Source of the DNA: an uncultured Flavobacteriaceae bacterium
GTDB taxonomy: Bacteria; Bacteroidota; Bacteroidia; Flavobacteriales; Flavobacteriaceae
NCBI GenBank assembly: GCA_963793275.1
Contig: CAWBZL010000002.1
Coordinates: forward strand, 101,590-165,589
DNA: 64,000 nucleotides
Direction of reading: 5' to 3'
Shown here: positions 1 to 64,000 of the stretch, in pieces
Layout of the letters: each line of letters opens with the position of its first letter
Position numbering within the stretch: the first letter of the stretch is position 1
Translations under genes and position numbers: made by a program
Notes under the pieces: generated by a model
Told to the model about the DNA's origin: nothing
The model's database searches: none
Seen by the model: the letters and a program-made list of their open reading frames with translations, nothing else

Positions 1-105
1 GTGGTTCGTCCCTATGTAAACTATAGGGTTGGGCAAAAAGAATATTTAATTTATGCCAGTAATAAGGAAGGAAAGCGCCTTGGGCTTTTAAGTGTAGAAA
101 ACTAA
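1..105 (+). CDS. 3' fragment of an upstream gene, C-terminal 34 codons, product not identifiable
   Basis: An open frame runs from the window edge to TAA at 103-105 and is followed by a strong terminator hairpin. Confidence 0.3.
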   Translation: MVRPYVNYRVGQKEYLIYASNKEGKRLGLLSVEN

Positions 106-126
106 AAAAATAACGCTATCTAAAAA

Positions 127-150
127 CCCGATTCATTTGAATCGGGTTTT
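127..150. terminator. Rho-independent terminator hairpin, likely bidirectional
   Basis: Perfect 8-bp stem cccgattc/gaatcggg with a 4-nt loop, flanked by an A-run upstream and a T-run downstream. It lies between convergent genes. Confidence 0.55.
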
Positions 151-238
151 ATATTTTATAAAACAATTAAAATCAAATATTAAAAAAAATTAGGCACAGC
201 GAATCTCAAAAAACAAATTCCAATTCCATAGGAAGTTC

Positions 239-451
239 TTACACACTCCAATAAACAATAAGCACTAAAGTACCTGCTAAAATGCCAATCGTTGCTATAG
301 AGAAAGTTTCTGGTTTCCATTTATCACGGTAGCAGCTTTTTAGGCTAACATACAACAACACGGGTACTAAAATTATAAATGGGATAGTTAGTAACTCAAC
401 CAGAAAGTTGAACAATACAATTTCAATTTTATAAATCCATAAAAGTTTCAC
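239..451 (-). CDS. hypothetical small membrane protein (70 aa, two predicted TM helices)
   Basis: ORF with two hydrophobic stretches and no recognisable motifs. Confidence 0.25.
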   Translation of the reverse strand: MKLLWIYKIEIVLFNFLVELLTIPFIILVPVLLYVSLKSCYRDKWKPETFSIATIGILAGTLVLIVYWSV

Positions 452-525
452 TCCTATAAAATATAAGAGTGCAACTATGCTTAGTATTAATCGTGCTTTC
501 TTTATAGAATTTTGACTTAAAACGG

Positions 526-3045
526 TTACTTTTCAGGATATAAAATTTGCTCAATCCTGGCAATAGCATCTTCGTAGTGATATTTTGTTATGGTGTTTAC
601 ACCACGATTTTTTGCTGTTTTTAATTGTTTTTGCAGCGTTACCAATTCTCCGCGTACTAGTGGACGCACATCACTTGTGTTCACATCAAACGTTAATGTT
701 CCTTCAAAACCAATTCGCCCTCTTCGTGAATCAGGTCCTTTATCTGTCATTAAATATTCCATTCTATCCAGATAAGAACGTTGTAGGTTTCTTCGGTAAA
801 TATCTACACTTGTTCCTTGTCTTGCTTCACTCCATAAACCCGTGCGCAGCTCCTGCAACATATCCAGTGCCGAATAATAGTCGGTTTGGGTAGTTTCAGC
901 ATCAATTAAACGGCCTAACCTGTCAAAACTCAATAAACTATTTAAGTGTCGGGTTTGCAAACGACGCATACGTTCAAAATACCCCGCGTGATCTATATTT
1001 TGCAATATTGCCGGATCCAGTAACCAATCTGGAGTGGTAAATGCGTTGTCCTGCAACCATTGCATAGATTGCTGCTGTTCGGTTTTGTTTAAATGTGTGT
1101 AAATAGTTCCACCCTGTTTTGGAGTTTTAATATTCTCATAAATACCACCCACATTAGTAACTACGTGCCCAACATAACGGCTCCACACTCCAAGCATTTC
1201 TCCGTATAATTCTTCAAGATCGTTGTAGTTGTTGGTGCGATCGCTGGTCCATTTTGGCAAATTGGATGCTACATATTTTAAGTTTTTAAGTCCGTAATCG
1301 CTTGCTTTCATCGGGTTATCGCCAATGCCTTCGGTTTGGGATTGTGGGTCGAAACGACTTCCTTGCCTTCCAAATTTGTAGATAGGATTATCGCCCTTTT
1401 CTTCGATCCATTTGTCTAACGTAGCTTTTTCCGCTTCCGGAAAATTAGCGGTTGGAATTACACGATACCCCCAATTGGTTGCATAATGATCGTACGGCCC
1501 CATTTGCCGTATAAATCTGATGTTTTTATCACCGGGTTGAGCAATATAATTGTAACGCGCATAATCCATTAAACTGGCTGCAATTCCATTTTTCTGAGTG
1601 AAATCTCCGTCTCTGTAGTCTTCAACATTATAGGCGTAACTCGCGGCCATGTTATGTGGAAAGCCTAAAGCGTGTCCTACTTCGTGCGCAATGACCATAC
1701 GCATCATTTCACCAATTTCTTCGTCGGGAGTATTCAATGTTCTGGCACTGGGATTTGCGGCACCAGTTTCCAGCATATAGCGGTTTCTATAACTTCGTAA
1801 ATGATTGTGGTACCAGATAATATCACTTTCAATAATTTCGCCACTTCTGGGGTCGCTAACACTTGGTCCTACCGCATTTCTTGTGGTACTTGCCACATAA
1901 CGCACCACAGAATACCGAATATCTTCCGGGCTAAACTCCGGATCTTCCTCAACTGTAGGTGCGTCTTTGGCAATAATGGCATTTTTGAACCCGGCTGTTT
2001 CAAAAGGTTTTTGCCAGTCTTCTATGCCCTGCTTTATGTATTCCTGAAGATTCTCCGGCGTTCCGGGATCCAGATAATATACAATTGGTTTTACCGGTTC
2101 TACCAATTCACCTCTTGCGTACGCGGCAGGATCTTTAGGTTCCAATCTCCAACGGCGGATATACGTTTTCTCATCTGCTTTTAATTCGTCACTTCCAAAA
2201 TCGTACTGGCTTACGGTAAAAAACCCAACCCTTGGATCGAATAACCTTGGTTGCATAGGTTCTTCAGGCAAGAGAATCATAGATTGATTCATTTGTAAGC
2301 TAATGCTCTCTGTAGCCGAGTTCGAAGGAGGTTCGGAAGCGTCGTACGTCATATCCTGTTTTACTTCAATGTTGAGAGGAAAGCTTTTTACGCTATTGAT
2401 AAAGCTTCGGTCGGCATCCAGCTTTTTTACTTTGTATTGTTTCCGAAGTCTTGCTCCCAAACCACTAATGGCTTTTACATCTTCCTTAAAAAACTTCGTT
2501 ACGTCTATCACCACGGCGGTACTGTCTGTGCTAATGGCCTCCACATCGAACGCGTATAGAACAGGTTCGTAATTATTTACCGCAACCGATTTACTGATGG
2601 CTTTGGTACTATCCGCAATGTTAGTATAACTCTTAACTTTCAGTAAAACTTTGTCCTCAAAACGTTCCCAGTGAACCACCTGCTCGTTGGTTTTGGAACC
2701 TGCATTTACGTAGCCACCGCCTAAACCAGTTGGAAGCTGCGCAATACGGCTCACCCAAAGCATATCTTTTTTGTAGAGCTTGGTAGGGATTTCGTAGTAA
2801 AATTTATCTTCAACACGATGCACCACGAAAAGACCACTATCACTTATAGCTTCTTTTGTGATGACCTTGTCGTAGGGTTTTAATCCGTCTTTCTTGTCTT
2901 TTTTATTGGCAGATGCTTCAGCCGTTTCGGGTGTTTTTTTCTTATTACTGAACGTTCCGCAAGAAATTATAAGGGCAGAAAATAATAGGAGTGCTAAAAG
3001 CTTTTTCATCAAAATACGTTTTGCTGAACAAAATACGCATATCAA
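526..3045 (-). CDS. zinc-dependent metalloprotease, lipoprotein
   Basis: 839-aa ORF with a lipoprotein signal (LIISCGT) and a HEXXH zinc-binding motif (HEVGHALGF). The domain layout matches Bacteroidetes DUF5117/DUF5118-type zinc metalloproteases. Confidence 0.8.
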   Translation of the reverse strand: MICVFCSAKRILMKKLLALLLFSALIISCGTFSNKKKTPETAEASANKKDKKDGLKPYDKVITKEAISDSGLFVVHRVEDKFYYEIPTKLYKKDMLWVSRIAQLPTGLGGGYVNAGSKTNEQVVHWERFEDKVLLKVKSYTNIADSTKAISKSVAVNNYEPVLYAFDVEAISTDSTAVVIDVTKFFKEDVKAISGLGARLRKQYKVKKLDADRSFINSVKSFPLNIEVKQDMTYDASEPPSNSATESISLQMNQSMILLPEEPMQPRLFDPRVGFFTVSQYDFGSDELKADEKTYIRRWRLEPKDPAAYARGELVEPVKPIVYYLDPGTPENLQEYIKQGIEDWQKPFETAGFKNAIIAKDAPTVEEDPEFSPEDIRYSVVRYVASTTRNAVGPSVSDPRSGEIIESDIIWYHNHLRSYRNRYMLETGAANPSARTLNTPDEEIGEMMRMVIAHEVGHALGFPHNMAASYAYNVEDYRDGDFTQKNGIAASLMDYARYNYIAQPGDKNIRFIRQMGPYDHYATNWGYRVIPTANFPEAEKATLDKWIEEKGDNPIYKFGRQGSRFDPQSQTEGIGDNPMKASDYGLKNLKYVASNLPKWTSDRTNNYNDLEELYGEMLGVWSRYVGHVVTNVGGIYENIKTPKQGGTIYTHLNKTEQQQSMQWLQDNAFTTPDWLLDPAILQNIDHAGYFERMRRLQTRHLNSLLSFDRLGRLIDAETTQTDYYSALDMLQELRTGLWSEARQGTSVDIYRRNLQRSYLDRMEYLMTDKGPDSRRGRIGFEGTLTFDVNTSDVRPLVRGELVTLQKQLKTAKNRGVNTITKYHYEDAIARIEQILYPEK

Positions 3046-3084
3046 CCTAAAAAACCAATGAATGCCGTAGGTTCTTTTTGGCCT

Positions 3085-3531
3085 CTATTTACTTACTTCA
3101 AGCACTAATTCGTAATTTAAATTGGTAGTGCCCGACTCTTTTGTAGGATAGGGGTTTATTGCGGTGGCAGTGATAGTTGTAGCCCCACTTTTATAGAAAT
3201 TATGATTTTTAACCTCTCCTTTTTTAAGTGCACCAAAAATTATTTCGTTTCTATCCAGAGTCCTACCATCTTCGCTGGTTTCTACCAGGATCTTCGCTCT
3301 TCCTTCCCAAAAACAGGTAGTTCCTGTTGGACAACGGGAATCTTCCAGCACCTCTCTAAAATGAACCCGTAACTCACCTACCCTAATCTCTTTTCCTAAA
3401 GCCAGAGTAATAGTTCCTTCGTCAATCTGCGTAGAAATTTCAGTTTCGTTTGCTGAAGTAATTTCAGAAGTAGTTTTTGGCGTGCCACAGGAAGCGGCTG
3501 CGATGAAAGAGAGGATGATGAGTTTATACAT
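3085..3531 (-). CDS. hypothetical lipoprotein
   Basis: 148 aa with signal peptide plus lipobox (AAASCGT). No conserved catalytic motif seen. Confidence 0.5.
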   Translation of the reverse strand: MYKLIILSFIAAASCGTPKTTSEITSANETEISTQIDEGTITLALGKEIRVGELRVHFREVLEDSRCPTGTTCFWEGRAKILVETSEDGRTLDRNEIIFGALKKGEVKNHNFYKSGATTITATAINPYPTKESGTTNLNYELVLEVSK

Positions 3532-3654
3532 GAATTTCCTTTTTTATGAATAGTAAAAATAACGGAAAATAACGTTCTTAAACGTTATAGTTTCTTTAAA
3601 TAGCTAGCGCCTGAATCTCCTGTACCCTAATTTTACAATACAACAGTCCGCGTT

Positions 3655-4191
3655 ATGAAACTAATTCTCACATTTTTAATGCTATCCACGATGCCATTGT
3701 CCGAACCACAGCTTATATTCAATTTTTCTGAAACTTCAAACCTTGATGCCTGGCGCATTGTAGACGATGGCGTTATGGGTGGAAAATCTAATGGATCTTT
3801 TTCTTTAACCGAAGACGGACACGGAAATTTTTCGGGGGTTATCTCGCTTAAAAATAATGGCGGATTTTCATCTGTGCGTCACAATTTCAACGAGATTTCA
3901 GTTACTGAGGACTCTAAAATATGCATTAAGTTGAAAGGAGATGGGAAGCAATATCAATTCAGAATAAAACACAATACGAACGATTACTACAGTTATATTT
4001 TCCCGTTTGAAACTTCCGGAGCGTGGGAAACTATAGAGATTGAACTGAAAGATATGTATCCTTCCTTCCGTGGAAGAAAACTGGATATGCCTAATTTTTC
4101 AGAAGACAGCATAGAAGAATTGGTTTTTTTGATAGGAAACAAGAAAGAGGAGGCATTTACGTTACTTCTTGATAACATTCAGCTAAAGTAA
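3655..4191 (+). CDS. CIA30 family protein (complex I intermediate-associated protein 30-like)
   Basis: 178 aa with signal peptide. The pattern VMGGKSNGSF...SLKNNGGFSS is typical of CIA30/galactose-binding-like domain proteins. Confidence 0.6.
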   Translation: MKLILTFLMLSTMPLSEPQLIFNFSETSNLDAWRIVDDGVMGGKSNGSFSLTEDGHGNFSGVISLKNNGGFSSVRHNFNEISVTEDSKICIKLKGDGKQYQFRIKHNTNDYYSYIFPFETSGAWETIEIELKDMYPSFRGRKLDMPNFSEDSIEELVFLIGNKKEEAFTLLLDNIQLK

Positions 4192-4216
4192 ATCGAAATT
4201 AACACCGGCCTTACTT

Positions 4217-5377
4217 CTATCCCCGGAAGAGAAAGAAATCGTCTTTCATAGGCTCAATCTTTTCGTCTTTGTTGGTGATGATATACTCCAGGGCCAGATC
4301 CGTAAACTCCTTGCCTTTTTCGGTAAGCGAAACTACATTTTTTTCAATTTCGATCATATTATTTTTTAGTGCCAAATGTACGACGGTTTTAGACCGTACT
4401 TTTTGCCAATTTATATGTTCCTGAAGGTGATTAATGTGTCTTTCTTCAACTTCGGAATGATTGTTTAAATGGAGTAGAAATGTGAGTAAAGAAACTTCGG
4501 TACGTTGTTGTTTCTGGCGGTATAAAACAGCGATGAGACCTTTCCGCGGAGCGAACAAATACACCATTAAAAATACAATTCCAAGCATAGTACTCATACT
4601 TCCCGAAATAGAAGCATCCAGCAAATGTGCCATCCAATACCCCGCTAGCGCAGAAAAAACACCAAAAAGTATAGACAATAGCAGCATTTTCTTTAGATCT
4701 GAAGTCAACAAATACGCCGTTGCGGCGGGTGCAATCATTAACGCAACCACCAGAATAGCTCCCACCGCGTCAAACGCACCCACTACCGTTACCGAACTAA
4801 CAGACATAAGTCCGTAATGCATAATAAGGGGGGAGATTCCTAATGCAGAAGACAGTCCGGCATCAAAAGTGCTTACCTTTAATTCTTTATAAAAAAGCAG
4901 AAGCAGCGCAATACTAATGATAAGGATAGTCCCCATGATCCATAGCGATTTTGGACCTACATCTATTCCAGCCATGAGAAGTCTGTCAAAAGGTGCAAAT
5001 GCCAGTTCTCCCAGTAACACTGCGTCCACATCCAGATGGACATCATTCGCATTTTTAGCAATTAAAATTACGCCAATACTGAACAACGCCGGAAAAACAA
5101 GGCCAATTGCGGTATCTTCTTTTACCATACCTGTTTTTTGAATGGCCTCTACCAAAACTACCGTAATAACGCCTGTGAGCGCAGCCAATAAAATAAGTAA
5201 GGGCGAATTGAGGTCTTGTGTAATGAAAAACCCGATCACAATTCCCGGCAGGATGGAATGACTAATAGCGTCACTAATAAGTGCCATCTTACGAAGTACT
5301 AAAAACACACCCGGAATAGCGCACGCTATAGCTACCACTACTGCAATAAGTTGTATTTCTATCTGTGGACTAGTCAT
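4217..5377 (-). CDS. metal ABC transporter permease (ABC-3 family) with ~100-aa C-terminal cytoplasmic extension
   Basis: 386 aa, polytopic, ABC-3/TroCD-like membrane core. It overlaps the upstream permease by 8 bp. The C-terminal soluble tail resembles a winged-helix/DtxR-like domain. Confidence 0.8.
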   Translation of the reverse strand: MTSPQIEIQLIAVVVAIACAIPGVFLVLRKMALISDAISHSILPGIVIGFFITQDLNSPLLILLAALTGVITVVLVEAIQKTGMVKEDTAIGLVFPALFSIGVILIAKNANDVHLDVDAVLLGELAFAPFDRLLMAGIDVGPKSLWIMGTILIISIALLLLFYKELKVSTFDAGLSSALGISPLIMHYGLMSVSSVTVVGAFDAVGAILVVALMIAPAATAYLLTSDLKKMLLLSILFGVFSALAGYWMAHLLDASISGSMSTMLGIVFLMVYLFAPRKGLIAVLYRQKQQRTEVSLLTFLLHLNNHSEVEERHINHLQEHINWQKVRSKTVVHLALKNNMIEIEKNVVSLTEKGKEFTDLALEYIITNKDEKIEPMKDDFFLFRG

Positions 5378-6494
5378 TTGGTACAGGTTGGTTGTATAAG
5401 TTTTCGGCCTGAGAAAATCCCTTCTGCGTCATTGACCATTCCTGGCCAGACAGCGTAATCCATTCTTTTTCTTCTAATTGCTGAAGGCTCTTCTTTGTAA
5501 ATCCTTGAAAATTATTCAAAATCCTGATGGCGTGCGGGTGTGAAATATCTTTATGCGTTTTCACAATATCATACATAAACTGAAGCGTTTTCTGTAATTG
5601 TAAATCTCTTCGATTCTGTAAAAACCGAAGCTGCTTAAATAACAATCCGCGCCCCGGAGAAAACACAAATGAAATTAACACAAATACTGAAGCTACCAGA
5701 ACAATTACCGGCCCTGTGGAAAGATTGTTTTGTGAAGCACTAATAGCCGTGCCAAAAACTCCCGAAAAAGCACCAAAAATAGCCGCTATAAAAATCATCG
5801 TGCTCAACTTGTTTGTCCATTGCCTTGCCGCAGCTGCAGGTGCCAGAAGCATCGCACTCATTAAAACCACGCCCACGGTTTGTAATCCTAAAACAATAGC
5901 AAGCACAATAAAAAAAGTGATGAGCGCATCGATAAATTTTGTGTTGAAACCAAGGGTTTTTGTATAGTCTGCGTCAAATAGTAGTATTTTAAATTCTTTC
6001 CAGAAGAGTACTAAAATAACGAGTGCAATCCCTGTAACTGTAACCATTAACAGCACATCGCTTTCTACCAAAGTAGCGGCTTGTCCAAACAAATACTTAT
6101 CCAGACCTGCCTGATTGGCATTAGGTTGTTTTTGTATAAACGTGAGTAACAACATTCCGAAGCCAAAAAAGAGGGATAAAATAAGGCCTAATGCCGTGTC
6201 TGTCTTCAAATGAGTTTTTGTGATAATTCCACGGATCCAGAAGGTCCCCAGCAACCCACTCACCAAAGCCCCTAACAATAACGTATTAGTATCTTTTGCG
6301 CCCGTAATTAAAAATGCCACGGCGATGCCGGGTAAGGCTGCGTGACTAATGGCATCTCCCAACAAACTCTGTTTCCGCAGCACGGCAAAACTTCCCAACA
6401 TCCCACAAATAGCTCCCAAAACAGCTGTTCCCAGAGTAATAGTACGGAGGGTGTAGTCGGTCCAGATAAGGTTGAAGTATTCTGTAATAGTCAT
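5370..6494 (-). CDS. metal ABC transporter permease (ABC-3 family) with C-terminal extension
   Basis: 374 aa, paralogous to the adjacent permease and in the same operon as the ATPase and SBP. Confidence 0.8.
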   Translation of the reverse strand: MTITEYFNLIWTDYTLRTITLGTAVLGAICGMLGSFAVLRKQSLLGDAISHAALPGIAVAFLITGAKDTNTLLLGALVSGLLGTFWIRGIITKTHLKTDTALGLILSLFFGFGMLLLTFIQKQPNANQAGLDKYLFGQAATLVESDVLLMVTVTGIALVILVLFWKEFKILLFDADYTKTLGFNTKFIDALITFFIVLAIVLGLQTVGVVLMSAMLLAPAAAARQWTNKLSTMIFIAAIFGAFSGVFGTAISASQNNLSTGPVIVLVASVFVLISFVFSPGRGLLFKQLRFLQNRRDLQLQKTLQFMYDIVKTHKDISHPHAIRILNNFQGFTKKSLQQLEEKEWITLSGQEWSMTQKGFSQAENLYNQPVPND

Positions 6495-6646
6495 TAGTCT
6501 TTTGTAGTTAGTAGCTATTCTTTCGAATTATTTTCTAAATATTCTTGAAGATTTGAAATCATTGTAGCCAGTTCTTCAATTTTAAATTTTACTTCTCCCA
6601 TAACGTAACTTTTAAAAGTTGTTATTTTATAACCAGACACCAAAGA

Positions 6647-7384
6647 CTATTTGTTTACCGCTACTTTATAGTTGATCCCGTAGGTTTTTGTCAAATTATC
6701 GTCGTTAAAAATTTCCTTCACGGGACCTGTGGCTATTTTTTTTACGTTTAAAAAAGTAACCCAATCAAAATATTCCGGGACCGTTTGTAGATCGTGGTGT
6801 ACAACCACTACTGTTTTTCCGTCTTTTCTAAGTTGCTTCAGGATATTGATAATGGCAATTTCGGTAGTGGCATCTACTCCTTGAAAGGGTTCATCCATAA
6901 AATAAATGGCTGCATTTTGAACCAATGCCCGCGCTAAAAATACACGTTGCTGCTGCCCACCGCTTAACTGACTTATCTGCCGGTTTTTAAATGCCAGCAT
7001 TCCTACTTTCTCCAGGGCTTCAAGAGAAGCTTTCTTTTCTTTTCTCCCGGGGCGTTTTATCCAACCTAGCTGCCCGTAGGTGCCCATCATAACCACATCC
7101 AGTGCCGTCGTGGGAAAATCCCAGTCTACACTCCCTTTTTGAGGAACGTAGGCTACTAGTTTACGTTGTTTTTTGTAGGGCTTTCCGTAGATAGAGACAC
7201 TGCCGGCAATAGGATCTAAAATTCCTAAAATTGCTTTTATTAAGGTAGATTTTCCTGCTCCGTTAGGTCCAACAATCGCCATTAAAACTCCTTCGGGAAC
7301 GTGCAGATCTATATCCCACAAAACAGGTTTGTAGTTATAAGCTACCGTGAGATCGTCTACTTGTATGGCGTATTTCGTTTCCAT
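6647..7384 (-). CDS. metal ABC transporter ATP-binding protein (ZnuC/MntA-like)
   Basis: Walker [13 protein letters not shown] signature LSGGQQQR and Walker B FMDEP, 245 aa. Confidence 0.85.
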
Positions 7385-7385
7385 A

Positions 7386-8312
7386 TTACTGTAACTCGTT
7401 TACGATCGTGTTTACATTGTAGGTAAACATCCCAATATAGGTTCCTTCTTCGGTGCCGGGGCTTCCCAGCGCATCACTAAACAAAGAACCACCTATTTTT
7501 ACATCTTTTCCTTTAGACTCTACAGATTTTTGCAACGCTTCTATAGTACGTCTGGGCACCGAGCTTTCTACAAAAATAGCGTTTACATTATTCTCAATTA
7601 TAAACTGTGAAATACGTTGCACGTCCTGCACACCAGCTTCGGTTGCGGTGGAAAGTCCCTGCAGGCCTACAACTTCAAAATCGTAGGCTTTCCCAAAGTA
7701 ATTGAAGGCATCGTGAGCGGTTACCAGAATTCGTTTTTTCTTTGGAAGTGTTTCAATCTTGGCTTTAACTTCAGCTTCTAATTCGGTTAATTTCTGGATA
7801 TAATTTTTTTCGTTTTCAGCATAGCTTCCTGCATTTTCAGGGTCTTTTTCAACCAGGACCTCTGTAACCTTTTCAGCAAATTGCTTGAAATATTCAATAT
7901 TAAACCAAACGTGCGGATCGTAATTAGAGGCAAAATAATCGGATCCAATCAGTTCATCTTTCGAAAGAAATTCTCCCAGTCCTACTGTTGTTTTGGTGGT
8001 TTCCATTTTTTCAAAGACTTCCACCAGTTTACCTTCTAAATGAAGTCCGCTATAAAAAATAATATCGGCTTTATAAAGCTTGGAAACATCGCCTTCACTT
8101 GCTTTATAGAGGTGTGGATCTACGCCAGCCCCCATTAATCCTTGTACTTCAATATGATCGCCGCCTATGTTTTTCACTAGATCGGTGAGCATTGTTGTAG
8201 TGGTAACAACCTGTAGTTTTCCACTCTTACCTGCATCTTTTCCTTCATTTTTACAAGAAATAAAAACACTTAAAACAAGTACTGAAAGAGCTATTTTTTT
8301 TAATATTTTCAT
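7386..8312 (-). CDS. metal ABC transporter substrate-binding lipoprotein (TroA/ZnuA/MntC cluster 9)
   Basis: 308 aa with lipoprotein signal (VFISCK) and TroA-like fold motifs (DPHLY, DPHVW, HDAFNYF). Confidence 0.8.
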
Positions 8313-8344
8313 TCTTTTTTTTCTGAAATTTTATAATCGAATTA

Positions 8345-9130
8345 TTATTTAGGTATTCTGAAACTTGCACCCGCACCCAGAAAAATATCTTGCCCGTCGG
8401 TAATACTTCTTCCCACAACAGCATCGAGTTGAATATTGGGTTTTAGCAAATACGTAATACCCGCATCCCAGAAATGATTTGCTTTGGAATCCTCAGGAAA
8501 ATTACCATAGACCTCGGCAAACAGGCTTACTTTATCTGTAATTGCGTAGCCGTAAGATAGGGTATATACATAGGCAACTTCGGGGGAATCGTCTCTCCAT
8601 TGAGCCCCAAGATTATATGACAAACCAGATTTTTCGCTCAGCGTATTTGAGAAGGCGAATAGGAAATCACCTCCCGTAGTCTCTGGTCTATAGTCACTTC
8701 CGGCACTAAATGGTAGGTATAAGTGTCCTAAAAGTCCTAGTTGAGGTATCCAGCCGTCTTCATCGGTTATTTCAACCTTTATTCCGGCCATAAGCGGGGT
8801 AAAGCCACTAAATTTGTCGTCTGCTTCGGTGCTATTTGAAGTAAAGCGGGTTTCTTGAAAATTTATTCCTAAACGGAATTCGAAATCATCTAAAATCCCA
8901 TAGCGTAACAAGGTTGTATTGTAGCCGTACGTTTCAGTTTTAAGGTTGTTTTCCTCAAAAGATGTGTAGGAACCTCCGGACTCTATTTGTAACATTTTCT
9001 TTGGTACTGTGAGGGGCGAAGCTGATGCATTTGGCCTTTCTGTAACAATGGGTGCTTGCTGGTTGTCCTGCTCTTGCGAGAACGTAAAACCAAACACGAA
9101 TAAAAAGGCTAGTATGGATATTCTTTTCAT
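8345..9130 (-). CDS. putative outer-membrane beta-barrel protein associated with the metal-uptake operon
   Basis: 261 aa with signal peptide, alternating amphipathic beta-strand pattern and a C-terminal aromatic residue. It sits between the regulator and the SBP. Confidence 0.45.
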   Translation of the reverse strand: MKRISILAFLFVFGFTFSQEQDNQQAPIVTERPNASASPLTVPKKMLQIESGGSYTSFEENNLKTETYGYNTTLLRYGILDDFEFRLGINFQETRFTSNSTEADDKFSGFTPLMAGIKVEITDEDGWIPQLGLLGHLYLPFSAGSDYRPETTGGDFLFAFSNTLSEKSGLSYNLGAQWRDDSPEVAYVYTLSYGYAITDKVSLFAEVYGNFPEDSKANHFWDAGITYLLKPNIQLDAVVGRSITDGQDIFLGAGASFRIPK

Positions 9131-9134
9131 AGGA

Positions 9135-9791
9135 TTAGTTGGTTTGTATATACAAATTCTCAGCTATTTTTTGTGAAATAAAGAACTGATCCCGTCCTAC
9201 CTGAATGACCATAGAACCATCGAAAAATTCTTTCCCCAACACTGAAATTTTAGTGCCAATGGTAATGTTCTTTTTGTCTAAATACTGAAGGAAATCGCTA
9301 TCACTTTCTTTTACGCCAACACACACACCTTTTTGTGCTTTATTAAGTTCTGAAAGTAATTTTTTCTCGGTGGGTTTTACGTTTCCGTTTTTATCCGGAA
9401 TAGGGTCTCCGTGGGGATCAAAATCTGGAAAGCCTAAAAATTTATCCAGCCTGGAAATGAGTTCTTCACTATGTACGTGCTCTAGTTGTTCGGCAATATC
9501 GTGTACTTCGTCCCAATGAAAATTAAGCTTTTCTACTAAAAAAACCTCCCATAAACGGTGCTTTCGTATAACGTTTGCTGCTGTTTTTTTGCCTATTTCG
9601 GTTAAAGAAGTTCCTTTGTATTTTATGTAGGCTAAGACTTCCTTTTCTGCCAGCTTCTGAACCATATCCGTCACCGAAGAGGGTTTCGTTTCCATAGCAT
9701 TAGCAATAGCGTTTGTGCTTACTGCACCTTGATTTTTACTCTCAAGATGGTAAATAGTTTTTAAATAATTCTCCTCTGCTAATGAAAACAT
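9135..9791 (-). CDS. DtxR/MntR-family metal-dependent transcriptional regulator with C-terminal FeoA-like domain
   Basis: 218 aa with an N-terminal wHTH and metal-binding helix typical of iron/manganese-dependent repressors. It is the first gene of the metal-uptake cluster. Confidence 0.75.
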   Translation of the reverse strand: MFSLAEENYLKTIYHLESKNQGAVSTNAIANAMETKPSSVTDMVQKLAEKEVLAYIKYKGTSLTEIGKKTAANVIRKHRLWEVFLVEKLNFHWDEVHDIAEQLEHVHSEELISRLDKFLGFPDFDPHGDPIPDKNGNVKPTEKKLLSELNKAQKGVCVGVKESDSDFLQYLDKKNITIGTKISVLGKEFFDGSMVIQVGRDQFFISQKIAENLYIQTN

Positions 9792-9927
9792 ACGGCAAAG
9801 GTAATTATATTTTTTGAAGTGTATTGTTTTTATTTTTAGGGTTGGCTAAAAACTGTACTATAAGATGGTATTTCATCGGGAACCATTCAGTTCTACAGTT
9901 TAGTAATTCGCACCACAATATTCTAAC

Positions 9928-10473
9928 TTATCGTAACGGAAACCCCTTCGCAGCCCACCAGGGATGAATCTCGATAACCAATCTGCCGGCTTTCACCATA
10001 GGATCGCTATTGGCAAGACTATCTGCCATTTTTAAGGTGGGTACGTTGTAGATGGTTACACCACGAATCTCGCCATCGTCTCCAAATGGGCCGGATATAT
10101 CTGCATATCCATTAGCATACATTTTTCCTAAATGCTCTAAATGTAATTTTTGAAGACTATCTGCTTCAACTTTATTTTGACTCCGGTTAGGACCTGCTTT
10201 TAGAAATGCCATATAATATTGTTGCATCACAACGGTATCTCCGGAGTCCGGATCAACATAATCAAAGATTTGATAGCCATCTTTGGTGAGTTGTTCTTTT
10301 AAGGCAGCAACCGATGGTTTTTCATCTTCCGGACAAGGTTCCATAATATACTCTCGGTGGATTTGTGGTTTGCAAGCAATTGTCATTACGGATATGGTTA
10401 GTACTAAGAAAAAGTTTTTCATGAGTTTTATTTTTTGGACACTAAATCTGAAAGGGTCGTGTAAATTTACCAA
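9928..10473 (-). CDS. YciI-like family lipoprotein
   Basis: 181 aa with signal/lipobox (TIACK). The C-terminal region shows YciI-like motifs (AGPNR...HLEHLGK...SGPFGDDGE...IEIHPWW). Confidence 0.45.
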   Translation of the reverse strand: MVNLHDPFRFSVQKIKLMKNFFLVLTISVMTIACKPQIHREYIMEPCPEDEKPSVAALKEQLTKDGYQIFDYVDPDSGDTVVMQQYYMAFLKAGPNRSQNKVEADSLQKLHLEHLGKMYANGYADISGPFGDDGEIRGVTIYNVPTLKMADSLANSDPMVKAGRLVIEIHPWWAAKGFPLR

Positions 10474-10934
10474 TTTTTAAATGGGTTTTTACTTAATTGT
10501 GAGTTGTAATATCTGGTATTTCCTGTCACTTCTTTTCCAAGCCACGTTGGTTTTGCAAAGATTTCATTTTCTTCAGAAAGTTCTACTTCGGCAATAGTTA
10601 ACCCCTCATTATTTCCGTAGAATTCGTCTATCTCGAACGTATGATTTTTCACTTTTACTTCGTAGCGGGTTTTTTCAATAACCCCGTCTTCGCAAAGTTT
10701 AAGTAATGATTCGGCTTCACTGAGGTTAATTTCCCGTTCCCATTCAAAACGGGTGGTACCTTCTTTATTAGACTTTCCTTTTACGGTTATAAATCCTTTC
10801 TCGTCTTTAATTCTTACACGCACGGTACGTTCCGGGTGGGTGTTTAAAAAGCCCTGTACGATTCTTTTTTTAGAAAAGGGGTCTGATTTGTAGGCTTCGG
10901 AAGTGACTAAGAATTTTCGTTCAATTTCAAACAT
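10467..10934 (-). CDS. CYTH domain protein (class IV adenylate cyclase / triphosphate tunnel metalloenzyme family)
   Basis: 155 aa beginning MFEIERKFLV, the hallmark ExExK motif of CYTH domains. Confidence 0.7.
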   Translation of the reverse strand: MFEIERKFLVTSEAYKSDPFSKKRIVQGFLNTHPERTVRVRIKDEKGFITVKGKSNKEGTTRFEWEREINLSEAESLLKLCEDGVIEKTRYEVKVKNHTFEIDEFYGNNEGLTIAEVELSEENEIFAKPTWLGKEVTGNTRYYNSQLSKNPFKNW

Positions 10935-11577
10935 TGGCTATTTCTTTTATTTCATCGGAAGGAATACGTTGTTTTTTATATCCGTTTTCAGCTACCGTTA
11001 ACATTGCTTTTGCAATCGTTTCAGGTTCAATAATTTTATATTTCTCCGGAATAATAAAACTGAACGCTCCCATAAAAAACTGCGCCATGCGTTCTCCAAA
11101 TCGGTTTTCATTTCTATCACCGCCAATCAATGAAGGTTGAAAAATATAGCTATTTTCTATGTTTTCAGCTAACACATCTTGCTCCATTTCTCCTTTGGTT
11201 TTATTATAAAACGTGTTACTTTGCGGGTCTGCTCCCATAGCTGAAATTACCTGAAACATAGCAATCCCGTTGTGTTTTGCCAATTTTGCGGCGTCTACAG
11301 GAATACCATAATCTATCTTTCGGTATTTTTCCTTATCTGGTGTTTTCGCTTTTGTCGTTCCAATACAACAGAAAACTATATCGCCGGTAAAATTTTCAGT
11401 AAACTGTTTTAAGTTAAACAGATCGCCTAAGTATTCTTCAATTTTAGGGTGTGAAATATCGCAGGAACTTCGGCTAAACAATTTAATTTTTTTAAAGCGG
11501 GCATCTTTTAATAAATACTCGAGTAATTTTCCGCCTACCAATCCGGTGGCTCCTAATAGTATTGCTGTTTTTGGCAT
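10927..11577 (-). CDS. NAD(P)H-binding oxidoreductase (atypical SDR/epimerase-like)
   Basis: 216 aa with N-terminal Rossmann motif LGATGLVGGKLL. Confidence 0.65.
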   Translation of the reverse strand: MPKTAILLGATGLVGGKLLEYLLKDARFKKIKLFSRSSCDISHPKIEEYLGDLFNLKQFTENFTGDIVFCCIGTTKAKTPDKEKYRKIDYGIPVDAAKLAKHNGIAMFQVISAMGADPQSNTFYNKTKGEMEQDVLAENIENSYIFQPSLIGGDRNENRFGERMAQFFMGAFSFIIPEKYKIIEPETIAKAMLTVAENGYKKQRIPSDEIKEIANV

Positions 11578-11749
11578 GGGTATCTTTTAAGATGCTGGCT
11601 AACATGTAAATTAGAATTTTAAAGTATCGCAGTTGAAGTTTAAAGATATTATAATTTATATAGTTTTAGACCGCGCTCAAATTGACAGATTAAGGTTTAT
11701 TACTTTTAGACAGCATGTTGATTACGCATAAAGGTATTAAATTTACAGG

Positions 11750-12880
11750 ATGGAAACCGATCTTCCGCTTCGGAAAATAATACACGTAGATATGGATGCC
11801 TTTTATGCTTCGGTGGAGCAATTGGACGATCCTTCCCTGGTTGGTAAACCTATTGCCGTAGGTGGTGGTGGCACCCGTGGTGTAGTTAGTGCCGCAAGTT
11901 ACGAAGCTAGGAAGTTTGGCGTGCGATCTGCTATGAGTGGGCGGTTAGCTATAAAATTATGTCCGGAGCTCATCTTTGTGCGCACTAATTTTGAGCGGTA
12001 CCGGGAAATTTCAGAAAAAATAAGAAAGGTATTTTTCGAATTTACAGACCTGGTGGAACCACTTTCGCTGGATGAAGCCTATCTGGATGTAACTGAAAAC
12101 AAGAAAGGAAACCCAAGTGCTTCCTTAATTGCCTTGGAAATACGCCAAAAAATAAAAGAACGCACGGGTTTAAATGCTTCCGCAGGAATTAGCATTAATA
12201 AATTTATTGCGAAAGTAGCCAGTGACATTAACAAACCGAACGGTCAAAAAACAGTTCCGCCGGAAGAGGTGCTGGCATTTCTTGAACAACTGGATATTAA
12301 AAAGTTTTACGGTGTGGGCAAAGTGATGAAAGAAAAAATGTACCGTCACGGAATTTATACGGGAGCCGATTTAAAGAAAAAAAGCTTTGACTATTTAGAA
12401 GAAAACTTTGGAAAAAGCGGGAGTTACTACTATAATATTGTGCGTGGCATACATAACAGCCAGGTAAAAGCAGAACGTACCCGCAAATCACTCGCGGCGG
12501 AAAGGACCTTTAGTGAAAATATTTCTTCTGAAATTTTTATGCTGGAACGCCTGGAAAATATCGCCGAGGAAGTAGCCAAACGACTCAAAAAAAGCAAGGT
12601 CGCCGGCCGAACCATTACGCTAAAAATTAAATATAGCGACTTCACCCTGCAAACCCGCAGTAAAACACTCCCTTTTTATATCGCCACCAAAGAGTTAATA
12701 CTGGATAACGTTAAAGATTTGTTATACCAAGACGAAATGAGGGAGTCTGTACGTTTATTAGGTATAAGCCTGAGTAATCTGAATAACGAAAGCTCTAAAA
12801 AAAAGAGAACATTTCAGAAGAAACCATTGACGTACAACTTAAACTCGACTTCTAATTTATGTAACAAATTACTTTTTTGA
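11750..12880 (+). CDS. dinB: DNA polymerase IV (Y-family translesion polymerase)
   Basis: 376 aa beginning IIHVDMDAFYASVEQ...GKPIAVGG, the canonical DinB N-terminus. Confidence 0.85.
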   Translation: METDLPLRKIIHVDMDAFYASVEQLDDPSLVGKPIAVGGGGTRGVVSAASYEARKFGVRSAMSGRLAIKLCPELIFVRTNFERYREISEKIRKVFFEFTDLVEPLSLDEAYLDVTENKKGNPSASLIALEIRQKIKERTGLNASAGISINKFIAKVASDINKPNGQKTVPPEEVLAFLEQLDIKKFYGVGKVMKEKMYRHGIYTGADLKKKSFDYLEENFGKSGSYYYNIVRGIHNSQVKAERTRKSLAAERTFSENISSEIFMLERLENIAEEVAKRLKKSKVAGRTITLKIKYSDFTLQTRSKTLPFYIATKELILDNVKDLLYQDEMRESVRLLGISLSNLNNESSKKKRTFQKKPLTYNLNSTSNLCNKLLF

Positions 12881-12909
12881 ATCTAATAATTAATTAAAAC
12901 CACTTTATT

Positions 12910-13680
12910 ATGAAAAAAGTAGCATTTACCGTCGTAGCCCTAACTTTTGCAACCCTTTTTATGGCTTGTAAAAACGAAACTTCTGAAACTGAAACTACAC
13001 CAACAAACCTCGATCTGGCTGTAGCAGACACCAACCCCAATATTGAAACAGGTTATTTATACGTTACCGCACCCAGTGGCTTGACACTTCGTGAATTCAA
13101 TAACCTAAATAGTGAAAAACTAGCCGTAATGCCTTACGGAACCAAGCTTAAAATCCTTGCAAACGAGCAAAATAACACCATGACCGTTGGAGGAATTAAT
13201 GGCGGTATGAACGAGGTGGAGTACAATAATAAAACAGGATTTGCTTTTAATGGGTTCCTTTCAAAATTCTTCCCGCCGGAAAAAGGGACTAACGCCAAAA
13301 TGTATGTAGAAGATCTAAAAGCTACCTTCCCAACAGCGTCCTACGCCGAAACTACAGGAGGTACAGCAAGTAGCCCTACAAGTACTGAGACGGTTGTGTT
13401 GCCTACCAAGGAGTGGCACGAAGCGTTCTATATTGCTCAAAAACTATACGGTATTCCAATGGCTTTTAATTTTCCAAACCCTAAAGGAAAGGATGCCGAA
13501 ACCATCATAAACAGTAAAAAACCAGAGCAGTTAGTGGCCAGTGACCTGTTGCTGGAAAGAAAAGATAATCAATTTCAGAAAATCACGTACAGCCAGGCTG
13601 CCGAAGGTTTTGGAAGTGGTGTTACCATTACCAAAGAAGGTGAAATGATGAAGATTGAATATACTACCGTTGTGGACTAA
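12910..13680 (+). CDS. hypothetical lipoprotein
   Basis: 256 aa with lipobox (LFMACKN) and low-complexity Thr/Glu-rich linker. Confidence 0.5.
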   Translation: MKKVAFTVVALTFATLFMACKNETSETETTPTNLDLAVADTNPNIETGYLYVTAPSGLTLREFNNLNSEKLAVMPYGTKLKILANEQNNTMTVGGINGGMNEVEYNNKTGFAFNGFLSKFFPPEKGTNAKMYVEDLKATFPTASYAETTGGTASSPTSTETVVLPTKEWHEAFYIAQKLYGIPMAFNFPNPKGKDAETIINSKKPEQLVASDLLLERKDNQFQKITYSQAAEGFGSGVTITKEGEMMKIEYTTVVD

Positions 13681-13719
13681 ACCCCATTCGGGATAAATTC
13701 TAAACCTAGTAGGGCTTCA

Positions 13720-13740
13720 AAACCTTGATAGGTTTTTTTT
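13720..13740 (+). terminator. weak rho-independent terminator
   Basis: Stem aaacct/aggttt, loop tgat, followed by T8 immediately after the 12910-13680 gene. Confidence 0.35.
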
Positions 13741-13794
13741 ATATCTTTAGATATTGAAGCTCCTCAATCTTTCAATTTCTAAAAATAGGTTATT

Positions 13795-14982
13795 ATGAAA
13801 ATTTTTTTACCAGTACTCGGGTTGTTTATTTATAGTAGTGTTATTTCTCAAATCACTTTAATTCCTGATGAGAATTTTGAGGGCTTCTTACTTTCAGAAG
13901 GAATTGATACAGACGGCGCCTTAAACGGACAAGTAAGCACCGTGGATATTGAAACTGTGATCGAGTTATACGCATCGAATGAAAATATTGAAGATTTTAC
14001 CGGTATTGAAGATTTTGCTGCCTTGGAAATATTAGATTGTTCTGAAAATTCTGGTTTGGAAAGTATCAATTTGAGTACTAACACCATGCTTAAAGAATTT
14101 TATGCGGAGTTTACGTCGCTTTCAACCCTGGATATTTCAACAAATAGTAGTTTACAGATTTTATATATTCCTCATAATAATTTAACCACATTAACACTGG
14201 AGAATAATCCGGCACTAGAAGCACTTGTTTGCGGTAATCCAATGCAGGATGTTGGTCCGTTTAACGAAATTACCAGCATAGATTTAGCTGGCGCTCCCAA
14301 TCTTTTATTTCTGGATGTTTCCTACATGTTTATTAATGTTGATTTTGATTTAACCTTGCTACCTCTCTTAGAAAATTTTTATGGTGCTTACTCCGGACTT
14401 GAAAGTTTAGATTTTTCAAACAACCAAAATCTCGAAGTACTCGATTTGGGGGGTTTTGAGACAGGTTTAGTCTTTGGTCAAAGCAATAATCTTACCGAGC
14501 TGAACCTTTCCAATAATCCCAACCTTACAGATGTGAATGTAGGGTTTACGGGGATAAGTTCACTAAATTTAAGAAATGGTAACAACACTATATTAACTGA
14601 AATGCGCGCAAACCTGAACGACCCGCTATTTTGCATTCAAGTAGATGACGAAACTGCTGCAAATAATGGAGATGTACCTTATGGAGATTGGAATGTAGAT
14701 GCACAGGCAACCTATTCTGAAGAGTGTATTTTGGGAATAGAAGAAAATAAATTAGCATTATTTACCCTATATCCTAACCCAACATCTCAACACTTGAGAA
14801 TAGAATCCTCCAGCAACATGATGCTACAAGGAATTCAAATCTATTCGGTTGAAGGACAATTATTATTGGAGCCAAATTTTAATAACGGTAGTATGGATGT
14901 TTCTGAATTAGCTTCCGGCTTTTATATACTGAAAGCTCAATTTGACGAAAGTGTTTCAAGCCAGACCTTTATAAAGAAATAA
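13795..14982 (+). CDS. leucine-rich-repeat secreted protein with T9SS C-terminal sorting domain
   Basis: 395 aa with signal peptide and repeated LxxLxLxxN LRR units. The C-terminus (LYPNPTSQHLRIE...SGFYILKAQ) matches the Por/type IX secretion sorting domain. Confidence 0.6.
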   Translation: MKIFLPVLGLFIYSSVISQITLIPDENFEGFLLSEGIDTDGALNGQVSTVDIETVIELYASNENIEDFTGIEDFAALEILDCSENSGLESINLSTNTMLKEFYAEFTSLSTLDISTNSSLQILYIPHNNLTTLTLENNPALEALVCGNPMQDVGPFNEITSIDLAGAPNLLFLDVSYMFINVDFDLTLLPLLENFYGAYSGLESLDFSNNQNLEVLDLGGFETGLVFGQSNNLTELNLSNNPNLTDVNVGFTGISSLNLRNGNNTILTEMRANLNDPLFCIQVDDETAANNGDVPYGDWNVDAQATYSEECILGIEENKLALFTLYPNPTSQHLRIESSSNMMLQGIQIYSVEGQLLLEPNFNNGSMDVSELASGFYILKAQFDESVSSQTFIKK

Positions 14983-16413
14983 CTACTTCACTAAACTCAC
15001 CCGCAAGGTATTCACCATCCCTTTATCTGCAATAGGCATGGCGGCCAGGTTAATTAGATAATCTCCTTTTTCTACAAAGCCTCGTTCGTGGGCGATACGG
15101 TTTACATCGTCTACAGTTTCGTCTGTACTTACAAACTTGTCGTAATAAAAAGATTTTACACCCCATAACAGGTTAAGACGCGATAAAATTCTGCGGTTGC
15201 TGGTGTACACCAAAATATGCGCATCTGGTCTCCAGGCCGAAATTTGAAACGCCGTATACCCGCTATTTGTTAACGTGCAAATAGCTTTGGCTGAAATTTC
15301 ATTCGCCATACTCGCTGCATGATAACAAACCGATTTGGTAATATATCTATTTGTACGAATATGTGGTGGCTCCTGCGGCACGTTAATGAGGGTGGAGTTT
15401 TCTACGCTCTTACAAATTTTGGTCATGGTTTTAATAACATCAACAGGATATTGTCCAACCGAAGTTTCCCCGGAAAGCATCACCGCATCTGCGCCGTCCA
15501 TTACACTATTGGCAACATCGTTTACCTCGGCTCTGGTTGGTGTAAGTGAAGTAATCATAGTTTCCATCATTTGCGTGGCTATAATTACGGGTATTCTTGC
15601 TCTTTTAGCCGTTAGTACCAGTTCTTTTTGAATTAATGGTACTTCCTCTGCGGGAACTTCAACACCCAGATCGCCACGGGCAACCATTAAACCATCACAA
15701 TACGCCACAATTTTATCTATATTTTTAACCGCTTCAGGTTTTTCAATCTTGGCTATGATAGGGATTTTATATTCGCTGTGTGCTTCTATAATGGCCTGCA
15801 ACTCTTTTAAATCTTCTGCGTGGCGTACAAAAGAAAGCGCTATCCAGTCTACTTTCTGGCTAATGGCGAATATGGCGTCTTCAATATCTTTTTTGGTAAG
15901 CGCCGGCAACGAAATGTTGGTATTTGGCAGATTCACACCTTTGCGGGAGCGTAATGGACCACCCTGGATCACTTTTGCTTTTACTTCATTTTCATTATTA
16001 GTTTCAAGCACTTCAAACATTAATTTACCGTCGTCCAGTAAAATACGCTCGCCTACTTTTACATCTTTCGGGAAATTATCATAATTCATATACACCTTTT
16101 TGCGGGTGCCTTCAAATTCTTTTCCTGTACAAAACTTAATAGTATCTCCGGGTTGCACAACTACTTCTTCCTTCATCATTCCAACACGTAACTTTGGACC
16201 TTGTAAATCTCCTAAAATGGCGGTGGTGGTATTCATTTCTTCACCAAGATCCCTAATCATTTGTATTCTTTCTTTTACATCGTCATAATTGGCGTGCGAA
16301 AAATTAACTCTAAACACATCCACGCCCTCTTCTATCATGGCGCGTAAGGTTTCTTTGCTTGAAGTTGCTGGGCCTAGTGTGGCTACTATTTTTGTTCTTT
16401 TCTGTTTCGGCAT
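14983..16413 (-). CDS. pyk: pyruvate kinase
   Basis: 476 aa beginning KIVATLGPAT, with MVARGDLG and the other canonical PK motifs. Confidence 0.9.
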   Translation of the reverse strand: MPKQKRTKIVATLGPATSSKETLRAMIEEGVDVFRVNFSHANYDDVKERIQMIRDLGEEMNTTTAILGDLQGPKLRVGMMKEEVVVQPGDTIKFCTGKEFEGTRKKVYMNYDNFPKDVKVGERILLDDGKLMFEVLETNNENEVKAKVIQGGPLRSRKGVNLPNTNISLPALTKKDIEDAIFAISQKVDWIALSFVRHAEDLKELQAIIEAHSEYKIPIIAKIEKPEAVKNIDKIVAYCDGLMVARGDLGVEVPAEEVPLIQKELVLTAKRARIPVIIATQMMETMITSLTPTRAEVNDVANSVMDGADAVMLSGETSVGQYPVDVIKTMTKICKSVENSTLINVPQEPPHIRTNRYITKSVCYHAASMANEISAKAICTLTNSGYTAFQISAWRPDAHILVYTSNRRILSRLNLLWGVKSFYYDKFVSTDETVDDVNRIAHERGFVEKGDYLINLAAMPIADKGMVNTLRVSLVK

Positions 16414-16922
16414 TAGTCAAAAATTAAGTTTTCACTGGATTTTATTTCGGAAACTTCAACTTTAAAAGCTGAAATTACCTGATCTATTTCGTTTAATTGC
16501 ATCAGTAATTTCCTGATGGGTGTAGTCTCATATTCTGAAGAAATTTTCAGAAAAAAATCTACTTTTTTAAATTCCGGCAATAAGTATCTGGTCATTACTT
16601 CTTCGGTAATTTCATCTCCAAAAAGCCCGCCGCTTCCCACGGTATGTGCCGCAACTGTTTTGCATTTATTTGCAACCAGATGATAGGTGGTATACTGATT
16701 TTCATTCTCAAAGTTGAATAACGGAAATGTAATTTCCAATCCGTCTTTCGAAAAATCCAGATCTCTCCTTCTGCGGTGCAAACGTAGCTGAATGTGCTTG
16801 TTAAGTAAAAAAGCAAGTTTGTAGGCTTCCTCACTGCAGTGTATGGCAATGAGTGAAAAATCTATGCCTATATCTTCGTCTAAAATAAGTTTGTGGTTCG
16901 CCATAGCTGGGTGAAATCGCAA
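16413..16922 (-). CDS. IPExxxVDY-family protein (Bacteroidetes-specific, rnc-linked)
   Basis: 169 aa containing LPEFKKVDFF, which matches the family motif. It is immediately downstream of rnc as is typical. Confidence 0.5.
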   Translation of the reverse strand: MRFHPAMANHKLILDEDIGIDFSLIAIHCSEEAYKLAFLLNKHIQLRLHRRRRDLDFSKDGLEITFPLFNFENENQYTTYHLVANKCKTVAAHTVGSGGLFGDEITEEVMTRYLLPEFKKVDFFLKISSEYETTPIRKLLMQLNEIDQVISAFKVEVSEIKSSENLIFD

Positions 16923-16962
16923 GCTACTAAAGTAATGAACCTTTTTATAAGGAGTGTAAAGA

Positions 16963-17706
16963 TTAGTTTAAATCTTTTTCTATGGCCACCTGAAGCTTAA
17001 AATACGCTCGTTTGGAAGCGCGTTCTTCCGCTTTTTTCTTTGAAGTGGCTCTGGCTTTACCTACAGTTTTACCGTCCAGCTGCAACTTCACGGCAAAATG
17101 TTTTAACTCGTCGTTACCGGTATCGTCATACACCACATATTTGAACGATTTTTTATGTTTCTGGCACCATTCTATAAAGAGACTTTTGTAGCTAATAACC
17201 TTTCCCTCCAGCCTTTCTATATCTACATAAGGTTTTATCACTCTTTTATAGATAAATTTTTCGCAATACGGAAACCCTCTGTCCAGATAGATCGCTCCAA
17301 CTAAAGCTTCAAATATATTGCCATGAATATTTCCGCCAAATTGTTTGGTTGGAATATTTGTTTTAAGCAATTTAATGAGCTGAAGGTCTCGTCCTAATTC
17401 GTTTAAATGTTCTCTGCTTACTACTTTAGAGCGCATTTTGGTTAAATACCCTTCATCGCCAGACGGTACTTCTTTAAAAAGGTGTGAGGCAATTACAGAT
17501 CCCAGCATAGCATCTCCCAAAAATTCCAGTCGTTCGTAATTTTGTGGAATTCCCTGACTGTTTTTTTCGTTTAAAGAGCGGTGTGTAAAAGCTTCTTCAA
17601 AGATGGAAATGTTTTTTGGCTTAAAACCTAGAATCTTTTTTATGGCACTAAAAAACTCCCCTTCTTTACCAGAACGGGAACTAAATATTTTTGGAACAAG
17701 CGCCAT
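16963..17706 (-). CDS. rnc: ribonuclease III
   Basis: RNase III signature ERLEFLGDAMLG with a C-terminal dsRBD, 247 aa. Confidence 0.9.
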   Translation of the reverse strand: MALVPKIFSSRSGKEGEFFSAIKKILGFKPKNISIFEEAFTHRSLNEKNSQGIPQNYERLEFLGDAMLGSVIASHLFKEVPSGDEGYLTKMRSKVVSREHLNELGRDLQLIKLLKTNIPTKQFGGNIHGNIFEALVGAIYLDRGFPYCEKFIYKRVIKPYVDIERLEGKVISYKSLFIEWCQKHKKSFKYVVYDDTGNDELKHFAVKLQLDGKTVGKARATSKKKAEERASKRAYFKLQVAIEKDLN

Positions 17707-17715
17707 TAGCTAAAA

Positions 17716-18969
17716 TTAAGCGTCCAGTTTCTTGAACAGAACACAAGCATTATGCCCACCAAAACCAAAGGTGTTGCTCATAGCAACTTTAATCTCTCGT
17801 CTTTGAGCTTTGTTAAGGGTAAGATTTAAAGAGGCATCAATATTTTCGTCTACCGTAGTGTGATTTATGGTTGGAGGAACAATACCATGCTCCATTGCCA
17901 ATATTGCGGCAATAGACTCAATTGCTCCGGCAGCACCTAATAAGTGCCCCGTCATGGACTTGGTAGAATTAATGTGAATGTTTTTTGCGTGTTCACCAAA
18001 TACTTTGGTAATTGCTTTTAGTTCGGCTACATCACCAAGTGGGGTGGAGGTACCGTGGGTATTAATGTGGTCTACTTGGTTTGGGGTCATTCCCGCATCA
18101 CGTAGGCAATTAAGCATGACACGTTCTACACCAATTCCATCAGGGTGTGGAGCGGTCATGTGATACGCATCACTGGACATTCCACCACCTAAAACCTCGG
18201 CATATATTTTAGCGCCACGTGCTTTGGCGTGTTCATATTCTTCCAGAATTAAAGCTCCTGCTCCTTCGCCCAGCACAAATCCGTCGCGTGTTGCGTCAAA
18301 AGGTCTGGATGCAGTTTTAGGATCATCGTTTCTGGTAGAGAGTGCGTGCATGGCGTTAAAGCCACCCATTCCTGCCATGGTAACGGCAGCTTCACTTCCT
18401 CCCGTAACTATAACATCACAATGTCCTAAACGTATATAGTTTAAGGCATCAATCATAGCATTAGCAGAAGAAGCACACGCAGAGACCGTAGTATAGTTAG
18501 GTCCCATAAATCCGTGTTTAATAGAAATATTACCAGGAGCAATATCTGCTATCATTTTAGGAATAAAGAAGGGGTTGAAACGTGGTGTTCCATCCCCTTT
18601 TGCAAAATTTATGACTTCATTCTGAAAAGTCTCCAGGCCTCCAATTCCAGCACCCCAAATTACACCAACACGAAATTTATCTACTTCGTCAAGGTTAATT
18701 CCGGCATCTGCAATGGCTTCGTCGGAAGAGACCAGTGCATATTGTGCAAAACGGTCTAGTCTTCGGCCTTCTTTCCTGTCAAAATGGTCCTCTAAATTAA
18801 AATTCTTGAGTTCACAAGCAAATTGTGTTTTGAACTTTTCAGCATCAAAATACGTGATAGGTGCGCATCCGCTTTTGCCATTTTTAAGACCATCCCAGTA
18901 TTCTGAAATAGTGTTTCCAATGGGTGTAAGGGCTCCTAAACCGGTAACAACAACTCGCTTTAACTCCAT
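17716..18969 (-). CDS. fabF: beta-ketoacyl-ACP synthase II
   Basis: 417 aa with active-site Cys context (SACASS) and the His-His pair of KAS II. It is adjacent to acpP. Confidence 0.9.
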   Translation of the reverse strand: MELKRVVVTGLGALTPIGNTISEYWDGLKNGKSGCAPITYFDAEKFKTQFACELKNFNLEDHFDRKEGRRLDRFAQYALVSSDEAIADAGINLDEVDKFRVGVIWGAGIGGLETFQNEVINFAKGDGTPRFNPFFIPKMIADIAPGNISIKHGFMGPNYTTVSACASSANAMIDALNYIRLGHCDVIVTGGSEAAVTMAGMGGFNAMHALSTRNDDPKTASRPFDATRDGFVLGEGAGALILEEYEHAKARGAKIYAEVLGGGMSSDAYHMTAPHPDGIGVERVMLNCLRDAGMTPNQVDHINTHGTSTPLGDVAELKAITKVFGEHAKNIHINSTKSMTGHLLGAAGAIESIAAILAMEHGIVPPTINHTTVDENIDASLNLTLNKAQRREIKVAMSNTFGFGGHNACVLFKKLDA

Positions 18970-18981
18970 AGAAGGCTCTTT

Positions 18982-19215
18982 TTACTTAGCTTCTTCTATA
19001 TATGAAACTGCTTGACCAACGGTCGCAATGTTCTCTGCTTGATCGTCTGGGATCTGGATGTCGAATTCTTTTTCGAATTCCATAATTAGTTCAACGGTAT
19101 CAAGGCTGTCTGCCCCTAGGTCGTTAGTGAAGCTAGCTTCGTTTACAACTTCGTTTTCGTCTACGCCTAATTTGTCTACAATTATTGCTTTTACTCTTGA
19201 TGCAATGTCTGACAT
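18982..19215 (-). CDS. acpP: acyl carrier protein
   Basis: 77 aa with phosphopantetheine-attachment motif [11 protein letters not shown]. Confidence 0.9.
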
Positions 19216-19371
19216 AATGTTTTGTTTTAAAATTTAATTAAGTGGCAAAAATAAAATATTTTAATTGAAAAAGCCACTTATCGGTTAAAATGTGCTCACC
19301 AATTTAACAATTTTTGGGCGAAGTAAAACCCTATTGCCTACTTTTGTGAATTATTTATTTGATTTACTCCA

Positions 19372-19974
19372 GTGAACTCCAAAGAAACCAAGAAAGAGAA
19401 GAGGATTGTAATTTTTGCTTCGGGCAGTGGTACCAATGCCCAGAATGTTATTCAATACTTTCAGCAATCTAACGTTGCCGAGGTTGTTCACGTGCTCAGT
19501 AACAAGAAGGATGCCAAAGTTTTAGCACGTGCCAAAGCCTTACGTATACCAGCGACCAGCTTCAGTAAAACCGAATTACTTTCAGAAGAACACGTGCTGA
19601 GATTCCTCAAAAACTTGCGCCCGGATATTATAGTTCTAGCAGGTTTTTTGCTGAAATTTCCTGAAATTATTATCCGCGAGTTTTCAGATAAAATAATTAA
19701 TATTCACCCTGCTTTGTTACCAAAATATGGCGGAAAAGGAATGTACGGACACCATGTTCACGAAGCAATTGTAGCAAATAAGGAATCTGAAACAGGAATT
19801 ACCATTCATTATGTAAACGAAAATTATGATGAAGGAGGGATTATTCTTCAGAAAAAAGTTGAAGTTTTGCCTGGAGATTCCTCTGAAGCCGTAGCAAGAA
19901 AAGTACAACACTTAGAATATAAATGGCTACCGAAGGTTATTGAAGCGTTGGTTGCGGGATCTAAAATTGAATAG
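19372..19974 (+). CDS. purN: phosphoribosylglycinamide formyltransferase
   Basis: 200 aa with formyltransferase fold motifs (IVIFASGSGTNAQ, NIHPALLP). Confidence 0.85.
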   Translation: MNSKETKKEKRIVIFASGSGTNAQNVIQYFQQSNVAEVVHVLSNKKDAKVLARAKALRIPATSFSKTELLSEEHVLRFLKNLRPDIIVLAGFLLKFPEIIIREFSDKIINIHPALLPKYGGKGMYGHHVHEAIVANKESETGITIHYVNENYDEGGIILQKKVEVLPGDSSEAVARKVQHLEYKWLPKVIEALVAGSKIE

Positions 19975-20001
19975 AACATTTTTTAAAAGCATAAATAGAA
20001 G

Positions 20002-21377
20002 GTGAACGTTGGAGAACAGCAAACATACATTATGGATAAATTTTTATTCAAGTATATAGACAACACAGGACTTGTACTATGGCGTGTGGTTTTTGGTGCC
20101 TTAATAGCAACCGAAGCTTTTGGGGCTATTGCAACAGGATGGCTTAAAAGAACCCTTATTGAGCCCGAGTTTACCTTTAACTTTATTGGTTTTGAGTTCC
20201 TGCAACCACTGCCCGGCGACTTAATGTATTACTACTTTATACTTATGGGTGTTTTTGGTCTTTTGGTGATGGTAGGGTACAAATACCGCTTTAGCATGGC
20301 ATGTTACGCGCTTATGTGGACGTGTGTGTATTTAATGCAAAAAACGTCTTATAATAATCATTATTATTTAATGATGTTGCTGTGTTGGATCATGGTGTTT
20401 CTACCTGCCCACCGCTGGTTTTCCCTGGATGCAACATTAGACCCCGAAGTTAAATCGCCGGCTGCTCCGCGTTGGACTTACTTAGTAATTATCTTTCAGG
20501 TATGGATTGTGTATACATTTGCATCTGTTGCAAAATGGTATCCGGATTGGCTAGATGGTACTACCACAGCACTTTTTATGAGTGGAAAAAGCGATTACTG
20601 GCTCATTGGACCGTTTTTACAGCTGGACTGGGTGCATTGGTGTATTGCGTATGTGGGTATTTTCTTCGATCTGCTCATTGTTCCGTTGATGCTTTATAAG
20701 CGTACCAGATTTATCGGTTTTGCTATTTCAGTGTTCTTTCATTTATTTAATTCTATTGTGTTTCAGATTGGGATCTTTCCTTATATGAGTATTGCTTTTG
20801 CACTGTTCTTTTTCTCTTCTGAAACATTACAAAAAAGGTTTCTTCCGAAGAAAAAATTATACACCTTAGGCGAAGTGAAAGTGCCAAACTACAAACCACT
20901 GCTGGTTGGAGTGTTTTCGATCTATTTTATATTTCAAATTGGCTTACCACTTCGCCATTGGGCGTTTCAGGATGACGTGCTTTGGACCGAGAGGGCCACC
21001 GCCTAAGCTGGCGTATGATGCTACGCAGCAAAGGCTCCAGAGTTATAGTGTATACTCAGGAAGAAGGCAGCGTAGAAAAAAAACCGTATAACTACCGAAA
21101 ACTCCTGAGTAAAAAACAACAACGCGCTTCCAAAAGCAAACCAGACCTATTGTGGAGACTCGCTAAAGAGATTAAAAAAGCCGAAGCTAAAGAAGGTAGA
21201 AACGTACAGGTTTTTATGGATGTTAAGTTAAAAATAAATGGCGGGGAGTACCATCAGTTTATAAAACCAGATGTAGATATTGCCTCTAAGGAGTGGCACC
21301 CCTTTAAACATCACGATTGGCTGGAACCTTCGCCTGCAGATTATCACGCAAAAGCAAAGAAAAAAGAAGAAAACTAA
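20002..21377 (+). pseudogene. HTTM-domain (vitamin K-dependent gamma-carboxylase-like) membrane protein, interrupted by a single-base frameshift near 20990
   Basis: Frame 1 (20002-21006) encodes the N-terminal HTTM region and ends ...FQDDVLWTERATA*. The 0 frame continues (E)GHRLSWRMMLRSK...WHPFKHHDWL, which is the conserved continuation of HTTM proteins. Restoring one G in gagagg makes a single ORF of about 459 aa. Confidence 0.55.
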
Positions 21378-21402
21378 AATCCTCTCAAAACATACATTTT
21401 CG

Positions 21403-21410
21403 CTAACTTT
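21403..21410 (+). promoter_or_regulatory. candidate Bacteroidetes sigma-A -7 element (TAnnTTTG) upstream of serS
   Basis: TAACTTTG lies 24 bp upstream of the serS ATG. No clear -33 TTG is present. Confidence 0.25.
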
Positions 21411-21433
21411 GCCGTCTTAAATTCTCAGAGAAA

Positions 21434-22705
21434 ATGTTACAAGTACAAGAAATACGCGCAAACAAAGATGCCTATATCAACGCCTTAAAAAAACGCGGGT
21501 TAGATGCTTCAGCAGATATCAACGCAATTCTGGAAGCAGATGAAACCCGTCGTGCAACCCAGACCAAACTGGATGAAACACTTGCACAAAGCAATACATT
21601 TTCGAAAGAGATCGGGAAGCTGTTTCAAAGTGGAGAAACTCAAAAGGCAAACATTTTAAAAGAGAAAACCAGCCAGTTAAAAGAAGCTTCAAAAAAGTAT
21701 CAGGAAGAACTTAATACTGCGGAAGAAATGCTGGAGAGTTTATTATATACCATCCCAAATATCCCTAACGAACTTGTCCCTGCAGGAACCGATGAAAATG
21801 ATAATGAGGAAGTTTTTGCCGAAGGTGATATCCCAAAGTTGAACAGTGAAGCCCTGCCACACTGGGAATTGGCTAAAAAATACGATCTAATAGATTTTGA
21901 ATTGGGCGTAAAAGTTACGGGCGCAGGTTTTCCGGTATACAAAGGAAAAGGAGCCAGATTACAACGTGCACTCATTAGTTATTTTCTGGATAAAAATACA
22001 GAAGCCGGCTACACCGAATACCAGGTGCCACATTTGGTAAACGAAGCGTCTGCAAGAGGGACAGGACAATTGCCGGACAAAGAAGGGCAAATGTATCACG
22101 TGACAGAAGATGATCTTTACCTCATTCCAACCGCAGAAGTACCCGTAACCAATTTGTTCAGAGGCGACTTAATTGCGCATACCCAATTGCCAATTACCTG
22201 TACTGGATACACACCATGTTTCCGTCGTGAAGCTGGAAGTTACGGCGCACACGTTCGTGGACTTAACAGATTACACCAATTTGATAAAGTTGAAATTGTA
22301 CGTGTGGAACATCCGGAAAATAGTTATGCAGCTTTGGACGGGATGGTAGCACACGTAAAAAATATACTACGCGATTTAAAACTACCCTACCGAGTACTTC
22401 GATTGTGTGGTGGGGATTTAGGATTCACGGCAGCATTAACGTACGATTTTGAAGTATTTAGCACCGCACAGGACAGATGGCTGGAAATTTCTTCTGTTTC
22501 CAATTTTGAAACGTTTCAGGCCAACCGATTAAAATTACGCTTTAAAGACGAAGACGGTAACAATAGGCTAGCACATACCTTAAACGGAAGTGCCTTAGCA
22601 TTACCACGTGTACTTGCAGGAATTCTGGAAAATTATCAAACGGAAGATGGTATTAAAATTCCTGAAGTTTTAGTGCCGTATTGTGGGTTCGACATGATTA
22701 AATAG
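21434..22705 (+). CDS. serS: seryl-tRNA synthetase
   Basis: 423 aa with N-terminal coiled-coil arm and class II aaRS core motifs. Confidence 0.9.
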   Translation: MLQVQEIRANKDAYINALKKRGLDASADINAILEADETRRATQTKLDETLAQSNTFSKEIGKLFQSGETQKANILKEKTSQLKEASKKYQEELNTAEEMLESLLYTIPNIPNELVPAGTDENDNEEVFAEGDIPKLNSEALPHWELAKKYDLIDFELGVKVTGAGFPVYKGKGARLQRALISYFLDKNTEAGYTEYQVPHLVNEASARGTGQLPDKEGQMYHVTEDDLYLIPTAEVPVTNLFRGDLIAHTQLPITCTGYTPCFRREAGSYGAHVRGLNRLHQFDKVEIVRVEHPENSYAALDGMVAHVKNILRDLKLPYRVLRLCGGDLGFTAALTYDFEVFSTAQDRWLEISSVSNFETFQANRLKLRFKDEDGNNRLAHTLNGSALALPRVLAGILENYQTEDGIKIPEVLVPYCGFDMIK

Positions 22706-22706
22706 C

Positions 22707-23315
22707 ATGGGAGAAATTATTGCCACCATATTATTTTTAATTGCGGTAATAGATCCAATTGGTTCTGTTCCTGTTTATTTAGAAGCTACAAAGCATTTCG
22801 ACCAAAAACATAAAAATAAAATAGCTGTAAGAGCAAGTTTTATAGCGTTTCTTATTCTGCTATTCTTTATTGTAATTGGACAGCTAATTCTGGAAGGAAT
22901 GGATATTTCGTTATATGCATTTCAAATATCTGGTGGGGTTATTTTATTCCTCTTTGCCCTTACCATGATCTTTGGCGACGGTAAACCAGAAATGGAAAAA
23001 CACCTCATAACAGACTATAAACACGTTACCATTTTCCCGGTTGCCATCCCTTCCATTGCTTCTCCCGGTGCAATAATGGCCGTTGTACTTATGACTGATA
23101 ATCATATTTACACCATCCAACAGCAAGCGGTAACTGCTACCCTAGTTTTTGTTGTAGTAATTATTACGGCTGTTTTACTGCTGGTTGCAAACGTAGTGCA
23201 AAAGAGAATTGGCGAATATGGTATTACGGTAATTAGTAAAATTATGGGCTTAATTCTCGCTTCGTATGCCGTACAAAGTATTTTGGCCGGAGTTAAAGGG
23301 TTCTTCTTTACGTGA
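22707..23315 (+). CDS. MarC-family (UPF0056) integral membrane protein
   Basis: 202 aa with six TM helices and N-terminal FLIAVIDPIG, typical of MarC. Confidence 0.75.
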   Translation: MGEIIATILFLIAVIDPIGSVPVYLEATKHFDQKHKNKIAVRASFIAFLILLFFIVIGQLILEGMDISLYAFQISGGVILFLFALTMIFGDGKPEMEKHLITDYKHVTIFPVAIPSIASPGAIMAVVLMTDNHIYTIQQQAVTATLVFVVVIITAVLLLVANVVQKRIGEYGITVISKIMGLILASYAVQSILAGVKGFFFT

Positions 23316-23424
23316 TCTAAATTCGGGAATAGGTTTTTTATTCAAATTATTTTCTTTGTCAAATTCCTTACCCTCAATTTACTTTAGTGTAACAATAGCT
23401 TCAATTGTTTCTGAAATGAAGTAG

Positions 23425-24243
23425 TTACCCTAGTTTTTCAGCAATCACTTCAACCATCATAGGACAAAACAGCGTTGTGTTTTTGTCTTTTTCCAGCATT
23501 TTATGGTCTTCAAAAGCCTGTTTTGATTCTGCATCGGTTAAAAAACCCATTTGGACCAAACGCGGAAAATAGCTGTAGTAAAAGGTTTTGGGCCATTGCC
23601 ACACTATGTTTTCTGGTGTTCCTAATTTTGGCATTAAACGAATGCTAGTAACTTTCATTCCAATTTCAGCCAGCAAGGTTGGAAGTTCGCGCCCAATATC
23701 TATTTCTCCTTTTTGTTCTTTAAAACTTTTGAGGCAGGCTGCAATGGCTTTATTTAACCCTGCAAGTTGAGGTTCGGTTTGGTGGGTACGCCAATCGTAA
23801 TATTCGTGAAGCACCATTTTTCCACCAGGTTTTAAGGCATTGTAAGCTTTCTGTAAAATTTCTTTAGGGTTGGAAATCCAAGCCAGTGCCCAGCGACAAT
23901 ACAGGCCGTCCAGAGTATTTTGCGGTAGCTGCAAATTGTCAAAATCTGAACAGATCCCATCAATATTCAAATGATACAAGGTTGCGATTTGCGTGAGGTG
24001 TTGAATGTAACCTTCATCCAGATCTACACCAATCACTTTACCAGTTTCACCTACCAAATATGCTAACTCTTTACTACAAAATCCAGGGCCACAACCCAGG
24101 TCCAAAATAGTTTGTCCGGCAGTAAAGCCAGCTGTTTTCCAGCCTTCCTGCGCTTCGGTTGCCCATATTTGATGTTGTACACCCAAGCGGTGCAGTTCTT
24201 GTGCGTCTGTTCCTAAAATATAGGGTTGGGAGGGTTTTGGCAT
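23425..24243 (-). CDS. class I SAM-dependent methyltransferase
   Basis: 272 aa with SAM-binding motif I ILDLGCGPGF. Confidence 0.7.
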   Translation of the reverse strand: MPKPSQPYILGTDAQELHRLGVQHQIWATEAQEGWKTAGFTAGQTILDLGCGPGFCSKELAYLVGETGKVIGVDLDEGYIQHLTQIATLYHLNIDGICSDFDNLQLPQNTLDGLYCRWALAWISNPKEILQKAYNALKPGGKMVLHEYYDWRTHQTEPQLAGLNKAIAACLKSFKEQKGEIDIGRELPTLLAEIGMKVTSIRLMPKLGTPENIVWQWPKTFYYSYFPRLVQMGFLTDAESKQAFEDHKMLEKDKNTTLFCPMMVEVIAEKLG

Positions 24244-24652
24244 GGTTGGTGAATTTGACTGTAAGATAATAAATAACCAACTAGTTAGTCGAGATATTTT
24301 TTAAGTTGTTTCGGAATAAAATAGTGCCAGTCACTCCGGCAACTTTCTCTTGAATCTTCGGGGACGTTATCTGGCTAATTCTCTTTTATGGTGTTGGTAG
24401 GGGTAGAACCGTTTTCAGCAAGGAGTATTTCAGAATCTACTCGAGCCAGACCGGGATATCCATTATTCCACAAATTTAGAATTTCTTCTTTATCAGTCTT
24501 TGATAGTTCTATTTGTTTAATAAATTCTACGCTACATATTTTTTGTTTACGGCAAGTGCTAAATTTAAAAATTTGGCGACCTCAAAAAAGTGCCCGTTGT
24601 TTTTTCTCAAATCCTCGTGCTATATTTTATATACATTTTAACAGCCAATTTT

Positions 24653-25387
24653 TTATCGGTATTCTGGATTTTCAAATTTCCATCGTTCCCCATTATCCCA
24701 TTCTTTCCGAGAGTTACCATAATTAGGATACCCGCTATTTTCCTGGAGCATTAGTGCTAAATGAAGGAGATTATATGTCATAAAAGTTGTGTTTCTATTT
24801 GTGAAATTACTATCGAAACCAACAGGCTTCTGCAGTTTTTCTCCGTTCCATTCTTTATCTCCATAACTTGGTCCAGGACCAACTTTTCCAATCCATCCGC
24901 AATCTGCTTGTGGTGGTATTGAATATCCTACGTGTTGAAGTGAGTACAATATTCCCATCGCACAATGCTTTATGCCATCTTCGTTCCCAGTAACTATGCA
25001 GCCACCAACTTTACCATAAAAAATGTATTGACCTTTATCATTCGTTAAACTGCTCAAAGCATAAAGTCTTTCAATTAATTTTTGAGCTTCAGAGGATTTT
25101 TCGCCAAGCCAAATTGGTGTTCCAACGATAAGAATATCAGCATCCAAAACTCTTTTTGTTAATGTTGGCCACTCATCAATATCCCATCCATATTCTGTCA
25201 TATCTGGATAAACACCACTTGCCACCTGGTGGTCGATTAATCTAATTTCGTCGATTTTGACTTTTTCCTTGATCATAATGGCTTTAGAAACTTCCATTAA
25301 AGTTTTCGTGTGGCTTTCTTGTGGTGATTTTTTGAGAGTACAATTTATATAAATCACTTTTAGATTACTGAAATCTGGTTTTTTCAT
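24653..25387 (-). CDS. flavodoxin-like fold NAD(P)H-dependent oxidoreductase
   Basis: 244 aa with the NADPH-dependent FMN reductase-like N-terminus (KVIYINCTLKKSP...). Confidence 0.6.
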   Translation of the reverse strand: MKKPDFSNLKVIYINCTLKKSPQESHTKTLMEVSKAIMIKEKVKIDEIRLIDHQVASGVYPDMTEYGWDIDEWPTLTKRVLDADILIVGTPIWLGEKSSEAQKLIERLYALSSLTNDKGQYIFYGKVGGCIVTGNEDGIKHCAMGILYSLQHVGYSIPPQADCGWIGKVGPGPSYGDKEWNGEKLQKPVGFDSNFTNRNTTFMTYNLLHLALMLQENSGYPNYGNSRKEWDNGERWKFENPEYR

Positions 25388-25502
25388 AAATCTGGTTTTT
25401 TAAGTTAGTTACAACAGATTATAGTGTTAGTACGTTAAAAACTCCTTACAAGATACAAATTATATATAGTTTGATAAATCAGCTTCTACAGTCTTATAGC
25501 CC

Positions 25503-25542
25503 GATACAAACGCTTACAAACGTTTATAAACGACTATAAACA
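25503..25542. repeat. four tandem imperfect 10-bp direct repeats (NNTAYAAACG)
   Basis: gatacaaacg, cttacaaacg, tttataaacg and actataaaca with one-helical-turn spacing, about 120 bp upstream of ssb. Confidence 0.4.
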
Positions 25543-25663
25543 CTTCCTAACCGACTAGTTCATACAGCACATCCAATATTTGCACTGTTGAAATAAATCG
25601 ACAACGGCTACCAGACCGATTCTGGAAAATAACTTAACTGTTTAACATTAAAATTTATTTATT

Positions 25664-25996
25664 ATGAACGCACTTAGAAACAAAGTACAGTTGATTGGAA
25701 GATTGGGGCAAGACCCGGAAATTGTAACCTTTAAAGACGGCAACAAAATGGCCAAATTCTCTATGGCCACGGACGACAGCTACAAAGACAAAGAAGGACA
25801 GAAAGTAGAACGTGCTTACTGGCACAATGTAATTGTAAAAGGAGGCCTTGTAAATGTGGTGGAAAACTATGTAACCAAAGGACAGGAAATCGCCATAGAA
25901 GGGAAACTCACCAACCGCTCCTGGGACGACAAAGAAGGCAACAAACATTATGTTACCGAGGTGTTATGTAATGAGTTATTGATGTTAAGTAAGTAG
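25664..25996 (+). CDS. ssb: single-stranded DNA-binding protein (short form)
   Basis: 110 aa with OB-fold SSB N-terminus (NKVQLIGRLGQDPE). The short C-tail is typical of Bacteroidetes. Confidence 0.85.
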   Translation: MNALRNKVQLIGRLGQDPEIVTFKDGNKMAKFSMATDDSYKDKEGQKVERAYWHNVIVKGGLVNVVENYVTKGQEIAIEGKLTNRSWDDKEGNKHYVTEVLCNELLMLSK

Positions 25997-26042
25997 CCTT
26001 CTACTCCGCTCAGGCTTCTTTTAGTAGCATAGGATTTTAACC

Positions 26043-26070
26043 AAAAGGGGGCACTATGGTCCCCTTTTTT
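26043..26070 (+). terminator. rho-independent terminator after ssb
   Basis: 10-bp stem aaaagggggc/gccccctttt-like (43-52 / 59-68), a 6-nt loop, then a T-run. Confidence 0.6.
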
Positions 26071-26082
26071 AAATTTTTTAAT

Positions 26083-26392
26083 TTGGCAGGAGCGTACGTA
26101 TATATGCTATTATGTGCCAACAATAGTTATTATATTGGCAGTACACGATCTCTATTGAAGAGATTTCAAGAACACCGGATGGGACAAGGGGCAAATCATA
26201 CCTTTTAAATATTTACCCGTGGCGTTTGTTTATTTTGAGGAGCATAATTCTAAAGACCATGCGTATCTTCGCGAAATGCAGTTGAAAGGATGGACAAGAA
26301 AGAAGAAACAAACATTAAATATGAATTGGAAATTTGAGTTGCACAGGTTATCTGCATGTAAAAACCCAACACATTATTTAAATAGGAATTAA
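26083..26392 (+). pseudogene. small GIY-YIG nuclease family gene, disrupted by a +1 insertion in a T-run at 26203-26206
   Basis: Frame A reads (M)AGAYVYMLLCANNSYYIGSTRSLLKRFQEHRMGQGANHTF*. The next frame continues KYLPVAFVYFEEHNSKDHAYLREMQLKGWTRKKKQTL. Together these form the complete GIY-YIG (UPF0213-like) fold motifs YVY...YIGxT...R...H and ...E...KxW. Confidence 0.5.
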
Positions 26393-26432
26393 AAATAAAG
26401 CACCCTGCGGAGTCGAAGGGTGAATATTAGCA

Positions 26433-28508
26433 ATGCAAAAAAACCCAAACATCAAAAACCTCCTCAAAACCCATTTCGGTTTCGACACCTTTCGTCCTAA
26501 CCAGCAGGAAATTATTGAAAATGTGCTGGCGGGTAAAAACACGCTGGCCATTATGCCTACAGGAGGGGGAAAGTCATTGTGTTTTCAGTTACCTGCTTTG
26601 ACATTGGAAGGAACAGCGATTGTTATTTCACCGTTAATTGCCTTAATGAAGGATCAGGTAGATGCCCTAAATGCCAACGGAATTTCGGCTTCATATTATA
26701 ATAGTAGCCAGGTGCCAGAGGTGCAGGAGGAAGTATTGACGAACTTAATGACGGGTCAATTAAAATTACTCTATGTGGCTCCGGAAAGCCTGTGGAACCT
26801 CACCAATTATTTTTCTAAGACTGAAATTTCCTTAATCGCAGTAGACGAGGCCCACTGTATTTCATCGTGGGGTCATGATTTCAGACCTGCCTACACGCAA
26901 TTAAGCAGGCTCCAAGACGAATTTCCAAAAACACCAGTGATCGCTTTAACCGCAACGGCAGACCGAGCAACACAGGACGATATTGTAAAACAACTAGGTA
27001 TTGGCAGTGCCAGAAGATTTGTATCTTCTTTCGACAGGCCTAACCTATACCTGGATGTGCGCCCTGGACAACAACGGATGCAGCAGGTATTAAAATTTCT
27101 GAAAAACAAAGAAACTCAAAGCGGTATTATTTACTGTTTAAGCCGAAAAAGTACTGAAGCCATCGCATCAAAACTCGTTGCAAAAGGCTACAAAGCCCAA
27201 GCGTATCACGCCGGAATTGAAGCTGAAGAACGCAGCAGGATCCAGGACGACTTTATAAATGACAGAGCTCCTATAATCGTGGCTACCATCGCTTTTGGGA
27301 TGGGAATAGACAAAAGCAATGTCCGTTGGGTGATACATTATAACATGCCAAAGAATATTGAAGGCTATTATCAGGAAATTGGCCGAAGCGGTCGTGACGG
27401 ACTACCCGCGCACGGATTAATGTTTTACAGCTTTGCCGACGTAATTATGCTTCGGAAATTTGCTCAGGGAACCCAGACCGAAGAATTTCAGCTGGCAAAA
27501 CTGGAACGTATGCAACAATTTGCCGAAGCCTTAAGTTGTCGTCGAAAAGCGTTGCTCAATTATTTTGGTGAACATATGACGCAGGATTGTGGTAATTGCG
27601 ACATTTGCAAAACTCCACCTCAATATATAGACGGTACCATAATCGCTCAAAAGGTATGCTCTGGAGTCGCCAGATTGAAAGAGCAGGAAGCAATGGGAAT
27701 GTTAATAGATGTGTTGAGAGGCTCTCACAACGCGCAGGTTGTTGAGAAAGGCTATCAAAATTTAAAGACCTTTGGAGCTGCTAAAGACATTCCGTGGAAA
27801 GATCTACAGCAGTATGTCATTCAGCTATTGAATCAAGGTGTGTTGGAAATTTGGTTCCACGAAAACGGCCGATTGGTGCTTACCCCAACTGCCAAAAAGA
27901 TTTTATTTGAAGGTAAAAAAGTGCGTCTGGCAGACTTGATGCAACCAGAGGCTGTTACCATTCCAAAAGAGCGGACCACAAAAAAACGCAAAGATTTATT
28001 CGAAAAATTACGTACGCTCCGTACCAAATTGGCTACCGAAGCCGGAGTGCCCGCGTATGTTATTTTTAGCGATGCCAGTTTGGAAGATATGGAAAATAAG
28101 CTCCCAAAAACGGTGGCCGATTTTGCTGAAATTAGTGGTGTGGGTCGCGCTAAACTGGAAAAATATGCCGATGTATTTTTACAAGTAGTCGCCAAGCATC
28201 AGGATGCTCAGGAAAATAAAGTAGCCACACACGAGCGCAGTCTGCAATTATTTGAAAAGGGATTGACGGTGCCAGAAATTTCAAAAAAGAGGGGTATTTC
28301 TGTTAATACTGTATACGGTCATTTTCTGAAGATGCACGAATTGGGTCACAAAATAGACTTGTCTCAATTTATCTCTACAGAAGAAATTTCAGCAGTGCAA
28401 AAGGCGAAATTAAAGCTGGAAAATCCCGATGGGTTAAAACTCTATTTCGATTATTTTGAAGAAAAAATGCCGTATTGGAAAATAAAGTTTGGGTTGTCCT
28501 TAGCGTAA
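26433..28508 (+). CDS. recQ: ATP-dependent DNA helicase RecQ
   Basis: 691 aa beginning FGFDTFRPNQQEII...MPTGGGKSLCFQLPAL, with a DEAH box, RecQ zinc-binding Cys cluster and C-terminal HRDC domain. Confidence 0.9.
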   Translation: MQKNPNIKNLLKTHFGFDTFRPNQQEIIENVLAGKNTLAIMPTGGGKSLCFQLPALTLEGTAIVISPLIALMKDQVDALNANGISASYYNSSQVPEVQEEVLTNLMTGQLKLLYVAPESLWNLTNYFSKTEISLIAVDEAHCISSWGHDFRPAYTQLSRLQDEFPKTPVIALTATADRATQDDIVKQLGIGSARRFVSSFDRPNLYLDVRPGQQRMQQVLKFLKNKETQSGIIYCLSRKSTEAIASKLVAKGYKAQAYHAGIEAEERSRIQDDFINDRAPIIVATIAFGMGIDKSNVRWVIHYNMPKNIEGYYQEIGRSGRDGLPAHGLMFYSFADVIMLRKFAQGTQTEEFQLAKLERMQQFAEALSCRRKALLNYFGEHMTQDCGNCDICKTPPQYIDGTIIAQKVCSGVARLKEQEAMGMLIDVLRGSHNAQVVEKGYQNLKTFGAAKDIPWKDLQQYVIQLLNQGVLEIWFHENGRLVLTPTAKKILFEGKKVRLADLMQPEAVTIPKERTTKKRKDLFEKLRTLRTKLATEAGVPAYVIFSDASLEDMENKLPKTVADFAEISGVGRAKLEKYADVFLQVVAKHQDAQENKVATHERSLQLFEKGLTVPEISKKRGISVNTVYGHFLKMHELGHKIDLSQFISTEEISAVQKAKLKLENPDGLKLYFDYFEEKMPYWKIKFGLSLA

Positions 28509-28727
28509 AATCCCTTAGAATCAATCTAAATCAGAACAATAATTTTGAAAACTGCATCATTTTTCATCATATTTGCCACCAAATGAGAACGATTAGTTTA
28601 CATACACCACAAATAGGACTGAATTTTCAGTGGGAATATCGTGCGATGAAAAATTCAGATTCACGGTACAGGGCGTTATGTAACTTTTTTTGAGATAAAA
28701 ATAAACTCTAAAACAACATTTATATAA

Positions 28728-28756
28728 AGCGTCCGATCCAACGGGCGCTTTTTTTA
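28728..28756 (+). terminator. rho-independent terminator hairpin in recQ-downstream intergenic region
   Basis: 8-bp stem agcgtccg/cgggcgct with loop atccaa, then T8. Confidence 0.45.
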
Positions 28757-29198
28757 TGAATTTTTTTACTGAATGATAAAATTTTAAGGCACACATAAAA
28801 ATGTAGGCATTGACGTATAAGCAACAGAGAGACAACAGTTTGCAAACAAGGCCAGAAATCTGCAATAATCGGACAGGGAATTGCTATGCTTTAAATTAAT
28901 GTAAATAACTGATAATCAACAAAATAAAATTAAAAATTAGTTGTGTAATTCAAAAATACATTTCATATTTGCACCGCAGTTATGATATAGATAACTGCTT
29001 TAAAAAACTATAAATTTAAAATAAGAAGCTATGCGATTTCAAACGTATATAGATCAAAAAACAGGAAGTGAAAGTTTCCTCAGCAAAACGCTTCGCGATT
29101 ATAATTAGAATAATTTCTTCTATGAAAAATCCGAAGCAACTCCACCGTTTCGGATTTTTTTATGCCTTTTTCTAAAAGGATCCTACAAGTTCGTTACG

Positions 29199-29804
29199 GT
29201 GATTAAGAACACATTAAAGATCACTAAAATGAACACAAATACACATAATTTATACTTATTCAAGGCTATGGAGGCATACCCTTGGGACCTTGAAAAAGCG
29301 GTTGAAGCATTGCAATATGCTTTGTCTTACGAACCAGAAAACGTAACCGCCCTTTGTTTGATGGCAAAAGTACACGCCGAACAACTAAGCGATTATGAAA
29401 CCGCAAAAAGCTATTTTGAAAAAGCAGTAGCAAGCGATATACGTGCCACCAAAATATATCCGGATTATGTACGTACGTTACTACAGAATCACGATTTTGA
29501 GGAAGCTCAAAAGCTGATAGATTTTGCGATGACTGTAAAAGCGGTGGATAGAGGTGGTTTACAATTATTGCAAGGGCAATTGTTTGAAAACTTGCAAAAG
29601 TTTGAAAAAGCTGAAGCAGCTTTAAAAGAAGCTCGTAACCTAGGGTTAAATTCAGATTTTATCGAATTTGTTGAAAGCGAATTGGAGCGCGTCACCAAAA
29701 AAAGGGAACGCCAAAACAATGAGCAAAAAACCGACAACTCTAAGGAAACAGCTAAAACGGAAGATTCAAAAAGCTGGGTCCACAGGCTAAGTAGCTTACT
29801 ATAA
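29199..29804 (+). CDS. hypothetical helical/TPR-like protein (true start possibly ATG at 29229)
   Basis: 201 aa of helical repeat-like sequence with a charged C-terminal tail. No catalytic motif. Confidence 0.45.
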   Translation: MIKNTLKITKMNTNTHNLYLFKAMEAYPWDLEKAVEALQYALSYEPENVTALCLMAKVHAEQLSDYETAKSYFEKAVASDIRATKIYPDYVRTLLQNHDFEEAQKLIDFAMTVKAVDRGGLQLLQGQLFENLQKFEKAEAALKEARNLGLNSDFIEFVESELERVTKKRERQNNEQKTDNSKETAKTEDSKSWVHRLSSLL

Positions 29805-29875
29805 ATCAGGATAAAATCTAAGTTTAATTTATAAAGGAAACAATAAAATCCGCTCTCTGTAAAGAGGGTGGTATA

Positions 29876-29959
29876 CGGGAGTGCGTCAACGCTGGAGAGT
29901 TGAGATAGTCTGTAAAACTATTCCTTAGTAGCTGAATAGGTTCAAATCCTTTCACTCCC
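29876..29959 (+). tRNA. tRNA-Tyr(GTA)-like, class II, with aberrant D-arm and a T-stem mismatch
   Basis: Perfect acceptor stem gggagtg/cactccc, anticodon arm atagt-ctgtaaa-actat and a long variable arm. C8 replaces U8, the D-loop is atypical and the T-stem has a U:U mismatch. Confidence 0.35.
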
Positions 29960-29962
29960 ACA

Positions 29963-30035
29963 GAGTACCGTAGTTCAAAGGCTGGAGCGTCCGGTTGTCT
30001 CCCGGAAAGGTACGGGTTCGAGTCCCGTCGGTACT
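29963..30035 (+). tRNA. tRNA-Asp(GTC)
   Basis: 73-nt cloverleaf: acceptor agtaccg/cggtact, D-stem gttc/gagc, anticodon loop ttgtctc, T-arm acggg-ttcgagt-cccgt. Position 37 is U rather than a purine. Confidence 0.6.
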
Positions 30036-30167
30036 GCGAATGATATTGAAGGAGTTTGCATCGGGACGAGAAGTTTATCCTGAGTAGTGGTGAGGCACGA
30101 GCCGCGAATCGAAGGGAGTCCCGTCGGTACGGTCATGCCTCCGACGAGAGAGGCACGAACCAGAGGA

Positions 30168-30239
30168 AGGCACTTTAGCATAGTGGTTGGTGCACCTCAC
30201 TTTCTATGAGGAGACCAGGGTTTGATTCCCTGATGGAGT
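30168..30239 (+). ncRNA. tRNA-Glu(TTC)-like unit with non-pairing acceptor 3' strand (degenerate)
   Basis: It has D-, anticodon- (cctca-ctttcta-tgagg) and T-arms, but the T-loop tttgatt lacks C56 and the 3' strand atggagt cannot pair with 5' ggcactt. Confidence 0.3.
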
Positions 30240-30243
30240 ACAA

Positions 30244-30339
30244 TGGGCTTATGGTGTAGCGGATAGCATGCTTGGCTTCGAACCAAGTGGTATGTTGCCT
30301 GTGCCGCACTTGATGCGGTATTCAAATCCTGTTAAGCCC
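30244..30339 (+). ncRNA. tRNA-like unit (anticodon TCG) carrying a ~20-nt hairpin insertion in the variable/T region
   Basis: Perfect acceptor gggctta/taagccc and anticodon arm cttgg-cttcgaa-ccaag. A 44-nt segment containing hairpin tgccgca-cttga-tgcggta sits where the variable loop and T-arm should be, and cctgt is duplicated. Confidence 0.3.
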
Positions 30340-30344
30340 ACAAA

Positions 30345-30417
30345 TTGAGGTATAACTCAGCGGCTAGAGTACCGTGCTTTTAACACGGGAGTCCTAGGTT
30401 CAAATCCTAGTGCCTCA
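30345..30417 (+). tRNA. tRNA-Lys(TTT)
   Basis: 73-nt canonical cloverleaf with U8A9, D-stem actc/gagt, anticodon loop cttttaa and T-arm ctagg-ttcaaat-cctag. The 1:72 pair is U:A. Confidence 0.7.
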
Positions 30418-30421
30418 ACAA

Positions 30422-30492
30422 TAAACCCATAGTGTAGTGGTAGCACACAAGATTTTGATTCTTGGGGTCTGAGTTCGAATCTCGGTGGGTTT
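30422..30492 (+). tRNA. tRNA-Gln(TTG)
   Basis: 71-nt cloverleaf with acceptor aaaccca/tgggttt, anticodon arm caaga-ttttgat-tcttg and T-arm ctgag-ttcgaat-ctcgg. Confidence 0.7.
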
Positions 30493-30500
30493 ACACTATA

Positions 30501-30573
30501 TGGAACAGTAGCAAAGCGGGTCAATGCACTGGATTGAAGCTCCAGGAATACGGGTTCGAGTCCTGTCTGTTCC
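30501..30573 (+). tRNA. tRNA-Phe(GAA)
   Basis: 73 nt with perfect acceptor ggaacag/ctgttcc, anticodon arm ctgga-ttgaagc-tccag and T-arm acggg-ttcgagt-cctgt. Confidence 0.7.
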
Positions 30574-30574
30574 A

Positions 30575-30754
30575 CGAAAGGTCTGTAACGCAGATGATAG
30601 TATCAAGCGGGTCTTGTTGTGTGTTTCGGTATAGCACCATTGCATACGGCGTTGCAACTAGTATTGCGAACGTATGTGCAACTTGACTTGAAGGTTTTGC
30701 TGTTTTCCAAAAAATAGCGGCAATCGTTTCGTGGGTTCGAATCCCACTCCCGCC
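30575..30754 (+). ncRNA. structured spacer ending in a canonical tRNA T-arm plus acceptor-3'-like tail, with no matching 5' half
   Basis: gtggg-ttcgaat-cccac at 30730-30746 followed by tcccgcc. Upstream contains the palindrome gttgcaac and hairpins, but no complementary acceptor 5' strand. Confidence 0.2.
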
Positions 30755-30756
30755 CA

Positions 30757-30840
30757 AGCAGGGATAGCGTAGTGGTTAACGCACCAGATAAAGGATCTGG
30801 CAAACGAGAGCAGATGTCGCGGGTTCGACTCCCGCTCCCA
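30757..30840 (+). ncRNA. class II tRNA-like unit (Leu-like, anticodon region AAG) with a 5-nt anticodon loop and a mismatched acceptor
   Basis: U8A9, D-arm gcgt-agtggtta-acgc, long variable region and canonical T-arm gcggg-ttcgact-cccgc. The anticodon hairpin ccagat-aaagg-atctgg has no U33, and only 4 of 7 acceptor pairs form. Confidence 0.25.
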
Positions 30841-30847
30841 ATGTAAA

Positions 30848-30920
30848 TTGGGGTAGCTCAGTTGGTAGAGCACTGCACTTTTAATGCAGGTAATGGACTC
30901 AAAATCCATCATCGTAAAGA
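30848..30920 (+). ncRNA. second tRNA-Lys(TTT)-like unit: canonical 5' two-thirds fused to a non-tRNA 3' end
   Basis: ggggtagctcagttggtagagcactgcacttttaatgcag is a textbook Lys 5' half. Downstream has hairpin atgga-ctcaaaa-tccat (non-TpsiC loop) and 3' strand catcgta that does not pair. Confidence 0.3.
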
Positions 30921-31448
30921 AGGTCAACTTTTAAAAAAGACCACCAGCCTGTCACGCTGTTAAATTTGACAAAAATAGTATGGGAAGCGTCGGTTTAGAT
31001 TTGCTGAAACGTGAATGAAGAACACTCCTGAAAGTACCTTGAGTGGCGCCGGTGGCTAGTAAAGAATAAATTTCTTTGTGAGCATTTTGAAACCATTGAA
31101 CCTTTTTATTAGGAATCCGTACCTGGAGCCTACTAAAAGGAAGGATGTGGTTTCAACGCCTTACAAACAGGTTTTGTAACTGGTAGCCACCCCGTCACTC
31201 CGTCACTGGAAAGAGGATGTGCCCTGTACTGTTTTTAATTGAAAAGGATTGCGTTAGGGATTGAGCGTTATGTATGAGCTCTTTTTAATTGTTTGAGCAA
31301 TTAGAAAAGCGAGTAGCGAAAGCCCGACCCAGTATTGCTTGAGGTATGAAAAGCGATATTGGGAAACGCCCAAAATACAAAAGAAATACACGGTCCCCGT
31401 TACAGACTGTGTTGTTAACTGAATGTTTAATTTCTAAAACTTAAAAAA

Positions 31449-32552
31449 ATGAAAAGAGTTAGAATTAATACCGGAATGGTAGGTTTGGTCTTCAAGAGAG
31501 GAGATTACAAACGAGTAGTAACACAAGGTGTCTATTGGTTAAGCTTTGGAGAGCGTGTTGTAAAATACAACCTTGCCGAAGCCATGCGCAAGGCACCCGT
31601 AGCATTAGAAATTCTTGAAAGGGACGAAGCTTTGGTGGCCCTTTGGCACCAGGTAGATGTTTTGGATACAGAATTGGTCATCGTTTATAAGAACGGCCAA
31701 TACAACCAGATATTAACAGCTGGAAGATATGTATTCTGGAAAGGGTTGATAGACTACAGCTTTACACGTGTAGACCTTACAAAGATCTATATCACGGAAG
31801 CGATTGATACGTCACTTTTTGCCAAATTAGAATTGGCCAAGTATATCCGTTCTTTTGAAGTGGCAACATCTGAAAAAGCGGTGCTTTTAGTAGACGATGT
31901 TTATGTGAAAACCTTAACCGGTGGTACGTACCGCTTCTGGAGAAATGAAACCACTATTAAAATTGCAAAAGCAGATATGCGACAATTGCAATTGGAAGTA
32001 GCTGGACAGGAATTGTTAACCAAGGATAAAGCGGCAATCCGTATCAACTTTTACGCGCAGTATAAAGTAAGCAATGTGGAGCGAGCGCTCTTGGAAAATA
32101 AGGACTACGAGAAGCAATTATACGTGGCTATGCAGTTGGCGTTACGTGCGTATGTAGGTACGTATACTTTAGACGAACTTTTGGAAAACAAATCACAAAT
32201 CGCGAACGCTGTGTTTGAAGACACAAAGACAGCCGCAGATAAATTGGGTGTTACGGTAGTATACTGTGGAATCCGGGATGTGATCTTAACCGGGGAAATG
32301 AAGGACATCATGAACCAGGTGTTGGTTGCACAAAAGAAAGCTCAGGCTAATGTAATTACAAGACGTGAAGAAACAGCTTTGACCAGAAGCTTGTTGAATA
32401 CCGCCAAATTAATGGAGGACAATACCATGCTTTACAAATTGAAAGAGATGGAATACGTAGAGAAAATTGCCGACAAGATTGGCGAGATCACCGTTTCCGG
32501 AAACGGAAACATGGTGAAACAATTAACCGAAATTTTTGCGGTGAGCAAATAG
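31449..32552 (+). CDS. SPFH/Band 7 (stomatin/prohibitin-like) domain protein
   Basis: 367 aa. The C-terminal half has the SPFH core and the characteristic Ala/Gln-rich coiled-coil (VLVAQKKAQANVITRREETALTRSLL). Confidence 0.7.
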   Translation: MKRVRINTGMVGLVFKRGDYKRVVTQGVYWLSFGERVVKYNLAEAMRKAPVALEILERDEALVALWHQVDVLDTELVIVYKNGQYNQILTAGRYVFWKGLIDYSFTRVDLTKIYITEAIDTSLFAKLELAKYIRSFEVATSEKAVLLVDDVYVKTLTGGTYRFWRNETTIKIAKADMRQLQLEVAGQELLTKDKAAIRINFYAQYKVSNVERALLENKDYEKQLYVAMQLALRAYVGTYTLDELLENKSQIANAVFEDTKTAADKLGVTVVYCGIRDVILTGEMKDIMNQVLVAQKKAQANVITRREETALTRSLLNTAKLMEDNTMLYKLKEMEYVEKIADKIGEITVSGNGNMVKQLTEIFAVSK

Positions 32553-32582
32553 TGCCTTAACGGTAGGTGCAAGCACTGGGAG

Positions 32583-32768
32583 TTATATAACTTCTGGTGC
32601 TTTTTTTATGGTTGTAAGTCCCATTTCTAAAAATCTGGATTGGCGCTCATAAGCTGTCATATCCAAGCAGGGACAACGGTTGCAACGTTTATGTTCTCCC
32701 TTTTTGATGTATTTATCACAGCATTTGGTTTTGATACCTTCTTTCTTCTTTTTGTTTTTCTTTCCCAT
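32583..32768 (-). CDS. hypothetical small Lys/Cys-rich protein (61 aa)
   Basis: The ORF overlaps the stop of the upstream deacetylase gene by 1 nt. It has a CC...CxxCxC cluster suggesting a zinc ribbon. No homology can be asserted. Confidence 0.3.
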   Translation of the reverse strand: MGKKNKKKKEGIKTKCCDKYIKKGEHKRCNRCPCLDMTAYERQSRFLEMGLTTIKKAPEVI

Positions 32769-33670
32769 TAAAAGAAAATTTCTTGTGCCATTTTATAAGT
32801 ATTTGCGTGGGCCTCAATGATTACATCAATAGCTGGAGAGTAGCCACCACCCATACTTACCTGTACTGGAATGTTGTGTTCTTTACAGGTTTCAAAAACA
32901 AAACGGTCACGGGCTTTACAGCCTTCAATCGTACAAGACAATCTCCCCAATTTATCTCCTTTCAGAATATCTACCCCGCTCAAGTAAAAGATGAAATCAG
33001 GTTGTACTTTTTTAATGAGTTTGGGGAGGGTATTTTTTAAAATCTCAAGATATGCTGCATCTTCTGTACCGTCGTCCAGCCCAATATCCAGATCACTCTG
33101 TTCTTTTTTAAACGGATAGTTTTTCGCTCCGTGCATGGAGAAAGTGAATACATTTGGATTATTCTCAAAAATCTTTGCAGTGCCGTTACCTTGATGTACA
33201 TCTAAATCGACGATGAGAATTTTGGATGCTTTCCGAGTGTCCAATAAATACTGTGCTGCCACGGCTTGATCGTTCAACAAACAAAAAGCTTCGCCACGGT
33301 CTGCATAGGCGTGGTGCGTTCCACCGGCAATGTTTAGCGCAACACGATTTTCTATAGCATATTCGCAGCCTTGTATCGTTCCGCCAATAATATAATGCCC
33401 ACGATTCACTAAATCGGCGCGTAGGGGAAACCCGATTTTTCGTATTTCTTTTTTGTCTAATTCAAGTTTCAGTAAGCGGTTGTAATAGTCCTGTGTATGG
33501 ACTTTGGTAATAATTTCTGCTGAAACTTTTTTGGGTGTAAAGAAGTTTTCTTTGGTACAGATCCCGTATTTTAGAAGATATTCCGGGAGTAAATTATATT
33601 TCGCCATGGGGAACCGATGGCCTTCAGGTAGCGAATATTTATAAATGGGATGGTAGGCGATTTTGAGCAT
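32768..33670 (-). CDS. histone deacetylase-family protein (arginase/deacetylase fold)
   Basis: 300 aa with HDAC-family motifs (GGTHHAYADRGEAFC, DLDVHQGNGT, GGGY). Confidence 0.8.
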   Translation of the reverse strand: MLKIAYHPIYKYSLPEGHRFPMAKYNLLPEYLLKYGICTKENFFTPKKVSAEIITKVHTQDYYNRLLKLELDKKEIRKIGFPLRADLVNRGHYIIGGTIQGCEYAIENRVALNIAGGTHHAYADRGEAFCLLNDQAVAAQYLLDTRKASKILIVDLDVHQGNGTAKIFENNPNVFTFSMHGAKNYPFKKEQSDLDIGLDDGTEDAAYLEILKNTLPKLIKKVQPDFIFYLSGVDILKGDKLGRLSCTIEGCKARDRFVFETCKEHNIPVQVSMGGGYSPAIDVIIEAHANTYKMAQEIFF

Positions 33671-33672
33671 GT

Positions 33673-35790
33673 TTATTTGCCTAATTTTAATTGAATGCGT
33701 TTTCTCGGTACATCCACATCCAGCACTTTTACAATAATCTGTTGCTGTAAATGCACGTGCTCGTTTACATCTTTTACAAAACTATCTGAAAGATTGGAAA
33801 CGTGAATTAGACCGCTTTCCTTAATCCCAATATCCACAAAACAACCAAAAGCTGTAATATTATTTACAATGCCCGGTAGCACCATTCCTCTAGTGAGATC
33901 TTCTATTTTTCTGATGTTTTGATTAAAAGTAAAAACTTTCGCTTTTTCACGAATATCAAGACCAGGTTTTTTCAGTTCTTTTATGATGTCTTCCAGAGTA
34001 AGCAGCCCAACATCTTCTGTAATATATTTTTCCAAAGAAATAGTCTCTAAAGCCTTTGTGTTTCCTAGTAGTTCTGAAATTTTAATGCCTTTATTCTTTG
34101 CTATTTGTTGCACAAGGTCATACCGTTCCGGATGTACAGAGGAATTATCTAACGGGTTTTCACCGGATCTAATGCGTAAAAAACCTGCGCCCTGCTCAAA
34201 TGCTTTTGCTCCCAAGCGTGGCACTTTTTTAATATCTTCTCTGGAGGTAAAAGCACCGTGTTCTTCACGATAGGCTACAATGTTTTCGGCCAATTTTTCT
34301 CCTATTCCTGAGACATAACTCAACAGCGGGACACTTGCGGTATTTACATTAATCCCAACAGAATTTACGCAGGTCTCGACCACCCGGTCCAACGAATTAT
34401 TTAATTGTGTTTGATCTACATCGTGTTGATACTGTCCCACGCCAATAAATTTAGCGTCAATTTTAACCAGTTCGGCCAAAGGATCTGAGAGTCTGCGACC
34501 AATCGAAACAGCACCCCGAACGGTAACGTCGTAATTAGGAAACTCATCCCTCGCTATTTTACTCGCCGAATAAATGGAAGCTCCTGCCTCACTCACAATA
34601 AAAACCTCTACCGGATTTTTGAAATATACTTTTTTTATGAAAGCTTCGGTTTCTCTGGATGCCGTACCGTTACCAATGGCAATGGCTTCAATTTTATACG
34701 CATCGGTTAAGGTGCTTATCTTTTTAAGGGCGCCAGTGACATCACTCTTGGGGGGATGTGGGTAGATGGTCTCATTATGCATTAAAGCGCCTTGTGCATC
34801 CAGACAAACTACTTTACAGCCACTTCTAAAGCCTGGGTCAATCGCTAGGATTCGTTTTTCGCCCAACGGCGAACCCAATAATAACTGTTTTAAATTTTTA
34901 GCGAAAATGGCAATCGCCGTTTCGTCAGCTTTCTTTTTTGCGGCAACGAGTATTTCATTGGACAAGGCAGGAAATAGTAAGCGTTTATAAGCATCTTTAA
35001 TAGCTTGTTCTATTTGGTCTGCGCACGCTCCTTGCGATTTTATAAGTTTAGAGTTCATTCGTTCTAAAGCGCGTTCTTGATCAATTTCAATTTTCACCCG
35101 TATAAAACCTTCTGTCTCGGCCCTTAGGATGGCCAATAATCTATGTGAAGGACATCGTTGTAGTGATTCGTCCCAATCGAAATAATCCCTGAATTTTTGC
35201 GCTTTTTCGTCCTCTTTTTTACTTTTTACTGCTTTGGTGCTAAGTATTGCGAAGCGTTCCAGTTGCCGACGAAGATTGTTTCTAATATCGGTACGCTCAT
35301 TAACCCACTCGGCAATGATATGCCTGGCACCTTCAAAAGCTTCTTCGGTACTTATAATATCATTAGAAATAAATCTTTGCGACACATCGTCAAGGTTGCG
35401 AGTGTTCTGAGCCATAATTATCCTGGCTAAGGGTTCTAATCCATTTTTACGAGCAGTTTCAGCCTTGGTTTTGCGTTTCTTTTTAAAGGGTAAGTAGAGA
35501 ACTTCTAGAACTGTGCTATCATTTTCTGCTGAAATTTTAGCCCGTAGCTCCTCTGTTAACTCTCCTTGTTCGTCAATTGCCTTCAGGATAGTTGCTTTTC
35601 GTTTTTCTAAAGTTTCAAATTGCTCTTTTAAGGAAACTATTTGTTCTATCTGAACCTCATCCAGATTTCCGGTGCGCTCCTTTCTATAACGCGCAATAAA
35701 CGGAATGGTACAGTCTTCAGCAAGAAGTGCAAGGGTGTTTTTAATGCTTGCTTCTGGGAGGTTAGATTGTTTTAAGATGTAGTTGAGCAT
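33673..35790 (-). CDS. Tex-like RNA-binding transcription accessory protein
   Basis: 705 aa with HhH, YqgF-like and C-terminal S1 domain arrangement typical of Tex. Confidence 0.85.
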   Translation of the reverse strand: MLNYILKQSNLPEASIKNTLALLAEDCTIPFIARYRKERTGNLDEVQIEQIVSLKEQFETLEKRKATILKAIDEQGELTEELRAKISAENDSTVLEVLYLPFKKKRKTKAETARKNGLEPLARIIMAQNTRNLDDVSQRFISNDIISTEEAFEGARHIIAEWVNERTDIRNNLRRQLERFAILSTKAVKSKKEDEKAQKFRDYFDWDESLQRCPSHRLLAILRAETEGFIRVKIEIDQERALERMNSKLIKSQGACADQIEQAIKDAYKRLLFPALSNEILVAAKKKADETAIAIFAKNLKQLLLGSPLGEKRILAIDPGFRSGCKVVCLDAQGALMHNETIYPHPPKSDVTGALKKISTLTDAYKIEAIAIGNGTASRETEAFIKKVYFKNPVEVFIVSEAGASIYSASKIARDEFPNYDVTVRGAVSIGRRLSDPLAELVKIDAKFIGVGQYQHDVDQTQLNNSLDRVVETCVNSVGINVNTASVPLLSYVSGIGEKLAENIVAYREEHGAFTSREDIKKVPRLGAKAFEQGAGFLRIRSGENPLDNSSVHPERYDLVQQIAKNKGIKISELLGNTKALETISLEKYITEDVGLLTLEDIIKELKKPGLDIREKAKVFTFNQNIRKIEDLTRGMVLPGIVNNITAFGCFVDIGIKESGLIHVSNLSDSFVKDVNEHVHLQQQIIVKVLDVDVPRKRIQLKLGK

Positions 35791-35835
35791 AGGGATAAAG
35801 CCTTTACGATTTAGAATTAAAACCTTGGGCTTTTA

Positions 35836-37929
35836 TTAATTTATTGTCGTCCCATTACCAACCCCAGCAGAATCTGGATTCACAAAGACCAATTTCCCTT
35901 GAGCATCTTCGGTCATTAAAATCATTCCCTGGCTTTCTACTCCACGTAAGGCTCTTGGCGCTAGGTTAACTAAAACGGTCACTTGTTTGCCAATGATTTC
36001 TTCAGGTGTAAAACTTTCGGCAATACCAGAGACAATCGTTCTTACATCAATGCCTGTGTCTACCTTCAAAACCAATAATTTTTTGGTCTTAGGCATTTTT
36101 TCGGCTTCCAGGATCGTGCCTACACGCATATCTAATTTGGTAAAATCGTCAAACTGTATGGTTTCTTTTTGTGCTTCGGCTTTTTTGTTCTCAGCTTCGT
36201 TCATGGTTTTACTTGCTTGTAATTTATCTATTTGTTGTTGCATTTGCTCATCTTCAATTTTACTGAAAAGGAGTTCGCTGGGATTAATTTTATAACCAGA
36301 TTTTAAAAGTGACTCTTCTTCTGAAACATGTTTCCAATCCAGCTGTACCAGATCTGCCCTCAATCTTGCCGCAGGGGTAGTACTCAAATTAAGCATCTCC
36401 TTCAATTTTGAAGAGGTAAACGGTAAAAAAGGTTCACTTAACACCGCCAGAGCAGCTGCAATTTGTAACGCAACAAACATCACGGTTTGTGTTCTGGCTT
36501 CATCTGTTTTAATAGTTTTCCATGGTTCTTCGTCTGCCAGATATTTGTTACCTAATCTGGCAACATTCATTAATTCTGTTTGTGCTTCGCGGAAACGATA
36601 GCGTTCTATCGAGCTTTCGATCACCGCTGGATACGCTTTTAACTCTTTCAAAGTTTGCTCGTCTATTTCGGAAAATGCTGGAGGTTCCGGCACCACCCCA
36701 TCATAATATTTATGGGTTAACACGGTAACCCGGTTTATAAAATTTCCGAAGATAGCCACCAACTCACTGTTATTTCGCTGTTGGAAATCGGCCCAGGTAA
36801 AGTCGTTATCTTTTGTTTCCGGGGCATTGGCAGTGAGCACATAACGTAAAACATCCTGCTGATTAGGAAATTCTTCCAAATACTCGTGCAACCATACCGC
36901 CCAGTTTTTACTGGTTGAAATTTTATTTCCTTCCAGGTTTAAAAATTCGTTAGCCGGAACGTTGGTTGGCATAATGTAACTCCCGTCTGCCTTAAGCATA
37001 CTTGGAAAAATAATACAATGAAAAACAATATTATCCTTTCCTATAAAATGAAGCAATTTGGTGTCGTCACTTTTCCAATATGGCTCCCAATCTTTTCCTT
37101 CGCGCTCTGCCCATTCTTTGGTGGCAGAAATGTAACCAATAGGCGCATCGAACCAAACATATAGTACTTTTCCCTCTGCTCCTTCAACAGGTACAGGGAT
37201 GCCCCAATCCAGATCTCTGGTGACGGCACGCGGGCGTAACCCATCGTCTATCCACGATTTACATTGACCGTAGACATTGGTTTTCCAGTCTTTTTTATGC
37301 TCTTTTAGGATCCATTCTTTTAAAAATGGCTCGTATTGATCCAGCGGTAAAAACCAGTGCTTTGTTTCTTTTAGGACAGGTTTGTTACCTGAAATAGCAC
37401 TTTTTGGGTTGATCAGATCTGTTGCGTTATGAGAGGTTCCGCAGTTTTCACATTGGTCACCATAGCTTTCTTCAAAGCCACATTTTGGACAGGTTCCTAC
37501 AATAAAACGATCTGCTAAAAACTGATTCGCTTCTTCGTCATACAATTGTTCTGTTACCTCTTCAATGAACTTTCCTTCATCGTATAATTTCTTGAAAAAT
37601 GTGGAAGCTGTATCGTGATGCACTTTTGCTGAAGTCCTTGAATAGTTATCGAAAGTTATTCCGAAGTCTTCAAAACTTTGTTTGATAATGGCGTGGTATT
37701 TATCTACTACTTCTTGCGGGGTAATACCTTCTTTTTTTGCTTTAATGGTAATAGGTACACCGTGCTCATCACTTCCGCAGACAAAAGCTACATCCTTCCC
37801 TTGAAGGCGTTGAAAGCGTGCATAAATATCGGCAGGAACATAGACACCTGCTAAATGTCCAATATGAACGGGACCGTTGGTGTATGGAAGTGCGGCGGTG
37901 ATGGTAAAACGTTTCGGATCTTGAGTCAT
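35836..37929 (-). CDS. metG: methionyl-tRNA synthetase
   Basis: HIGH motif (PVHIGHLAG), KMSKS-region, zinc knuckle (CPKCG...CENCG) and C-terminal tRNA-binding domain. The start was placed at the Met preceding [10 protein letters not shown] rather than the longest ORF (37971). Confidence 0.9.
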
Positions 37930-38066
37930 AGGTAGCAAAATAAAGGCTTCGAATGGTGCAAAAATAAACAATTCAAATGCTTTATAGATGCGGATTAAAA
38001 CAAAAAACCTTCCATAAAGAAAGGCTTTATAAGCAAAAAGTATCGTATGAATTTTAAAATTACTAT

Positions 38067-38705
38067 TTAAGACGAAATAAATAGTACTTCTCCATCTACC
38101 AACACATAAATTTCATCTTTTTCAGAAGGCGTTAGTATATATTTTCCGGTAAAACTCCCAAAGGCGGGGAAAATTAGTTGTTTTTCAGTTTTATAGAAAC
38201 AGGCAACTCTTACTGTTTGCCTGCCAACACCTTGTAACTTTACACCCGGATGAATATGGCCACAAAAATTGAAATACGCATCCAATTCTGTTGGGTGATG
38301 TGTTAACAGAAATTTTTCGAGTATAAGTTCTTTATAGATTTGAACTCCTAACGCTTCAAATAAGTATTGCGGAATGATATCGTGATTCCCTGAAATTAAA
38401 ATAACCTGCGCTGAGGTATAGTCTACCCACTTTGCAAAATCGCTCCACTCACTATTTAAGTTACTGTGAAAAAGATCGCCTAAAAAACAAACCGTCTGTG
38501 GCTGAAAGTGATTTACAACACCCGTTAATTTTTCTAAATTTTCATAAGCAACGTGTGCAGGAATTGCGGCTCCGTGTTTTCTGAAATGCGTCACTTTTCC
38601 TAAGTGTACATCGGCGATGAGTAGCATTGATTTTTGTTCCCAAAATATTGCTCCGCTGGGGTGGAGGATGAAGTTTTGATCGTTTATGGAAATGGTTTGG
38701 GACAT
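38067..38705 (-). CDS. pdeM: ligase-associated DNA damage response endonuclease PdeM (metallophosphoesterase)
   Basis: 212 aa calcineurin-like phosphoesterase (DVHLGK, GDLFH, GNHD). It is the last gene of the ligase-Lhr operon. Confidence 0.75.
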
Positions 38706-38808
38706 CAGACTGCAAAAATACAGCTTTAGTCATTTCGACGCAGGAGAAACCACATAACAATGACTACTATATTATTTTAATAAGGATTATAACAGTTGAA
38801 ATTATTCA

Positions 38809-41268
38809 TTATTTCATCAATTTTAACGTCATTCGTTTAATTCTATCCTTCAATTTTTCTGAAGAAAGCTTTTCCCGTAACCTGTCGGTAATAATGGGGA
38901 AACTAAAAGGCGTGGCTTCTTCGCATTGTTTCCAAACTATTTCTTGGCTGGCAATTCGCTCCAATGCCAATCGTAGTCTGCCTTCTTCCATTTCGTGTTC
39001 AAAAGTTTCTCTAAATGCCTGTTGGTATAACAAATTATCTGCTTCGTAATCTCTAAACACATCAAACAGCAATTGCGAATTGCTTTGCAGGTGCTTGGTT
39101 TTTATTTGTTTGCTAGGATAGCCCGTAAAAACCAAACCACTTATTACAGCAATATCTCTGAATTTTCTGCGGGCCAATTCAGTACTATTTAAACTTTTTT
39201 GAAGGTCGCTAAAAAGATAGTCAGTGCTAAATAAATTATTGTCCACCACATTCTGAATATCCAAAGGCTGATCGCTCAACAATTCAAAGCCATAATCATT
39301 GTATGCAAGGGAAAAAGTGATGGGAGAAAGCAAACTAATTCTGTACGCCAATAATCCGCCCATTGCCATATGTACAAACCGCCCTTCAAATGGATAAAAT
39401 AAATGGTGATAGCCTTCTCTGGTTTTAAAGGTTTCTATTAAAAACTCATTATTTCCAGGAACAATACTTTCTTTTTCCTGTCTGTCAAAAATATCTGAAA
39501 GAGCTTTTAACTCAGGCGTGTTTCTCTTATGATCTGCTTCAGACTGCAGTTCGTTTCGTAAAATTTCAGACATCTGAGAAGAAAGTGCCATGCGCCCTCC
39601 CATAAAACTTACTACATTTCTTGTGCGCTTGCTACTGCGTCTTACCTGAGCGGCCATATTTCGAACCCTAACCAGTTCCAACGTTCTTCCCGCAAATACA
39701 AATACATCTCCGGGTTTCATTTTTCCTATAAAAAATTCTTCGATGGTACCTATAAATCCGCCACTCACGTATTTTACCTGCACCATTGCATCACTTACTA
39801 TAGTGCCAATAGACAGACGGTGCATCATAGCTGTTTGGCGGCTGTCCACGTAAAACCTCCCATCGTCGTCTACTAAAACGCGTTTATATTCGTCATAAGC
39901 CTGCAAGCTCTGGCTTCCTAGTGTGATAAAATTGAGGCACCATTGCCATTGTTCTTCAGTAATTCCCTGAAAACAAAAGGTGTTTTTAATTTCCGGATAT
40001 ATGTCTTTGGGATAAAAACCATCACTTACAGCAAGGGTTACTAAATACTGAATTAACACATCAAAACTTAACAAATACGGGATGCGGTCTTCCATTACTT
40101 CCCCTTTTACAGCTTTTTTTAGTGCCGAAGCTTCTATCAACTCCATAGCGTGTGTTGGCAAAAAATGAATTACTGATGGTTCTCCGGGTCTGTGATTGCT
40201 ACGCCCTGCCCGTTGTAAAAACTTAGCAATTCCTTTAGGCCCACCAATTTGAATAATAGTTTCTACAGGCGCAAAGTCTACTCCCAGATCCAAACTTGAG
40301 GTAGCCACCACAGCTTTTAAACTTTCGTTTCGTATCGCTTGTTCTACCCACAATCTGGTTTCCTTATTGATGCTTCCGTGATGCATCGCTAATTCGCCAG
40401 CAAACTCCGGATACTTCTCTAAGATTTTCTGAAACCAAATTTCGCATTGACCGCGGGTATTGGTAAAGATGAGTGTAGTTTTACTGGATTTTATAATAGG
40501 TATAATGTCGTCCAGCAAGTGCAATCCCAAATGCCCGCGCCAGGGAAAGGTTTCCATTTTTTTAGGAATAATAGATTTTACAACTATTTTTTTCTTGATG
40601 TTTGCTTTTAATAAAATCGAATTTTCGCGTAACGCTTCATTCATTCCCAGTAACACATCCTGCGCTTGTTCTAAATTTCCAATAGTTGCCGAAATTCCCC
40701 AAATACGAAGCTGAGGCGAGATGGTTTTAAGTCTGGATAAGCCAAGTTCCATCTGCACACCACGTTTGCTGCCAAGGAGCTCGTGCCATTCATCTACCAC
40801 TACAGCTGTAAGGTTTCCGAAGATCTTTTTATAGCCTTTACTTGCCAACAACAACATTAAACTTTCTGGAGTTGTAATGAGTAAATCGGGCATGTTCCGT
40901 TTTTGCTTTGCCCGCTCACTTTGCGCAGTATCACCGGTTCTTATTCCCACAGTTAAGCCTGTTTCCAGTTCGTCTGCAAAACGTTGTGCCGCTTGTTTAA
41001 TTTCTACCGAAAGTGCCCGCAGCGGAGTAATCCAGATTGCTTTTAAACCTTTTGTGTGTTTAGTTTTATATTCCGGATGGTCTTTTATATACTGCAATAC
41101 AATAGGAACCCAAAGTGCATAGGTTTTCCCGCTTCCCGTAGGAGCATTTAGAAGCCCGTGTTTTCCTTGTAAAAATGCCTTCCAGGTTTTTTTCTGAAAT
41201 GGGAATGCCTTCCAGTTTTTAGACTCGAACCAGGTTTCGGCTATTTCTATTAATTGGGATTGATTCAT
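38809..41268 (-). CDS. lhr: ligase-associated DNA damage response DEXH-box helicase (Lhr-like)
   Basis: 819 aa with Walker A APTGSGKT, a DEWH box, helicase C motifs and a long C-terminal Lhr extension. Confidence 0.8.
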   Translation of the reverse strand: MNQSQLIEIAETWFESKNWKAFPFQKKTWKAFLQGKHGLLNAPTGSGKTYALWVPIVLQYIKDHPEYKTKHTKGLKAIWITPLRALSVEIKQAAQRFADELETGLTVGIRTGDTAQSERAKQKRNMPDLLITTPESLMLLLASKGYKKIFGNLTAVVVDEWHELLGSKRGVQMELGLSRLKTISPQLRIWGISATIGNLEQAQDVLLGMNEALRENSILLKANIKKKIVVKSIIPKKMETFPWRGHLGLHLLDDIIPIIKSSKTTLIFTNTRGQCEIWFQKILEKYPEFAGELAMHHGSINKETRLWVEQAIRNESLKAVVATSSLDLGVDFAPVETIIQIGGPKGIAKFLQRAGRSNHRPGEPSVIHFLPTHAMELIEASALKKAVKGEVMEDRIPYLLSFDVLIQYLVTLAVSDGFYPKDIYPEIKNTFCFQGITEEQWQWCLNFITLGSQSLQAYDEYKRVLVDDDGRFYVDSRQTAMMHRLSIGTIVSDAMVQVKYVSGGFIGTIEEFFIGKMKPGDVFVFAGRTLELVRVRNMAAQVRRSSKRTRNVVSFMGGRMALSSQMSEILRNELQSEADHKRNTPELKALSDIFDRQEKESIVPGNNEFLIETFKTREGYHHLFYPFEGRFVHMAMGGLLAYRISLLSPITFSLAYNDYGFELLSDQPLDIQNVVDNNLFSTDYLFSDLQKSLNSTELARRKFRDIAVISGLVFTGYPSKQIKTKHLQSNSQLLFDVFRDYEADNLLYQQAFRETFEHEMEEGRLRLALERIASQEIVWKQCEEATPFSFPIITDRLREKLSSEKLKDRIKRMTLKLMK

Positions 41269-41269
41269 G

Positions 41270-42919
41270 TTACTTAGGAATCAAAGCTCTCAGATCGTCC
41301 AGGGTATTTGCTTCTTCTATAGGTTTGTCTTTTCTCCATCGCAATATTCTTGGAAACCTGGTGGCAATACCGCTTTTATGTCGTTTACTTTCAGCAATGC
41401 CCTCAAAAGCTATTTCAAAAACGTGATGTGGTGTAACGCTTCTTACACGACCAAAGCGTTCCAGGGTGTTCTTTTTTATCCAGGCATCTACTTGTCTGAA
41501 TTCGGCATCTGTGAGACCCGAATATGCTTTTGCAAAAGTTACCAGTTCTCCTTCATCCCAAAGACCAAAGGTATAATCTGTATATAAATTTGCGCGCCTT
41601 CCGTGACCACGCATGGCGTAGGTGAGCACACCGTCTATGGTGAATGGGTCGGTTTTCCATTTCCACCAATCGCCTTTTTTTCGGCCAACTAAATAAGGAG
41701 AATCTTTGCGTTTCAGCATTAAACCTTCACTGCGTTTTTCTCGCGATAATTTTCTTTCGGCTGCGGCATCTTCCCAGGTTTTAAACGTCATTGTTTCGCT
41801 TAGATACAAGCCTATTTCGTCACAACTACATTCTGAAATTAAAGTGTCCAGAATTTCTCTTCTTTCTGAAAAGGGCTTTTGCCGGATATCTTTTCCTTTC
41901 CACTCCAATAGATCGTAAGCATTCAAAATCACCGGTGTTTTCTCCAGTAATTTTTTTGAAATATTCTTTCTGCCAATACGAGTTTGAAGGTCGTTAAAAT
42001 TTCCAATTTCATTATTTCCGAAGGGTAAAATTTCACCATCCAAAACGGTACCGTTAGGAATTTTTGAAAGGAAGCGTTGAAATTCAGGGTATTTATCGGT
42101 AACTAGTTCTTCGCCTCTGGACCAGACAAACACTTCGTCATTTCTGATAATTACCTGGCTCCTGATACCATCCCATTTATGTTCAAAACTCCAGCCTTTA
42201 ATATCGCCCAGATCTTCCTGAAAATTATCTTCTACAGCATACGCCAGATAAAACGGATAGGGTTTACTGAGGTAATCTTCCGGGTTTTCTTCTAAAATTA
42301 AATCCTGAAACGTGGTTGTATCTGCAGTCCAGTTACCCATTAGTTTATAGGCAAGTATGTCTTCATCTATTCCCGTAGATTTTGAGAGTGATCGGGTCAT
42401 TAATTTTTGACTCACCCCAATTCTAAAACCACCCGTAATAATTTTATTGAACACAAAACGCTCAAAATAGCTCATTCTCAACCAGTTTTCCTGAAGATAG
42501 CTTCTTTTTTCATCTTCTTCGAGTGTACGTAGCGTAATGATTTCGTTACAGTATTGAGACAGCGATTTTTCCCGAATTCCCAGCGCCTCTCCCGCTGAGA
42601 GGGGAATATTCTTTTCTTCCTTTTTTAGGGAGTGTTTAGGTGCGCTTGGAATTATTAAGGCAATAGTTTCGGCCAGATCACCCACTATATGATAGCTTTC
42701 TTCAAATAACCACTGTGGGATGCCACTAATTTCGGTTGCCCATAACCTTAGAAGTGTTGTGTTTACAGGGCGTTTTGGTCTTCTGTGTGAGAGTATGGCA
42801 ATGGTCCATAGTTTATCATCTTCACCCGCATTGTTAAAATATTCGGTGAGTGCAGCCACTTTCAAGGTGGTTTTATTGGTACTATCCAGAGTTTTTATGA
42901 GGGCAGCAAAATGTTTCAT
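41270..42919 (-). CDS. ATP-dependent DNA ligase (ligase-associated DNA damage response ligase)
   Basis: 549 aa with adenylation motif I EHKWDGIR and OB-fold region. There is a 4-bp overlap with the upstream exonuclease gene. Confidence 0.8.
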   Translation of the reverse strand: MKHFAALIKTLDSTNKTTLKVAALTEYFNNAGEDDKLWTIAILSHRRPKRPVNTTLLRLWATEISGIPQWLFEESYHIVGDLAETIALIIPSAPKHSLKKEEKNIPLSAGEALGIREKSLSQYCNEIITLRTLEEDEKRSYLQENWLRMSYFERFVFNKIITGGFRIGVSQKLMTRSLSKSTGIDEDILAYKLMGNWTADTTTFQDLILEENPEDYLSKPYPFYLAYAVEDNFQEDLGDIKGWSFEHKWDGIRSQVIIRNDEVFVWSRGEELVTDKYPEFQRFLSKIPNGTVLDGEILPFGNNEIGNFNDLQTRIGRKNISKKLLEKTPVILNAYDLLEWKGKDIRQKPFSERREILDTLISECSCDEIGLYLSETMTFKTWEDAAAERKLSREKRSEGLMLKRKDSPYLVGRKKGDWWKWKTDPFTIDGVLTYAMRGHGRRANLYTDYTFGLWDEGELVTFAKAYSGLTDAEFRQVDAWIKKNTLERFGRVRSVTPHHVFEIAFEGIAESKRHKSGIATRFPRILRWRKDKPIEEANTLDDLRALIPK

Positions 42920-44016
42920 ACCGTATCGTCCTCCTCTTTTTTATTCACTTCGCTTCCTTCTTCTTCATATTGTGTTTTTTCGGTGCGTGCATCCAGGCCC
43001 ATTTCTTCACGCAGATATCTAGAGAAAATCTCGGTATAGCCGTGGGTGGCGATAACTTTTTCAGCACCTGTGTCTTTTACAGTTTGTAGCAATCCGTCCC
43101 AATCTGCGTGATCGCTTAGTACAAATCCGCGGTCTATGGCACGGCGCCTTCTTGCCCCTCTGAACGTCATCCATCCGCTCGCGCTGGCGGTTACATACGG
43201 TACCATCTTTCTGATCCAGGTTCCTCCGTGTGCACTGGGCGGGGCAAGTACTATATTGCCTAACAATTCTTCTTTTTTGGTCTCACGGGTAATGCGTGTA
43301 GTTTCGTGAAAGTTATAATTTTCTCTAAGCACTGCTGTCATATTTTCTATGGCACCGTGGGTGTAAATTTTGCCAATATCCGGATCCAGATGTTTCAGCA
43401 AACGTTGTGCTTTTCCCAGACTGTAGCCAAAAAGGATAGACGTTTTATTTTCTGCTCTGTTGGTGGCCCACCAGTTATTTATGTCTTTAAAAACTTCGGC
43501 CTGTGGGGTCCATTTAAATGCCGGGAGACCAAAGGTACATTCGGTAATAAAGGTGTTGCATTTTACCAGTTCAAAAGGTTCGGCAATGCCGTCATTTTCG
43601 GTTTTAAAATCGCCTGTAAAGACCCAGACTTCTCCTTTATACATTGCTCTTACCTGGCTACTTGCAACAATATGCCCAGCGGGATGAAGACTAAAGGTGA
43701 CTCCGTTTATGGTAAAAGTTTCTCCCCATTTCTTACCGCTTACGGTTATTTCTCCCAGGCGGTGCTTAATAATGGGTACATTTTTATGATGGGTAATGTA
43801 TTGTTTGTGTCCCCACCGACTGTGGTCTGCGTGGCCGTGGGTGATGATGCACTTATCTACAGGACGCCAGGCGTCTATATAAACATCTGCCTGCTTGCAG
43901 TAGATGCCTTTGTCGTTAAATTGAAGGAGTGGTGTTTTAGGCAATTTTTCAGAATTTTCTCGATAATTGAAGTTTGCATGGTCCGAGGTTTGCCTCGAAT
44001 TTAAATTTTTCGCCAT
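42916..44016 (-). CDS. ligase-associated DNA damage response exonuclease (MBL-fold/beta-CASP)
   Basis: 366 aa with metallo-beta-lactamase motif HGHADH and beta-CASP-like C-terminal region. It is the first gene of the operon. Confidence 0.75.
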   Translation of the reverse strand: MAKNLNSRQTSDHANFNYRENSEKLPKTPLLQFNDKGIYCKQADVYIDAWRPVDKCIITHGHADHSRWGHKQYITHHKNVPIIKHRLGEITVSGKKWGETFTINGVTFSLHPAGHIVASSQVRAMYKGEVWVFTGDFKTENDGIAEPFELVKCNTFITECTFGLPAFKWTPQAEVFKDINNWWATNRAENKTSILFGYSLGKAQRLLKHLDPDIGKIYTHGAIENMTAVLRENYNFHETTRITRETKKEELLGNIVLAPPSAHGGTWIRKMVPYVTASASGWMTFRGARRRRAIDRGFVLSDHADWDGLLQTVKDTGAEKVIATHGYTEIFSRYLREEMGLDARTEKTQYEEEGSEVNKKEEDDTV

Positions 44017-44208
44017 CTAATGCTTTGTGAGCTTACCTCCGAGGTAATTTACTTGGTTTCTTTAAAATTACAGATTTTAAAAGGTTTGTATTTCAGAATT
44101 AAGAAAAGTTTAATGCTTTAAAATTTCCGAATATTTACAAAAAAGATTCTCTTGCTTTCTTCGGAATTTTTTAGGACTTAGATTATATTTGTGCCATAAA
44201 TAAGAACT

Positions 44209-44634
44209 ATGTCATTTACAGATTTATTTGAGAGTGGAGAACACAAGAGAAACCTGGGTCATTTTGCATCTATTGCAAATATGGCATCGGTAGACGGAGC
44301 TTTGAATGCTGAAGAAGAAAAATTGTTACGCCGTTTTGCCAAGAAATTGGATATTGATGAAACCTTATATGAAGCGGTTTTAAAAAACCCGGGTAAATAT
44401 CCTATTAACCCTCCAAACGATGCAGACAGAAGGCTGGAGCGTATGCATGATCTATTTGAAATGATCTTTGCAGACCACGAGATAGACGATCACGAGCGTT
44501 TTTTAATTGAAAAATATGCTATTGGTTTAGGATATACTGCAGATTTAGCCTCAAAACTTATTAAAAGATCTATTGAAATATATAGCGGTGGTCTGGATAT
44601 GGAAGACTACCGATACCTTTTGAACAAAAAGTAA
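44209..44634 (+). CDS. TerB-family (tellurite resistance / DjlA N-domain-like) protein
   Basis: 141 aa with two repeats of the TerB-like helical motif (ASVDGALNAEEEKLLRRFAKKLDID / HEIDDHERFLIEKYAIGLG). Confidence 0.55.
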   Translation: MSFTDLFESGEHKRNLGHFASIANMASVDGALNAEEEKLLRRFAKKLDIDETLYEAVLKNPGKYPINPPNDADRRLERMHDLFEMIFADHEIDDHERFLIEKYAIGLGYTADLASKLIKRSIEIYSGGLDMEDYRYLLNKK

Positions 44635-44653
44635 CGTTTATATTTAAGTGTTT

Positions 44654-46153
44654 TTAAAAGAGCTTTTCGATACTGTCGAAGAGCTCTTTTTGCGTATAGG
44701 GTTTTGGTAAAAAAGCCGAAGCTCCCGAAGCCATCATTTGCTCTTGTTTCTGCAACATAGTGCTTCCACTGGCAACTAAAATAGGAATGTGTTGTATGTT
44801 GGAATCCTGCTTGCACTTTCTTATAAAGGCTATACCAGAGCTGTCTGCCAATGCTCCCTTACTAACAATAAGGTTGTAATTTCTTTTTCTCAACAATTCA
44901 AACGCCTGGTTTGCATCCTGCGCTATTTCTAAAATAATTCCTTTCTCATTGTTAAGGAAGGTTCGCATGAAGAGCATTTGGTTGGTTTCAATTTCTTCAA
45001 TAACCAGAATACGCTTGCTCATTAAAATTCCAGAACCTTTTGGCACTGTAGACCTTTTTTCTTTCCTTTTTCTCTCTTTAAAGGGTAGTAAGCAGGAAAA
45101 AGTAGTGCCGTCTTTATTGCTTGTAACCGAAATTTTCCCATCCAATACTGTCACTAGGTCTTTTACAATTTTAAGGCCTAAACCTTCACCAATGGGCTTA
45201 ATTGCATCCTCCTTTAACTGATAATAAGAATCGAAAACACGGTCAATTTCCGAAGTTGGGATTCCCTTTCCGGAGTCTGAAACTGAAATAGCAAGCATAC
45301 AATTTTCAGCACTGTTTTCTTTCAAAGTAACTCCTAATAGTATGGAGCCATGTGTTGTGTTTCTGAAGGCGTTTTCTAATAAATTAAATAGTATTTGATT
45401 TAACCGAAAAGGATCACCAATTAATTTTTTTGGAACTGTTTTTTCAATACTTGCTTCCAGCAAAATATTTTTTTTGCTGAACTTTAATTTATAATGTTGT
45501 TCCAGATTAGTTATAATGTGACCTAAATTAAAGGGAACCTGTTGCTTGGTAATAATTCCCCGCTCAATTTTTGAGATATCCAGCATATCGTCCATGAGTT
45601 GCTTTATTTGCAACCCGGTACGCTCCATTACCTTAAGTGTTTCGTTTTGATCGTAGGAAAGTTTTGTTTTTCTTAGCAACTCCATAAAACCCAGTAGGTT
45701 GTTTAACGGATTTCGGATTTCGTGATTAATATTCGCCAAAAAATTATTTTTGAAATTCTCTTTCGCCAGCAATAACTTCTTGTCAAAAGTTAATCTGTTT
45801 TTTGCAATAGCGGCTTCGTTTTTCTGCTGTACCAGTGGGTGTGCATCCCTGTAATGCGTTGTAAAGTCGAATAACAGCAAATAAATAGTATCCTCTCGTC
45901 GTACAATACTTATGTCTAAAATCTTACTAAAACCATCGCCGGAAAGATTTACACAGGGATAGGTAACATCTTGTGAAACTTCGGGAATTATGTTGATAAT
46001 GGTTTCAAAAAAAGGATGAAAACTAGTGATGTTTTCATTTTCAGTAAAAGGAAACAATACATCATCACTTTCAATCACGGCACCTTCTTTGGTTATTTCA
46101 ATTTGCTGAATCCTTGTGTTGAGAAACTCTTCTTTTAAGAGGGCAGTATTCAT
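44654..46153 (-). CDS. hybrid sensor histidine kinase/response regulator with uncharacterised N-terminal sensor domain
   Basis: 499 aa with N-terminal ~150-aa domain X, a DHp H-box (NINHEIRNPLNNLLGF), HATPase_c N/G boxes and a C-terminal REC domain with a conserved Asp context. Confidence 0.8.
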   Translation of the reverse strand: MNTALLKEEFLNTRIQQIEITKEGAVIESDDVLFPFTENENITSFHPFFETIINIIPEVSQDVTYPCVNLSGDGFSKILDISIVRREDTIYLLLFDFTTHYRDAHPLVQQKNEAAIAKNRLTFDKKLLLAKENFKNNFLANINHEIRNPLNNLLGFMELLRKTKLSYDQNETLKVMERTGLQIKQLMDDMLDISKIERGIITKQQVPFNLGHIITNLEQHYKLKFSKKNILLEASIEKTVPKKLIGDPFRLNQILFNLLENAFRNTTHGSILLGVTLKENSAENCMLAISVSDSGKGIPTSEIDRVFDSYYQLKEDAIKPIGEGLGLKIVKDLVTVLDGKISVTSNKDGTTFSCLLPFKERKRKEKRSTVPKGSGILMSKRILVIEEIETNQMLFMRTFLNNEKGIILEIAQDANQAFELLRKRNYNLIVSKGALADSSGIAFIRKCKQDSNIQHIPILVASGSTMLQKQEQMMASGASAFLPKPYTQKELFDSIEKLF

Positions 46154-46155
46154 AA

Positions 46156-46680
46156 TTACAATGTTTGTGAAGCTATTTCCCGAAAAGTCTCGGCTACATT
46201 TTCCCCTGTTTTGGCACTGGTAAAAAAGCAGTTGCTAAAATGATTTTCTTTAAAAAAATCTTTAGTAAACTCTTCTGAAAAAAGATCGGCTTTGTTTCCC
46301 ACAAAACACACTGGAATGGTTGGATATTTTGTAGACAGAAAAGCCATCTCTTCGGCAATGTTTTCGTAGGTTTCCGGGTGGGTAATGTCGAACACATACA
46401 TAAAGCCGTGGGTGCCCAATAAATAACTTTCTCTGGCTTTTGCTATGGAGGTATTTCCCTCGATATCCCAGATTATTAAGTTTATTTGTGTTGTATCCAG
46501 CGTTACTGTTTTTTTCTTTACGTGTACACCAACCGTTACCAGATAATCTTCGCTAAAAGCGCTCTCCACGAATTGGCGCACTAAACTGGTTTTTCCCACT
46601 CCAAAATGGCCAAGAATTACAATTTTTTTTGAATGGGTCATGGTTGGGTTTTTTATGCACGCAAATATATCCGAAAACAA
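46156..46680 (-). CDS. Ras-like small GTPase (MglA/Rab-like), copy B
   Basis: G1 GHFGVGKTS, switch-I Thr, G3 WDIEG, G4 GNKADL and G5 SAK. The start is probably the internal Met preceding THSKKIVILG. A 2-bp gap separates it from the downstream HK. Confidence 0.7.
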   Translation of the reverse strand: MFSDIFACIKNPTMTHSKKIVILGHFGVGKTSLVRQFVESAFSEDYLVTVGVHVKKKTVTLDTTQINLIIWDIEGNTSIAKARESYLLGTHGFMYVFDITHPETYENIAEEMAFLSTKYPTIPVCFVGNKADLFSEEFTKDFFKENHFSNCFFTSAKTGENVAETFREIASQTL

Positions 46681-46737
46681 AAGATGCTGCTATTTAATTG
46701 AAAGAACTTAAGGTGCAGTTTGTCGAAAACTCACTCG

Positions 46738-47340
46738 CTAAGCATCGAAGTCAAAGTCCAATTCTTCTCGTATCTGGATTGCTTTAAGGTGAAAATTACC
46801 TATACTTTTTTCAATATCCTGTATAAGTTGCCGTTGCTCTGGTGCTATTTCACCTTGTTTTAGTTGCTCCACTTTTGAGATAATGTATTCCAGGGCGCCT
46901 ATCACTTTATCGTCAATACGCTCTCTCATAAAGCCTAAATAGGCCTGTTTTTCTTCTAAATGCTTTCTTCTTAAATTGTGTTCCTGTTCCTGTAATAGTG
47001 CTGTCTTTTTTTCCTGAGCCGCCTCGTGTAAATGTTCGTAATGCTGAGAATAGTCAAAAAGTAAAATGGCCAGAAAATCCGGTTCTTTTTTAATAGTAAT
47101 ATCACATATAGCTTCTTTACCGTGAATGTTTAGTTGTACACAAGGGAAAGCCAAGCTACTGCCAAAGATCTCTCTACTTTGCAATTCGATCTGTAAACTC
47201 TCAAAAAATGGATGAATTTCATATAAATTATCCTTCTTATTTAATAAAAAAATGGTGTCGCTACTTTCAAAAATCTCGCCCGTGGGTTTGGCGTGGATTT
47301 CCTGAATCTTCTTCGAAAAAAATAAATTCTGGTTTGTCAT
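46738..47340 (-). CDS. stand-alone paralogue of the HK N-terminal sensor domain with degenerate DHp-like C-terminus (His replaced by Arg)
   Basis: 200 aa. Residues ~10-110 align with HK residues ~15-115 (shared HPFFE, PCV-L, LLFD-x3-HY). The C-terminus YLGFMRERIDDKV aligns with the HK H-box but lacks the His, and there is no ATPase domain. Confidence 0.55.
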   Translation of the reverse strand: MTNQNLFFSKKIQEIHAKPTGEIFESSDTIFLLNKKDNLYEIHPFFESLQIELQSREIFGSSLAFPCVQLNIHGKEAICDITIKKEPDFLAILLFDYSQHYEHLHEAAQEKKTALLQEQEHNLRRKHLEEKQAYLGFMRERIDDKVIGALEYIISKVEQLKQGEIAPEQRQLIQDIEKSIGNFHLKAIQIREELDFDFDA

Positions 47341-47828
47341 TTTGTTAGTTTTTTTGCTAAGTCTGTAAATACTTCTTGCACGCCCTCTCCCGTTTTGGCA
47401 CTTACAAAGCTGTCTGCTTCTATGTCTTTTTTAAGGAGGTAGTCTATGACGTGTTTGGGGTTTTCTAAGTCACTTTTGTTACCAATTAATTTTAAACTTA
47501 CATGCTCGTATTTTTCTGAAATAAAAGCAATTTCTTTTTCAAGGTTCTCGTACGTAACGGGTCTGGTAATATCAAAAACATATATAAATCCTTCTGAGCC
47601 TAGTAGGTAGGATGGTCGTGCTTTGTCAATAGAAGAAAATCCTTCAAGGTCCCAGATTATCATAGATATTTGTTTTCCATTTGGCAGGTCCAAGACCTTT
47701 TTCTTTATCTGTACGCCCAGTGTGGTTTTATAGTCGTGTTCAAAAACATCTTCCAGCAGCCTTCGCATTAACGAAGTTTTTCCAACCCCAAACTGCCCCA
47801 TGAGCACTATTTTCTTTGAAAGATTCAT
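47337..47828 (-). CDS. Ras-like small GTPase (MglA/Rab-like), copy A
   Basis: 163 aa with G1 GQFGVGKTS, G3 WDLEG, G4 GNKSDL and G5 SAK. There are 4-bp overlaps with both flanking genes. Confidence 0.7.
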   Translation of the reverse strand: MNLSKKIVLMGQFGVGKTSLMRRLLEDVFEHDYKTTLGVQIKKKVLDLPNGKQISMIIWDLEGFSSIDKARPSYLLGSEGFIYVFDITRPVTYENLEKEIAFISEKYEHVSLKLIGNKSDLENPKHVIDYLLKKDIEADSFVSAKTGEGVQEVFTDLAKKLTK

Positions 47829-48637
47829 TTGTTAAAGAATTTTTTCAAAAACAAATCGGTTTCTTCTCTGGAAAGATGCGAAACACCAGAGGACATTTTT
47901 TTTGAAAGTTTAAATAATTTATTTTCTAATTGGCTCTCAAAAGAGCGCGTGTAATTTCCTGAAACTACCACAGCAATATAAAAACTATGGAAGTTCTGAA
48001 TATGAATGGTGTACAACTCATATTCAATATTTTCTAAATTTTGAGTACCCCCTTTAAAAGCATCTTCAACAAAACTCTTTATAGCAGTTAGCATCCCGGA
48101 AATCATGTCTTTATCTACCGTTTCGGTTTTACTGTGATTCCCTAAGAGAATGCCAGATCCCTTTTGGATGAGAAATACCTCGCTAATTACAGGCGGATTC
48201 GTTTCTGTAAGTATAAGATCGCTTTCCTTAACACCCGTAAATCGTGCACGTACTTTTCGCTTTAAACTTATAAGAGAGAACGTATTGTTCACCTTTTTGT
48301 TTACTGTTTCGGAGAGTACTTTTATTTCATTTTGTACGTAGCGTTTAATCATTTTACCCATAATTGGGTATAGCGCTTCTACCACGGCATCCCGAGAATT
48401 TGCGATTTCAGTCTTTAATGTTTTTGTTATTGTTGGTCCTAATGTTACGGGTATTTCGGCTATAAATTCATTCAGTTTTTCCTGAATGATGGGATCTATT
48501 TTTTCTGAAAGTTTAGCACGTTGCTCAATTGTTTGGGTAATTACATCGAGGCGTTGGTTTACAGCACTGGCAATTTCCCTGTCGTCTACCAACAGGATAT
48601 CACGTAGCAGCTGCAATTTATCCTCTTCTTTCACCAT
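47825..48637 (-). CDS. Roadblock/LC7 (MglB-like) domain protein with ~150-aa N-terminal extension
   Basis: 270 aa. The C-terminal ~110 aa (VFLIQKGSGILLGNH...DMISGMLTAIKSF...YIAVVVSGNY) matches the Roadblock/LC7 pattern of GTPase-regulating MglB proteins. Confidence 0.6.
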   Translation of the reverse strand: MVKEEDKLQLLRDILLVDDREIASAVNQRLDVITQTIEQRAKLSEKIDPIIQEKLNEFIAEIPVTLGPTITKTLKTEIANSRDAVVEALYPIMGKMIKRYVQNEIKVLSETVNKKVNNTFSLISLKRKVRARFTGVKESDLILTETNPPVISEVFLIQKGSGILLGNHSKTETVDKDMISGMLTAIKSFVEDAFKGGTQNLENIEYELYTIHIQNFHSFYIAVVVSGNYTRSFESQLENKLFKLSKKMSSGVSHLSREETDLFLKKFFNK

Positions 48638-48650
48638 GTGCTAACACTTT

Positions 48651-49001
48651 TTATGAACTAATCTTCTCCCCCAGATTAATTAGTAGTTTCCCCAGTTGTT
48701 TACGATCTACTTTGCTCTCGGCTAATGCTTCGGTTTTTGAGGTCATTGCATCTTCCAGGTCTGTAATTCTAATATTTACGTCTGTACTTAACGAATCTAT
48801 AGATTGCATTAACTCATTTCTTACTTCATCTATATAATTTTCAAGATGTGCTTTTTGAGTATCTACTGCTTGTTTGAGGGTGTTAAACTCGCTATCTATT
48901 TTTTCAATATTCTCCCCAAAAATGAGGTTTTTGATAGCTTCAATTTTCGAATTGGAATCTAAAGAAGGTGGAGCTTCTAAGGGTGGGTTTTTTTTTGCCA
49001 T
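48651..49001 (-). CDS. hypothetical coiled-coil protein, first gene of the GTPase operon
   Basis: 116 aa with heptad-repeat helical sequence, 13 bp upstream of the Roadblock gene. Confidence 0.45.
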   Translation of the reverse strand: MAKKNPPLEAPPSLDSNSKIEAIKNLIFGENIEKIDSEFNTLKQAVDTQKAHLENYIDEVRNELMQSIDSLSTDVNIRITDLEDAMTSKTEALAESKVDRKQLGKLLINLGEKISS

Positions 49002-49073
49002 TGGTTTGGTTTTCTTCGTCTAAATTTAAGAAAAATTTAAGATAAAGTGCGTATGGCAGTGGAAATAATGACC

Positions 49074-50078
49074 TTAGGAGTTATGCATAAATTCTTCGGC
49101 TTTTGCAACCATGTTTTTACTTCCGCAGAAAAAGGGCACGCGCTGGTGTAGCGTAGTTGGCTGAATGTCTAAAATACGCTCGTATCCATTGCTGGCACTA
49201 CCGTTAGCTTGCTCAGCGAGATATGCCATTGGGTTACATTCGTATAACAAACGTAGCTTGCCATCCGGATCTTTAGAAGTATTTGGATAGATATAAATAC
49301 CACCCTTTATCATATTTCTGTGAAAGTCTGAAACCAGAGAACCTATATATCGTGCAGAATAAGGGCGATTTTCTTCTTCTTTCTGGCAGTATTTAATATA
49401 ATCCTTTACACCTTGTGGAAAATGAATATAATTCCCTTCGTTTACGGAGTAGATATTCCCGTCTAACGGGTATTTCATATTTGGGTGCGATAAATAGTAG
49501 GTTCCAATTGCAGGATTGAGCGTAAAACCATTTACACCGTGTCCCGTAGAATACACGATCATAGTGGAAGTGCCGTACACAATATATCCGGCCGCTACCT
49601 GGTTTCTTCCGGGCTGAAGGAAATCGTCTATAGTAACAGGGCTTCCCGTAGGCGTTACCCTTCTGTAAATTGAAAAAATAGTCCCTACCGATACGTTTAC
49701 ATCTATATTTGAAGAACCATCCAGCGGATCCATGAGCACAATATATTTGTTATCGTTCTTTTTATTCCGGCCCTGAATGGTAATAAAATCGTCTTCTTCT
49801 TCACTGGCAATTCCACAAACAATCTCACGGTTGGTGAGGGTCTTTATAAAAATTTCGTTGGCATACACATCCAGTTTTTGCTGGTCTTCGCCTTGCACAT
49901 TTGTTTCTCCTGCAGCCCCTAAAATATCTACCAGTCCTGCTTTATTTACCTCGTGGTTTACTACTTTGGCAGCCAAACGTATAGAATTAATTAACCGTGA
50001 AAGTTCTCCCGAAGAATACTTAAACTCCTCTTGATTTTCAATAATAAATTCGCCTAAAGTCTGGTTCTGTTTTGCCAT
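49074..50078 (-). CDS. fbp: fructose-1,6-bisphosphatase class 1
   Basis: 334 aa with class I FBPase motifs ([17 protein letters not shown]). Confidence 0.9.
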
Positions 50079-50160
50079 GAGTGCCCGTTGTGCTTAGATT
50101 TGACGCAAATATCGGGTTTTTTAAGAAATACCACCGATATTTGTGGATCAAAACTAAAAA

Positions 50161-50631
50161 ATGAATATACGTATTCGTAAAGCTGAAAGAAAAGATATGC
50201 CTCAGGTCCTAGAGCTTATAAAAGAGCTTGCTGTATATGAAAGAGAGCCAGATGCTGTGGAGGTAACCGCAAAGGAGCTGGAAGCCGAAGGTTTTGACAA
50301 CAACCTTTTTACTTGTTTTGTAGCCGAAAATGAAGCTGAAATTGTTGGTATGGCATTGGTATATTTTCGTTTTTCTACCTGGAAGGGTCGCACGGTGCAT
50401 CTGGAAGACCTTATTGTAAAAAACAACTATAGAAGTAAGCGCATAGGAACATTACTATATAATAATGTTGTGCGTTATGCAAAAGAGCAAGGTGTAAAAA
50501 GAGTAGAATGGGTAGTGCTGGACTGGAATAAAAATGCCATAGATTTTTACGAAAAAAGTGGCGCTACTTTACTGAAAGACTGGTATTTGGTTCAGCTGGG
50601 GGAAAATGAGATTAAGAATTTTAATAATTAA
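50161..50631 (+). CDS. GNAT family N-acetyltransferase
   Basis: 156 aa with acetyl-CoA-binding motif (RSKRIGTLL) in a GNAT fold. Confidence 0.8.
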   Translation: MNIRIRKAERKDMPQVLELIKELAVYEREPDAVEVTAKELEAEGFDNNLFTCFVAENEAEIVGMALVYFRFSTWKGRTVHLEDLIVKNNYRSKRIGTLLYNNVVRYAKEQGVKRVEWVVLDWNKNAIDFYEKSGATLLKDWYLVQLGENEIKNFNN

Positions 50632-50664
50632 ATAAAGAGACCCTCACCTTTGTGGGGGATGAAC

Positions 50665-51921
50665 ATGAACGTATTTAAATTTGGAGGTGCGTCTGTCAAA
50701 GATGCCACTGGGGTTAAAAATCTTGCTACGGTATTAAAAAAAACCGGCAAGCAGGATTTGCTTTTAGTAATTTCGGCCATGGGTAAAATGACCAACGCGC
50801 TTGAAGGTATTGTTTTAGAGTATTTTAAGGACGCAGCATCTTTTAAACAGTCACAACATATATTGCTCGATTTTCATTTGCCTATTTTAAATGAATTGTT
50901 TGAAAATAGATCACATCCGGTATTTAAAAAATTACATACGTTGGTTTTGGAATTAGCTCAATTTTTGGAGCAGAATAAATCTACAAACCACCCTTTTGTG
51001 TATGACCAGGTGGTTTGTTTTGGTGAGCTTATTTCAACAGCGATCGTTTCGGAGTATTTAAACCAGATTGGGATAGCGAATACGTGGCTGGACGTAAGAA
51101 CCTGTATTGTTACAGATAACAACTATAGGGATGCCAAAGTAGATTGGGAGGTAACTCAGAATAATATTTCAACTAAAGTTTCAGCAAAAGGAATTACCAT
51201 AACTCAGGGATTTTTGGGCGCCGAAGGAAATAATAATTTTACAACAACCCTTGGAAGAGAAGGTAGTGATTACACCGCCGCAATTTTTGCGTATTGCTTA
51301 AACGCAGATAGCGTTACTATCTGGAAAGATGTGCCGGGTGTTTTAAATGCAGATCCAAGATATTTCAGTAAAACAACCTTGTTGCAACGAATCTCATATC
51401 GTGAAGCAATAGAACTGGCTTTTTACGGTGCTTCTGTAATACACCCTAAAACGTTACAACCTTTGCAGCGTAAGGAAATTCCGTTGTATGTAAAATCTTT
51501 TCTTAACCCATTCGATGAAGGTACTTGTGTAGGCAAAGGTGTTACGCTGGAACCGATGGTCTCTTGCTTTATATTGAAGAAAAAGCAGGTGCTTATTTCA
51601 TTGTCTTCGCTGGATTTCAACTTTATGATGGAAGACCATATTGGGAACGTTTTTAAATGGTTGCACGAATATAAAATGAAGGTGGAGCTTATTCAAAATT
51701 CGGCTATTAGTTTTTCGGTATGTATAGACAATAAGTACAATATGCTGGAACCTTTATTAAAAAAGCTACGCAGCACCTTTAAAGTAAAATGGAACGAAAA
51801 CGTAACGTTATATACGATACGTCATGCTGATTCTAAACAGGTTAAAGCTCTTTTAAAGGATAAAGAACTTTTACTGAAACAGGAAAGCAGAGGCACTGTG
51901 CAATTGGTGGTGAAAGAATAG
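50665..51921 (+). CDS. lysC: aspartate kinase
   Basis: Starts MNVFKFGGASV, has the amino-acid kinase fold and two C-terminal ACT domains. The start was chosen at the canonical Met rather than the longest ORF (50650). Confidence 0.85.
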   Translation: MNVFKFGGASVKDATGVKNLATVLKKTGKQDLLLVISAMGKMTNALEGIVLEYFKDAASFKQSQHILLDFHLPILNELFENRSHPVFKKLHTLVLELAQFLEQNKSTNHPFVYDQVVCFGELISTAIVSEYLNQIGIANTWLDVRTCIVTDNNYRDAKVDWEVTQNNISTKVSAKGITITQGFLGAEGNNNFTTTLGREGSDYTAAIFAYCLNADSVTIWKDVPGVLNADPRYFSKTTLLQRISYREAIELAFYGASVIHPKTLQPLQRKEIPLYVKSFLNPFDEGTCVGKGVTLEPMVSCFILKKKQVLISLSSLDFNFMMEDHIGNVFKWLHEYKMKVELIQNSAISFSVCIDNKYNMLEPLLKKLRSTFKVKWNENVTLYTIRHADSKQVKALLKDKELLLKQESRGTVQLVVKE

Positions 51922-51942
51922 CAGGGGTTTCGCTATCTTTGT

Positions 51943-53784
51943 ATGCTACAACCACCAAATCAAATGGGATTAGTCACAAATAAAGAGATCGCTAAAGCTC
52001 TAAAAGTCGATAAACTCGGTTTTTTAGGAACCCTCATGGGGTGGTCTGTAATGAAGGTCCTTAATATTTCTGCGTGTAATAAAATTTATGATCGTAACAA
52101 ACATTTAAGCGGATTGGAATTTATCAATTCACTTTTAGACGAGTTTGAAGTAGACTACGAAATTCCCGAAGAAGACCTAAAAAGAATCCCCAAAACAGGC
52201 CCATTTATTACTATTTCTAACCATCCGTTGGGAGGAATTGACGGTATTTTACTGCTTAAACTCCTTCTGGAGCGGCGTTCGGATTATAAAATTATTGCTA
52301 ATTTTTTATTACATCGTGTGGAGCCACTTAAGCCCTATGTGATGCCCGTGAATCCTTTTGAAGAACATAAAGAAGCCCATAATAGTATGATGGCTTTTAA
52401 AAGTGCTTTACAACACTTAAAGGACGATCAACCTTTGGGAGTTTTTCCAGCGGGTGAAGTTTCTACCCGGAAGGAAGACCATATTATAATAGACAAAACG
52501 TGGGAGCCGGCAGTGATGAAGCTTATAAAGAAAGCCGGCGTACCTGTAATTCCAATTTATTTTCACGGGCGTAACAGCAAATCTTTTTACCGTTGGGCGA
52601 AAATGAGCGACTCCATGCGTACAGCAAAGTTGCCAAGTGAGTTGCTTTCCCAAAAAGAACGTACTTTAAAAGTGCGCATTGGGAATCCTATTTCGGTAGA
52701 AGATCAAAATGAACACGAAAGCTTAGAGGCGTACACGGCTTTTCTGCGGAAGAAAACATACGTACTTGCAAATCCCTTTCAGAAGAAAAAATTTGTAGAT
52801 ACCCTTCCAAAAACTATAAAACTACCCAAATTACCGAAGAAAATAGCAGGTTCTGTCCCTATAGAAGCCCTTGAAAATGAAATAAATATACTGCGTACCG
52901 AAGAAAAACGCCTGTTAGAAAGTAAAAACTACGAAGTCTTTTTAACGGCCGCAGATAAAATCCCCAACGTCCTGTTGGAAATTGGCCGTTTGCGGGAAAT
53001 AACGTTTCGGGAAGTAGGCGAAGGAACCAATAATGCTATAGATATAGATAAGTTTGATAATCACTACCACCACATGTTTTTGTGGGATAATGAAGCAAAA
53101 AAAATAGCCGGAGCCTACCGAATGGGACTGGGATCTAAAATTTTTGCAGCCTATGGAATTAATGGGTTTTATCTTCAGGATCTTTTCCGTTTTGAGCCGG
53201 AATTGCACGATATGATGAGTAAAAGTATAGAAATGGGTCGTGCTTTTATTATTAAGGAATACCAACTACGCCCTATGCCATTGTTCTTGTTATGGAAGGG
53301 AATTGTCCACACAACATTGCGGTACCCGGAGCATCGTTTTTTAATTGGTGGGGTGAGTATAAGTAATAAATTTTCAGAATTCAGTAAGAGCTTAATGATC
53401 GAGTTTATGAAATCTAATTACTACGATCCTTATGTGGCACAATACATAAACCCAAAAAAGGAATATAAAGTAAAGCTGAAGGACGCCGATAAAGACTTCA
53501 TTTTTGATGAAAGTGAAGCAGACCTCAATAAATTCGATAAGCTTATAGATGAGGTGGAACCAGGTGCGTTAAGATTACCTGTTTTAATAAAAAAATACAT
53601 TAAGCAAAACGCAAAAGTAGTGGCGTTTAATGTGGACCCGTTGTTTAATAATGCGGTAGATGGGCTCATGTACATTCGTATTGCAGACCTGCCGGAAAGT
53701 ACCGTAAAACCCGTGATGGAAGAGTTTCAGGCCGAACTGGAGAAAAAATACAACAGCAGCGGTAAAGCTGCCGAAGAAGAATGA
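51943..53784 (+). CDS. bifunctional acyltransferase, OlsF-like (N-terminal lysophospholipid O-acyltransferase plus C-terminal GNAT-like N-acyltransferase)
   Basis: 613 aa. The N-terminus has the PlsC-type HX4D motif (NHPLGGIDG) and the C-terminal half has an OlsB/hemolysin-like N-acyltransferase fold. Size and order match OlsF-type ornithine/glycine lipid synthases of Flavobacteria. Confidence 0.6.
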   Translation: MLQPPNQMGLVTNKEIAKALKVDKLGFLGTLMGWSVMKVLNISACNKIYDRNKHLSGLEFINSLLDEFEVDYEIPEEDLKRIPKTGPFITISNHPLGGIDGILLLKLLLERRSDYKIIANFLLHRVEPLKPYVMPVNPFEEHKEAHNSMMAFKSALQHLKDDQPLGVFPAGEVSTRKEDHIIIDKTWEPAVMKLIKKAGVPVIPIYFHGRNSKSFYRWAKMSDSMRTAKLPSELLSQKERTLKVRIGNPISVEDQNEHESLEAYTAFLRKKTYVLANPFQKKKFVDTLPKTIKLPKLPKKIAGSVPIEALENEINILRTEEKRLLESKNYEVFLTAADKIPNVLLEIGRLREITFREVGEGTNNAIDIDKFDNHYHHMFLWDNEAKKIAGAYRMGLGSKIFAAYGINGFYLQDLFRFEPELHDMMSKSIEMGRAFIIKEYQLRPMPLFLLWKGIVHTTLRYPEHRFLIGGVSISNKFSEFSKSLMIEFMKSNYYDPYVAQYINPKKEYKVKLKDADKDFIFDESEADLNKFDKLIDEVEPGALRLPVLIKKYIKQNAKVVAFNVDPLFNNAVDGLMYIRIADLPESTVKPVMEEFQAELEKKYNSSGKAAEEE

Positions 53785-53824
53785 TTTCTTTTTGTATTTT
53801 TAGTTCCTTCAACGCTAACCTTTT

Positions 53825-54577
53825 ATGAAACCAGCAAAGACCATAAACGAGGTTATTCTCCTCTTAGATCAAATTATTACTGCCGAAACAAAAGCCAATA
53901 GCAATCTTGCCTATTTTCCGGTACTCTACAAACAAGTTACCCAACGCATAAAAGACGGTATTGAAAACAACGAATTTGATAATAACCACCGCATGGAAGT
54001 GCTGGATATTATTTTTGCAAACAGATACATTAAAGCATACTGCCAATTAAAAAGTGGCGAAACGCCTTCGCAAAGTTGGACAAATGCTTTTGCCGAAAGT
54101 GGAAATAACAACCTTCTTATTATGCAACATCTCTTGTTGGGAATAAATGCGCATATAAATCTGGATTTAGGAGTTGCAGTAGCCGAAACCGTTGGACCAT
54201 CAGGAAATATAGCCGATTTTAAAAATGATTTTAATAAAATTAACAACATCCTGGCTGGTTTGGTAGATGGTATACAGGAAAGAATTGGCAGGATTTCTCC
54301 GCTGTTTTATTTGCTGGAAAAATTTGGAAAGGGGAAGGAAGATAAGTTGGTTTCTTTTAGTATTAATGTAGCCCGCGATGGTGCCTGGATGTTTGCCAAC
54401 GAATACCACCTCACACCAGACAGAGACTTTTCTTTATCCAACAGGGATACTATTATTGGACAATTGGCATTAAAACTAATTACCACCAAAAGCCGCTGGC
54501 TCCGTTGGGTTATTAGGAGAGTTAGATGGCTGGAAAATAAAGATATTCCTTATGTAGTTTCCGTTTTAAATTCCTAA
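53825..54577 (+). CDS. hypothetical protein (DUF5995-like)
   Basis: 250-aa soluble protein. I recall the conserved motif LLGINAHINLDLG from an uncharacterised Bacteroidetes family. Confidence 0.45.
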   Translation: MKPAKTINEVILLLDQIITAETKANSNLAYFPVLYKQVTQRIKDGIENNEFDNNHRMEVLDIIFANRYIKAYCQLKSGETPSQSWTNAFAESGNNNLLIMQHLLLGINAHINLDLGVAVAETVGPSGNIADFKNDFNKINNILAGLVDGIQERIGRISPLFYLLEKFGKGKEDKLVSFSINVARDGAWMFANEYHLTPDRDFSLSNRDTIIGQLALKLITTKSRWLRWVIRRVRWLENKDIPYVVSVLNS

Positions 54578-54990
54578 AGTCCCGGAAAAACAGCCAATAA
54601 GAAAAATGCTAAGATCAACACCCAAAATACTGTGGCAATAAGAGCAGTAAACAGGTGAAAAAATCTGAATTGTGGTTTTATAACTGCCAACGGAATAATA
54701 AAGAAAATAGCGCCAAAAATCCCACTAATTCCTGCCAAACCCAAGGTGATTATAAGTAATCCTGAATCCTTGCCAGAAAATACAAACGTTAAAGCATTGG
54801 TGTCTTGGCCGGCTTTTTCTTGTATGTATACCGAATACAGTCCATAGAGCCCAAAAATTAACGGAATATACCAGGCAGTTGCATACGCCACCAAATCACT
54901 CTCGGACATATTATTGAAGTTGATGATATAGAAATACACAAAAATTCCGAAGCCTATTGCCAGAAACAAAAAGTAGAGAAGTTTTTTCAT
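54574..54990 (-). CDS. hypothetical integral membrane protein (4 TM)
   Basis: 138 aa, strongly hydrophobic. Confidence 0.5.
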   Translation of the reverse strand: MKKLLYFLFLAIGFGIFVYFYIINFNNMSESDLVAYATAWYIPLIFGLYGLYSVYIQEKAGQDTNALTFVFSGKDSGLLIITLGLAGISGIFGAIFFIIPLAVIKPQFRFFHLFTALIATVFWVLILAFFLLAVFPGL

Positions 54991-55064
54991 ATGCTACATA
55001 GTTAAAACCAGCAGGATAAGATATATTGCTTACCGCGCTGGTTTTATATATGAAATTTTATTTT

Positions 55065-55541
55065 TTATTCGTCATCATCATCATCATAAACCATTTCCAT
55101 TCTTTTTTCGTGCATACGTACTCTGGTTTTTACGAGCAGTAATGTGTACGAGGGAGATTTTTTAAATGCAGTTTGCATTTCTTTTTCAGACATGACTTTA
55201 CTGGCTACGAGCATTTTTTCAAGCTTTACCATTTCAGTCATAAAATTACTTCCAAATCCTGAGGATAATATGCCTTTCATTTGTTCCTTCATTGGTTTTT
55301 TCGCTATTTTTCGGGCAAACTCATCGAGGATGGCACAATCTACTTTTGGATCGTCGCAGAAGGTAATGGCGCTTTTAACCACAGCTAATTGTTTCTGTAA
55401 CATCGCTTTAGTTTGTCCGTTTCTTGTAGTAGAAGTTTTTTCAACTTTTACTTCTTTGGCGCCTTTTTCAACCATTTTTTTCTGGCTCATTCCAACTGCG
55501 GGGATTAGTAAGAGCGCTAATAGATAGATGCATTTTTTCAT
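55065..55541 (-). CDS. hypothetical secreted protein with poly-Asp C-terminus
   Basis: 158 aa with signal peptide, Lys/Met-rich helical sequence and terminal DDDDDE. Confidence 0.45.
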   Translation of the reverse strand: MKKCIYLLALLLIPAVGMSQKKMVEKGAKEVKVEKTSTTRNGQTKAMLQKQLAVVKSAITFCDDPKVDCAILDEFARKIAKKPMKEQMKGILSSGFGSNFMTEMVKLEKMLVASKVMSEKEMQTAFKKSPSYTLLLVKTRVRMHEKRMEMVYDDDDDE

Positions 55542-55676
55542 TTAGAGTATTTTAAGAACTATTGATAATCCAAAACTAATTGAAAATGAGTTAAATACTG
55601 TATATGAAAACACCTACGGTCGAAAAATGTAGGAATTCATTGAGGTTTACATGGTGTAAGTAATATATAGTGCCTG

Positions 55677-56471
55677 TTAAATTTCAGTTTTAAAGATATA
55701 GTCCAGCACCTTTACTAAATTCACCGAATCCACTTGTTTAAACGTTTCGTTGGTAGCTTCGGAAAAATGCGGGGGGTCCAGGTTTAATTGTGATGCTTTT
55801 TGAATGTAATAGCTGGCTTTTGTAGGATGACCAGGGTGTACTGCATTAAAAATATGGCCGTACGCTTCTTGTTTTATAATGGAAAGCAGGATGCCTATAC
55901 AATCGTCACGATGTATTAAGTTTACCGGTGCAATTGCTCCGCTCAAATTTTCACGCCCTGCCAGATATTTTACCGGTTGTCTGCTGCCTCCCAGCAATCC
56001 GCCAAAGCGTACTATACTTGCGTTGCTTGCTGAAGTAAAAAATAATTGTTCTACTTGTTTTAGTTGTCGTCCTGCTTCGTTTTCTGGATTTGGGAGGTCT
56101 GTTTCAGTAACAATTCCTTGCTCGTCCCCGTAAACTGAAGTACTGCTTATAAATATACAGTTAGGCACTTTTGCTGTCTCAATTTCAGCCAGAAAATGGG
56201 TCATTTTTAAAACATAATCGGCTCCCGTATTTCTGCGTAATCCCGGAGGAATCATTATAATAAGAGTGTTTATATTTTTCAAAAAACCCTGAGGTTCTCC
56301 GGTAACGCCGGTTTCGGTTATTTCTAGCGGAAATGCGTTGAATCCTTTTTGCTGAAGCGAAGTAGCCTTTTCAGTTGAAGTTACAGTGCCTTTTACCTGA
56401 TAGCCCAGCGTCATTAATTTATTCGCCAAAGGCTTTCCCAACCATCCTAATCCTGCTATTCCTACTATCAT
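55677..56471 (-). CDS. NAD(P)-binding Rossmann-fold oxidoreductase (epimerase/SDR-like)
   Basis: 264 aa with N-terminal GIAGLGWLGKPLA dinucleotide-binding motif. Confidence 0.6.
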   Translation of the reverse strand: MIVGIAGLGWLGKPLANKLMTLGYQVKGTVTSTEKATSLQQKGFNAFPLEITETGVTGEPQGFLKNINTLIIMIPPGLRRNTGADYVLKMTHFLAEIETAKVPNCIFISSTSVYGDEQGIVTETDLPNPENEAGRQLKQVEQLFFTSASNASIVRFGGLLGGSRQPVKYLAGRENLSGAIAPVNLIHRDDCIGILLSIIKQEAYGHIFNAVHPGHPTKASYYIQKASQLNLDPPHFSEATNETFKQVDSVNLVKVLDYIFKTEI

Positions 56472-56538
56472 AAATTTTAAATACTAAATCCCAAATTACA
56501 AGTATCAGATTCCTGATTTCAATATTATTATATTAAAA

Positions 56539-58899
56539 CTAATTAATTACTTCTGCGGTAATCGAATCTGCCACGATCACCTTTTTTTCTAATTCATCTA
56601 CCCCAAAACTACGTTTCACTACCACGGCATCTGTATTTACGAAGGGTTTTGGCATGGTGTTTTTTGGGCGTTTGTTAATAGTAAACTGCGGGTGTTTCAG
56701 TAAGTCGTACGAGTACTCCAAAACCTGAAAATTAAGGGGTGCGTTTTTTTCAACGGAAAGCGAAACCTCCAGAGAATCTTCGTTTGCTACAAAATAACGC
56801 AATAGCAAATTACTTTTTCTTTTATAAAATGCATTGTCTGTTGTGTCTTTTGAAACTGTTTTGCCATTAAAGGTCAGGGTCTCAAATTCTGTAGAAATAT
56901 TTGTGTACAATGCCAATTCGTGAATATCTCTTTTTGGGATAATAGTAAACGTCACATTCCGCATATTTTGAACTGTAGTGTCATTTTCAAGTCGGAGCTC
57001 GAAAGGGGTAATGTTTTGGGCGGGTGCTTTGGCCGCAAAGCTATACCCTGCGTTGTATTTGCTTCCTGCAACACTGGTAACATAATTGCTGGCTTGTTCG
57101 GGATTTTCGCCAAGATAGCCCCGGGTCCACGAATCTAATGTTTTATCATACGTAAGCCAGAAGTTCTGGTTTGTATCGGCATCCTTATAATAAATTAAAC
57201 TATTTGGTTTTTGTCGGGTTTCGGTAAAATCACTTTTTGCATTGGCAACAAAAAACAAGACAACGGCAAAAAGGAAGCTTCCCAATGCAATCATATTCTT
57301 CCAACGATAAAACCCAAAAACGGGAACTAACAGACCGAATAATAACACCACAAAGACACAACTTATCACCAACATTTTTAACCCTAATCCTACGGGAAAA
57401 AATTGAATGAGTGGCGCAAAAAACGAGAGGGCAGGAATGGCTAATAACGTAAGCAAAATAAGACTGGGCTTTTCCTGTTTCAGCAAAATGAAAAAAGACA
57501 GTAGCCCAAAGAACACAGGGATAATCCAATAGGCAGCCCCTTGTAAGATGATGGCAACAGCACTGTTTACAATCAGCCAAAGCGTGAGCGGTGCTACATA
57601 AAAACTAGCAACATCTCTCTTTGCGTTAAAACTTCGGTATATTTTAAACACGATGGCCGAGGAAAGCATAACAAAAAAGGCAATATACCAATGCCCGTTA
57701 TAGGTAAACCCGTGTTGGATTTCGGCGTATTGCGGATAGATACTTTGCAGCAATATCCAACCAAAATATCCAACAACACCACAAATAAGTATCGATAAAA
57801 ACAAAGCGCCAAATCCTTTTCCAACTGCTTTTCCTTTCAACTTGCGTTTTGAAATTCCATAAAAAAGTAGCGCTAAAAACACAACTATTGCCAGTATGAG
57901 CATTGGAATAATCCACGAAAAGGGGTAGGTAATCATTTTTACAAAAGGTGCATTCACGTATACATAATCTTCCTGCGCTTTAAGATTTCCTAAGTCTGCA
58001 TCGCCAAAATAATGTAGCAGCGGTAAAAGGTAGCTCCCCTGGTGTTGCAGGGTTTCTCTATCCAGATTTTCAAACGTATCGTTGGCGGTGTGGTAGTCGT
58101 AGTGGTCATCAATAAACGCAAAGAAAAAGCTGTCAATATCTCCATCTTCTCTAAAAATAGTAGAGTCGGTATCGTTGGGTAGCATTTTATAAATGCTGTA
58201 CATTAAGGAAGATGCCACGGGATAGTCCGGATTTGCAGCAACAAATGCTTTTACAAGGTTGGCATTCCCGCCATTGGTTTCCAGGATCATATTACTGGGA
58301 CCTCCGCTACCCCGTGCTTCAAAATTAAGGACCAGCCCGGCGTTTTTTGCAAGTTCGTGTTCGTTTACAAACAACTGTGCACCGTCCAGACCAATTTCTT
58401 CGGCATCGCTAAAGAGCACTATAATGTCGTTTTTAGGTTGTTTACCCGCCGCTTTGTAGGCACGCAGACTTTCCAGAATAGTTACTATACCACTACCGGC
58501 GTCACTTGCTCCAAAGCTGGGAACTTTGGCACTGTCGTAATGTGAAAGCAGAACAAGTGATTTGCCGCTTCCGGAACCTTTCCAAACGCCAATGATGTTT
58601 TTTGGACGATCGAGTCCTTTCCACGATTCATTAAGCACAAAACCTTCTTGGACTTCGGTTTGTAAGCCTAGTTCTTTAAGTTGTTGCACCAGATATTCCC
58701 GTACGCGGTTGTGTTCTTCGCTACCGTGGTAGTGTGGGGCTTTGGTGATCTCTTTTAGTGGAGTTAGGGCGCGTTGGCTGGAGAATTCAGTTTGTGGGGC
58801 GGTGGCCGGGTTGCCATCACGTGGCATTAAGCTGAAAAAGCTATACCAAATAAAGAACAATATTAGTAAAAAAGAGAGGATGCCAGCGAGGAATTTCAT
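56539..58899 (-). CDS. M28-family aminopeptidase fused to a C-terminal polytopic membrane domain
   Basis: 786 aa. M28 motifs are present (SHYDSA, GASDAGSG, FSDAEEIGLDGAQ), followed by about 8 TM helices and a C-terminal extracytoplasmic region. Confidence 0.75.
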   Translation of the reverse strand: MKFLAGILSFLLILFFIWYSFFSLMPRDGNPATAPQTEFSSQRALTPLKEITKAPHYHGSEEHNRVREYLVQQLKELGLQTEVQEGFVLNESWKGLDRPKNIIGVWKGSGSGKSLVLLSHYDSAKVPSFGASDAGSGIVTILESLRAYKAAGKQPKNDIIVLFSDAEEIGLDGAQLFVNEHELAKNAGLVLNFEARGSGGPSNMILETNGGNANLVKAFVAANPDYPVASSLMYSIYKMLPNDTDSTIFREDGDIDSFFFAFIDDHYDYHTANDTFENLDRETLQHQGSYLLPLLHYFGDADLGNLKAQEDYVYVNAPFVKMITYPFSWIIPMLILAIVVFLALLFYGISKRKLKGKAVGKGFGALFLSILICGVVGYFGWILLQSIYPQYAEIQHGFTYNGHWYIAFFVMLSSAIVFKIYRSFNAKRDVASFYVAPLTLWLIVNSAVAIILQGAAYWIIPVFFGLLSFFILLKQEKPSLILLTLLAIPALSFFAPLIQFFPVGLGLKMLVISCVFVVLLFGLLVPVFGFYRWKNMIALGSFLFAVVLFFVANAKSDFTETRQKPNSLIYYKDADTNQNFWLTYDKTLDSWTRGYLGENPEQASNYVTSVAGSKYNAGYSFAAKAPAQNITPFELRLENDTTVQNMRNVTFTIIPKRDIHELALYTNISTEFETLTFNGKTVSKDTTDNAFYKRKSNLLLRYFVANEDSLEVSLSVEKNAPLNFQVLEYSYDLLKHPQFTINKRPKNTMPKPFVNTDAVVVKRSFGVDELEKKVIVADSITAEVIN

Positions 58900-59016
58900 A
58901 GGATCGGTTTTGGAAATTTAAAAGTACAATATTTCAGAATAATTAGGTCTCTTGAAGGCTCCTTAACAATTTTGAGTTAATTTTTTCCGTACCTTACCTC
59001 TTAAATTATTGAAATT

Positions 59017-59481
59017 ATGGCAATTAAAAGTTATAGAGGCAAACGCGCCAAGGAAACCAAAGGCTCTTCTGAAGACATTAAAGTGTCAGATTATATGAGT
59101 ACATCTTTAACTACGTTCAGACCCGAGCAATCTGTTCTGGAAGTAATGAATACGCTAATTAAGAAAAAAATTTCCGGTGGTCCTGTAGTGAACGAAAAAA
59201 ATGAGCTGGTGGGAATAATTTCGGAAGGCGATTGTATGAAACAAATAAGCAGCAGCCGGTATCATAACCACCCCATGCAGGATGCAACAGTAGGCGAATT
59301 CATGGTTAAGGAAGTAGAAACCATAGACGGTAATATGAACCTGTTTGATGCAGCCGACAAGTTTTTAAGTAACAAGAGACGTCGTTTTCCTATTGTAGAA
59401 GAAGGAAAATTGGTGGGACTTATAAGCCAGAAAGATGTGTTGAAAGCGGCATTGGAATTGAAAGGAAATACGTGGAAATAG
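59017..59481 (+). CDS. CBS domain-pair protein
   Basis: 154 aa with two CBS motifs (GGPVVNEKNELVGIISEGD / RRFPIVEEGKLVGLISQKD). Confidence 0.75.
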   Translation: MAIKSYRGKRAKETKGSSEDIKVSDYMSTSLTTFRPEQSVLEVMNTLIKKKISGGPVVNEKNELVGIISEGDCMKQISSSRYHNHPMQDATVGEFMVKEVETIDGNMNLFDAADKFLSNKRRRFPIVEEGKLVGLISQKDVLKAALELKGNTWK

Positions 59482-59507
59482 TACTTCAGTACGTCCCGAT
59501 TAAAAAA

Positions 59508-59864
59508 TCACAATACCATATCTGTTTTTACCAGAAGAAACCAGTCATTATCCAGAGGTAAATAGCCTTGATCGTACACATAATTATAGGTAGAACCTGT
59601 TTTGGTGACGTACTGGCTGGTGTAGAATTTAAAATTGAAACCGTGTTTAAGCAGGGTTTCTTTTTTTGTTTTGGTCTTATCATTCGTGTTAAGTGCTTCC
59701 AGAATTCGGTAGTTCTTCCGCAGGCGGTTGTTTACATTTCGCAGTAAATTTTTACCATCTTTATTAAGGGAATTATTATGCGCATTTCTACACGCATCGC
59801 TGCAATAACGCTTGTCTGCACGACCAATTAACTTATCCCCGCATTCTAAACACTTGCGCTCCAT
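59508..59864 (-). CDS. zinc-ribbon domain protein
   Basis: 118 aa with N-terminal CxxC...CxxxC (CLECGDK...CSDAC). Confidence 0.5.
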   Translation of the reverse strand: MERKCLECGDKLIGRADKRYCSDACRNAHNNSLNKDGKNLLRNVNNRLRKNYRILEALNTNDKTKTKKETLLKHGFNFKFYTSQYVTKTGSTYNYVYDQGYLPLDNDWFLLVKTDMVL

Positions 59865-60011
59865 TGTTTAAAGATAGTAACTTTATTTAAATTGGGTAGG
59901 ACAGGGTATAGAAGAAAGAATAAAGACCGTACCTGAGCGGGACTGAAAGATAAAAGAGTTTTAATATTGTAAAAAAGCGCCTTTCCCTTTGTGGGAGTAC
60001 GGGTGAGGGTG

Positions 60012-60938
60012 TTACTCTTCCCCGTCCAGAACCGGTGGAACGGGTGAATCTTCGGGAATATCGAACCTGTAAATAGCTTCAAACCGCACAAAAACTCCGC
60101 CGTTCAAGGTTGGGTTTAGTTGTGTTCTATCGTCTCCAAAACTAAATGCTGAAAGGCCTAAGTCTATTTTTGAACCTTCTTCATAAAGTTCATAATTATT
60201 ACTGGAATACCCCAGTTTTGCGCGTAACAAAACACTTTTCTCTAAGGCGTTAAACTGAAAGTAACTCGCAAACTCCAAAGAGCTTACATCTGCATACACT
60301 CCCGAATCGTTCTCGGTAATTCGGAAACTTCGGCCAATGCCAATGTAATCGAAACCTACTGTTGTTATTCCGAAGGTATAATTAATATCTGCCGCAATAG
60401 GAAGCGAGACGTCCATTTCAAATTTTGAATCGGGACTTAGATAATACCAGCCAATAATGGGAGTGGTAAAAAATCCGAAGGCTTCGGTAGAGCCATAGAA
60501 TCCGAAGCGGTATTTAAGGTGCTCATTTTTTTGATATTTCAGCAGGGCAACACCGCCAAAGTAAAAATCTTCACTCGTGCTATTTACATAATCTGAAGCT
60601 ATTTTGGGAAGAAAAACCAGGGTGCTGCTCCAGGTTTCATTATATGTGGAAGCCAAACCCAGCTTTACAATGGTACTATGCAGGCTTGTGGCTTCGGCAT
60701 CCGGGAACAATTGCAGGTTATTTCGGCTGTAGACGGCACCTGTAATGAAAGCGTGTTTTTTATTTAAGACAATGGGAACCGTAAGGTCTGCATCAAAAGA
60801 TTTTACAAAGGTGCTTTTGCCCGTTCCTTCAAAGTCGTTATTAAACGTCTGGCCGTACCCAATTTTTAAGAGATCTACATAGTTTTGGGCAATAATGGTA
60901 CACGGTAGCAGAAAAAGAAGCAGAAATAATTTCTTCAA
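60012..60938 (-). CDS. putative outer-membrane beta-barrel protein
   Basis: 308 aa with signal peptide, alternating beta-strand pattern and aromatic-rich sequence. Confidence 0.45.
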   Translation of the reverse strand: MKKLFLLLFLLPCTIIAQNYVDLLKIGYGQTFNNDFEGTGKSTFVKSFDADLTVPIVLNKKHAFITGAVYSRNNLQLFPDAEATSLHSTIVKLGLASTYNETWSSTLVFLPKIASDYVNSTSEDFYFGGVALLKYQKNEHLKYRFGFYGSTEAFGFFTTPIIGWYYLSPDSKFEMDVSLPIAADINYTFGITTVGFDYIGIGRSFRITENDSGVYADVSSLEFASYFQFNALEKSVLLRAKLGYSSNNYELYEEGSKIDLGLSAFSFGDDRTQLNPTLNGGVFVRFEAIYRFDIPEDSPVPPVLDGEE

Positions 60939-61063
60939 AATGAGGGATTGTTTGGTTAGAAGCTAAAGATAGAAAAAATAGTGAATTACGTGTTCATATA
61001 ATAAATTAGGAAGTATTTAAGTTACTAGTAAATAAAAGTATCTTTGTTCAAAATCTAATACAT

Positions 61064-61630
61064 ATGAAAAACCTAAAAACAATTTTAATCGCATTTATGG
61101 CAATGGCTACGTTGGTGGCCTGTAAAGGAGACGATGATAATGCTGAAGCAGCTTTTGTATTAACTAATGCAAATCTGGCTGGAGATTATGATTTATCTTT
61201 TTTAAGTGTAAATGCAGACATAACACAACTTATAGCCGGCGTGCCGGTTACTGCTGTAATTAATGGACAGGGAGATATTCTTCAAACTACTGCAAATTTC
61301 ACAAATAACGGAACATTTGTACTGGACGGGCTTTTTAGTATTGAGACAACGGTAACTGTGAATGGTGGAACTCCAACGGAGACACCAGTTATTGTGGATT
61401 TGGAAAATGAAACAGGAACTTACACGATAGGAGGAAATGCAGACACTATTGTATTTACTGGTATTGCAGATGTACAAGTAAATCCAACAGTTTCAATAGA
61501 CCTTTTCAACGGGGCTTGGGATGTTACTTTATTTAATGAAAATGAAATTCGTTTACAAAAAATGGAGAACACTACTATTGATGATGTGGATACCGTTGCC
61601 AATGTAGAGATTAGGTTTATGCGTCAATAA
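61064..61630 (+). CDS. hypothetical lipoprotein
   Basis: 188 aa with lipobox (LVACKG) and Thr/Gly-rich beta-rich sequence. Confidence 0.45.
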   Translation: MKNLKTILIAFMAMATLVACKGDDDNAEAAFVLTNANLAGDYDLSFLSVNADITQLIAGVPVTAVINGQGDILQTTANFTNNGTFVLDGLFSIETTVTVNGGTPTETPVIVDLENETGTYTIGGNADTIVFTGIADVQVNPTVSIDLFNGAWDVTLFNENEIRLQKMENTTIDDVDTVANVEIRFMRQ

Positions 61631-61948
61631 AATTGATGCGATAAAATTTCTAGAGACACTCAGACTTGAGTGGTTTTTATTTGAAGTGATTTTAAAAATA
61701 GTGGGTTGGATTCCTTACTCCAAATTGGAAAACACAACACCTGTCCCCGAATACATTTTATCCGGATTTGAAAACATAGGTTTATTAACTTCCTAAACAA
61801 CTGCATTATTACATGGCAGTATAAGATAATTCTTTATGCTACGGTTGTAAATAGCTACTGTAGTAGTCATTCTGAGTAATACCATATTGTTTTTATTTTA
61901 ATAGTAGTTTCTTTTCTTGTTTATCTGAAAAGCATGTTGTCATAAAAA

Positions 61949-61984
61949 AACCTTCTTCTCCCAAAATTTCAGGAGAAGAAGGTT
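61949..61984. terminator. strong bidirectional rho-independent terminator
   Basis: 13-bp perfect stem aaccttcttctcc/ggagaagaaggtt with a 10-nt loop. An A7 run lies upstream and T4 downstream, between convergent genes. Confidence 0.6.
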
Positions 61985-62221
61985 AGTTTTAACTAAAGTC
62001 CAATTATGAATTTACTCTTTAGTTCCGATAAGGGGACTATAATGTTATGTACTATAAATTATGAGGTAAAGTTTAACTTAGTGGGGAGACTTACATTTGT
62101 ATCCACTAAACCAAAAACCTGGAAAAAGATGTCCAAATAAATATTACAAATGGGGTTGTTTTGGATATGAAATACGGAATTTCTGGAATTTCAATCTTTG
62201 GAAATAAAATAAACCTAAAAT

Positions 62222-63226
62222 TTAATTTAGTTTCTCCGTAAGCTTTTTAATTTCAGATTTAGGATCTTTCCCTTCATATAAAATGCTGTAGACGGCATCT
62301 ATGATAGGTGTTTTTGCTTTCTTCTTCTTTTTAGCCTGATTGAGAGCGTAGGCACTCTTGGTAGCGTAATACCCTTCGGCAACCATGTTCATTTCCATCT
62401 GGGCGCTTTTTACCGTGTAGCCTTTGCCAATCATAGTTCCGAAGAGACGGTTTCGGCTAAAGGTAGAATATCCAGTTACCAACAGATCTCCCAGATAGGC
62501 AGATCCATTAATGTCCCGCTTCATTTTATGTACCTTTTTTACATAGCGCTTCATTTCGCGTATGGCATTACTCATTAAAACACTCTGGAAATTATCTCCG
62601 TAGCCAAGTCCGTGCGCTATTCCTGCGGCCAGGGCATAGATATTCTTTAACATTGCGGCATATTCGGCACCAATAACGTCGTCACTGGTGGTACATTTTA
62701 TATAATCGCAACATAATGCATTGGCTACTATTTCGGCTTTTTTAGTATCGGCACTTGCAATGGTAAGATAGGAAAGGCGTTCCAGAGCAACTTCTTCGGC
62801 GTGGCAGGGACCCGTAATTACACCAATATTTTTAAACGGAATATTATAGTGTGTATAAAAGTGATCGCCCACAATTAAGCTACTTTCAGGAACAATTCCT
62901 TTAATGGCAGAGAAAATAACTTTGTTTGTAAGCGGAACGGTGAGCTGTTGTAATTCGGTAAAAATAAATGCTGAAGGAATCACAAAAATAAGATAGTCTG
63001 CATAGGCTACCATTTCGTTAATGTCGTTGCTCAATTTCAGCTTTTTAGGGTCAAATTCAACCGAAGACAAATAGTTGGGGTTGTGCTGTTCCTTTTTTAT
63101 ATGTTCCAGCGCATATGCACTCCGCATATACCAACCCACTTCATCCAGATTTTCAACAAGCATTTTTACAATGGCCGTTGCCCAGCTTCCGCCACCAATT
63201 ACAGCAAATTTCGGTTGGTTATCCAT
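62222..63226 (-). CDS. gpsA: NAD(P)H-dependent glycerol-3-phosphate dehydrogenase
   Basis: 334 aa beginning KFAVIGGGSWATA with GpsA core motifs. Confidence 0.9.
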   Translation of the reverse strand: MDNQPKFAVIGGGSWATAIVKMLVENLDEVGWYMRSAYALEHIKKEQHNPNYLSSVEFDPKKLKLSNDINEMVAYADYLIFVIPSAFIFTELQQLTVPLTNKVIFSAIKGIVPESSLIVGDHFYTHYNIPFKNIGVITGPCHAEEVALERLSYLTIASADTKKAEIVANALCCDYIKCTTSDDVIGAEYAAMLKNIYALAAGIAHGLGYGDNFQSVLMSNAIREMKRYVKKVHKMKRDINGSAYLGDLLVTGYSTFSRNRLFGTMIGKGYTVKSAQMEMNMVAEGYYATKSAYALNQAKKKKKAKTPIIDAVYSILYEGKDPKSEIKKLTEKLN

Positions 63227-63366
63227 AAGGATTCAAAAATACAGAAATTAAAATTCAGTATAAAATATTGATTTTCAGAATAATAAATCTTTGGCACGTT
63301 TTTAGTCTTTCAATAAACAGCAATCACTTTCAGAATATATTCTTCTGAAACACAAAATGAACGATT

Positions 63367-64000
63367 ATGAAGGCATTAAAATTAATTTTCGGTTTTGCCC
63401 TTTTGGCAACAGTAGTTACTTCTTGTTATGTTGAAGAAACGGTAGTGGTTGCAGATCCTTACGTAGATCCTGTTCCGTCCATTACCCTGAATCAATTATT
63501 GAATACGTATGAGTTGTGGTATGTAGATATAAATCGCTCTAATGCTTCGGGACAAATTCCTTTTATGCAGTTAGCATTTACGCTTTCCTTTAGAAACGGG
63601 GATGTACTGGCAAACAATAATCTGGTTGGAATTGGCGACCAGGGCTACGGTTTTGGAATAGACGTTGGTTATTATAATGCATACGATTTTGTGCTGGATA
63701 TACATCACGATCTGGATGGCTATGTAACTTTCGACGTTACGCAACTAAGCGATACCGAAATTGAATTGTACAATCCGGGAACGGGACTACGCTATATTTT
63801 AGTAGGTTACCAGCGCAGTACTTTCGATTACGATTTGTTGTTCTATGAAAATATTCACTATTTCCTGCAAGAATATACGGCGTGGGAAAAAGCAGCTACA
63901 AATGGTGGTGCACCAAACGAATTTGACTATGAGCATTTCCTTCAGTTTTTACCAGGGGGTGGTGATGGCAATTTCCAAAGCTCACAGGATGTTGTAGGAA
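63367..64000 (+). CDS. hypothetical lipoprotein, 5' partial (runs off window end)
   Basis: ATG at 63367, lipobox LLATVVTSCYV, and an open frame to the window edge. Confidence 0.4.
   Translation, partial: MKALKLIFGFALLATVVTSCYVEETVVVADPYVDPVPSITLNQLLNTYELWYVDINRSNASGQIPFMQLAFTLSFRNGDVLANNNLVGIGDQGYGFGIDVGYYNAYDFVLDIHHDLDGYVTFDVTQLSDTEIELYNPGTGLRYILVGYQRSTFDYDLLFYENIHYFLQEYTAWEKAATNGGAPNEFDYEHFLQFLPGGGDGNFQSSQDVVG

What the first reader, a model, noticed from the sequence alone, without database searches (positions are those of the whole stretch)
20980..21010. HTTM-domain gene split by a 1-nt frameshift exactly at the conserved WTEEGHR motif
Frame 1 ends ...FQDDVLWTERATA* at 21006, while the 0 frame reads (L)DREGHRLSWRMMLRSKG... 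and carries the conserved C-terminal region. Inserting one G in gagagg (20989-20994) yields WTEEGHRLSWRMML and a single ~459-aa protein typical of the family. This is either a recent pseudogenisation, a sequencing or assembly indel, or, less likely, a site needing -1 ribosomal frameshifting.
Basis: seen in the sequence. Interest (0 to 1): 0.5.

Follow-up and report, generated by a model that had tools for sequence, protein, structure and literature searches.

The report
Probable sequencing-error frameshift in carboxylase-like gene
A conserved membrane-enzyme gene looks broken by one missing base in this assembly, but a second assembly of the same strain disagrees at exactly that spot and the two assemblies differ mostly at one short DNA motif, so the break is most likely a sequencing error and the gene is ordinary.

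Summary
ORF 20032..21006 carries the HTTM domain and the start of the VKGC lumenal domain. The -1 frame ORF 20982..21377 carries the rest. Adding one base in gagagg gives a 448-aa protein, the length of its closest homologues (92% identity). All 82 related loci read W(T/N)EE(G/A)HR in frame.

The frameshift is probably not biological. A Logan contig from run ERR12040027 matches window 19720..24595 perfectly except at this site (GGACCGAGAGGGCC against GGGCC-A-AGGGCC), and it is in frame. Five Logan contigs cover 25.4 kb of the window and show only six differences. Four of these lie in GGWCC motifs (binomial tail 1.5e-9, the best of 256 palindromic motifs). The missing base lies 1-4 nt after a GGACC.

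Both assemblies carry likely errors elsewhere. The window has R where 117 of 120 ligase homologues have P, at a GGACC. Logan deletes a conserved Arg. Both halves of the gene show dN/dS of about 0.02-0.04 and no second lesion.

Programmed frameshifting has no support: no slippery site, no stimulatory structure, no conservation.

Most likely this is a motif-linked consensus error, perhaps methylation-induced in nanopore reads. A very recent real pseudogene remains possible. Interest is low.

The parts
20032..21006 (+). Upstream ORF of the split gene. It holds the HTTM domain, the start of the lumenal domain and the Lys equivalent to human GGCX K218 (20533..20535). It ends ...LWTERATA*. An alternative GTG start lies at 20002.
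   Evidence: searches (PF05090 249.7 bits; PF22777 positions 2-35; alignment to human GGCX), for the Lys coordinates. The exact 334-aa product from the GTG start is on record as P0135.
20982..21377 (+). Downstream ORF in the -1 frame. It holds the rest of the VKGC lumenal domain, starting (L)DREGHRLSWRMML. A gene caller recorded it as a 119-aa product starting MLRSKG (P0137).
   Evidence: (PF22777 positions 35-150, 94.9 bits).
20989..20994 (+). gagagg: the place where one base is missing relative to GAR GAG G in every relative.
   Evidence: the repair gives WTEEGHRLSWRMML; 82 of 82 related loci are in frame, mostly GAA GAA GGC.
20984..20988 (+). GGACC, a GGWCC motif immediately 5' of the missing base. 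The Logan contig reads GGGCC here.
20993..20997 (+). GGGCC, a second GGNCC 9 nt after the first. This is one of only two GGNCC pairs in the window spaced 12 nt or less apart.
21004..21006 (+). Premature TAA stop reached in the shifted frame.
41448..41448 (-). Probable base error of the same kind elsewhere in the window. The window reads CGACC and Logan reads GGACC, which turns a near-invariant Pro of the ATP-dependent DNA ligase into Arg.
   Evidence: 117 of 120 homologues have P; only the window's own protein has R.

Best explanation
The gene is an ordinary, probably intact, bacterial homologue of vitamin K-dependent gamma-carboxylase: an HTTM membrane domain plus a lumenal/periplasmic domain, 448 aa. 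It sits upstream of serS in a Flavobacteriaceae genome of the Rasiella/Marinirhabdus group.

The one-base deletion in this assembly is most likely a consensus error. It lies 1-4 nt downstream of a GGACC site. GGWCC appears to be a context in which the reads behind this genome are systematically miscalled. The most plausible cause is that GGWCC is methylated and the reads are native-DNA nanopore reads.

What is shown: the break itself, the disagreement of a second assembly exactly at the break, the GGWCC association of the disagreements, and probable errors in both assemblies elsewhere. What is inferred: the read technology, the methylation, and the true sequence ACC GAR GAG GGC (WTEEGHR).
For: (1) Logan contig L083 (run ERR12040027, 4,874 bp) is identical to window 19720..24595 except at 20986-20991. 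It encodes an in-frame 457-aa protein, P0136.
(2) Five Logan contigs cover 25,406 nt of the window and show only six difference sites. Four lie in a GGWCC in one or the other assembly, although GGWCC makes up 0.3% of the bases. The binomial tail is 1.5e-9, the best of 256 palindromic motifs tried. Sites 20986 and 7268 are the same GGACC-to-GGGCC change on opposite strands.
(3) Five of the six differences are non-synonymous or indels, which is unlike natural strain polymorphism.
(4) At 41448 the window itself deviates from a Pro kept in 117 of 120 homologues, and the Logan version restores both the Pro and a GGACC. At 52613-52618 the Logan version deletes a conserved Arg. So both assemblies carry context-specific errors.
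(5) All 82 related loci are intact and in frame at the motif. dN/dS against the closest relatives is about 0.03 upstream and 0.015-0.04 downstream of the break, and there is no second lesion.
(6) No other split gene was found among the ORF pairs checked, and homopolymers of 8-9 nt do not coincide with any ORF break, so this is not general indel noise.
(7) Motif-linked errors in nanopore assemblies, mainly A/G and C/T swaps, are documented (PMC11610573). GGWCC is a known methylated motif class (PMC8919816).
Against: Neither assembly gives the conserved sequence. Logan reads WAKGHR, so if the true sequence is WTEEGHR then both assemblies are wrong at this site.

I could not learn the sequencing technology of ERR12040027 or of the deposited assembly. 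I also could not confirm that they come from the same sample.

Only 3 of the 16 GGWCC sites in the compared spans differ. Two of the six differences are C/G transversions rather than transitions. No methyltransferase was looked for; only 64 kb is available. No read-level data could be inspected.
Confidence: 0.68

Rival explanations
1. Real, very recent pseudogenisation. One base was lost from GAR GAG in this strain. The result would be a 324-aa membrane fragment that keeps the catalytic Lys but lacks nearly all of the lumenal domain. The Logan variant would then be either noise or a second allele.
For: The deletion is present in the deposited consensus. It is not in a homopolymer longer than 2 nt, which is not a classic indel-error context. 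The window version was the correct one at 52613-52618, so the deposited assembly is not generally worse than Logan.
Against: An independent assembly of the same strain does not reproduce it. The site lies next to the motif at which the assemblies disagree elsewhere. The window has a probable error at another GGACC. None of 82 relatives has a broken copy. The downstream part shows no relaxation of selection, so the event would have to be extremely recent.
Confidence: 0.24
2. True micro-heterogeneity. Two alleles co-exist in the population: a frameshifted one with 8 nt at the site and an in-frame WAKGHR one with 6 nt. They might be produced by a mutational hotspot tied to GGWCC sites, for example restriction-modification-associated damage or repair.
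For: There are two different states at one site on an otherwise identical 4.9-kb background. Differences elsewhere also sit at GGWCC. One of them (55778, GGTCC to GGTTC) is the C-to-T change expected from deamination of 5-methylcytosine.
Against: The changes are of mixed kind and direction: A/G at the W position, C/G at the first G, and indels. Motifs are both lost and gained. Both alleles destroy an invariant motif, and variants elsewhere hit near-invariant residues. This fits noise better than selection or a defined mutational chemistry.
Confidence: 0.05
3. Programmed -1 ribosomal frameshifting, or another recoding event, restores WTEEGHR during translation.
For: A -1 shift after the GAG at 20989..20991 would read E-G-H-R and recreate the conserved motif exactly.
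Against: The 20976..21006 overlap has no X XXY YYZ heptamer and no homopolymer, and no codon there allows the tRNA to re-pair in the -1 frame. The downstream RNA folds no better than shuffled sequence (z = -0.82). All 82 relatives encode the protein in a single frame.
Confidence: 0.01
4. The gene works as two separately translated polypeptides: the membrane HTTM part and a lumenal-domain part re-initiated at TTG 20982 or ATG 21016/21019.
For: Start codons exist within 10-15 nt of the stop.
Against: The break falls inside the lumenal domain at profile position 35 and inside the invariant motif. By inference, the downstream piece has no signal peptide or membrane segment to carry it across the membrane. 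No relative has this arrangement.
Confidence: 0.02

Closest known systems
Flavobacteriaceae HTTM-domain / vitamin K-dependent gamma-carboxylase-like proteins (P0001, 92% identity; Rasiella sp. SM2506 WP_432412461.1; Marinirhabdus gelatinilytica WP_115122048.1)
   Same: After repair the protein has the same length (448 aa) and the same two Pfam domains. It has the same invariant WTEEGHRLSW motif. The closest relative shares the downstream neighbours serS and marC.
   Different: In this assembly the reading frame is broken by one missing base. The upstream neighbour is purN here and ribF in the closest relative.
Human vitamin K-dependent gamma-glutamyl carboxylase GGCX (PDB 9wfn, 9bvk, 9l20 and others)
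   Same: It is homologous over both domains (E 3e-40). The catalytic Lys218 aligns with K168 here. WTEEGHRLSWRMML aligns with human W390-V403, a segment I recall as implicated in glutamate-substrate binding (residues 393-404). That role comes from memory and was not checked in a paper here.
   Different: The bacterial protein is much shorter (448 against 758 aa) and its substrate and activity are unknown. No carboxylase function is implied.
Methylation-motif-linked basecalling and consensus errors in Oxford Nanopore bacterial assemblies (Lohde et al. 2024, PMC11610573)
   Same: The errors are tied to a short sequence motif, are mostly purine or pyrimidine swaps, and differ between assemblies of the same data.
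   Different: The lesion of interest here is a one-base deletion beside the motif, not a swap within it. The read technology and the methylation could not be verified.
Programmed -1 frameshift sites (dnaX, IS element transposases)
   Same: There are two overlapping ORFs whose fusion by a -1 shift would give the full-length protein.
   Different: There is no slippery heptamer, no stimulatory structure and no conservation of the arrangement.

Membership tests
HTTM / VKGC-like protein family (PF05090 + PF22777) | HTTM domain match above the Pfam gathering score | tested here: met
   249.7 bits against a cut-off of 27.7, covering profile positions 1-257 of 259 in the upstream ORF.
HTTM / VKGC-like protein family (PF05090 + PF22777) | Complete VKGC lumenal domain in one polypeptide | tested here: not met
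   as encoded, the domain is split at profile position 35 between two frames. After a one-base repair it is matched over positions 2-150 of 152 at 137 bits.
HTTM / VKGC-like protein family (PF05090 + PF22777) | Lys equivalent to the catalytic K218 of human GGCX | tested here: met
   alignment: the K in SVAKWYPDW (residue 168, 20533..20535).
HTTM / VKGC-like protein family (PF05090 + PF22777) | Epoxidase or carboxylase activity | not testable with these tools
   This needs biochemistry.
Programmed -1 ribosomal frameshift | Slippery heptamer X XXY YYZ, or at least a P-site codon that can re-pair in the -1 frame, within the overlap of the two frames | tested here: not met
   none in 20976..21006.
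Programmed -1 ribosomal frameshift | Downstream stimulatory RNA structure | tested here: not met
   MFE -25.6 kcal/mol, z = -0.82 against shuffles.
Programmed -1 ribosomal frameshift | The two-frame arrangement is conserved in relatives | tested here: not met
   82 of 82 related loci are in a single frame.
Genuine pseudogene | The lesion is reproduced in independent sequence data of the same strain | tested here: not met
   the only other assembly of this strain that I could retrieve has a different, in-frame sequence at the site.
Genuine pseudogene | Signs of relaxed selection, or further lesions | tested here: not met
   dN/dS is 0.015-0.04 downstream of the break, and there is a single lesion only.
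Motif-linked (methylation-induced) long-read consensus error | Disagreements between assemblies of the same strain concentrate at one short motif | tested here: met
   GGWCC accounts for 4 of 6 sites, with a binomial tail of 1.5e-9, top of 256 motifs.
Motif-linked (methylation-induced) long-read consensus error | The deposited assembly carries other probable errors at the same motif | tested here: met
   CGACC against GGACC at 41448 gives R where 117 of 120 homologues have P.
Motif-linked (methylation-induced) long-read consensus error | The reads are native-DNA nanopore reads and GGWCC is methylated in this organism | not testable with these tools
   Run metadata and raw signal are not available. 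A literature search for the run accession found nothing.

The most novel reading that the evidence does not exclude
The clustered changes at GGWCC sites are real. Under this reading, a restriction-modification-linked mutational hotspot creates co-existing alleles in the population, including frameshifted and in-frame-deleted forms of the HTTM gene at its invariant motif. That would make this a phase-variation-like switch at a methylation site.
Probability: 0.03. Interest if true: 0.55.

Novelty: not a real feature. Interest (0 to 1): 0.08.

Why it matters
If the artefact reading is right, the value is practical only. The gene should be annotated as intact. This assembly should also be treated with caution at and beside GGWCC sites, where at least one other protein, the ATP-dependent DNA ligase, appears to carry a false substitution. 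The pattern also predicts a GGWCC-specific methyltransferase in this organism.

If the deletion were real, it would be an ordinary recent loss of a widely conserved Flavobacteriaceae gene of unknown function. That would be mildly informative about whether the gene is dispensable, but not surprising.

Tried and rejected
- **Exact look-ups of the fragments.** The 324-aa fragment from the ATG start is not on record. P0135 could not be fetched as a locus.
- **Metagenome scans.** Two scans with patterns spanning the site found nothing, so there is no same-species sequence from JGI metagenomes.
- **Species-representative genomes.** The genome-contig scan found only other species, at 82% DNA identity or less, so no same-species reference was available there.
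- **A wrong-species locus.** L088 (via P0144) turned out to be another species at 84% identity and was not used.
- **A prediction test that failed to run.** I tried to get the Logan contig over the second dense GGWCC pair at 24870 (GGTCCAGGACC). Both look-ups failed.
- **Logan contig ends.** They do not coincide with GGWCC, so the contig breaks give no support either way.
- **Run accession.** Searches for it and for its prefix in the literature were uninformative. The Logan paper does not say which technologies are included.
- **Programmed frameshifting.** Rejected.
- **General indel noise.** Rejected. No other split genes were found among the candidate ORF pairs, and homopolymers of 8-9 nt do not coincide with any ORF break.
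- **Diversity-generating retroelement.** Considered and dropped without a test, because the changes include indels and are not adenine-specific.

Full report
**Observation.** The frame that starts at GTG 20002 or ATG 20032 reads ...HWAFQDDVLWTERATA and stops at TAA 21004..21006. The -1 frame is open from 20976 and reads (L)DREGHRLSWRMMLRSKG... to 21377.

Pfam shows that the two ORFs are consecutive parts of one protein. The upstream ORF has the HTTM domain (PF05090, 249.7 bits) and profile positions 2-35 of the VKGC lumenal domain (PF22777). The downstream ORF has positions 35-150 of that same profile (94.9 bits). Adding one base within gagagg (20989..20994), either a G or an A, gives WTEEGHRLSWRMML and a 448-aa protein counted from ATG 20032.

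That protein has exactly the length of its best homologues (P0001 at 92% identity, P0003 at 88%, and others), and all of those are single-frame proteins with both domains.

**What the gene is.** The repaired protein is homologous to human vitamin K-dependent gamma-carboxylase over both domains (E 3e-40 to PDB 9wfn, 9bvk, 9l20 and others). The catalytic Lys218 of the human enzyme aligns with K168 here (20533..20535). The WTEEGHRLSWRMML segment aligns with human W390-V403. From memory, and not checked in a paper here, human residues 393-404 are implicated in glutamate-substrate binding.

The organism is a Flavobacteriaceae of the Rasiella/Marinirhabdus neighbourhood. The nearest species representatives share about 81% DNA identity over the locus. 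In the closest relative the gene is likewise followed by serS and marC. In all 82 related loci fetched, the motif is encoded in one frame as W(T/N)EE(G/A)HR(L/T), mostly TGG ACC GAA GAA GGC.

Nei-Gojobori estimates against the closest relatives give dN/dS of about 0.03 upstream of the break and 0.015-0.04 downstream. The part beyond the break therefore shows no sign of relaxed selection, and there is no second lesion.

**The key result.** The window's own gene fragments are on record: P0135 (334 aa) and P0137 (119 aa), on a 582,737-bp contig from NCBI/ENA. The same protein cluster holds a 457-aa protein, P0136, from a Logan assembly of run ERR12040027. P0136 is identical to the window's protein except that it reads LWAKGHRLSW.

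Its contig, L083 (4,874 bp), is identical to window 19720..24595 at every position except here. The window has CTTTGGACCGAGAGGGCCACC and Logan has CTTTGGGCC-A-AGGGCCACC. So the only other assembly of this strain that I could retrieve is in frame, and the only disagreement in 4.9 kb falls exactly on the reported frameshift.

**Is that site special?** I fetched four more Logan contigs of the same run (L084-L087). Together the five contigs cover 25,406 nt of the window and show six difference sites:

| Site | Window position | Window | Logan |
|---|---|---|---|
| 1 | 20986-20991 | GGACCGAGAGGGCC | GGGCC-A-AGGGCC |
| 2 | 52613-52618 | GACTCCATGCGTAC | GACT-CAT--GTAC |
| 3 | 54809 | GGCCGG | GGGCGG |
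| 4 | 55778 | GGTCC | GGTTC |
| 5 | 7268 | GGTCC | GGCCC |
| 6 | 41448 | CGACC | GGACC |

- Four of the six sites lie inside a GGWCC in one or the other assembly. GGWCC occupies only 16 sites (80 nt) of the compared spans.
- Among 256 palindromic 4-6-mer motifs, GGWCC ranks first, with a binomial tail of 1.5e-9.
- Sites 1 and 5 are the same GGACC-to-GGGCC change on opposite strands.
- Five of the six differences change the protein, which is unlike natural polymorphism between near-identical strains.

**Which assembly is wrong?** Both are, at different places.
- At 41448 the window gives RFG-R-VRS in the ATP-dependent DNA ligase. 117 of 120 homologues have Pro there, as does the Logan version, and only the window's own protein has Arg.
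- At 52613-52618 the window's SMRTAKLP fits the conserved (L)RTAKLP, which is seen in most of the 28 representatives aligned. The Logan version deletes the conserved Arg.
- At the HTTM site neither assembly gives the invariant WTEEGHR.

The simplest reading is that the underlying reads are noisy in specific sequence contexts, above all at GGWCC, and that each assembler resolved the noise differently. Because the Logan contigs contain multi-base indels that were seen in at least two reads (Logan discards k-mers seen only once; PMC12424806), I infer that the run consists of long, error-prone reads. I could not verify the platform.

Motif-linked errors caused by DNA methylation are well documented for nanopore assemblies, mainly as A/G and C/T ambiguities (PMC11610573). 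GGWCC is a known methylated motif class (PMC8919816). The missing base lies 1-4 nt 3' of GGACC 20984..20988, and a second GGNCC follows at 20993.

The window does not otherwise look indel-prone. No other split genes were found among the candidate ORF pairs, and A8, T8 and T9 runs do not coincide with any ORF break.

**Rivals.**
- *A real, very recent pseudogene* cannot be excluded without reads. I give it about one chance in four.
- *True co-existing alleles produced by a GGWCC-linked mutational process* would be the interesting reading. However, the mixed kinds and directions of change, and the hits on invariant residues, argue for noise.
- *Programmed -1 frameshifting* is effectively excluded. 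The 20976..21006 overlap has no slippery heptamer or homopolymer, and no codon there can re-pair in the -1 frame. The downstream fold is no better than shuffled sequence (z = -0.82). All relatives encode the protein in a single frame.
- *A functional two-polypeptide arrangement* is unlikely. The break lies inside the lumenal domain and the invariant motif, and the downstream piece has no evident means of crossing the membrane (inference).

**Verdict.** The best-supported explanation (about 0.68) is a consensus error beside a GGWCC motif in an otherwise ordinary, intact, conserved gene. Read-level inspection or an amplicon sequence would settle it. Interest is low.

Noticed in passing
window 41448 (ATP-dependent DNA ligase gene 41270..42919, - strand): The window reads CGACC where the Logan contig reads GGACC. 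This gives RFG-R-VRS, whereas 117 of 120 homologues have Pro. It is a probable base error in the deposited assembly at a GGWCC site.
   Followed up: yes
window 52613..52618 (gene 51943..53784, +): The Logan contig L085 lacks 3 nt here (SDSC-TAKLP against the window's SDSMRTAKLP). Homologues keep the Arg-Thr, so here the Logan version looks wrong. The context is not GGWCC; it contains CATG and GTAC.
   Followed up: yes
window 54809, 55778 and 7268: Three further single-base differences between the window and the Logan contigs. 54809 is GGCCGG against GGGCGG (Gly to Ala). 55778 is GGTCC against GGTTC (Asp to Asn). 7268 is GGTCC against GGCCC (synonymous, in a Walker A GPNGAGKS motif). Which version is right at 54809 and 55778 was not determined.
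   Followed up: partly
window 24870..24880: GGTCCAGGACC is the only other place in the window with two GGWCC/GGNCC sites within 12 nt of each other. The error hypothesis predicts trouble here, but no Logan contig covering it could be fetched.
   Followed up: partly
window 38067..44016 (- strand): A four-gene cluster: a metallophosphoesterase (38067..38705), an Lhr-type DEAD-box helicase with a DEAD_assoc domain (38809..41268), an ATP-dependent DNA ligase (41270..42919) and a 366-aa ORF with no Pfam match (42916..44016). From memory, it resembles the known ligase-associated DNA damage response operon.
   Followed up: no
window 44654..46689 (- strand): A Ras-family small GTPase (46156..46689, Ras PF00071, E 4e-33) lies directly upstream of a hybrid histidine kinase with a receiver domain (44654..46153).
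   Followed up: no
window 28590..33460: A stretch with several short ORFs that have no Pfam match (28593..28883, 29824..30132, 30357..30602, 30658..30930, 32735..33040, 33186..33461) and intergenic gaps of 200-500 nt. It is less densely coding than the rest of the window.
   Followed up: no
window 19372..23315, compared with L001 1..5518: The HTTM gene, serS and marC keep their order in the closest relative. The upstream neighbour differs: purN here, ribF and pth in L001.
   Followed up: partly

Follow-up and report, generated by a model that had tools for sequence, protein, structure and literature searches.

Tandem tRNA-like sequences upstream of a flavobacterial slipin gene: a probable eroding tRNA array and a probable large structured RNA with permuted tRNA-like modules

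Introduction

In a 64-kb stretch of DNA from an uncultured member of the Flavobacteriaceae (hereafter called the window), about ten tRNA-like units follow one another head to tail within 1.05 kb, upstream of a gene for a slipin, a protein of the membrane-scaffold type. The question raised by this locus is what such a succession of units represents. A sequence-only reading had proposed either a tRNA gene cluster damaged by repeated partial duplication or recombination, or an array of tRNA-like structured RNAs with non-decoding roles. Our analyses indicate that the 'ten tRNA-like units' most probably belong to two separate objects, a decaying tRNA array and the start of a structured RNA of ~640 bases. 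We estimate at roughly 70% the probability of this reading as a whole, namely that positions 29877-30575 hold, as judged from the sequence, the eroding remnant of a supernumerary and dispensable tRNA array found at this site throughout the family, and that positions 30601-31236, upstream of the slipin gene and in the same orientation, correspond to a single conserved structured RNA consisting of a 5' domain, two permuted tRNA-like modules and a large 3' domain.

Composition of the tRNA-like stretch

ARAGORN made seven calls in this stretch, the Tyr, Asp, Glu, Lys, Gln and Phe units listed in Table 1 and a 'Leu(aag)' at 30758-30843. With the Rfam model RF00005 (gathering threshold of 29 bits), nine units were found over threshold, including the TCG unit missed by ARAGORN and a Lys-like unit at 30853-30910, truncated to model positions 7-64. 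The units, anticodons and lesions listed by the sequence-only reading are all present, and the nine units do not all score as full tRNAs. Their RF00005 scores are bimodal, with 55-66 bits for Asp, Lys, Gln and Phe and 34-42 bits for the remaining five, and the lesioned units have low or truncated scores.

A 7-bp acceptor stem formed by the unit's own ends is present in Tyr, Asp, Lys, Gln and Phe and absent from Glu and from the units at 30758-30843 and 30853-30910. In the latter two, the conserved, covarying pairing is a hairpin that joins the 3' strand of one unit to the 5' strand of the next. Tyr, Lys, Gln and Phe conform to the norm of a T54-Psi55-C56 T arm and an anticodon loop of 7 nt that has U33 and purine 37. 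Deviations are a broken T arm in the TCG unit, the change of C56 to T in Glu, a 5-nt loop at 30784-30800, which had been noticed before, and U37 in Asp and Glu.

Neighbouring genes of the locus code for RecQ, a TPR protein, the slipin, a deacetylase-family protein and Tex. Our Pfam scans covered nine of the 15 ORFs of at least 380 aa together with the RecQ, TPR, slipin and deacetylase ORFs; the SerRS, Tex, MetRS, Lhr-like helicase and DNA ligase ORFs were assigned by translation only.

Table 1. Features of the locus, in positions of the window (all on the + strand)
Feature	Coordinates	Strand	Remarks
tRNA-Tyr(GTA), class II	29877..29961	+	ARAGORN; Rfam 34.3 bits; C8; one T.T mismatch in T stem
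tRNA-Asp(GTC), intact	29964..30037	+	ARAGORN; Rfam 55.4 bits; A1 and U37, both typical of the array family
Spacer without tRNA call	30038..30169	+	Exact 15-nt copy (30116-30130) of the Asp 3' end (30020-30034) by self-BLAST
tRNA-Glu(TTC), predicted pseudogene	30170..30241	+	Rfam 42.3 bits; three acceptor positions unpaired
tRNA-Arg(TCG), predicted pseudogene	30245..30340	+	Missed by ARAGORN; Rfam 39.5 bits with insertion
tRNA-Lys(TTT), intact	30346..30419	+	ARAGORN; Rfam 64.1 bits; U1-A72 pair typical of the array family
tRNA-Gln(TTG), intact	30423..30494	+	ARAGORN; Rfam 66 bits
tRNA-Phe(GAA), intact, last gene of the array	30502..30575	+	ARAGORN; Rfam 65.6 bits
Probable conserved structured ncRNA, ~636 nt	30601..31236	+	Relatives 548-712 nt; anchor motif, conservation profile, fold
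5' domain	30601..30723	+	P1 TCAAG (30603-07) / CTTGA (30687-91); hairpins 30621-37, 30642-79, 30695-723
Module A, putative circularly permuted cloverleaf	30724..30807	+	Closing stem TCGTTT (30724-29) / AAACGA (30802-07)
Module A, parts		+	T arm 30731-47; closed acceptor-like hairpin 30748-64; U8-A9; D arm 30767-82
Module B	30819..30909	+	T arm 30819-35; D arm 30856-71
Two short, conserved linker hairpins between modules and 3' domain	30922..30959	+	GGTC...GACC 30922-42; AGC...GCT 30945-59
3' domain	30971..31236	+	Long-range closing helix 30971-91 / 31216-36; nested long-range helices
Slipin gene (SPFH/Band_7, PF01145), 367 aa	31449..32552	+	Invariable downstream neighbour of the RNA

The tRNA array

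The array of the window comprises seven units in 0.7 kb, all on the + strand, and its intact genes are separated by 2-10 nt. Only four canonical tRNAs had been recognized there, but five look intact, because Tyr is a conserved class II tRNA as well. Its unusual sequence type is kept with compensatory changes in seven orthologous loci (L001, L004, L007, L009, L014, L016 and L020), and this tRNA is probably functional. Among 23 distinct orthologs of the Asp gene, pairing in the cloverleaf stems amounts to 92-99%, and compensatory pair types are seen. Judging from their sequences, Tyr, Asp, Lys, Gln and Phe all look functional.

The other two genes, Glu and Arg(TCG), are on sequence grounds recent, lineage-specific pseudogenes. 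The acceptor 3' strand of Glu had been described as unable to pair, which we confirmed; alignment with the Glu gene of L001 (65.5 bits) and with 30 other orthologs shows that the acceptor 5' strand has lost one nucleotide and undergone a T>A substitution, and that the T loop reads TTTGATT instead of TTCGATT. The hairpin of ~20 nt reported in the TCG unit is also real: it is a self-folding insertion of 24 nt (30294-30317) on the 5' side of a degraded T stem, and it is missing in the Arg(TCG) orthologs of L001, L002, L035 and L060. More generally, the lesions of the window's array genes are not present in orthologs, the closest relatives being L001 and L002. The deviations at U8, C56 and purine 37 that had been noticed are all present, as C8 in Tyr, T instead of C56 in Glu and U37 in Asp and Glu. 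Within the array family, however, U37 occurs in 39 of 40 Asp genes and in 31 of 31 Glu genes, and since it is family-wide it represents a conserved oddity and not decay.

The copy of the Asp 3' end in the spacer appears, from its sequence, to be a tRNA-derived fragment. The Asp-plus-spacer block is ~75% conserved in L001 and L003; in L001 it occupies a different position, and the order of the array genes differs between the window and that locus, indicating rearrangement. The notion of a cluster subjected to partial duplication or recombination is therefore sound for 29877-30575, given the Glu and TCG lesions, the 15-nt copy and the reordering, but it does not hold for 30731-30910. Ordinary gene decay and recombination between similar units would account for these lesions and rearrangements.

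Among 70 species-level loci, the number of same-strand tRNAs at this site varies from 0 to 19 (median 6, zero in 15 loci; maximum in L027). The term 'supernumerary' rests on this variation among species, the genome itself being covered over 64 kb. The cloverleafs of the array tRNA families are maintained by compensatory changes, and the loci have in common the gene order …Cys-Tyr-Asp-Pro-Glu-…-Leu-Leu-Arg-Gln-His-Phe. The site is fixed between conserved neighbours, and the gene order is common across genera. This fixed syntenic site and the shared gene order across the whole family argue for vertical descent accompanied by erosion. No viral-contig or phage matches to the locus were found in the viral collections searched.

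Architecture of the 636-nt RNA

The tRNA-like stretch had been thought to end at 30920, but the conserved element that follows the array runs from 30601 to about 31236. When the RNA of the window was folded alone by minimum free energy, the consensus architecture was recovered, with z = -4.07. The 3' domain contains conserved blocks, AACACTCCTGAAAGTACCTTGAG (31021-43) and CCGTCAC (about 31199).

As read from the sequence, 30731-30910 comprises two circularly permuted tRNA-like modules within one conserved RNA, and not decayed tRNAs. The proposal of tRNA-like RNAs with non-decoding roles is thus appropriate for this segment, although not in the form of a stand-alone array, as the modules are parts of one RNA of ~636 nt. 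The order of elements in each module would be a T arm, an acceptor stem of 6-7 bp closed by a loop, U8-A9 and a D arm; in module A an anticodon-stem-like helix would close the junction. The closed acceptor-like hairpin of module B spans 30836-53 (CCCAAT-GTAA-ATTGGG). Module B also has an anticodon-like arm at 30873-89 (loop CTTTTAA) and a variable-arm-like hairpin at 30893-909. The unit described as a Lys 5' half on unrelated 3' sequence corresponds to 30853-30889, a textbook D arm and TTT anticodon arm with no matching 3' acceptor strand. The 'tRNA-Leu(aag)' of ARAGORN is, by the same reading of the sequence, a mis-call straddling modules A and B.

Because TTCRANY T loops, GG-containing D loops and U8 are kept, each module should fold as a tRNA-like L; because its acceptor is closed, a module as made could be neither charged nor used for decoding. 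In the anticodon-like loop of module B, U33 and A37 are retained, and the 'anticodon' itself varies. Module A has no anticodon loop in most species; the extra anticodon-like hairpin at 30784-800 (CCAGAT-AAAGG-ATCTGG), which carries the 5-nt loop, is found in this clade only. Depending on the species, the modules resemble Lys-, Met-, Asn- or Leu-like tRNA types.

Conservation and covariation of the RNA

The 5' anchor motif of the RNA was found in all of the 77 orthologous loci whose upstream DNA reached far enough. The RNA occurs in two families, in Flavobacteriaceae and in Chryseobacterium, and it is present whether the array has 0 or 19 genes. Two T arms were counted in 63 of 78 loci and three to four in 13 of 78, and the acceptor-like stems have 6-7 bp in ~76% of cases, followed by TA or TG. 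In the 64 kb of the window, a covariance model of the 5' domain, R1, has a single match (125.7 bits, E 7e-22). Elsewhere, R1 found 47 independent metagenome contigs with 66-149 bits, 46 of these matches being full-length (99.6 or more) and one being clipped by the contig end.

Covariation is found in every part of the RNA. In the 5' domain, RNAalifold predicted 36 pairs from 42 sequences, with compensatory changes in 24. In module A (73 sequences), 96.2% of the cells are paired, as opposed to 38-50% when the 3' partners are slid; 327 cells have changed on both sides, and compensatory changes affect 17 of 20 pairs. The corresponding values for module B (49 sequences) are 94.1% against 29-46%, with 243 both-side changes, and those for the 3' domain (34 sequences) are 84.2% against 39-49%, with 208 cells changed on both sides and compensatory change in 36 of 44 pairs. 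Over all four domains, 84-96% of the cells are thus paired, compared with 29-50% with slid partners. A shuffle test was applied to modules A and B and to the 3' domain, and in each case none of 500 shuffles reached the observed value. The linker helix (positions 10-13/28-34 of alignment A4) is 91-94% paired, also with compensatory changes. The identity of the slipins among loci falls to 40-54%, so that these alignments are unlikely to be artefacts of recent common ancestry. The comparison of orthologous loci does not reveal four tRNA genes with unrelated spacers but a variable array followed by an invariant RNA.

Linkage to the slipin gene

The product of the slipin gene carries a Band_7/SPFH domain, as verified by domain search. 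In a slipin-anchored search, the RNA was found upstream in 77 of 77 loci, and in the reciprocal RNA-anchored search the slipin gene was located 560-940 nt after the RNA start in every contig with sufficient downstream sequence. The two are always on the same strand and immediately adjacent, with no gene between them. Contigs of both the Flavobacterium and the Chryseobacterium type contain the pair. Upstream, the first helix of the RNA begins 1-2 nt past a tRNA 3' end in at least 14 loci.

The spacer between the 3' end of the RNA and the slipin ATG ranges from 24 to 336 nt and is poorly conserved, with clade-specific insertions, which disfavours a precise cis-regulatory expression platform. In several genera it is reduced to 24-93 nt and has no recognisable promoter, and many spacers have a hairpin right after the RNA. 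A conserved U-run follows the terminal helix of the RNA; if this is a terminator, the RNA would be transcribed separately, and a conserved AATGTTTAAT motif ~20 nt upstream of the ATG could be the slipin's own promoter element. In Flavobacterium psychrophilum, two Band-7 genes have their own ECF-type promoters (PMC9723704), their orthology to the slipin of the window not being established.

Search for known RNA families

We found no Rfam 15 family for this RNA. In the window and the orthologous loci, the only matches were those to tRNA and sub-threshold matches to YrlA (RF02553), which is the only family besides tRNA to align repeatedly to module A or B. Against a threshold of 69 bits, the YrlA model scores 42.4 (module B) and 24.3 in the window and reaches 26-38 in five other loci. 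What these alignments share is the YrlA-type permuted domain, with T arm, closed acceptor and D arm, which is present as modules A and B and supported by covariation. The Ro60-binding motif GNCGAAN0-1G is not in the RNA of the window and occurs in 7 of 78 RNAs at inconsistent positions, and no TROVE/Rsr gene was detected among the Pfam-scanned ORFs of the window. Models of OLE, GOLLD, ROOL, HEARO and raiA yielded no match at E<=10 in 29700-31500 or at E<=1 in five orthologous loci. A search of the literature did not retrieve this RNA either.

A tmRNA identity was considered and rejected. ARAGORN made no tmRNA call, the Rfam tmRNA models gave 12-22 bits (tmRNA) and 28 bits (tmRNA_permuted) for thresholds of 47, and the alanine identity pair G3.U70 is not conserved in the acceptor-like stems, which covary freely, the equivalent of the 3:70 pair being U.G in 7 of 73 (hairpin hp1) and 0 of 49 (hp2) sequences.

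Possible functions

Our best guess is that tRNA-processing enzymes mature this RNA and that it serves the slipin as a partner or leader. It would probably be transcribed together with the array, and the 5' end of the RNA would then be set by tRNA 3'/5' processing. By analogy with bacterial YrlA, for which this has been shown experimentally, the tRNA-shaped modules probably act as handles for RNase P, TruB/TrmA-type modifiers and the CCA-adding enzyme, and such handles would stabilise the RNA or recruit partners. The RNA would probably work together with the slipin gene. That it does so as a co-expressed partner of the slipin protein, in the manner of OLE and OapA, is a tentative proposal to which we give somewhat less than an even chance.

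A rather unlikely alternative is that the slipin mRNA carries this RNA as a giant 5' leader acting in cis, which would adjust slipin expression to a tRNA-related signal, be it RNase P or processing capacity, modification enzymes or some other factor that binds tRNA. Its position directly upstream, on the same strand and never separated from the slipin by a gene, would fit such a role, as would the short promoterless spacers of several genera and the hairpins just past the RNA. However, with 636 nt and several domains the RNA is far beyond known riboswitches and leaders, and the variable spacer offers no conserved expression platform leading to the start codon.

We consider it improbable that the RNA is an independent, stable tRNA mimic serving tRNA biology, with its link to the slipin reflecting shared regulation or ancient gene order. 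It might then draw off tRNA-targeting nucleases, or processing or modification enzymes, as a decoy or sponge, or else be a platform tied to the spare tRNA set. The RNA adjoins a tRNA array, carries complete tRNA elbows and preserves the features flanking a variable 'anticodon' in module B, and the U37 of Asp and Glu in the array would fit pressure from anticodon-loop-directed factors. On the other hand, its presence next to 0 or 19 array genes makes it independent of the array, its adjacency to the slipin is far tighter than ordinary synteny in a region that gains and loses genes, and PADLOC found no defence-system match for the slipin.

A further reading, which we regard as a long shot, is that the RNA is the dedicated RNA subunit of a slipin-based ribonucleoprotein particle. 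In the AF2 model, the slipin is predicted to start with beta strands, without an N-terminal helix, and to consist of three repeated beta modules, an SPFH 'shoulder' and a long helix. A slipin ring or cage, as formed by other SPFH proteins, would bind or enclose the RNA through its two tRNA-shaped elbows, and the spare tRNA array would be part of the same transcription unit. Such a putative particle would be a bacterial counterpart of vault and vault RNA or of OLE/OapA throughout Flavobacteriales.

That the RNA is a YrlA-type Y RNA serving a distantly encoded Ro60 (Rsr), its proximity to the slipin being incidental, is very improbable. The repeated alignments at 24-42 bits and the identical permuted order speak for it, but every score is far under the threshold, the Ro60 motif is missing or rare, and no TROVE/Rsr gene was seen among the scanned ORFs. 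Moreover, the length of the RNA is about five times that of YrlA, two to four modules are present, and tandem tRNA-like sequences are a known source of false YrlA matches (PMC4201824). Finally, we give next to no credence to the view that the entire stretch, including 30731-30910, is a graveyard of decayed tRNA genes ending in functionless pseudogenes, since, in spite of the low tRNA-model scores, the evident decay of the adjoining array and the species-dependent tRNA types of the modules, as expected of recombination with tRNA genes, the helices are kept through hundreds of compensatory changes in 77 loci and 47 contigs of two families, the conserved pairings are closed acceptor hairpins between neighbouring 'units' and not acceptor stems within them, and the flanking domains, which are not tRNA-like, are equally conserved and covarying.

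Significance

If our main reading is correct, an RNA distributed across Flavobacteriales would take its place among the few large bacterial RNAs of unknown function, such as OLE, GOLLD, ROOL and raiA. Flavobacteriales are major polysaccharide degraders in the ocean, in soil and in animal hosts, and they include fish pathogens. To our knowledge, this would be the first documented case of several circularly permuted tRNA bodies within one large RNA. With an SPFH/slipin protein as a new partner, it would broaden YrlA-like tRNA mimicry and provide a testable route into the function of bacterial SPFH proteins without an obvious membrane anchor. In practical terms, parts of the RNA are currently mislabelled by annotators as tRNA-Leu, tRNA-Arg, tRNA-Lys or tRNA-Phe, which inflates and distorts tRNA gene counts in such genomes. 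The array itself, in which a single site holds 0-19 genes, Asp and Glu have U37 and the 'Leu' tRNAs are short, constitutes a natural series for the retention and loss of spare tRNAs.

Comparison with known systems

The array resembles L-arrays, which are likewise dense, same-strand, operon-like runs of tRNA genes with redundant isoacceptors, dispensable, pseudogene-prone and variable between close relatives. It shares their one-strand, operon-like, redundant and dispensable content, and its density exceeds the minimum of 2 genes per kb by which they are defined. In contrast, it falls short of the minimum of 20 genes, as L-arrays hold 20-43 genes compared with 7 in the window and at most 19 in relatives. 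L-arrays are also sporadic and transfer-driven, being found on plasmids, phages and islands, whereas the array described here shows no horizontal spread with mobile elements and occupies one fixed syntenic site family-wide.

As in permuted tRNA genes and two-piece tmRNA, the T-arm/acceptor 3' strand of the modules precedes the acceptor 5' strand, possibly with a removable loop between them; unlike tmRNA, the RNA has no tag reading frame or series of pseudoknots. YrlA shares with it a permuted tRNA-like domain, a helix replacing the anticodon arm and the vicinity of a protein gene (Chen et al. 2014, PMC4201824). Enzymes of tRNA metabolism act on the tRNA-like part of YrlA; in vivo, the YrlA of Mycobacterium smegmatis, whose closed acceptor has 7 bp, is cleaved by RNase P and acquires CCA (PMC4201824). 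The RNA of the window differs from YrlA in its length (~636 versus ~110 nt), its two to four tandem modules, its large 5' and 3' domains that are not tRNA-like and its slipin partner gene, and it has no Ro60-binding stem or motif and no rsr gene nearby.

GOLLD and ROOL are similarly large structured RNAs often found beside tRNA gene clusters, but they are mostly associated with phages or prophages in Firmicutes and relatives, whereas the RNA described here is chromosomal and missing from the viral collections searched. Another analogy is with OLE, a complex bacterial RNA of ~600 nt whose biochemistry is unknown, restricted to one lineage and encoded beside the gene of a membrane-associated partner, oapA. 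Binding of our RNA to the slipin, by comparison, is hypothetical. OLE has no tRNA-like modules and no similarity in sequence or structure to our RNA, as judged from the Rfam searches, but the two are alike in their size, complexity, restriction to a lineage and adjacency to a gene for a membrane-associated protein.

A large non-coding RNA next to slipin genes

Comparison of related loci strongly supports the existence of a widespread, apparently undescribed large RNA, which contains permuted tRNA shapes and is tied to a slipin gene. We document here its structure and distribution. The comparative set consisted of 80 species-level loci collected with the slipin gene (SPFH/Band_7) as an anchor. 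The window is a chromosomal segment from an uncultured member of the Flavobacteriaceae. Its slipin shares 93% identity with the protein from a MAG of that family and 80% with the Aureisphaera one. A conserved non-coding block was found between the tRNA array and the slipin gene in 77 of the 77 loci with enough upstream DNA, and its occurrence is independent of that of the array. This block, hereafter called the RNA, starts with ATATCAAG…GTCTTGTTGNGTGTTTC and ranges from 548 to 712 nt in all 78 sequences. Its first conserved helix starts at 30603 in the window.

Coordinates of the features of the locus (window positions)
Feature	Position	Remarks
RecQ gene	26433-28508	Upstream of the tRNA-like stretch
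TPR protein gene	29199-29804	Between RecQ and the tRNA-like stretch
tRNA array	29877-30575	+ strand
TCG unit	30245-30340	96 nt
RNA	~30601 to ~31236	Limits from the conservation profile along the window
Module A	30724-30807	tRNA-like part of the RNA
Module B	30819-30909	tRNA-like part of the RNA
Truncated Lys-like unit	30853-30910	
3' domain of the RNA	30971-31236	
SPFH/slipin gene	31449-32552	367 aa; after the tRNA-like stretch
Deacetylase-family gene, then Tex and MetRS		Downstream of slipin

Four sub-alignments were folded, and for modules A and B and the 3' domain base pairs were counted against controls in which the 3' partners were slid, and against shuffles. Folding the window RNA alone reproduces the architecture (z = -4.07). 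The RNA is placed on the + strand because of its G.U pairs and of the orientation of its T and D loops.

Covariation in the four sub-alignments of the RNA
Part	Sequences	Cells paired	Cells paired, partners slid	Cells changed on both sides	Compensated pairs	Shuffles at the observed level
5' domain	42				24/36	
Module A	73	96.2%	38-50%	327	17/20	0/500
Module B	49	94.1%	29-46%	243	20/25	0/500
3' domain	34	84.2%	39-49%	208	36/44	0/500

Module A begins with an anticodon-stem-like 3' strand, a variable loop of 5 nt, which in most species reads AGGTC, and a T arm, continues with an acceptor stem of 6-7 bp that has a closing loop of 3 to >30 nt, U8-A9 and a D arm, and ends with A26 and the anticodon-stem-like 5' strand. 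This order is that of a circularly permuted tRNA with its opening in the anticodon loop. In module B, a T arm and a closed acceptor hairpin come first, then a D arm, a complete anticodon-like arm (7-nt loop) and one more hairpin. In the 3' domain, a long-range closing helix encloses nested long-range helices. Two T arms are present in 63 of the 78 RNAs, and three or four in 13. The acceptor-like stems, of which approximately three-quarters measure 6-7 bp, have TA or TG after them. Encoded CCA is not conserved in the acceptor-hairpin loops, ACC(A) opening only ~7 of 76 module-B loops.

tRNA predictions in the region

ARAGORN reported seven tRNAs within 29877-30843, and the Rfam tRNA model gave nine above-threshold matches, the additional ones being the TCG unit and the truncated Lys-like unit. 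Scores range from 55 to 66 bits for Asp, Lys, Gln and Phe and from 34 to 42 bits for the remaining units. The sequence-only reading had described specific lesions in several units. The Rfam alignments bear out every one of them. Glu leaves three acceptor positions unpaired, the TCG unit has 24 nt inserted ahead of a weak T arm, the anticodon region of 30758-30843 is non-standard, and the Lys-like 5' half lacks an acceptor partner. The observation is therefore real rather than a folding artefact. That reading had proposed either a tRNA cluster fragmented by partial duplication or recombination or an array of structured tRNA-like RNAs with non-decoding roles. The former holds for the array half and the latter for the other half, and neither fits the whole. 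The last two units described, with the 'orphan' T arm preceding them, fall inside the conserved non-coding block.

The 'tRNA-Leu(aag)' called by ARAGORN in the window joins two half modules, the 3' one of A and the 5' one of B. Its 'Arg(tcg)', 'Lys(ttt)' and 'Phe(gaa)' predictions at the corresponding site of other genomes, 92-96 nt long, likewise straddle the modules. All of these are mis-annotations.

The tRNA array

A + strand tRNA array precedes slipin in most of the slipin-anchored loci. Among 70 species-level loci, it contains 0 to 19 genes (median 6; zero in 15 loci), in a gene order that is recognisably common. Alignment by anticodon of 502 array tRNAs revealed conserved families with compensatory stem changes; the stems of Asp and Lys show 90-100% pairing, and several types of base pair occur at most positions. 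In most species, the array units are real tRNA genes. They have several unusual traits in common that are conserved: U37 is present in Asp (39/40) and Glu (31/31), Lys, Val and Ile share U1, the 'Leu' tRNAs are 74-75 nt long and lack a long variable arm, and encoded CCA is mostly missing.

In the window, the acceptor 5' strand of Glu has lost 1 nt and carries a substitution, and the T loop reads TTTGATT instead of TTCGATT. In the TCG unit, the T arm is degraded in addition to the insertion. The orthologues of both are intact in the two closest relatives (L001 and L002). Within the spacer 30038-30169, a stretch of 15 nt repeats the Asp 3' end exactly, and the Asp-plus-spacer block occupies a different position in L001. 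At this one site, 15 species have no array gene and one species has 19, and this variation in size implies that array genes are redundant with tRNAs encoded elsewhere in the genome. The array half represents the ordinary but instructive decay of a spare tRNA set.

Some array units are atypical. Across the loci L001-L080 (e.g. L025 3760-3911, L017 5001-5145), short forms are called 'Leu(TAG)' and 'Leu(TAA)', units of 71-72 nt called Tyr(ATA) carry U37, and L017 has a single unit with the anticodon TTA ('Stop'). In Aquimarina (L030), the array is split between Ile(TAT) and His by an opposite-strand gene (2879-3736, minus) for a 285-aa, transporter-like multi-pass membrane protein; similar gaps of ~1 kb are found in L033, L036 and L047.

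Specificity, distribution and linkage to slipin

A covariance model built on the 5' domain has exactly one match in the 64-kb window, at 125.7 bits. We also fetched 80 metagenome contigs with a short DNA motif, and the model matches 47 of them, 46 over its full length (99.6-149 bits) and one, cut by the contig end, at 66 bits (L107). The other 33 gave no covariance-model score and are chance motif matches. In this RNA-anchored search, a slipin gene is present on every contig with at least ~1.1 kb downstream of the anchor and begins 560-940 nt past the RNA start. Identity to the window protein drops to 40-54% at the lowest in these contigs. Two distant slipins fall in clusters named Flavobacterium sasangense and Chryseobacterium, and the pair therefore covers at least Flavobacteriaceae and Weeksellaceae. 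Since the adjacency is recovered from either search anchor, amid gene gain and loss, it points to a functional link between the RNA and slipin.

Sequences flanking the RNA

Our search for Bacteroidetes-type promoters (TTG…TAnnTTTG) in 29750-31460 yielded only two -7-like boxes, both inside the RNA, and a sigma-70/terminator scan gave no + strand result. The spacing of the ECF-type motif GTAAC…CGT reported for F. psychrophilum Band-7 genes does not fit here. The motif AAGTTC(A/T)TT(A/G)AAAAT is conserved 15-50 nt ahead of the RNA in most loci (e.g. L019, L039, L043, L053, L069, L078); in many cases an optional hairpin, TTCCTGC…GCAGGAA, comes after it. This motif, which departs from the Bacteroidetes TAnnTTTG consensus, could act as a promoter or in processing.

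Two further elements recur within the ~100 nt that precede the RNA start. A conserved tRNA-like fragment, GTAGGGAAGCGCATTTAGAGCC…CCAGTTCGAATCTGGTAAGAGGTAC, is found just 5' of the RNA in many genera (L006, L012, L026, L030, L031, L038, L039, L041, L045, L046, L052, L061, L064, L067, L071); it has a T arm, is not called as a tRNA and is missing from the window. The second (L009, L011, L014, L020, L025, L034) has at its end a GC stem that resembles a terminator, and then T7.

Between the RNA 3' end and the slipin start, the window has a clade-specific insertion of ~120 nt (31250-31370) where ~80% of the other loci are gapped; related sequence with the motif GGGAAACGCCCAAAATA is present in L001, L002, L005 and L060. 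A weak Flavo-1 match (15.8 bits) was found at 31248-31333, and a minus-strand terminator-like hairpin at 31359-31373. Approximately 20-25 nt before the slipin start codon, (A)ATGTTTAA(T/C) is conserved (window 31420-31449, L001, L004, L006, L016, L081), even in Flavobacterium-type contigs, and may be a promoter or translation-initiation element.

The slipin protein and possible roles of the RNA

An exact-sequence look-up of the slipin protein returned no match, no PADLOC defence-system model fits it, and its NCBIfam matches are to HflK only, below threshold. An AlphaFold2 model (pLDDT 74) comprises three five-strand beta modules, an SPFH domain and a long helix. Each beta module repeats the canonical SPFH N-terminal motif, the N-terminal 176 residues forming three tandem copies. 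In the model, residues 2-41 are beta strands without an N-terminal helix, which is unusual for the family. A vault-like particle is an attractive, if weak, possibility raised by this model.

In at least 14 species, the last tRNA of the array ends 1-2 nt before the first helix of the RNA, and the array and the RNA are co-oriented without exception. These features suggest a common precursor, in which tRNA processing would set the 5' end of the RNA. The modules retain all elements for a tRNA elbow, with closed acceptor ends, and are predicted to be unable to decode. By analogy with the bacterial Y RNA YrlA (PMC4201824), they probably act as handles for enzymes that bind tRNA, and the 7-bp hairpins might be opened by RNase P.

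We rank first the reading that the RNA is a partner of slipin, to which we give a probability of about 40%. Somewhat less probable is that it forms a giant leader of the slipin mRNA. The spacer between the RNA and the start codon measures 24-336 nt, and its shortest form favours co-transcription. It is conserved neither in length nor in sequence, and the RNA has a U-run behind its terminal helix; both properties count against a precise cis-regulatory switch. That the RNA acts as an independent tRNA mimic comes third and appears unlikely.

Comparison with known RNAs and tRNA arrays

Searches of the RNA against Rfam 15 yielded tRNA, repeated sub-threshold YrlA matches on the modules and a weak permuted-tmRNA match, and nothing else. 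Such an RNA was not found described in open-access papers and bioRxiv preprints, although a description elsewhere is possible. Permuted tmRNA, GOLLD, ROOL and OLE were each tested and rejected. A tmRNA is excluded, as neither ARAGORN nor Rfam detects one and G3.U70 is not conserved. A Kordia contig (L080) has another pair of tRNA/YrlA-like matches with low scores (33 and 38 bits) at 9812-9930, beside tRNA-Gly and ~2.7 kb past slipin; these are probably tandem tRNA-like genes.

The defining features of YrlA RNAs (RF02553) are a stem that binds Ro60 and carries the motif GNCGAAN0-1G, and a position within 4 kb of rsr (PMC4201824). Membership was rejected on several grounds: the modules score 24-42 bits against a threshold of 69, the window RNA lacks the motif and is ~5 times larger than YrlA, and no TROVE gene was found among the ORFs of the 64-kb window that were scanned with Pfam or assigned from their translations.

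Scanning of viral contigs with the RNA 5' motif gave 0 matches, and BLAST of the array and RNA against 50,697 phage records gave two weak tRNA-Tyr matches and nothing else, leaving a phage origin unsupported. The closest described phenomenon to the array is the supernumerary 'L-array' (PMC8421152). The array is smaller and has no relatives among the viral and phage sequences searched; L-arrays are scattered by horizontal transfer, whereas the array is fixed at one syntenic site.

Follow-up and report, generated by a model that had tools for sequence, protein, structure and literature searches.

The window analysed here, a 64 000-nt stretch of DNA, very probably (around 0.88) carries an intact chromosomal Exo-LigB-Lhr-Core-MPE cluster, the gene set that NCBI names 'ligase-associated DNA damage response' (LADDR). 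The cluster is correctly identified but ordinary: the system is already known and is routinely annotated in related genomes. The host genome is that of a marine member of the Flavobacteriaceae, related to Rasiella, Patiriisocius and Aequorivita. The sole new item at the locus is a 16-nt box, CTAAACTTTTCTTAAT, that lies at a fixed spacing upstream of the operon promoter.

A complete LADDR cluster in canonical order

Positions 38067-44016 are filled by four adjacent, co-oriented ORFs on the minus strand, in the order Exo-Lig-Lhr-MPE:

42916..43944 (-): LADDR exonuclease (Exo), 342 aa from the probable start TTG 43944; beta-CASP metallo-beta-lactamase nuclease
41270..42919 (-): LigB-type ATP-dependent DNA ligase, 549 aa; DNA-binding, adenylation and OB domains; adenylated lysine K248
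38809..41268 (-): Lhr-Core DEXH helicase, 819 aa; RecA1, RecA2, Lhr winged-helix and domain 4, without a C-terminal extension
38067..38705 (-): PdeM/MPE, 212 aa; binuclear metallophosphoesterase of a single-strand DNA endonuclease family

All four proteins score above the NCBIfam equivalog cut-offs (325 bits for TIGR04122, 400 for TIGR04120, 543 for NF006701, 850 for TIGR04121 and 150 for TIGR04123), with the full model length covered and every catalytic motif kept. An earlier note on this DNA had claimed a complete LADDR cluster, and the passing of TIGR04122, TIGR04120, TIGR04121 and TIGR04123 bears it out. The canonical gene order that it described is also found, and is the same as in the Pseudomonas putida cluster (PMC7826289) and an annotated Comamonas record.

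Exo matches TIGR04122 at 457 bits over model positions 1-326 of 326 and contains the motifs HGHADH, HPAGH, FTGDF, ITECTF, SDHAD and ATHG, while a search of Pfam returned no family at E ≤ 0.001. Its AlphaFold model (pLDDT 79) yielded fold-search hits with CPSF73, Ysh1, IntS11, RNase J and SNM1A (probability 1.0, TM 0.6-0.7), the nearest being mostly RNA-processing nucleases. With SNM1A/Apollo and CPSF73 the model has the metallo-beta-lactamase and beta-CASP fold and the signature motifs in common, but the sequence identity to these nucleases is just 13-18% and Exo, at 342 aa, is much shorter.

The ligase scores 600 bits with TIGR04120 and 677 bits with NF006701. The adenylation and OB domains, on which the earlier note had made its identification depend, are both present (PF01068 and PF04679), as are the N-terminal DNA-binding domain (PF04675), nucleotidyltransferase motifs I, III, IIIa, IV, V and VI, and the KWDGIR motif it had named, at residues 248-253. 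The protein aligns over its full length with archaeal three-domain ligase structures (E 2e-42). Its DB-NT-OB arrangement, PF04679-type OB domain and association with Lhr, MPE and Exo are those of the bacterial LigB class (Williamson & Leiros 2020).

The helicase (TIGR04121, 1124 bits) has Pfam domains PF00270, PF00271, PF19306 (Lhr winged-helix, 220 bits) and PF08494 (Lhr domain 4, 183 bits), with motifs I (PTGSGKT), II (DEWH, residues 159-162) and VI (QRAGRSNH). Both halves align with the Mycobacterium smegmatis Lhr-Core structure 5V9X (E 8e-54). The Lhr-type DEXH assignment therefore stands, and the alternative of a generic DEAD-box protein is excluded by the DEWH motif, PF19306, PF08494 and the 5V9X alignment. 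The window helicase shares the RecA1-RecA2-winged helix-domain 4 architecture of the M. smegmatis and E. coli Lhr proteins (5V9X and 7LHL, E about 1e-53) but lacks the roughly 650-aa tetramerising C-terminal domain of the full-length proteins, and it is linked to MPE, ligase and Exo, whereas those are linked to Nei2 or RNase T.

PdeM scores 232 bits with TIGR04123 and matches the P. putida MPE structure 6NVO (E 1.7e-26). Residues D32, H34, D77, H80 and N107 align with D33, H35, D78, H81 and N112 of 6NVO, and H108, H136, H150 and H152 with H113, H142, H156 and H158, so that the residues of the binuclear metal site, the general-acid residues and the equivalents of His81 and His113 are kept. Two MPE ligands are numbered His124 and His146 in PMC7826289; in the aligned 6NVO chain the conserved histidines stand at 142 and 156.

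The start of Exo and an inserted repeat

The longest Exo ORF (42916-44016, 366 aa) begins at ATG 44016, which is doubtful as the 5' boundary for several reasons. The Exo ORF of 64 relatives starts level with window codon 25/26, where the window has TTG 43944 and its two nearest relatives have GTG; Exo homologues are 338-345 aa long; the TIGR04122 match begins only at residue 30 of the 366-aa ORF; and ATG 44016 sits within a repeat insertion missing from the nearest relatives. The start is probably TTG 43944, as judged from these comparisons.

43953..44054 (-): insertion, in the operon leader, of an intergenic repeat with three hairpins (about 100 nt; degraded copy); holds TACCTCGGAGGTA and ATG 44016

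The repeat is missing at this site in the nearest relatives, L001 and L003, and its insertion is lineage-specific. Homologous copies were found in L073, an Aquimarina locus where this second copy likewise lies upstream of Exo, and in seven metagenome loci. Covariance model R1 scores the window copy at 86.9 bits and detects no other copy in the window and one or two across 1.73 Mb of loci; a search of Rfam gave no match at E ≤ 1. Compared with shuffled sequences, the window copy folds no better (z -0.35), while the L073 copy does (z -3.44). The palindrome TACCTCGGAGGTA before ATG 44016 was considered as an operator and rejected, since it is part of the repeat inserted only in this lineage. A LADDR-specific leader RNA was likewise rejected, as the metagenome copies lie between unrelated genes in both orientations. 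We treat the repeat as a REP/MITE-like element.

Transcription of the cluster and of pdeM

The earlier note had described overlapping junctions. This holds for Exo/Lig (4 nt, gtATGAaa) but not for Lig/Lhr, which has a 1-nt spacer (TAA-C-ATG), or for Lhr/PdeM, where the spacer is 103 nt (38706-38808). Two further features bear on the transcription unit:

38713..38720 (-): TATTTTTG, as read from the sequence a perfect match to the Bacteroidetes -7 consensus, 7 nt before the ATG of PdeM
38004..38028 (-): hairpin and T run resembling an intrinsic terminator, 39 nt beyond the stop codon of PdeM; 10-pair stem, then TTGTTTTAAT (consensus scan)

The 4-nt overlap, the 1-nt spacer, the absence of a terminator from the 103-nt spacer and the terminator-like hairpin after PdeM speak for an operon, and the transcription unit probably ends at the hairpin. 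The feature that speaks against transcription as a single operon is the -7 box directly upstream of PdeM. The Bacteroidetes -7 consensus is TAnnTTTG, and TATTTTTG, lying within the Lhr-PdeM spacer, is a putative internal promoter that would produce a near-leaderless pdeM mRNA.

It is possible, though less likely than not, that Exo, Lig and Lhr form one transcription unit while pdeM is expressed mainly alone from this box. Apart from the perfect match 7 nt before the ATG, a TAnnTTTG box is found 6-9 nt before the PdeM start in many relatives in which PdeM stands apart from Lhr. In three loci (L001, L003 and L006) opposite-strand genes intervene (acetyl-CoA synthetase, joined in L006 by acyl-CoA carboxylase genes), so there pdeM must have its own promoter. 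PdeM also evolves faster than its neighbours, with 72-73% identity in the nearest relatives compared with 85-93%. Against a separate unit, the consensus scan found no terminator-like site in the Lhr-PdeM spacer, which makes transcription reading through from Lhr likely too. In Proteobacteria and in many of the relatives Lhr and PdeM share 1-4 nt, and no other link in the system is as well conserved as Lhr-MPE, found in 276 of 319 genomes (PMC8301817). The four genes need not work as an obligate unit, as unrelated genes often lie between Lhr and PdeM among the relatives, some of which lack Exo and Lig and some of which have no PdeM within roughly 10 kb downstream of Lhr. The Lhr-PdeM junction evidently tolerates inserted unrelated genes.

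A conserved box upstream of the putative operon promoter

44098..44113 (-): conserved 16-nt box TTAAACTTTTCTTAAT, family consensus CTAAACTTTTCTTAAT, centred about 48 nt upstream of the predicted transcription start
44063..44070 (-): -7-like box TAATTTTA, 27 nt downstream of the 16-nt box; putative promoter element

Allowing for up to two mismatches, the 16-nt box occurs in 45 of 81 loci and has the orientation of Exo in every one; only five further two-mismatch matches were found in 1.79 Mb of loci and window. A match at 49025-49039 (two mismatches) is within chance expectation and was set aside. Conservation is sharply bounded: 13 of the 16 positions are identical in at least 40 of 42 copies, while the sequence on either side is close to random. 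Where TerB is far off or missing (L034, L029 and L060) the box is still found with Exo, and in 34 loci a TAnnTTTA sequence follows 26-27 nt downstream. This pattern suggests that the box is probably a regulator or activator site.

Bacteroidetes SOS operators, bound by LexA-like repressors, have the form GGA-N5-TCC or CTAA-N5-TTAG (PMC8565304). Neither is present in the TerB-Exo intergenic region of the window; GGA-N5-TCC has eight matches in the window as a whole and none in 43900-44210, and among 64 relatives only one (L017) has an upstream match to it. With no Bacteroidetes SOS box upstream, induction by DNA damage is not predicted by known regulons. CTAAACTTTTCTTAAT, which lies 26-27 nt ahead of the -7 box in many Flavobacteriaceae genera, may be the site of a dedicated transcription factor that switches LADDR on independently of the LexA-like SOS system, a proposal that we rate at less than even odds.

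Vertical inheritance at a fixed site

A helicase scan of a species-genome collection confirmed relatives at 553 matching stretches; the best 80 loci, all from Flavobacteriaceae, were compared. Most of the 80 species examined show the syntenic arrangement FBPase-TerB-Exo-Lig-Lhr-PdeM, and in many genera the cluster keeps FBPase and the divergent TerB-like gene as neighbours. What varies is the inserted Ras-like GTPase/histidine-kinase cassette, which the two closest relatives (L001 and L003) lack, and a downstream flank of metG-tex-HDAC is common to the nearest relatives. The cluster is best described as vertically inherited at a fixed site in Flavobacteriaceae.

The earlier note had taken the TerB and GTPase/kinase neighbours as a mark of an accessory cluster, which the comparison does not support, since TerB/FBPase synteny is conserved and it is the GTPase/kinase cassette that varies. 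That the cluster is a recently acquired accessory island is very unlikely. Bacterial ATP-dependent ligases are indeed accessory to the NAD-dependent replicative ligase and patchily distributed (PMC7470946), Exo and Lig have been lost in some relatives, others lack PdeM near Lhr, and Exo homologues are found on a few large secondary replicons of Proteobacteria (81 of 72,556 plasmids, all of them large proteobacterial replicons). However, no Bacteroidota plasmid carries the cluster and 78 of the 81 plasmid matches are on non-mobilizable replicons. Position and orientation beside FBPase/TerB are kept in dozens of genera, protein identity drops smoothly from 93% to 73%, and the nearest relatives share the metG-tex-HDAC flank. 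There is no tRNA gene within 7 kb of the cluster, its G+C content (0.38-0.43) resembles that elsewhere in the window (0.35-0.44), and no sign of mobility was seen adjoining it.

Among the closest known systems is the P. putida cluster (PMC7826289), which has the same four families, in the same order and on a single strand. Its Lhr-Core also lacks the C-terminal domain (the window helicase is 819 aa), its MPE is of similar size (216 aa compared with 212 aa), and the metal-binding residues and two nuclease-essential histidines are kept in the window protein. The sequences are distant, with an E-value of 1.7e-26 for MPE against 6NVO, and the window host belongs to the Bacteroidota; the window Exo is less than 60% identical to proteobacterial copies; and the Lhr-PdeM junction has a 103-nt spacer with its own -7 box where the P. 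putida genes overlap. From the NCBI/TIGRFAM LADDR set in PGAP-annotated Flavobacteriaceae the window copy differs in nothing of substance. An exact-sequence search of the contig collection with the window ligase found no identical entry. The best Exo match is 92% identical, and orthologues with 75-92% identity are already named LADDR exonuclease in Marinirhabdus, Altibacter, Aureitalea, Christiangramia, Zunongwangia, Aquimarina and others.

A proposed repair pathway and its alternatives

Biochemical roles for Lhr-Core, MPE and LigB have been described (PMC7826289, PMC7470946), and from published work on the P. putida and mycobacterial homologues we infer the protein steps of a repair scheme. 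Transcription would start at the TAnnTTTA -7 box promoter, 27 nt downstream of a 16-nt box probably bound by a regulator, with a further promoter for pdeM immediately ahead of its start codon. Lhr-Core would load on single-stranded DNA, translocate in the 3'-to-5' direction and, at a lesion or a stalled intermediate, unwind duplex DNA or RNA:DNA. The exposed single-stranded flaps, loops or bulges would be cut by MPE/PdeM with two Mn2+ ions, and the beta-CASP Exo could trim the damaged strand. This last role is taken by analogy with SNM1/Apollo, because biochemical characterization of the Exo family is absent from the literature (PMC7470946). Gap filling would fall to a polymerase encoded elsewhere, and nick sealing to the ligase once ATP has adenylated it on K248. 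In keeping with the earlier note's description of the module as known but sparsely characterised, published studies in P. putida deal with Lhr-Core and MPE but not with Exo, and the order of the pathway and its natural substrate have not been established even there (PMC7826289, PMC7470946). A literature search for newer functional work on the cluster or the Exo protein found genome-annotation mentions only.

The module could instead act mainly on RNA:DNA hybrids or RNA, in R-loop removal or on RNA-primed intermediates, rather than on classical DNA lesions, but we regard this as improbable. In the fold search the Exo model comes closest to nucleases of RNA 3'-end processing and decay (CPSF73, Ysh1, IntS11, aCPSF1 and RNase J), with SNM1A only at rank 44, although similarity in the beta-CASP fold cannot separate DNA from RNA substrates. 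Lhr unwinds DNA-RNA as well as DNA-DNA duplexes (PMC7470946), and the M. smegmatis enzyme prefers 3'-tailed RNA:DNA hybrids, according to the title of reference 6 in PMC8301817. The ligase, on the other hand, is a three-domain enzyme of the DNA-ligase type and MPE is a single-strand DNA endonuclease (PMC7826289). PMC9841417 gives mycobacterial Lhr a role in resistance to mitomycin C and cisplatin, and reports that lhr deletion confers sensitivity to DNA crosslinkers. An anti-phage or anti-plasmid defence module built on the Lhr-like helicase and nucleases was rejected as scarcely credible. The helicase does match the defence-associated Lhr-like helicases SngC (229 bits), BrxHI (199) and DpdJ (192) in PADLOC, but these are partial superfamily matches that span residues 13-596 only and fall far below its 1124 bits with TIGR04121. 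Exo and the ligase have no PADLOC match, PdeM has a 19-bit partial one (PDC-S10, E 1.4e-4), and the conserved syntenic position is unlike that of a defence island.

Significance

LADDR is a recognised but functionally open repair pathway, to which the window copy adds no new component. What the locus offers for the Bacteroidota are modest, clade-specific handles on regulation: a sharply conserved non-SOS upstream box and a putative pdeM promoter. If the box does recruit a dedicated factor, the protein that binds CTAAACTTTTCTTAAT would reveal the signal that the LADDR pathway answers.

The four-gene set and its family assignment

The four proteins were assigned using the NCBIfam curated equivalog cut-offs, with one LADDR (ligase-associated DNA damage response) member per protein. 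Each scores above the cut-off for its own LADDR equivalog, with the model covered end to end.

38067–38705, minus strand: PdeM, 212 aa; TIGR04123, 232 bits (cut-off 150)
38809–41268, minus strand: DEXH helicase (Lhr), 819 aa; TIGR04121, 1124 bits (cut-off 850)
41270–42919, minus strand: ligase, 549 aa; TIGR04120, 600 bits (cut-off 400); NF006701, 677 bits (cut-off 543)
42916–44016, minus strand: longest Exo ORF, 366 aa; TIGR04122, 457 bits (cut-off 325)

An earlier note had claimed the complete set from sequence, and its description of each gene is borne out by family cut-offs, Pfam, motifs and structures. The ligase contains the N-terminal DNA-binding, adenylation and C-terminal OB domains, so its identification stands; motifs I (the claimed KWDGIR, residues 248–253, with lysine 248), III, IIIa, IV, V and VI are all present, and residues 5–544 align with three-domain archaeal-type ligase structures. 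The helicase is no generic DEAD-box protein, since the Lhr-specific winged helix (PF19306) and domain 4 (PF08494) accompany its DEAD and Helicase_C domains. It carries motifs I (PTGSGKT), II (DEWH) and VI (QRAGRSNH), and both halves align with Mycobacterium smegmatis Lhr-Core (PDB 5V9X, E 8e-54). PdeM, a calcineurin-like phosphoesterase in Pfam, aligns with Pseudomonas putida MPE (PDB 6NVO, E 1.7e-26) with conserved metal-site residues, and keeps the equivalents of His81 and His113, which are essential for the nuclease activity of that enzyme (PMC7826289). Exo yielded no Pfam match at E ≤ 0.001; HxHxDH and the remaining metallo-β-lactamase and β-CASP motifs were found. Its AlphaFold model (mean pLDDT 79, pTM 0.78) matched CPSF73, Ysh1, IntS11, archaeal CPSF1, RNase J and SNM1A in a fold search (probability 1.0, TM 0.6–0.7).

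Genomic context across the family

When the helicase was scanned against one genome per species, relatives were confirmed at 553 stretches. Flavobacteriaceae account for all of the 80 best loci (Rasiella, Patiriisocius, Jejudonia, Aequorivita, Altibacter, Aquimarina, Maribacter, Christiangramia and others), across which identity to the helicase falls from 93% to 73%. Mapping fourteen window proteins onto these 80 loci revealed a conserved order: FBPase, an optional Ras-like GTPase/histidine kinase cassette, a divergent TerB-like gene and Exo–Lig–Lhr–PdeM.

44209–44634, plus strand: divergent TerB-like gene, 141 aa; weak, partial match to Pfam TerB (E 9e-7, residues 24–54)
44654–48637, minus strand: five-gene cassette between FBPase and the TerB-like gene, found in only some relatives

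The position of the TerB-like gene beside both FBPase and the repair cluster is highly conserved in the family, and the gene has a perfect −7 box, TATATTTG, approximately 17 nt before its ATG. The products of the cassette run from a 270-aa protein through a Ras-like GTPase, a 200-aa protein and another Ras-like GTPase to a hybrid histidine kinase/receiver; for two of them, Pfam and NCBIfam gave no match.

The neighbouring genes had been taken to mark the cluster as accessory. The two closest relatives, a Rasiella sp. (L001) and a metagenome-assembled genome (L003), have the downstream metG–tex in common with the window, as L003 does the deacetylase gene beyond it, and the cassette is absent from both. 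It is thus the cassette that varies, and the repair cluster has been inherited at one fixed site. Within 7 kb of the cluster there are no tRNA genes, no signs of mobility were seen beside it and its G+C content is unremarkable; Exo homologues were found on only 81 of 72 556 plasmids, all of them large proteobacterial replicons. Together with the fixed-site synteny, these observations leave the inference from neighbours unsupported. Seven tRNA genes (Tyr, Asp, Glu, Lys, Gln, Phe and Leu) are present at 29877–30843 (plus strand), approximately 7 kb downstream of PdeM.

ATP-dependent ligases are generally regarded as non-essential. Exo and Lig have been lost in some relatives, and PdeM is missing near Lhr in others. 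Some Maribacter/Muricauda-type genomes have TerB–Lhr–PdeM only, and the Christiangramia/Autumnicola/Salegentibacter group has no PdeM in the approximately 10 kb examined downstream of Lhr. Reduced versions of both kinds together comprise L054, L067, L069, L079 and L080, and L047, L048, L051, L052, L058, L059, L065 and L071.

Gene junctions and a putative pdeM promoter

Overlapping junctions had also been claimed. This holds for Exo and Lig, which share ATGA, but not for Lig and Lhr (1-base gap) or Lhr and PdeM (103-nt gap). An annotated Comamonas record has overlaps at all three junctions, so the earlier note had described the canonical form rather than the window copy. A DUF559-like ORF is also found between Lig and Lhr in L003.

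End of the 103-nt Lhr–PdeM spacer, minus strand: TATTTTTG, a perfect −7 box (Bacteroidetes promoter element, consensus TAnnTTTG), 7 nt before the PdeM ATG
Lhr–PdeM junction inserts (examples), either strand: L003, 12461–14824; L006, 12461–18162; also L012, L043 and L064

Where PdeM and Lhr stand apart, many relatives have this −7 box 6–9 nt before PdeM; those with overlapping genes would need no separate box. The spacer has no predicted terminator; PdeM is followed by a good one. A four-gene read-through transcript together with a separate, near-leaderless pdeM transcript is likely from the sequence. Transcription on the Exo side would start approximately 7 nt after a −7-like box (TAATTTTA, 44063–44070, minus strand), at around 44056, with a second start at around 38706.

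On locus comparison the Lhr–PdeM junction is an insertion hot-spot, with unrelated genes (0.5–5.7 kb) in approximately 24 of some 70 loci. The inserts identified lie on either strand and comprise acetyl-CoA synthetase, acyl-CoA carboxylase genes, an AAA_14/DUF4143 ATPase, a PPIase, a ParE toxin, a DUF559 endonuclease and a nitroreductase.

The region upstream of Exo

44098–44113, minus strand: 16-nt box upstream of Exo, consensus CTAAACTTTTCTTAAT, with T first in the window
43953–44054, minus strand: window copy of a three-hairpin repeat of approximately 100 nt, just downstream of the Exo −7 box
7114–7216 of the Aquimarina locus L073: repeat copy, also upstream of Exo

The 16-nt box is present with up to two mismatches in 45 of 81 loci (the window and 44 related), always in the orientation of Exo, and the 1.79 Mb searched, loci and window together, contains only five further two-mismatch matches. 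Thirteen of its 16 positions are identical in at least 40 of 42 cases, with near-random flanks, and it keeps its place by Exo where TerB lies far away or is lacking. A TAnnTTTA sequence follows it after 26–27 nt in 34 loci, one of them the window; this sequence is similar to the −7 element of Bacteroidetes and, in relatives, precedes the start codon by approximately 18 nt. If TAnnTTTA is the −7 element, the 16-nt box would span about −41 to −56, where sites for activators or other regulators typically lie. The window TerB–Exo intergenic region has neither of the Bacteroidetes SOS operators (GGA-N5-TCC and CTAA-N5-TTAG; PMC8565304), and the text of that paper nowhere mentions a ligase. The 16-nt box is not an SOS operator. 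Separately, ATTCCGAAG (up to one mismatch) occurs 31 times in the whole window against 15.6 expected, a count reached in 0 of 100 shuffles, and TTCCGAAG/CTTCGGAA motifs repeat in the TerB–Exo intergenic regions of several relatives.

The repeat consists, in order, of the hairpins CCTCG-GGGCAAGCCC-A-CGAGG, CGAGGCAAACCTCG and CTCGATTATCGAG, and from its position just downstream of the −7 box would be transcribed as a leader. It is rare in the window and related loci, has no Rfam match and is absent from the sister loci of L073 (L055 and L063); homologous copies are present in seven metagenome contigs (L096–L099, L103, L110 and L119). Hairpins 1 and 3 show compensatory change, with five pairs changed on both sides against 1.9 in shuffles, in a small sample in which the search pattern predetermined hairpin 2. 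Folding is good for the L073 copy (z −3.4), whereas the window copy is degraded (z −0.35). Because copies lie between unrelated genes, in short spacers and in either orientation, the repeat reads as a REP/MITE-like intergenic element of marine Flavobacteriia, and we rejected it as part of the repair system.

The 5′ end of Exo is probably at 43944 rather than 44016. The ORF of 64 relatives begins at the position corresponding to codon 25/26 here, a TTG; the two nearest relatives have GTG there. Among the 120 best homologues listed, lengths range over 336–375 aa, mostly 338–345, and the TIGR04122 match begins at residue 30 of the 366-aa form. The ATG at 44016, in sequence absent from the nearest relatives, looks spurious, supplied by the degraded repeat copy.

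A proposed pathway

Lhr-Core is a 3′-to-5′ helicase that needs a single-stranded loading strand; MPE is a Mn-dependent endonuclease acting on single-stranded DNA, with tails, loops, bulges and the strand across from a nick as its targets; ligases of the LigB type seal nicks unaided; and the Exo protein has been likened to SNM1B/Apollo (PMC7826289, PMC7470946). In mycobacteria, Lhr gives protection from mitomycin C and cisplatin (PMC9841417). The best reading of the cluster, drawn from this literature, is a pathway that would unwind, incise, resect and seal at crosslinks or other blocking lesions, with gaps filled by a polymerase encoded elsewhere. Going by the fold matches of the Exo model, the system may, less probably, act on RNA:DNA hybrids; a role in defence is unlikely.

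The locus of this putative unwind–incise–resect–seal pathway is a known cluster, already named by PGAP in many related genomes. Its promoter and regulator anatomy, as inferred here, is new, and only the conserved upstream box, the putative internal pdeM promoter and the leader repeat go beyond routine annotation.
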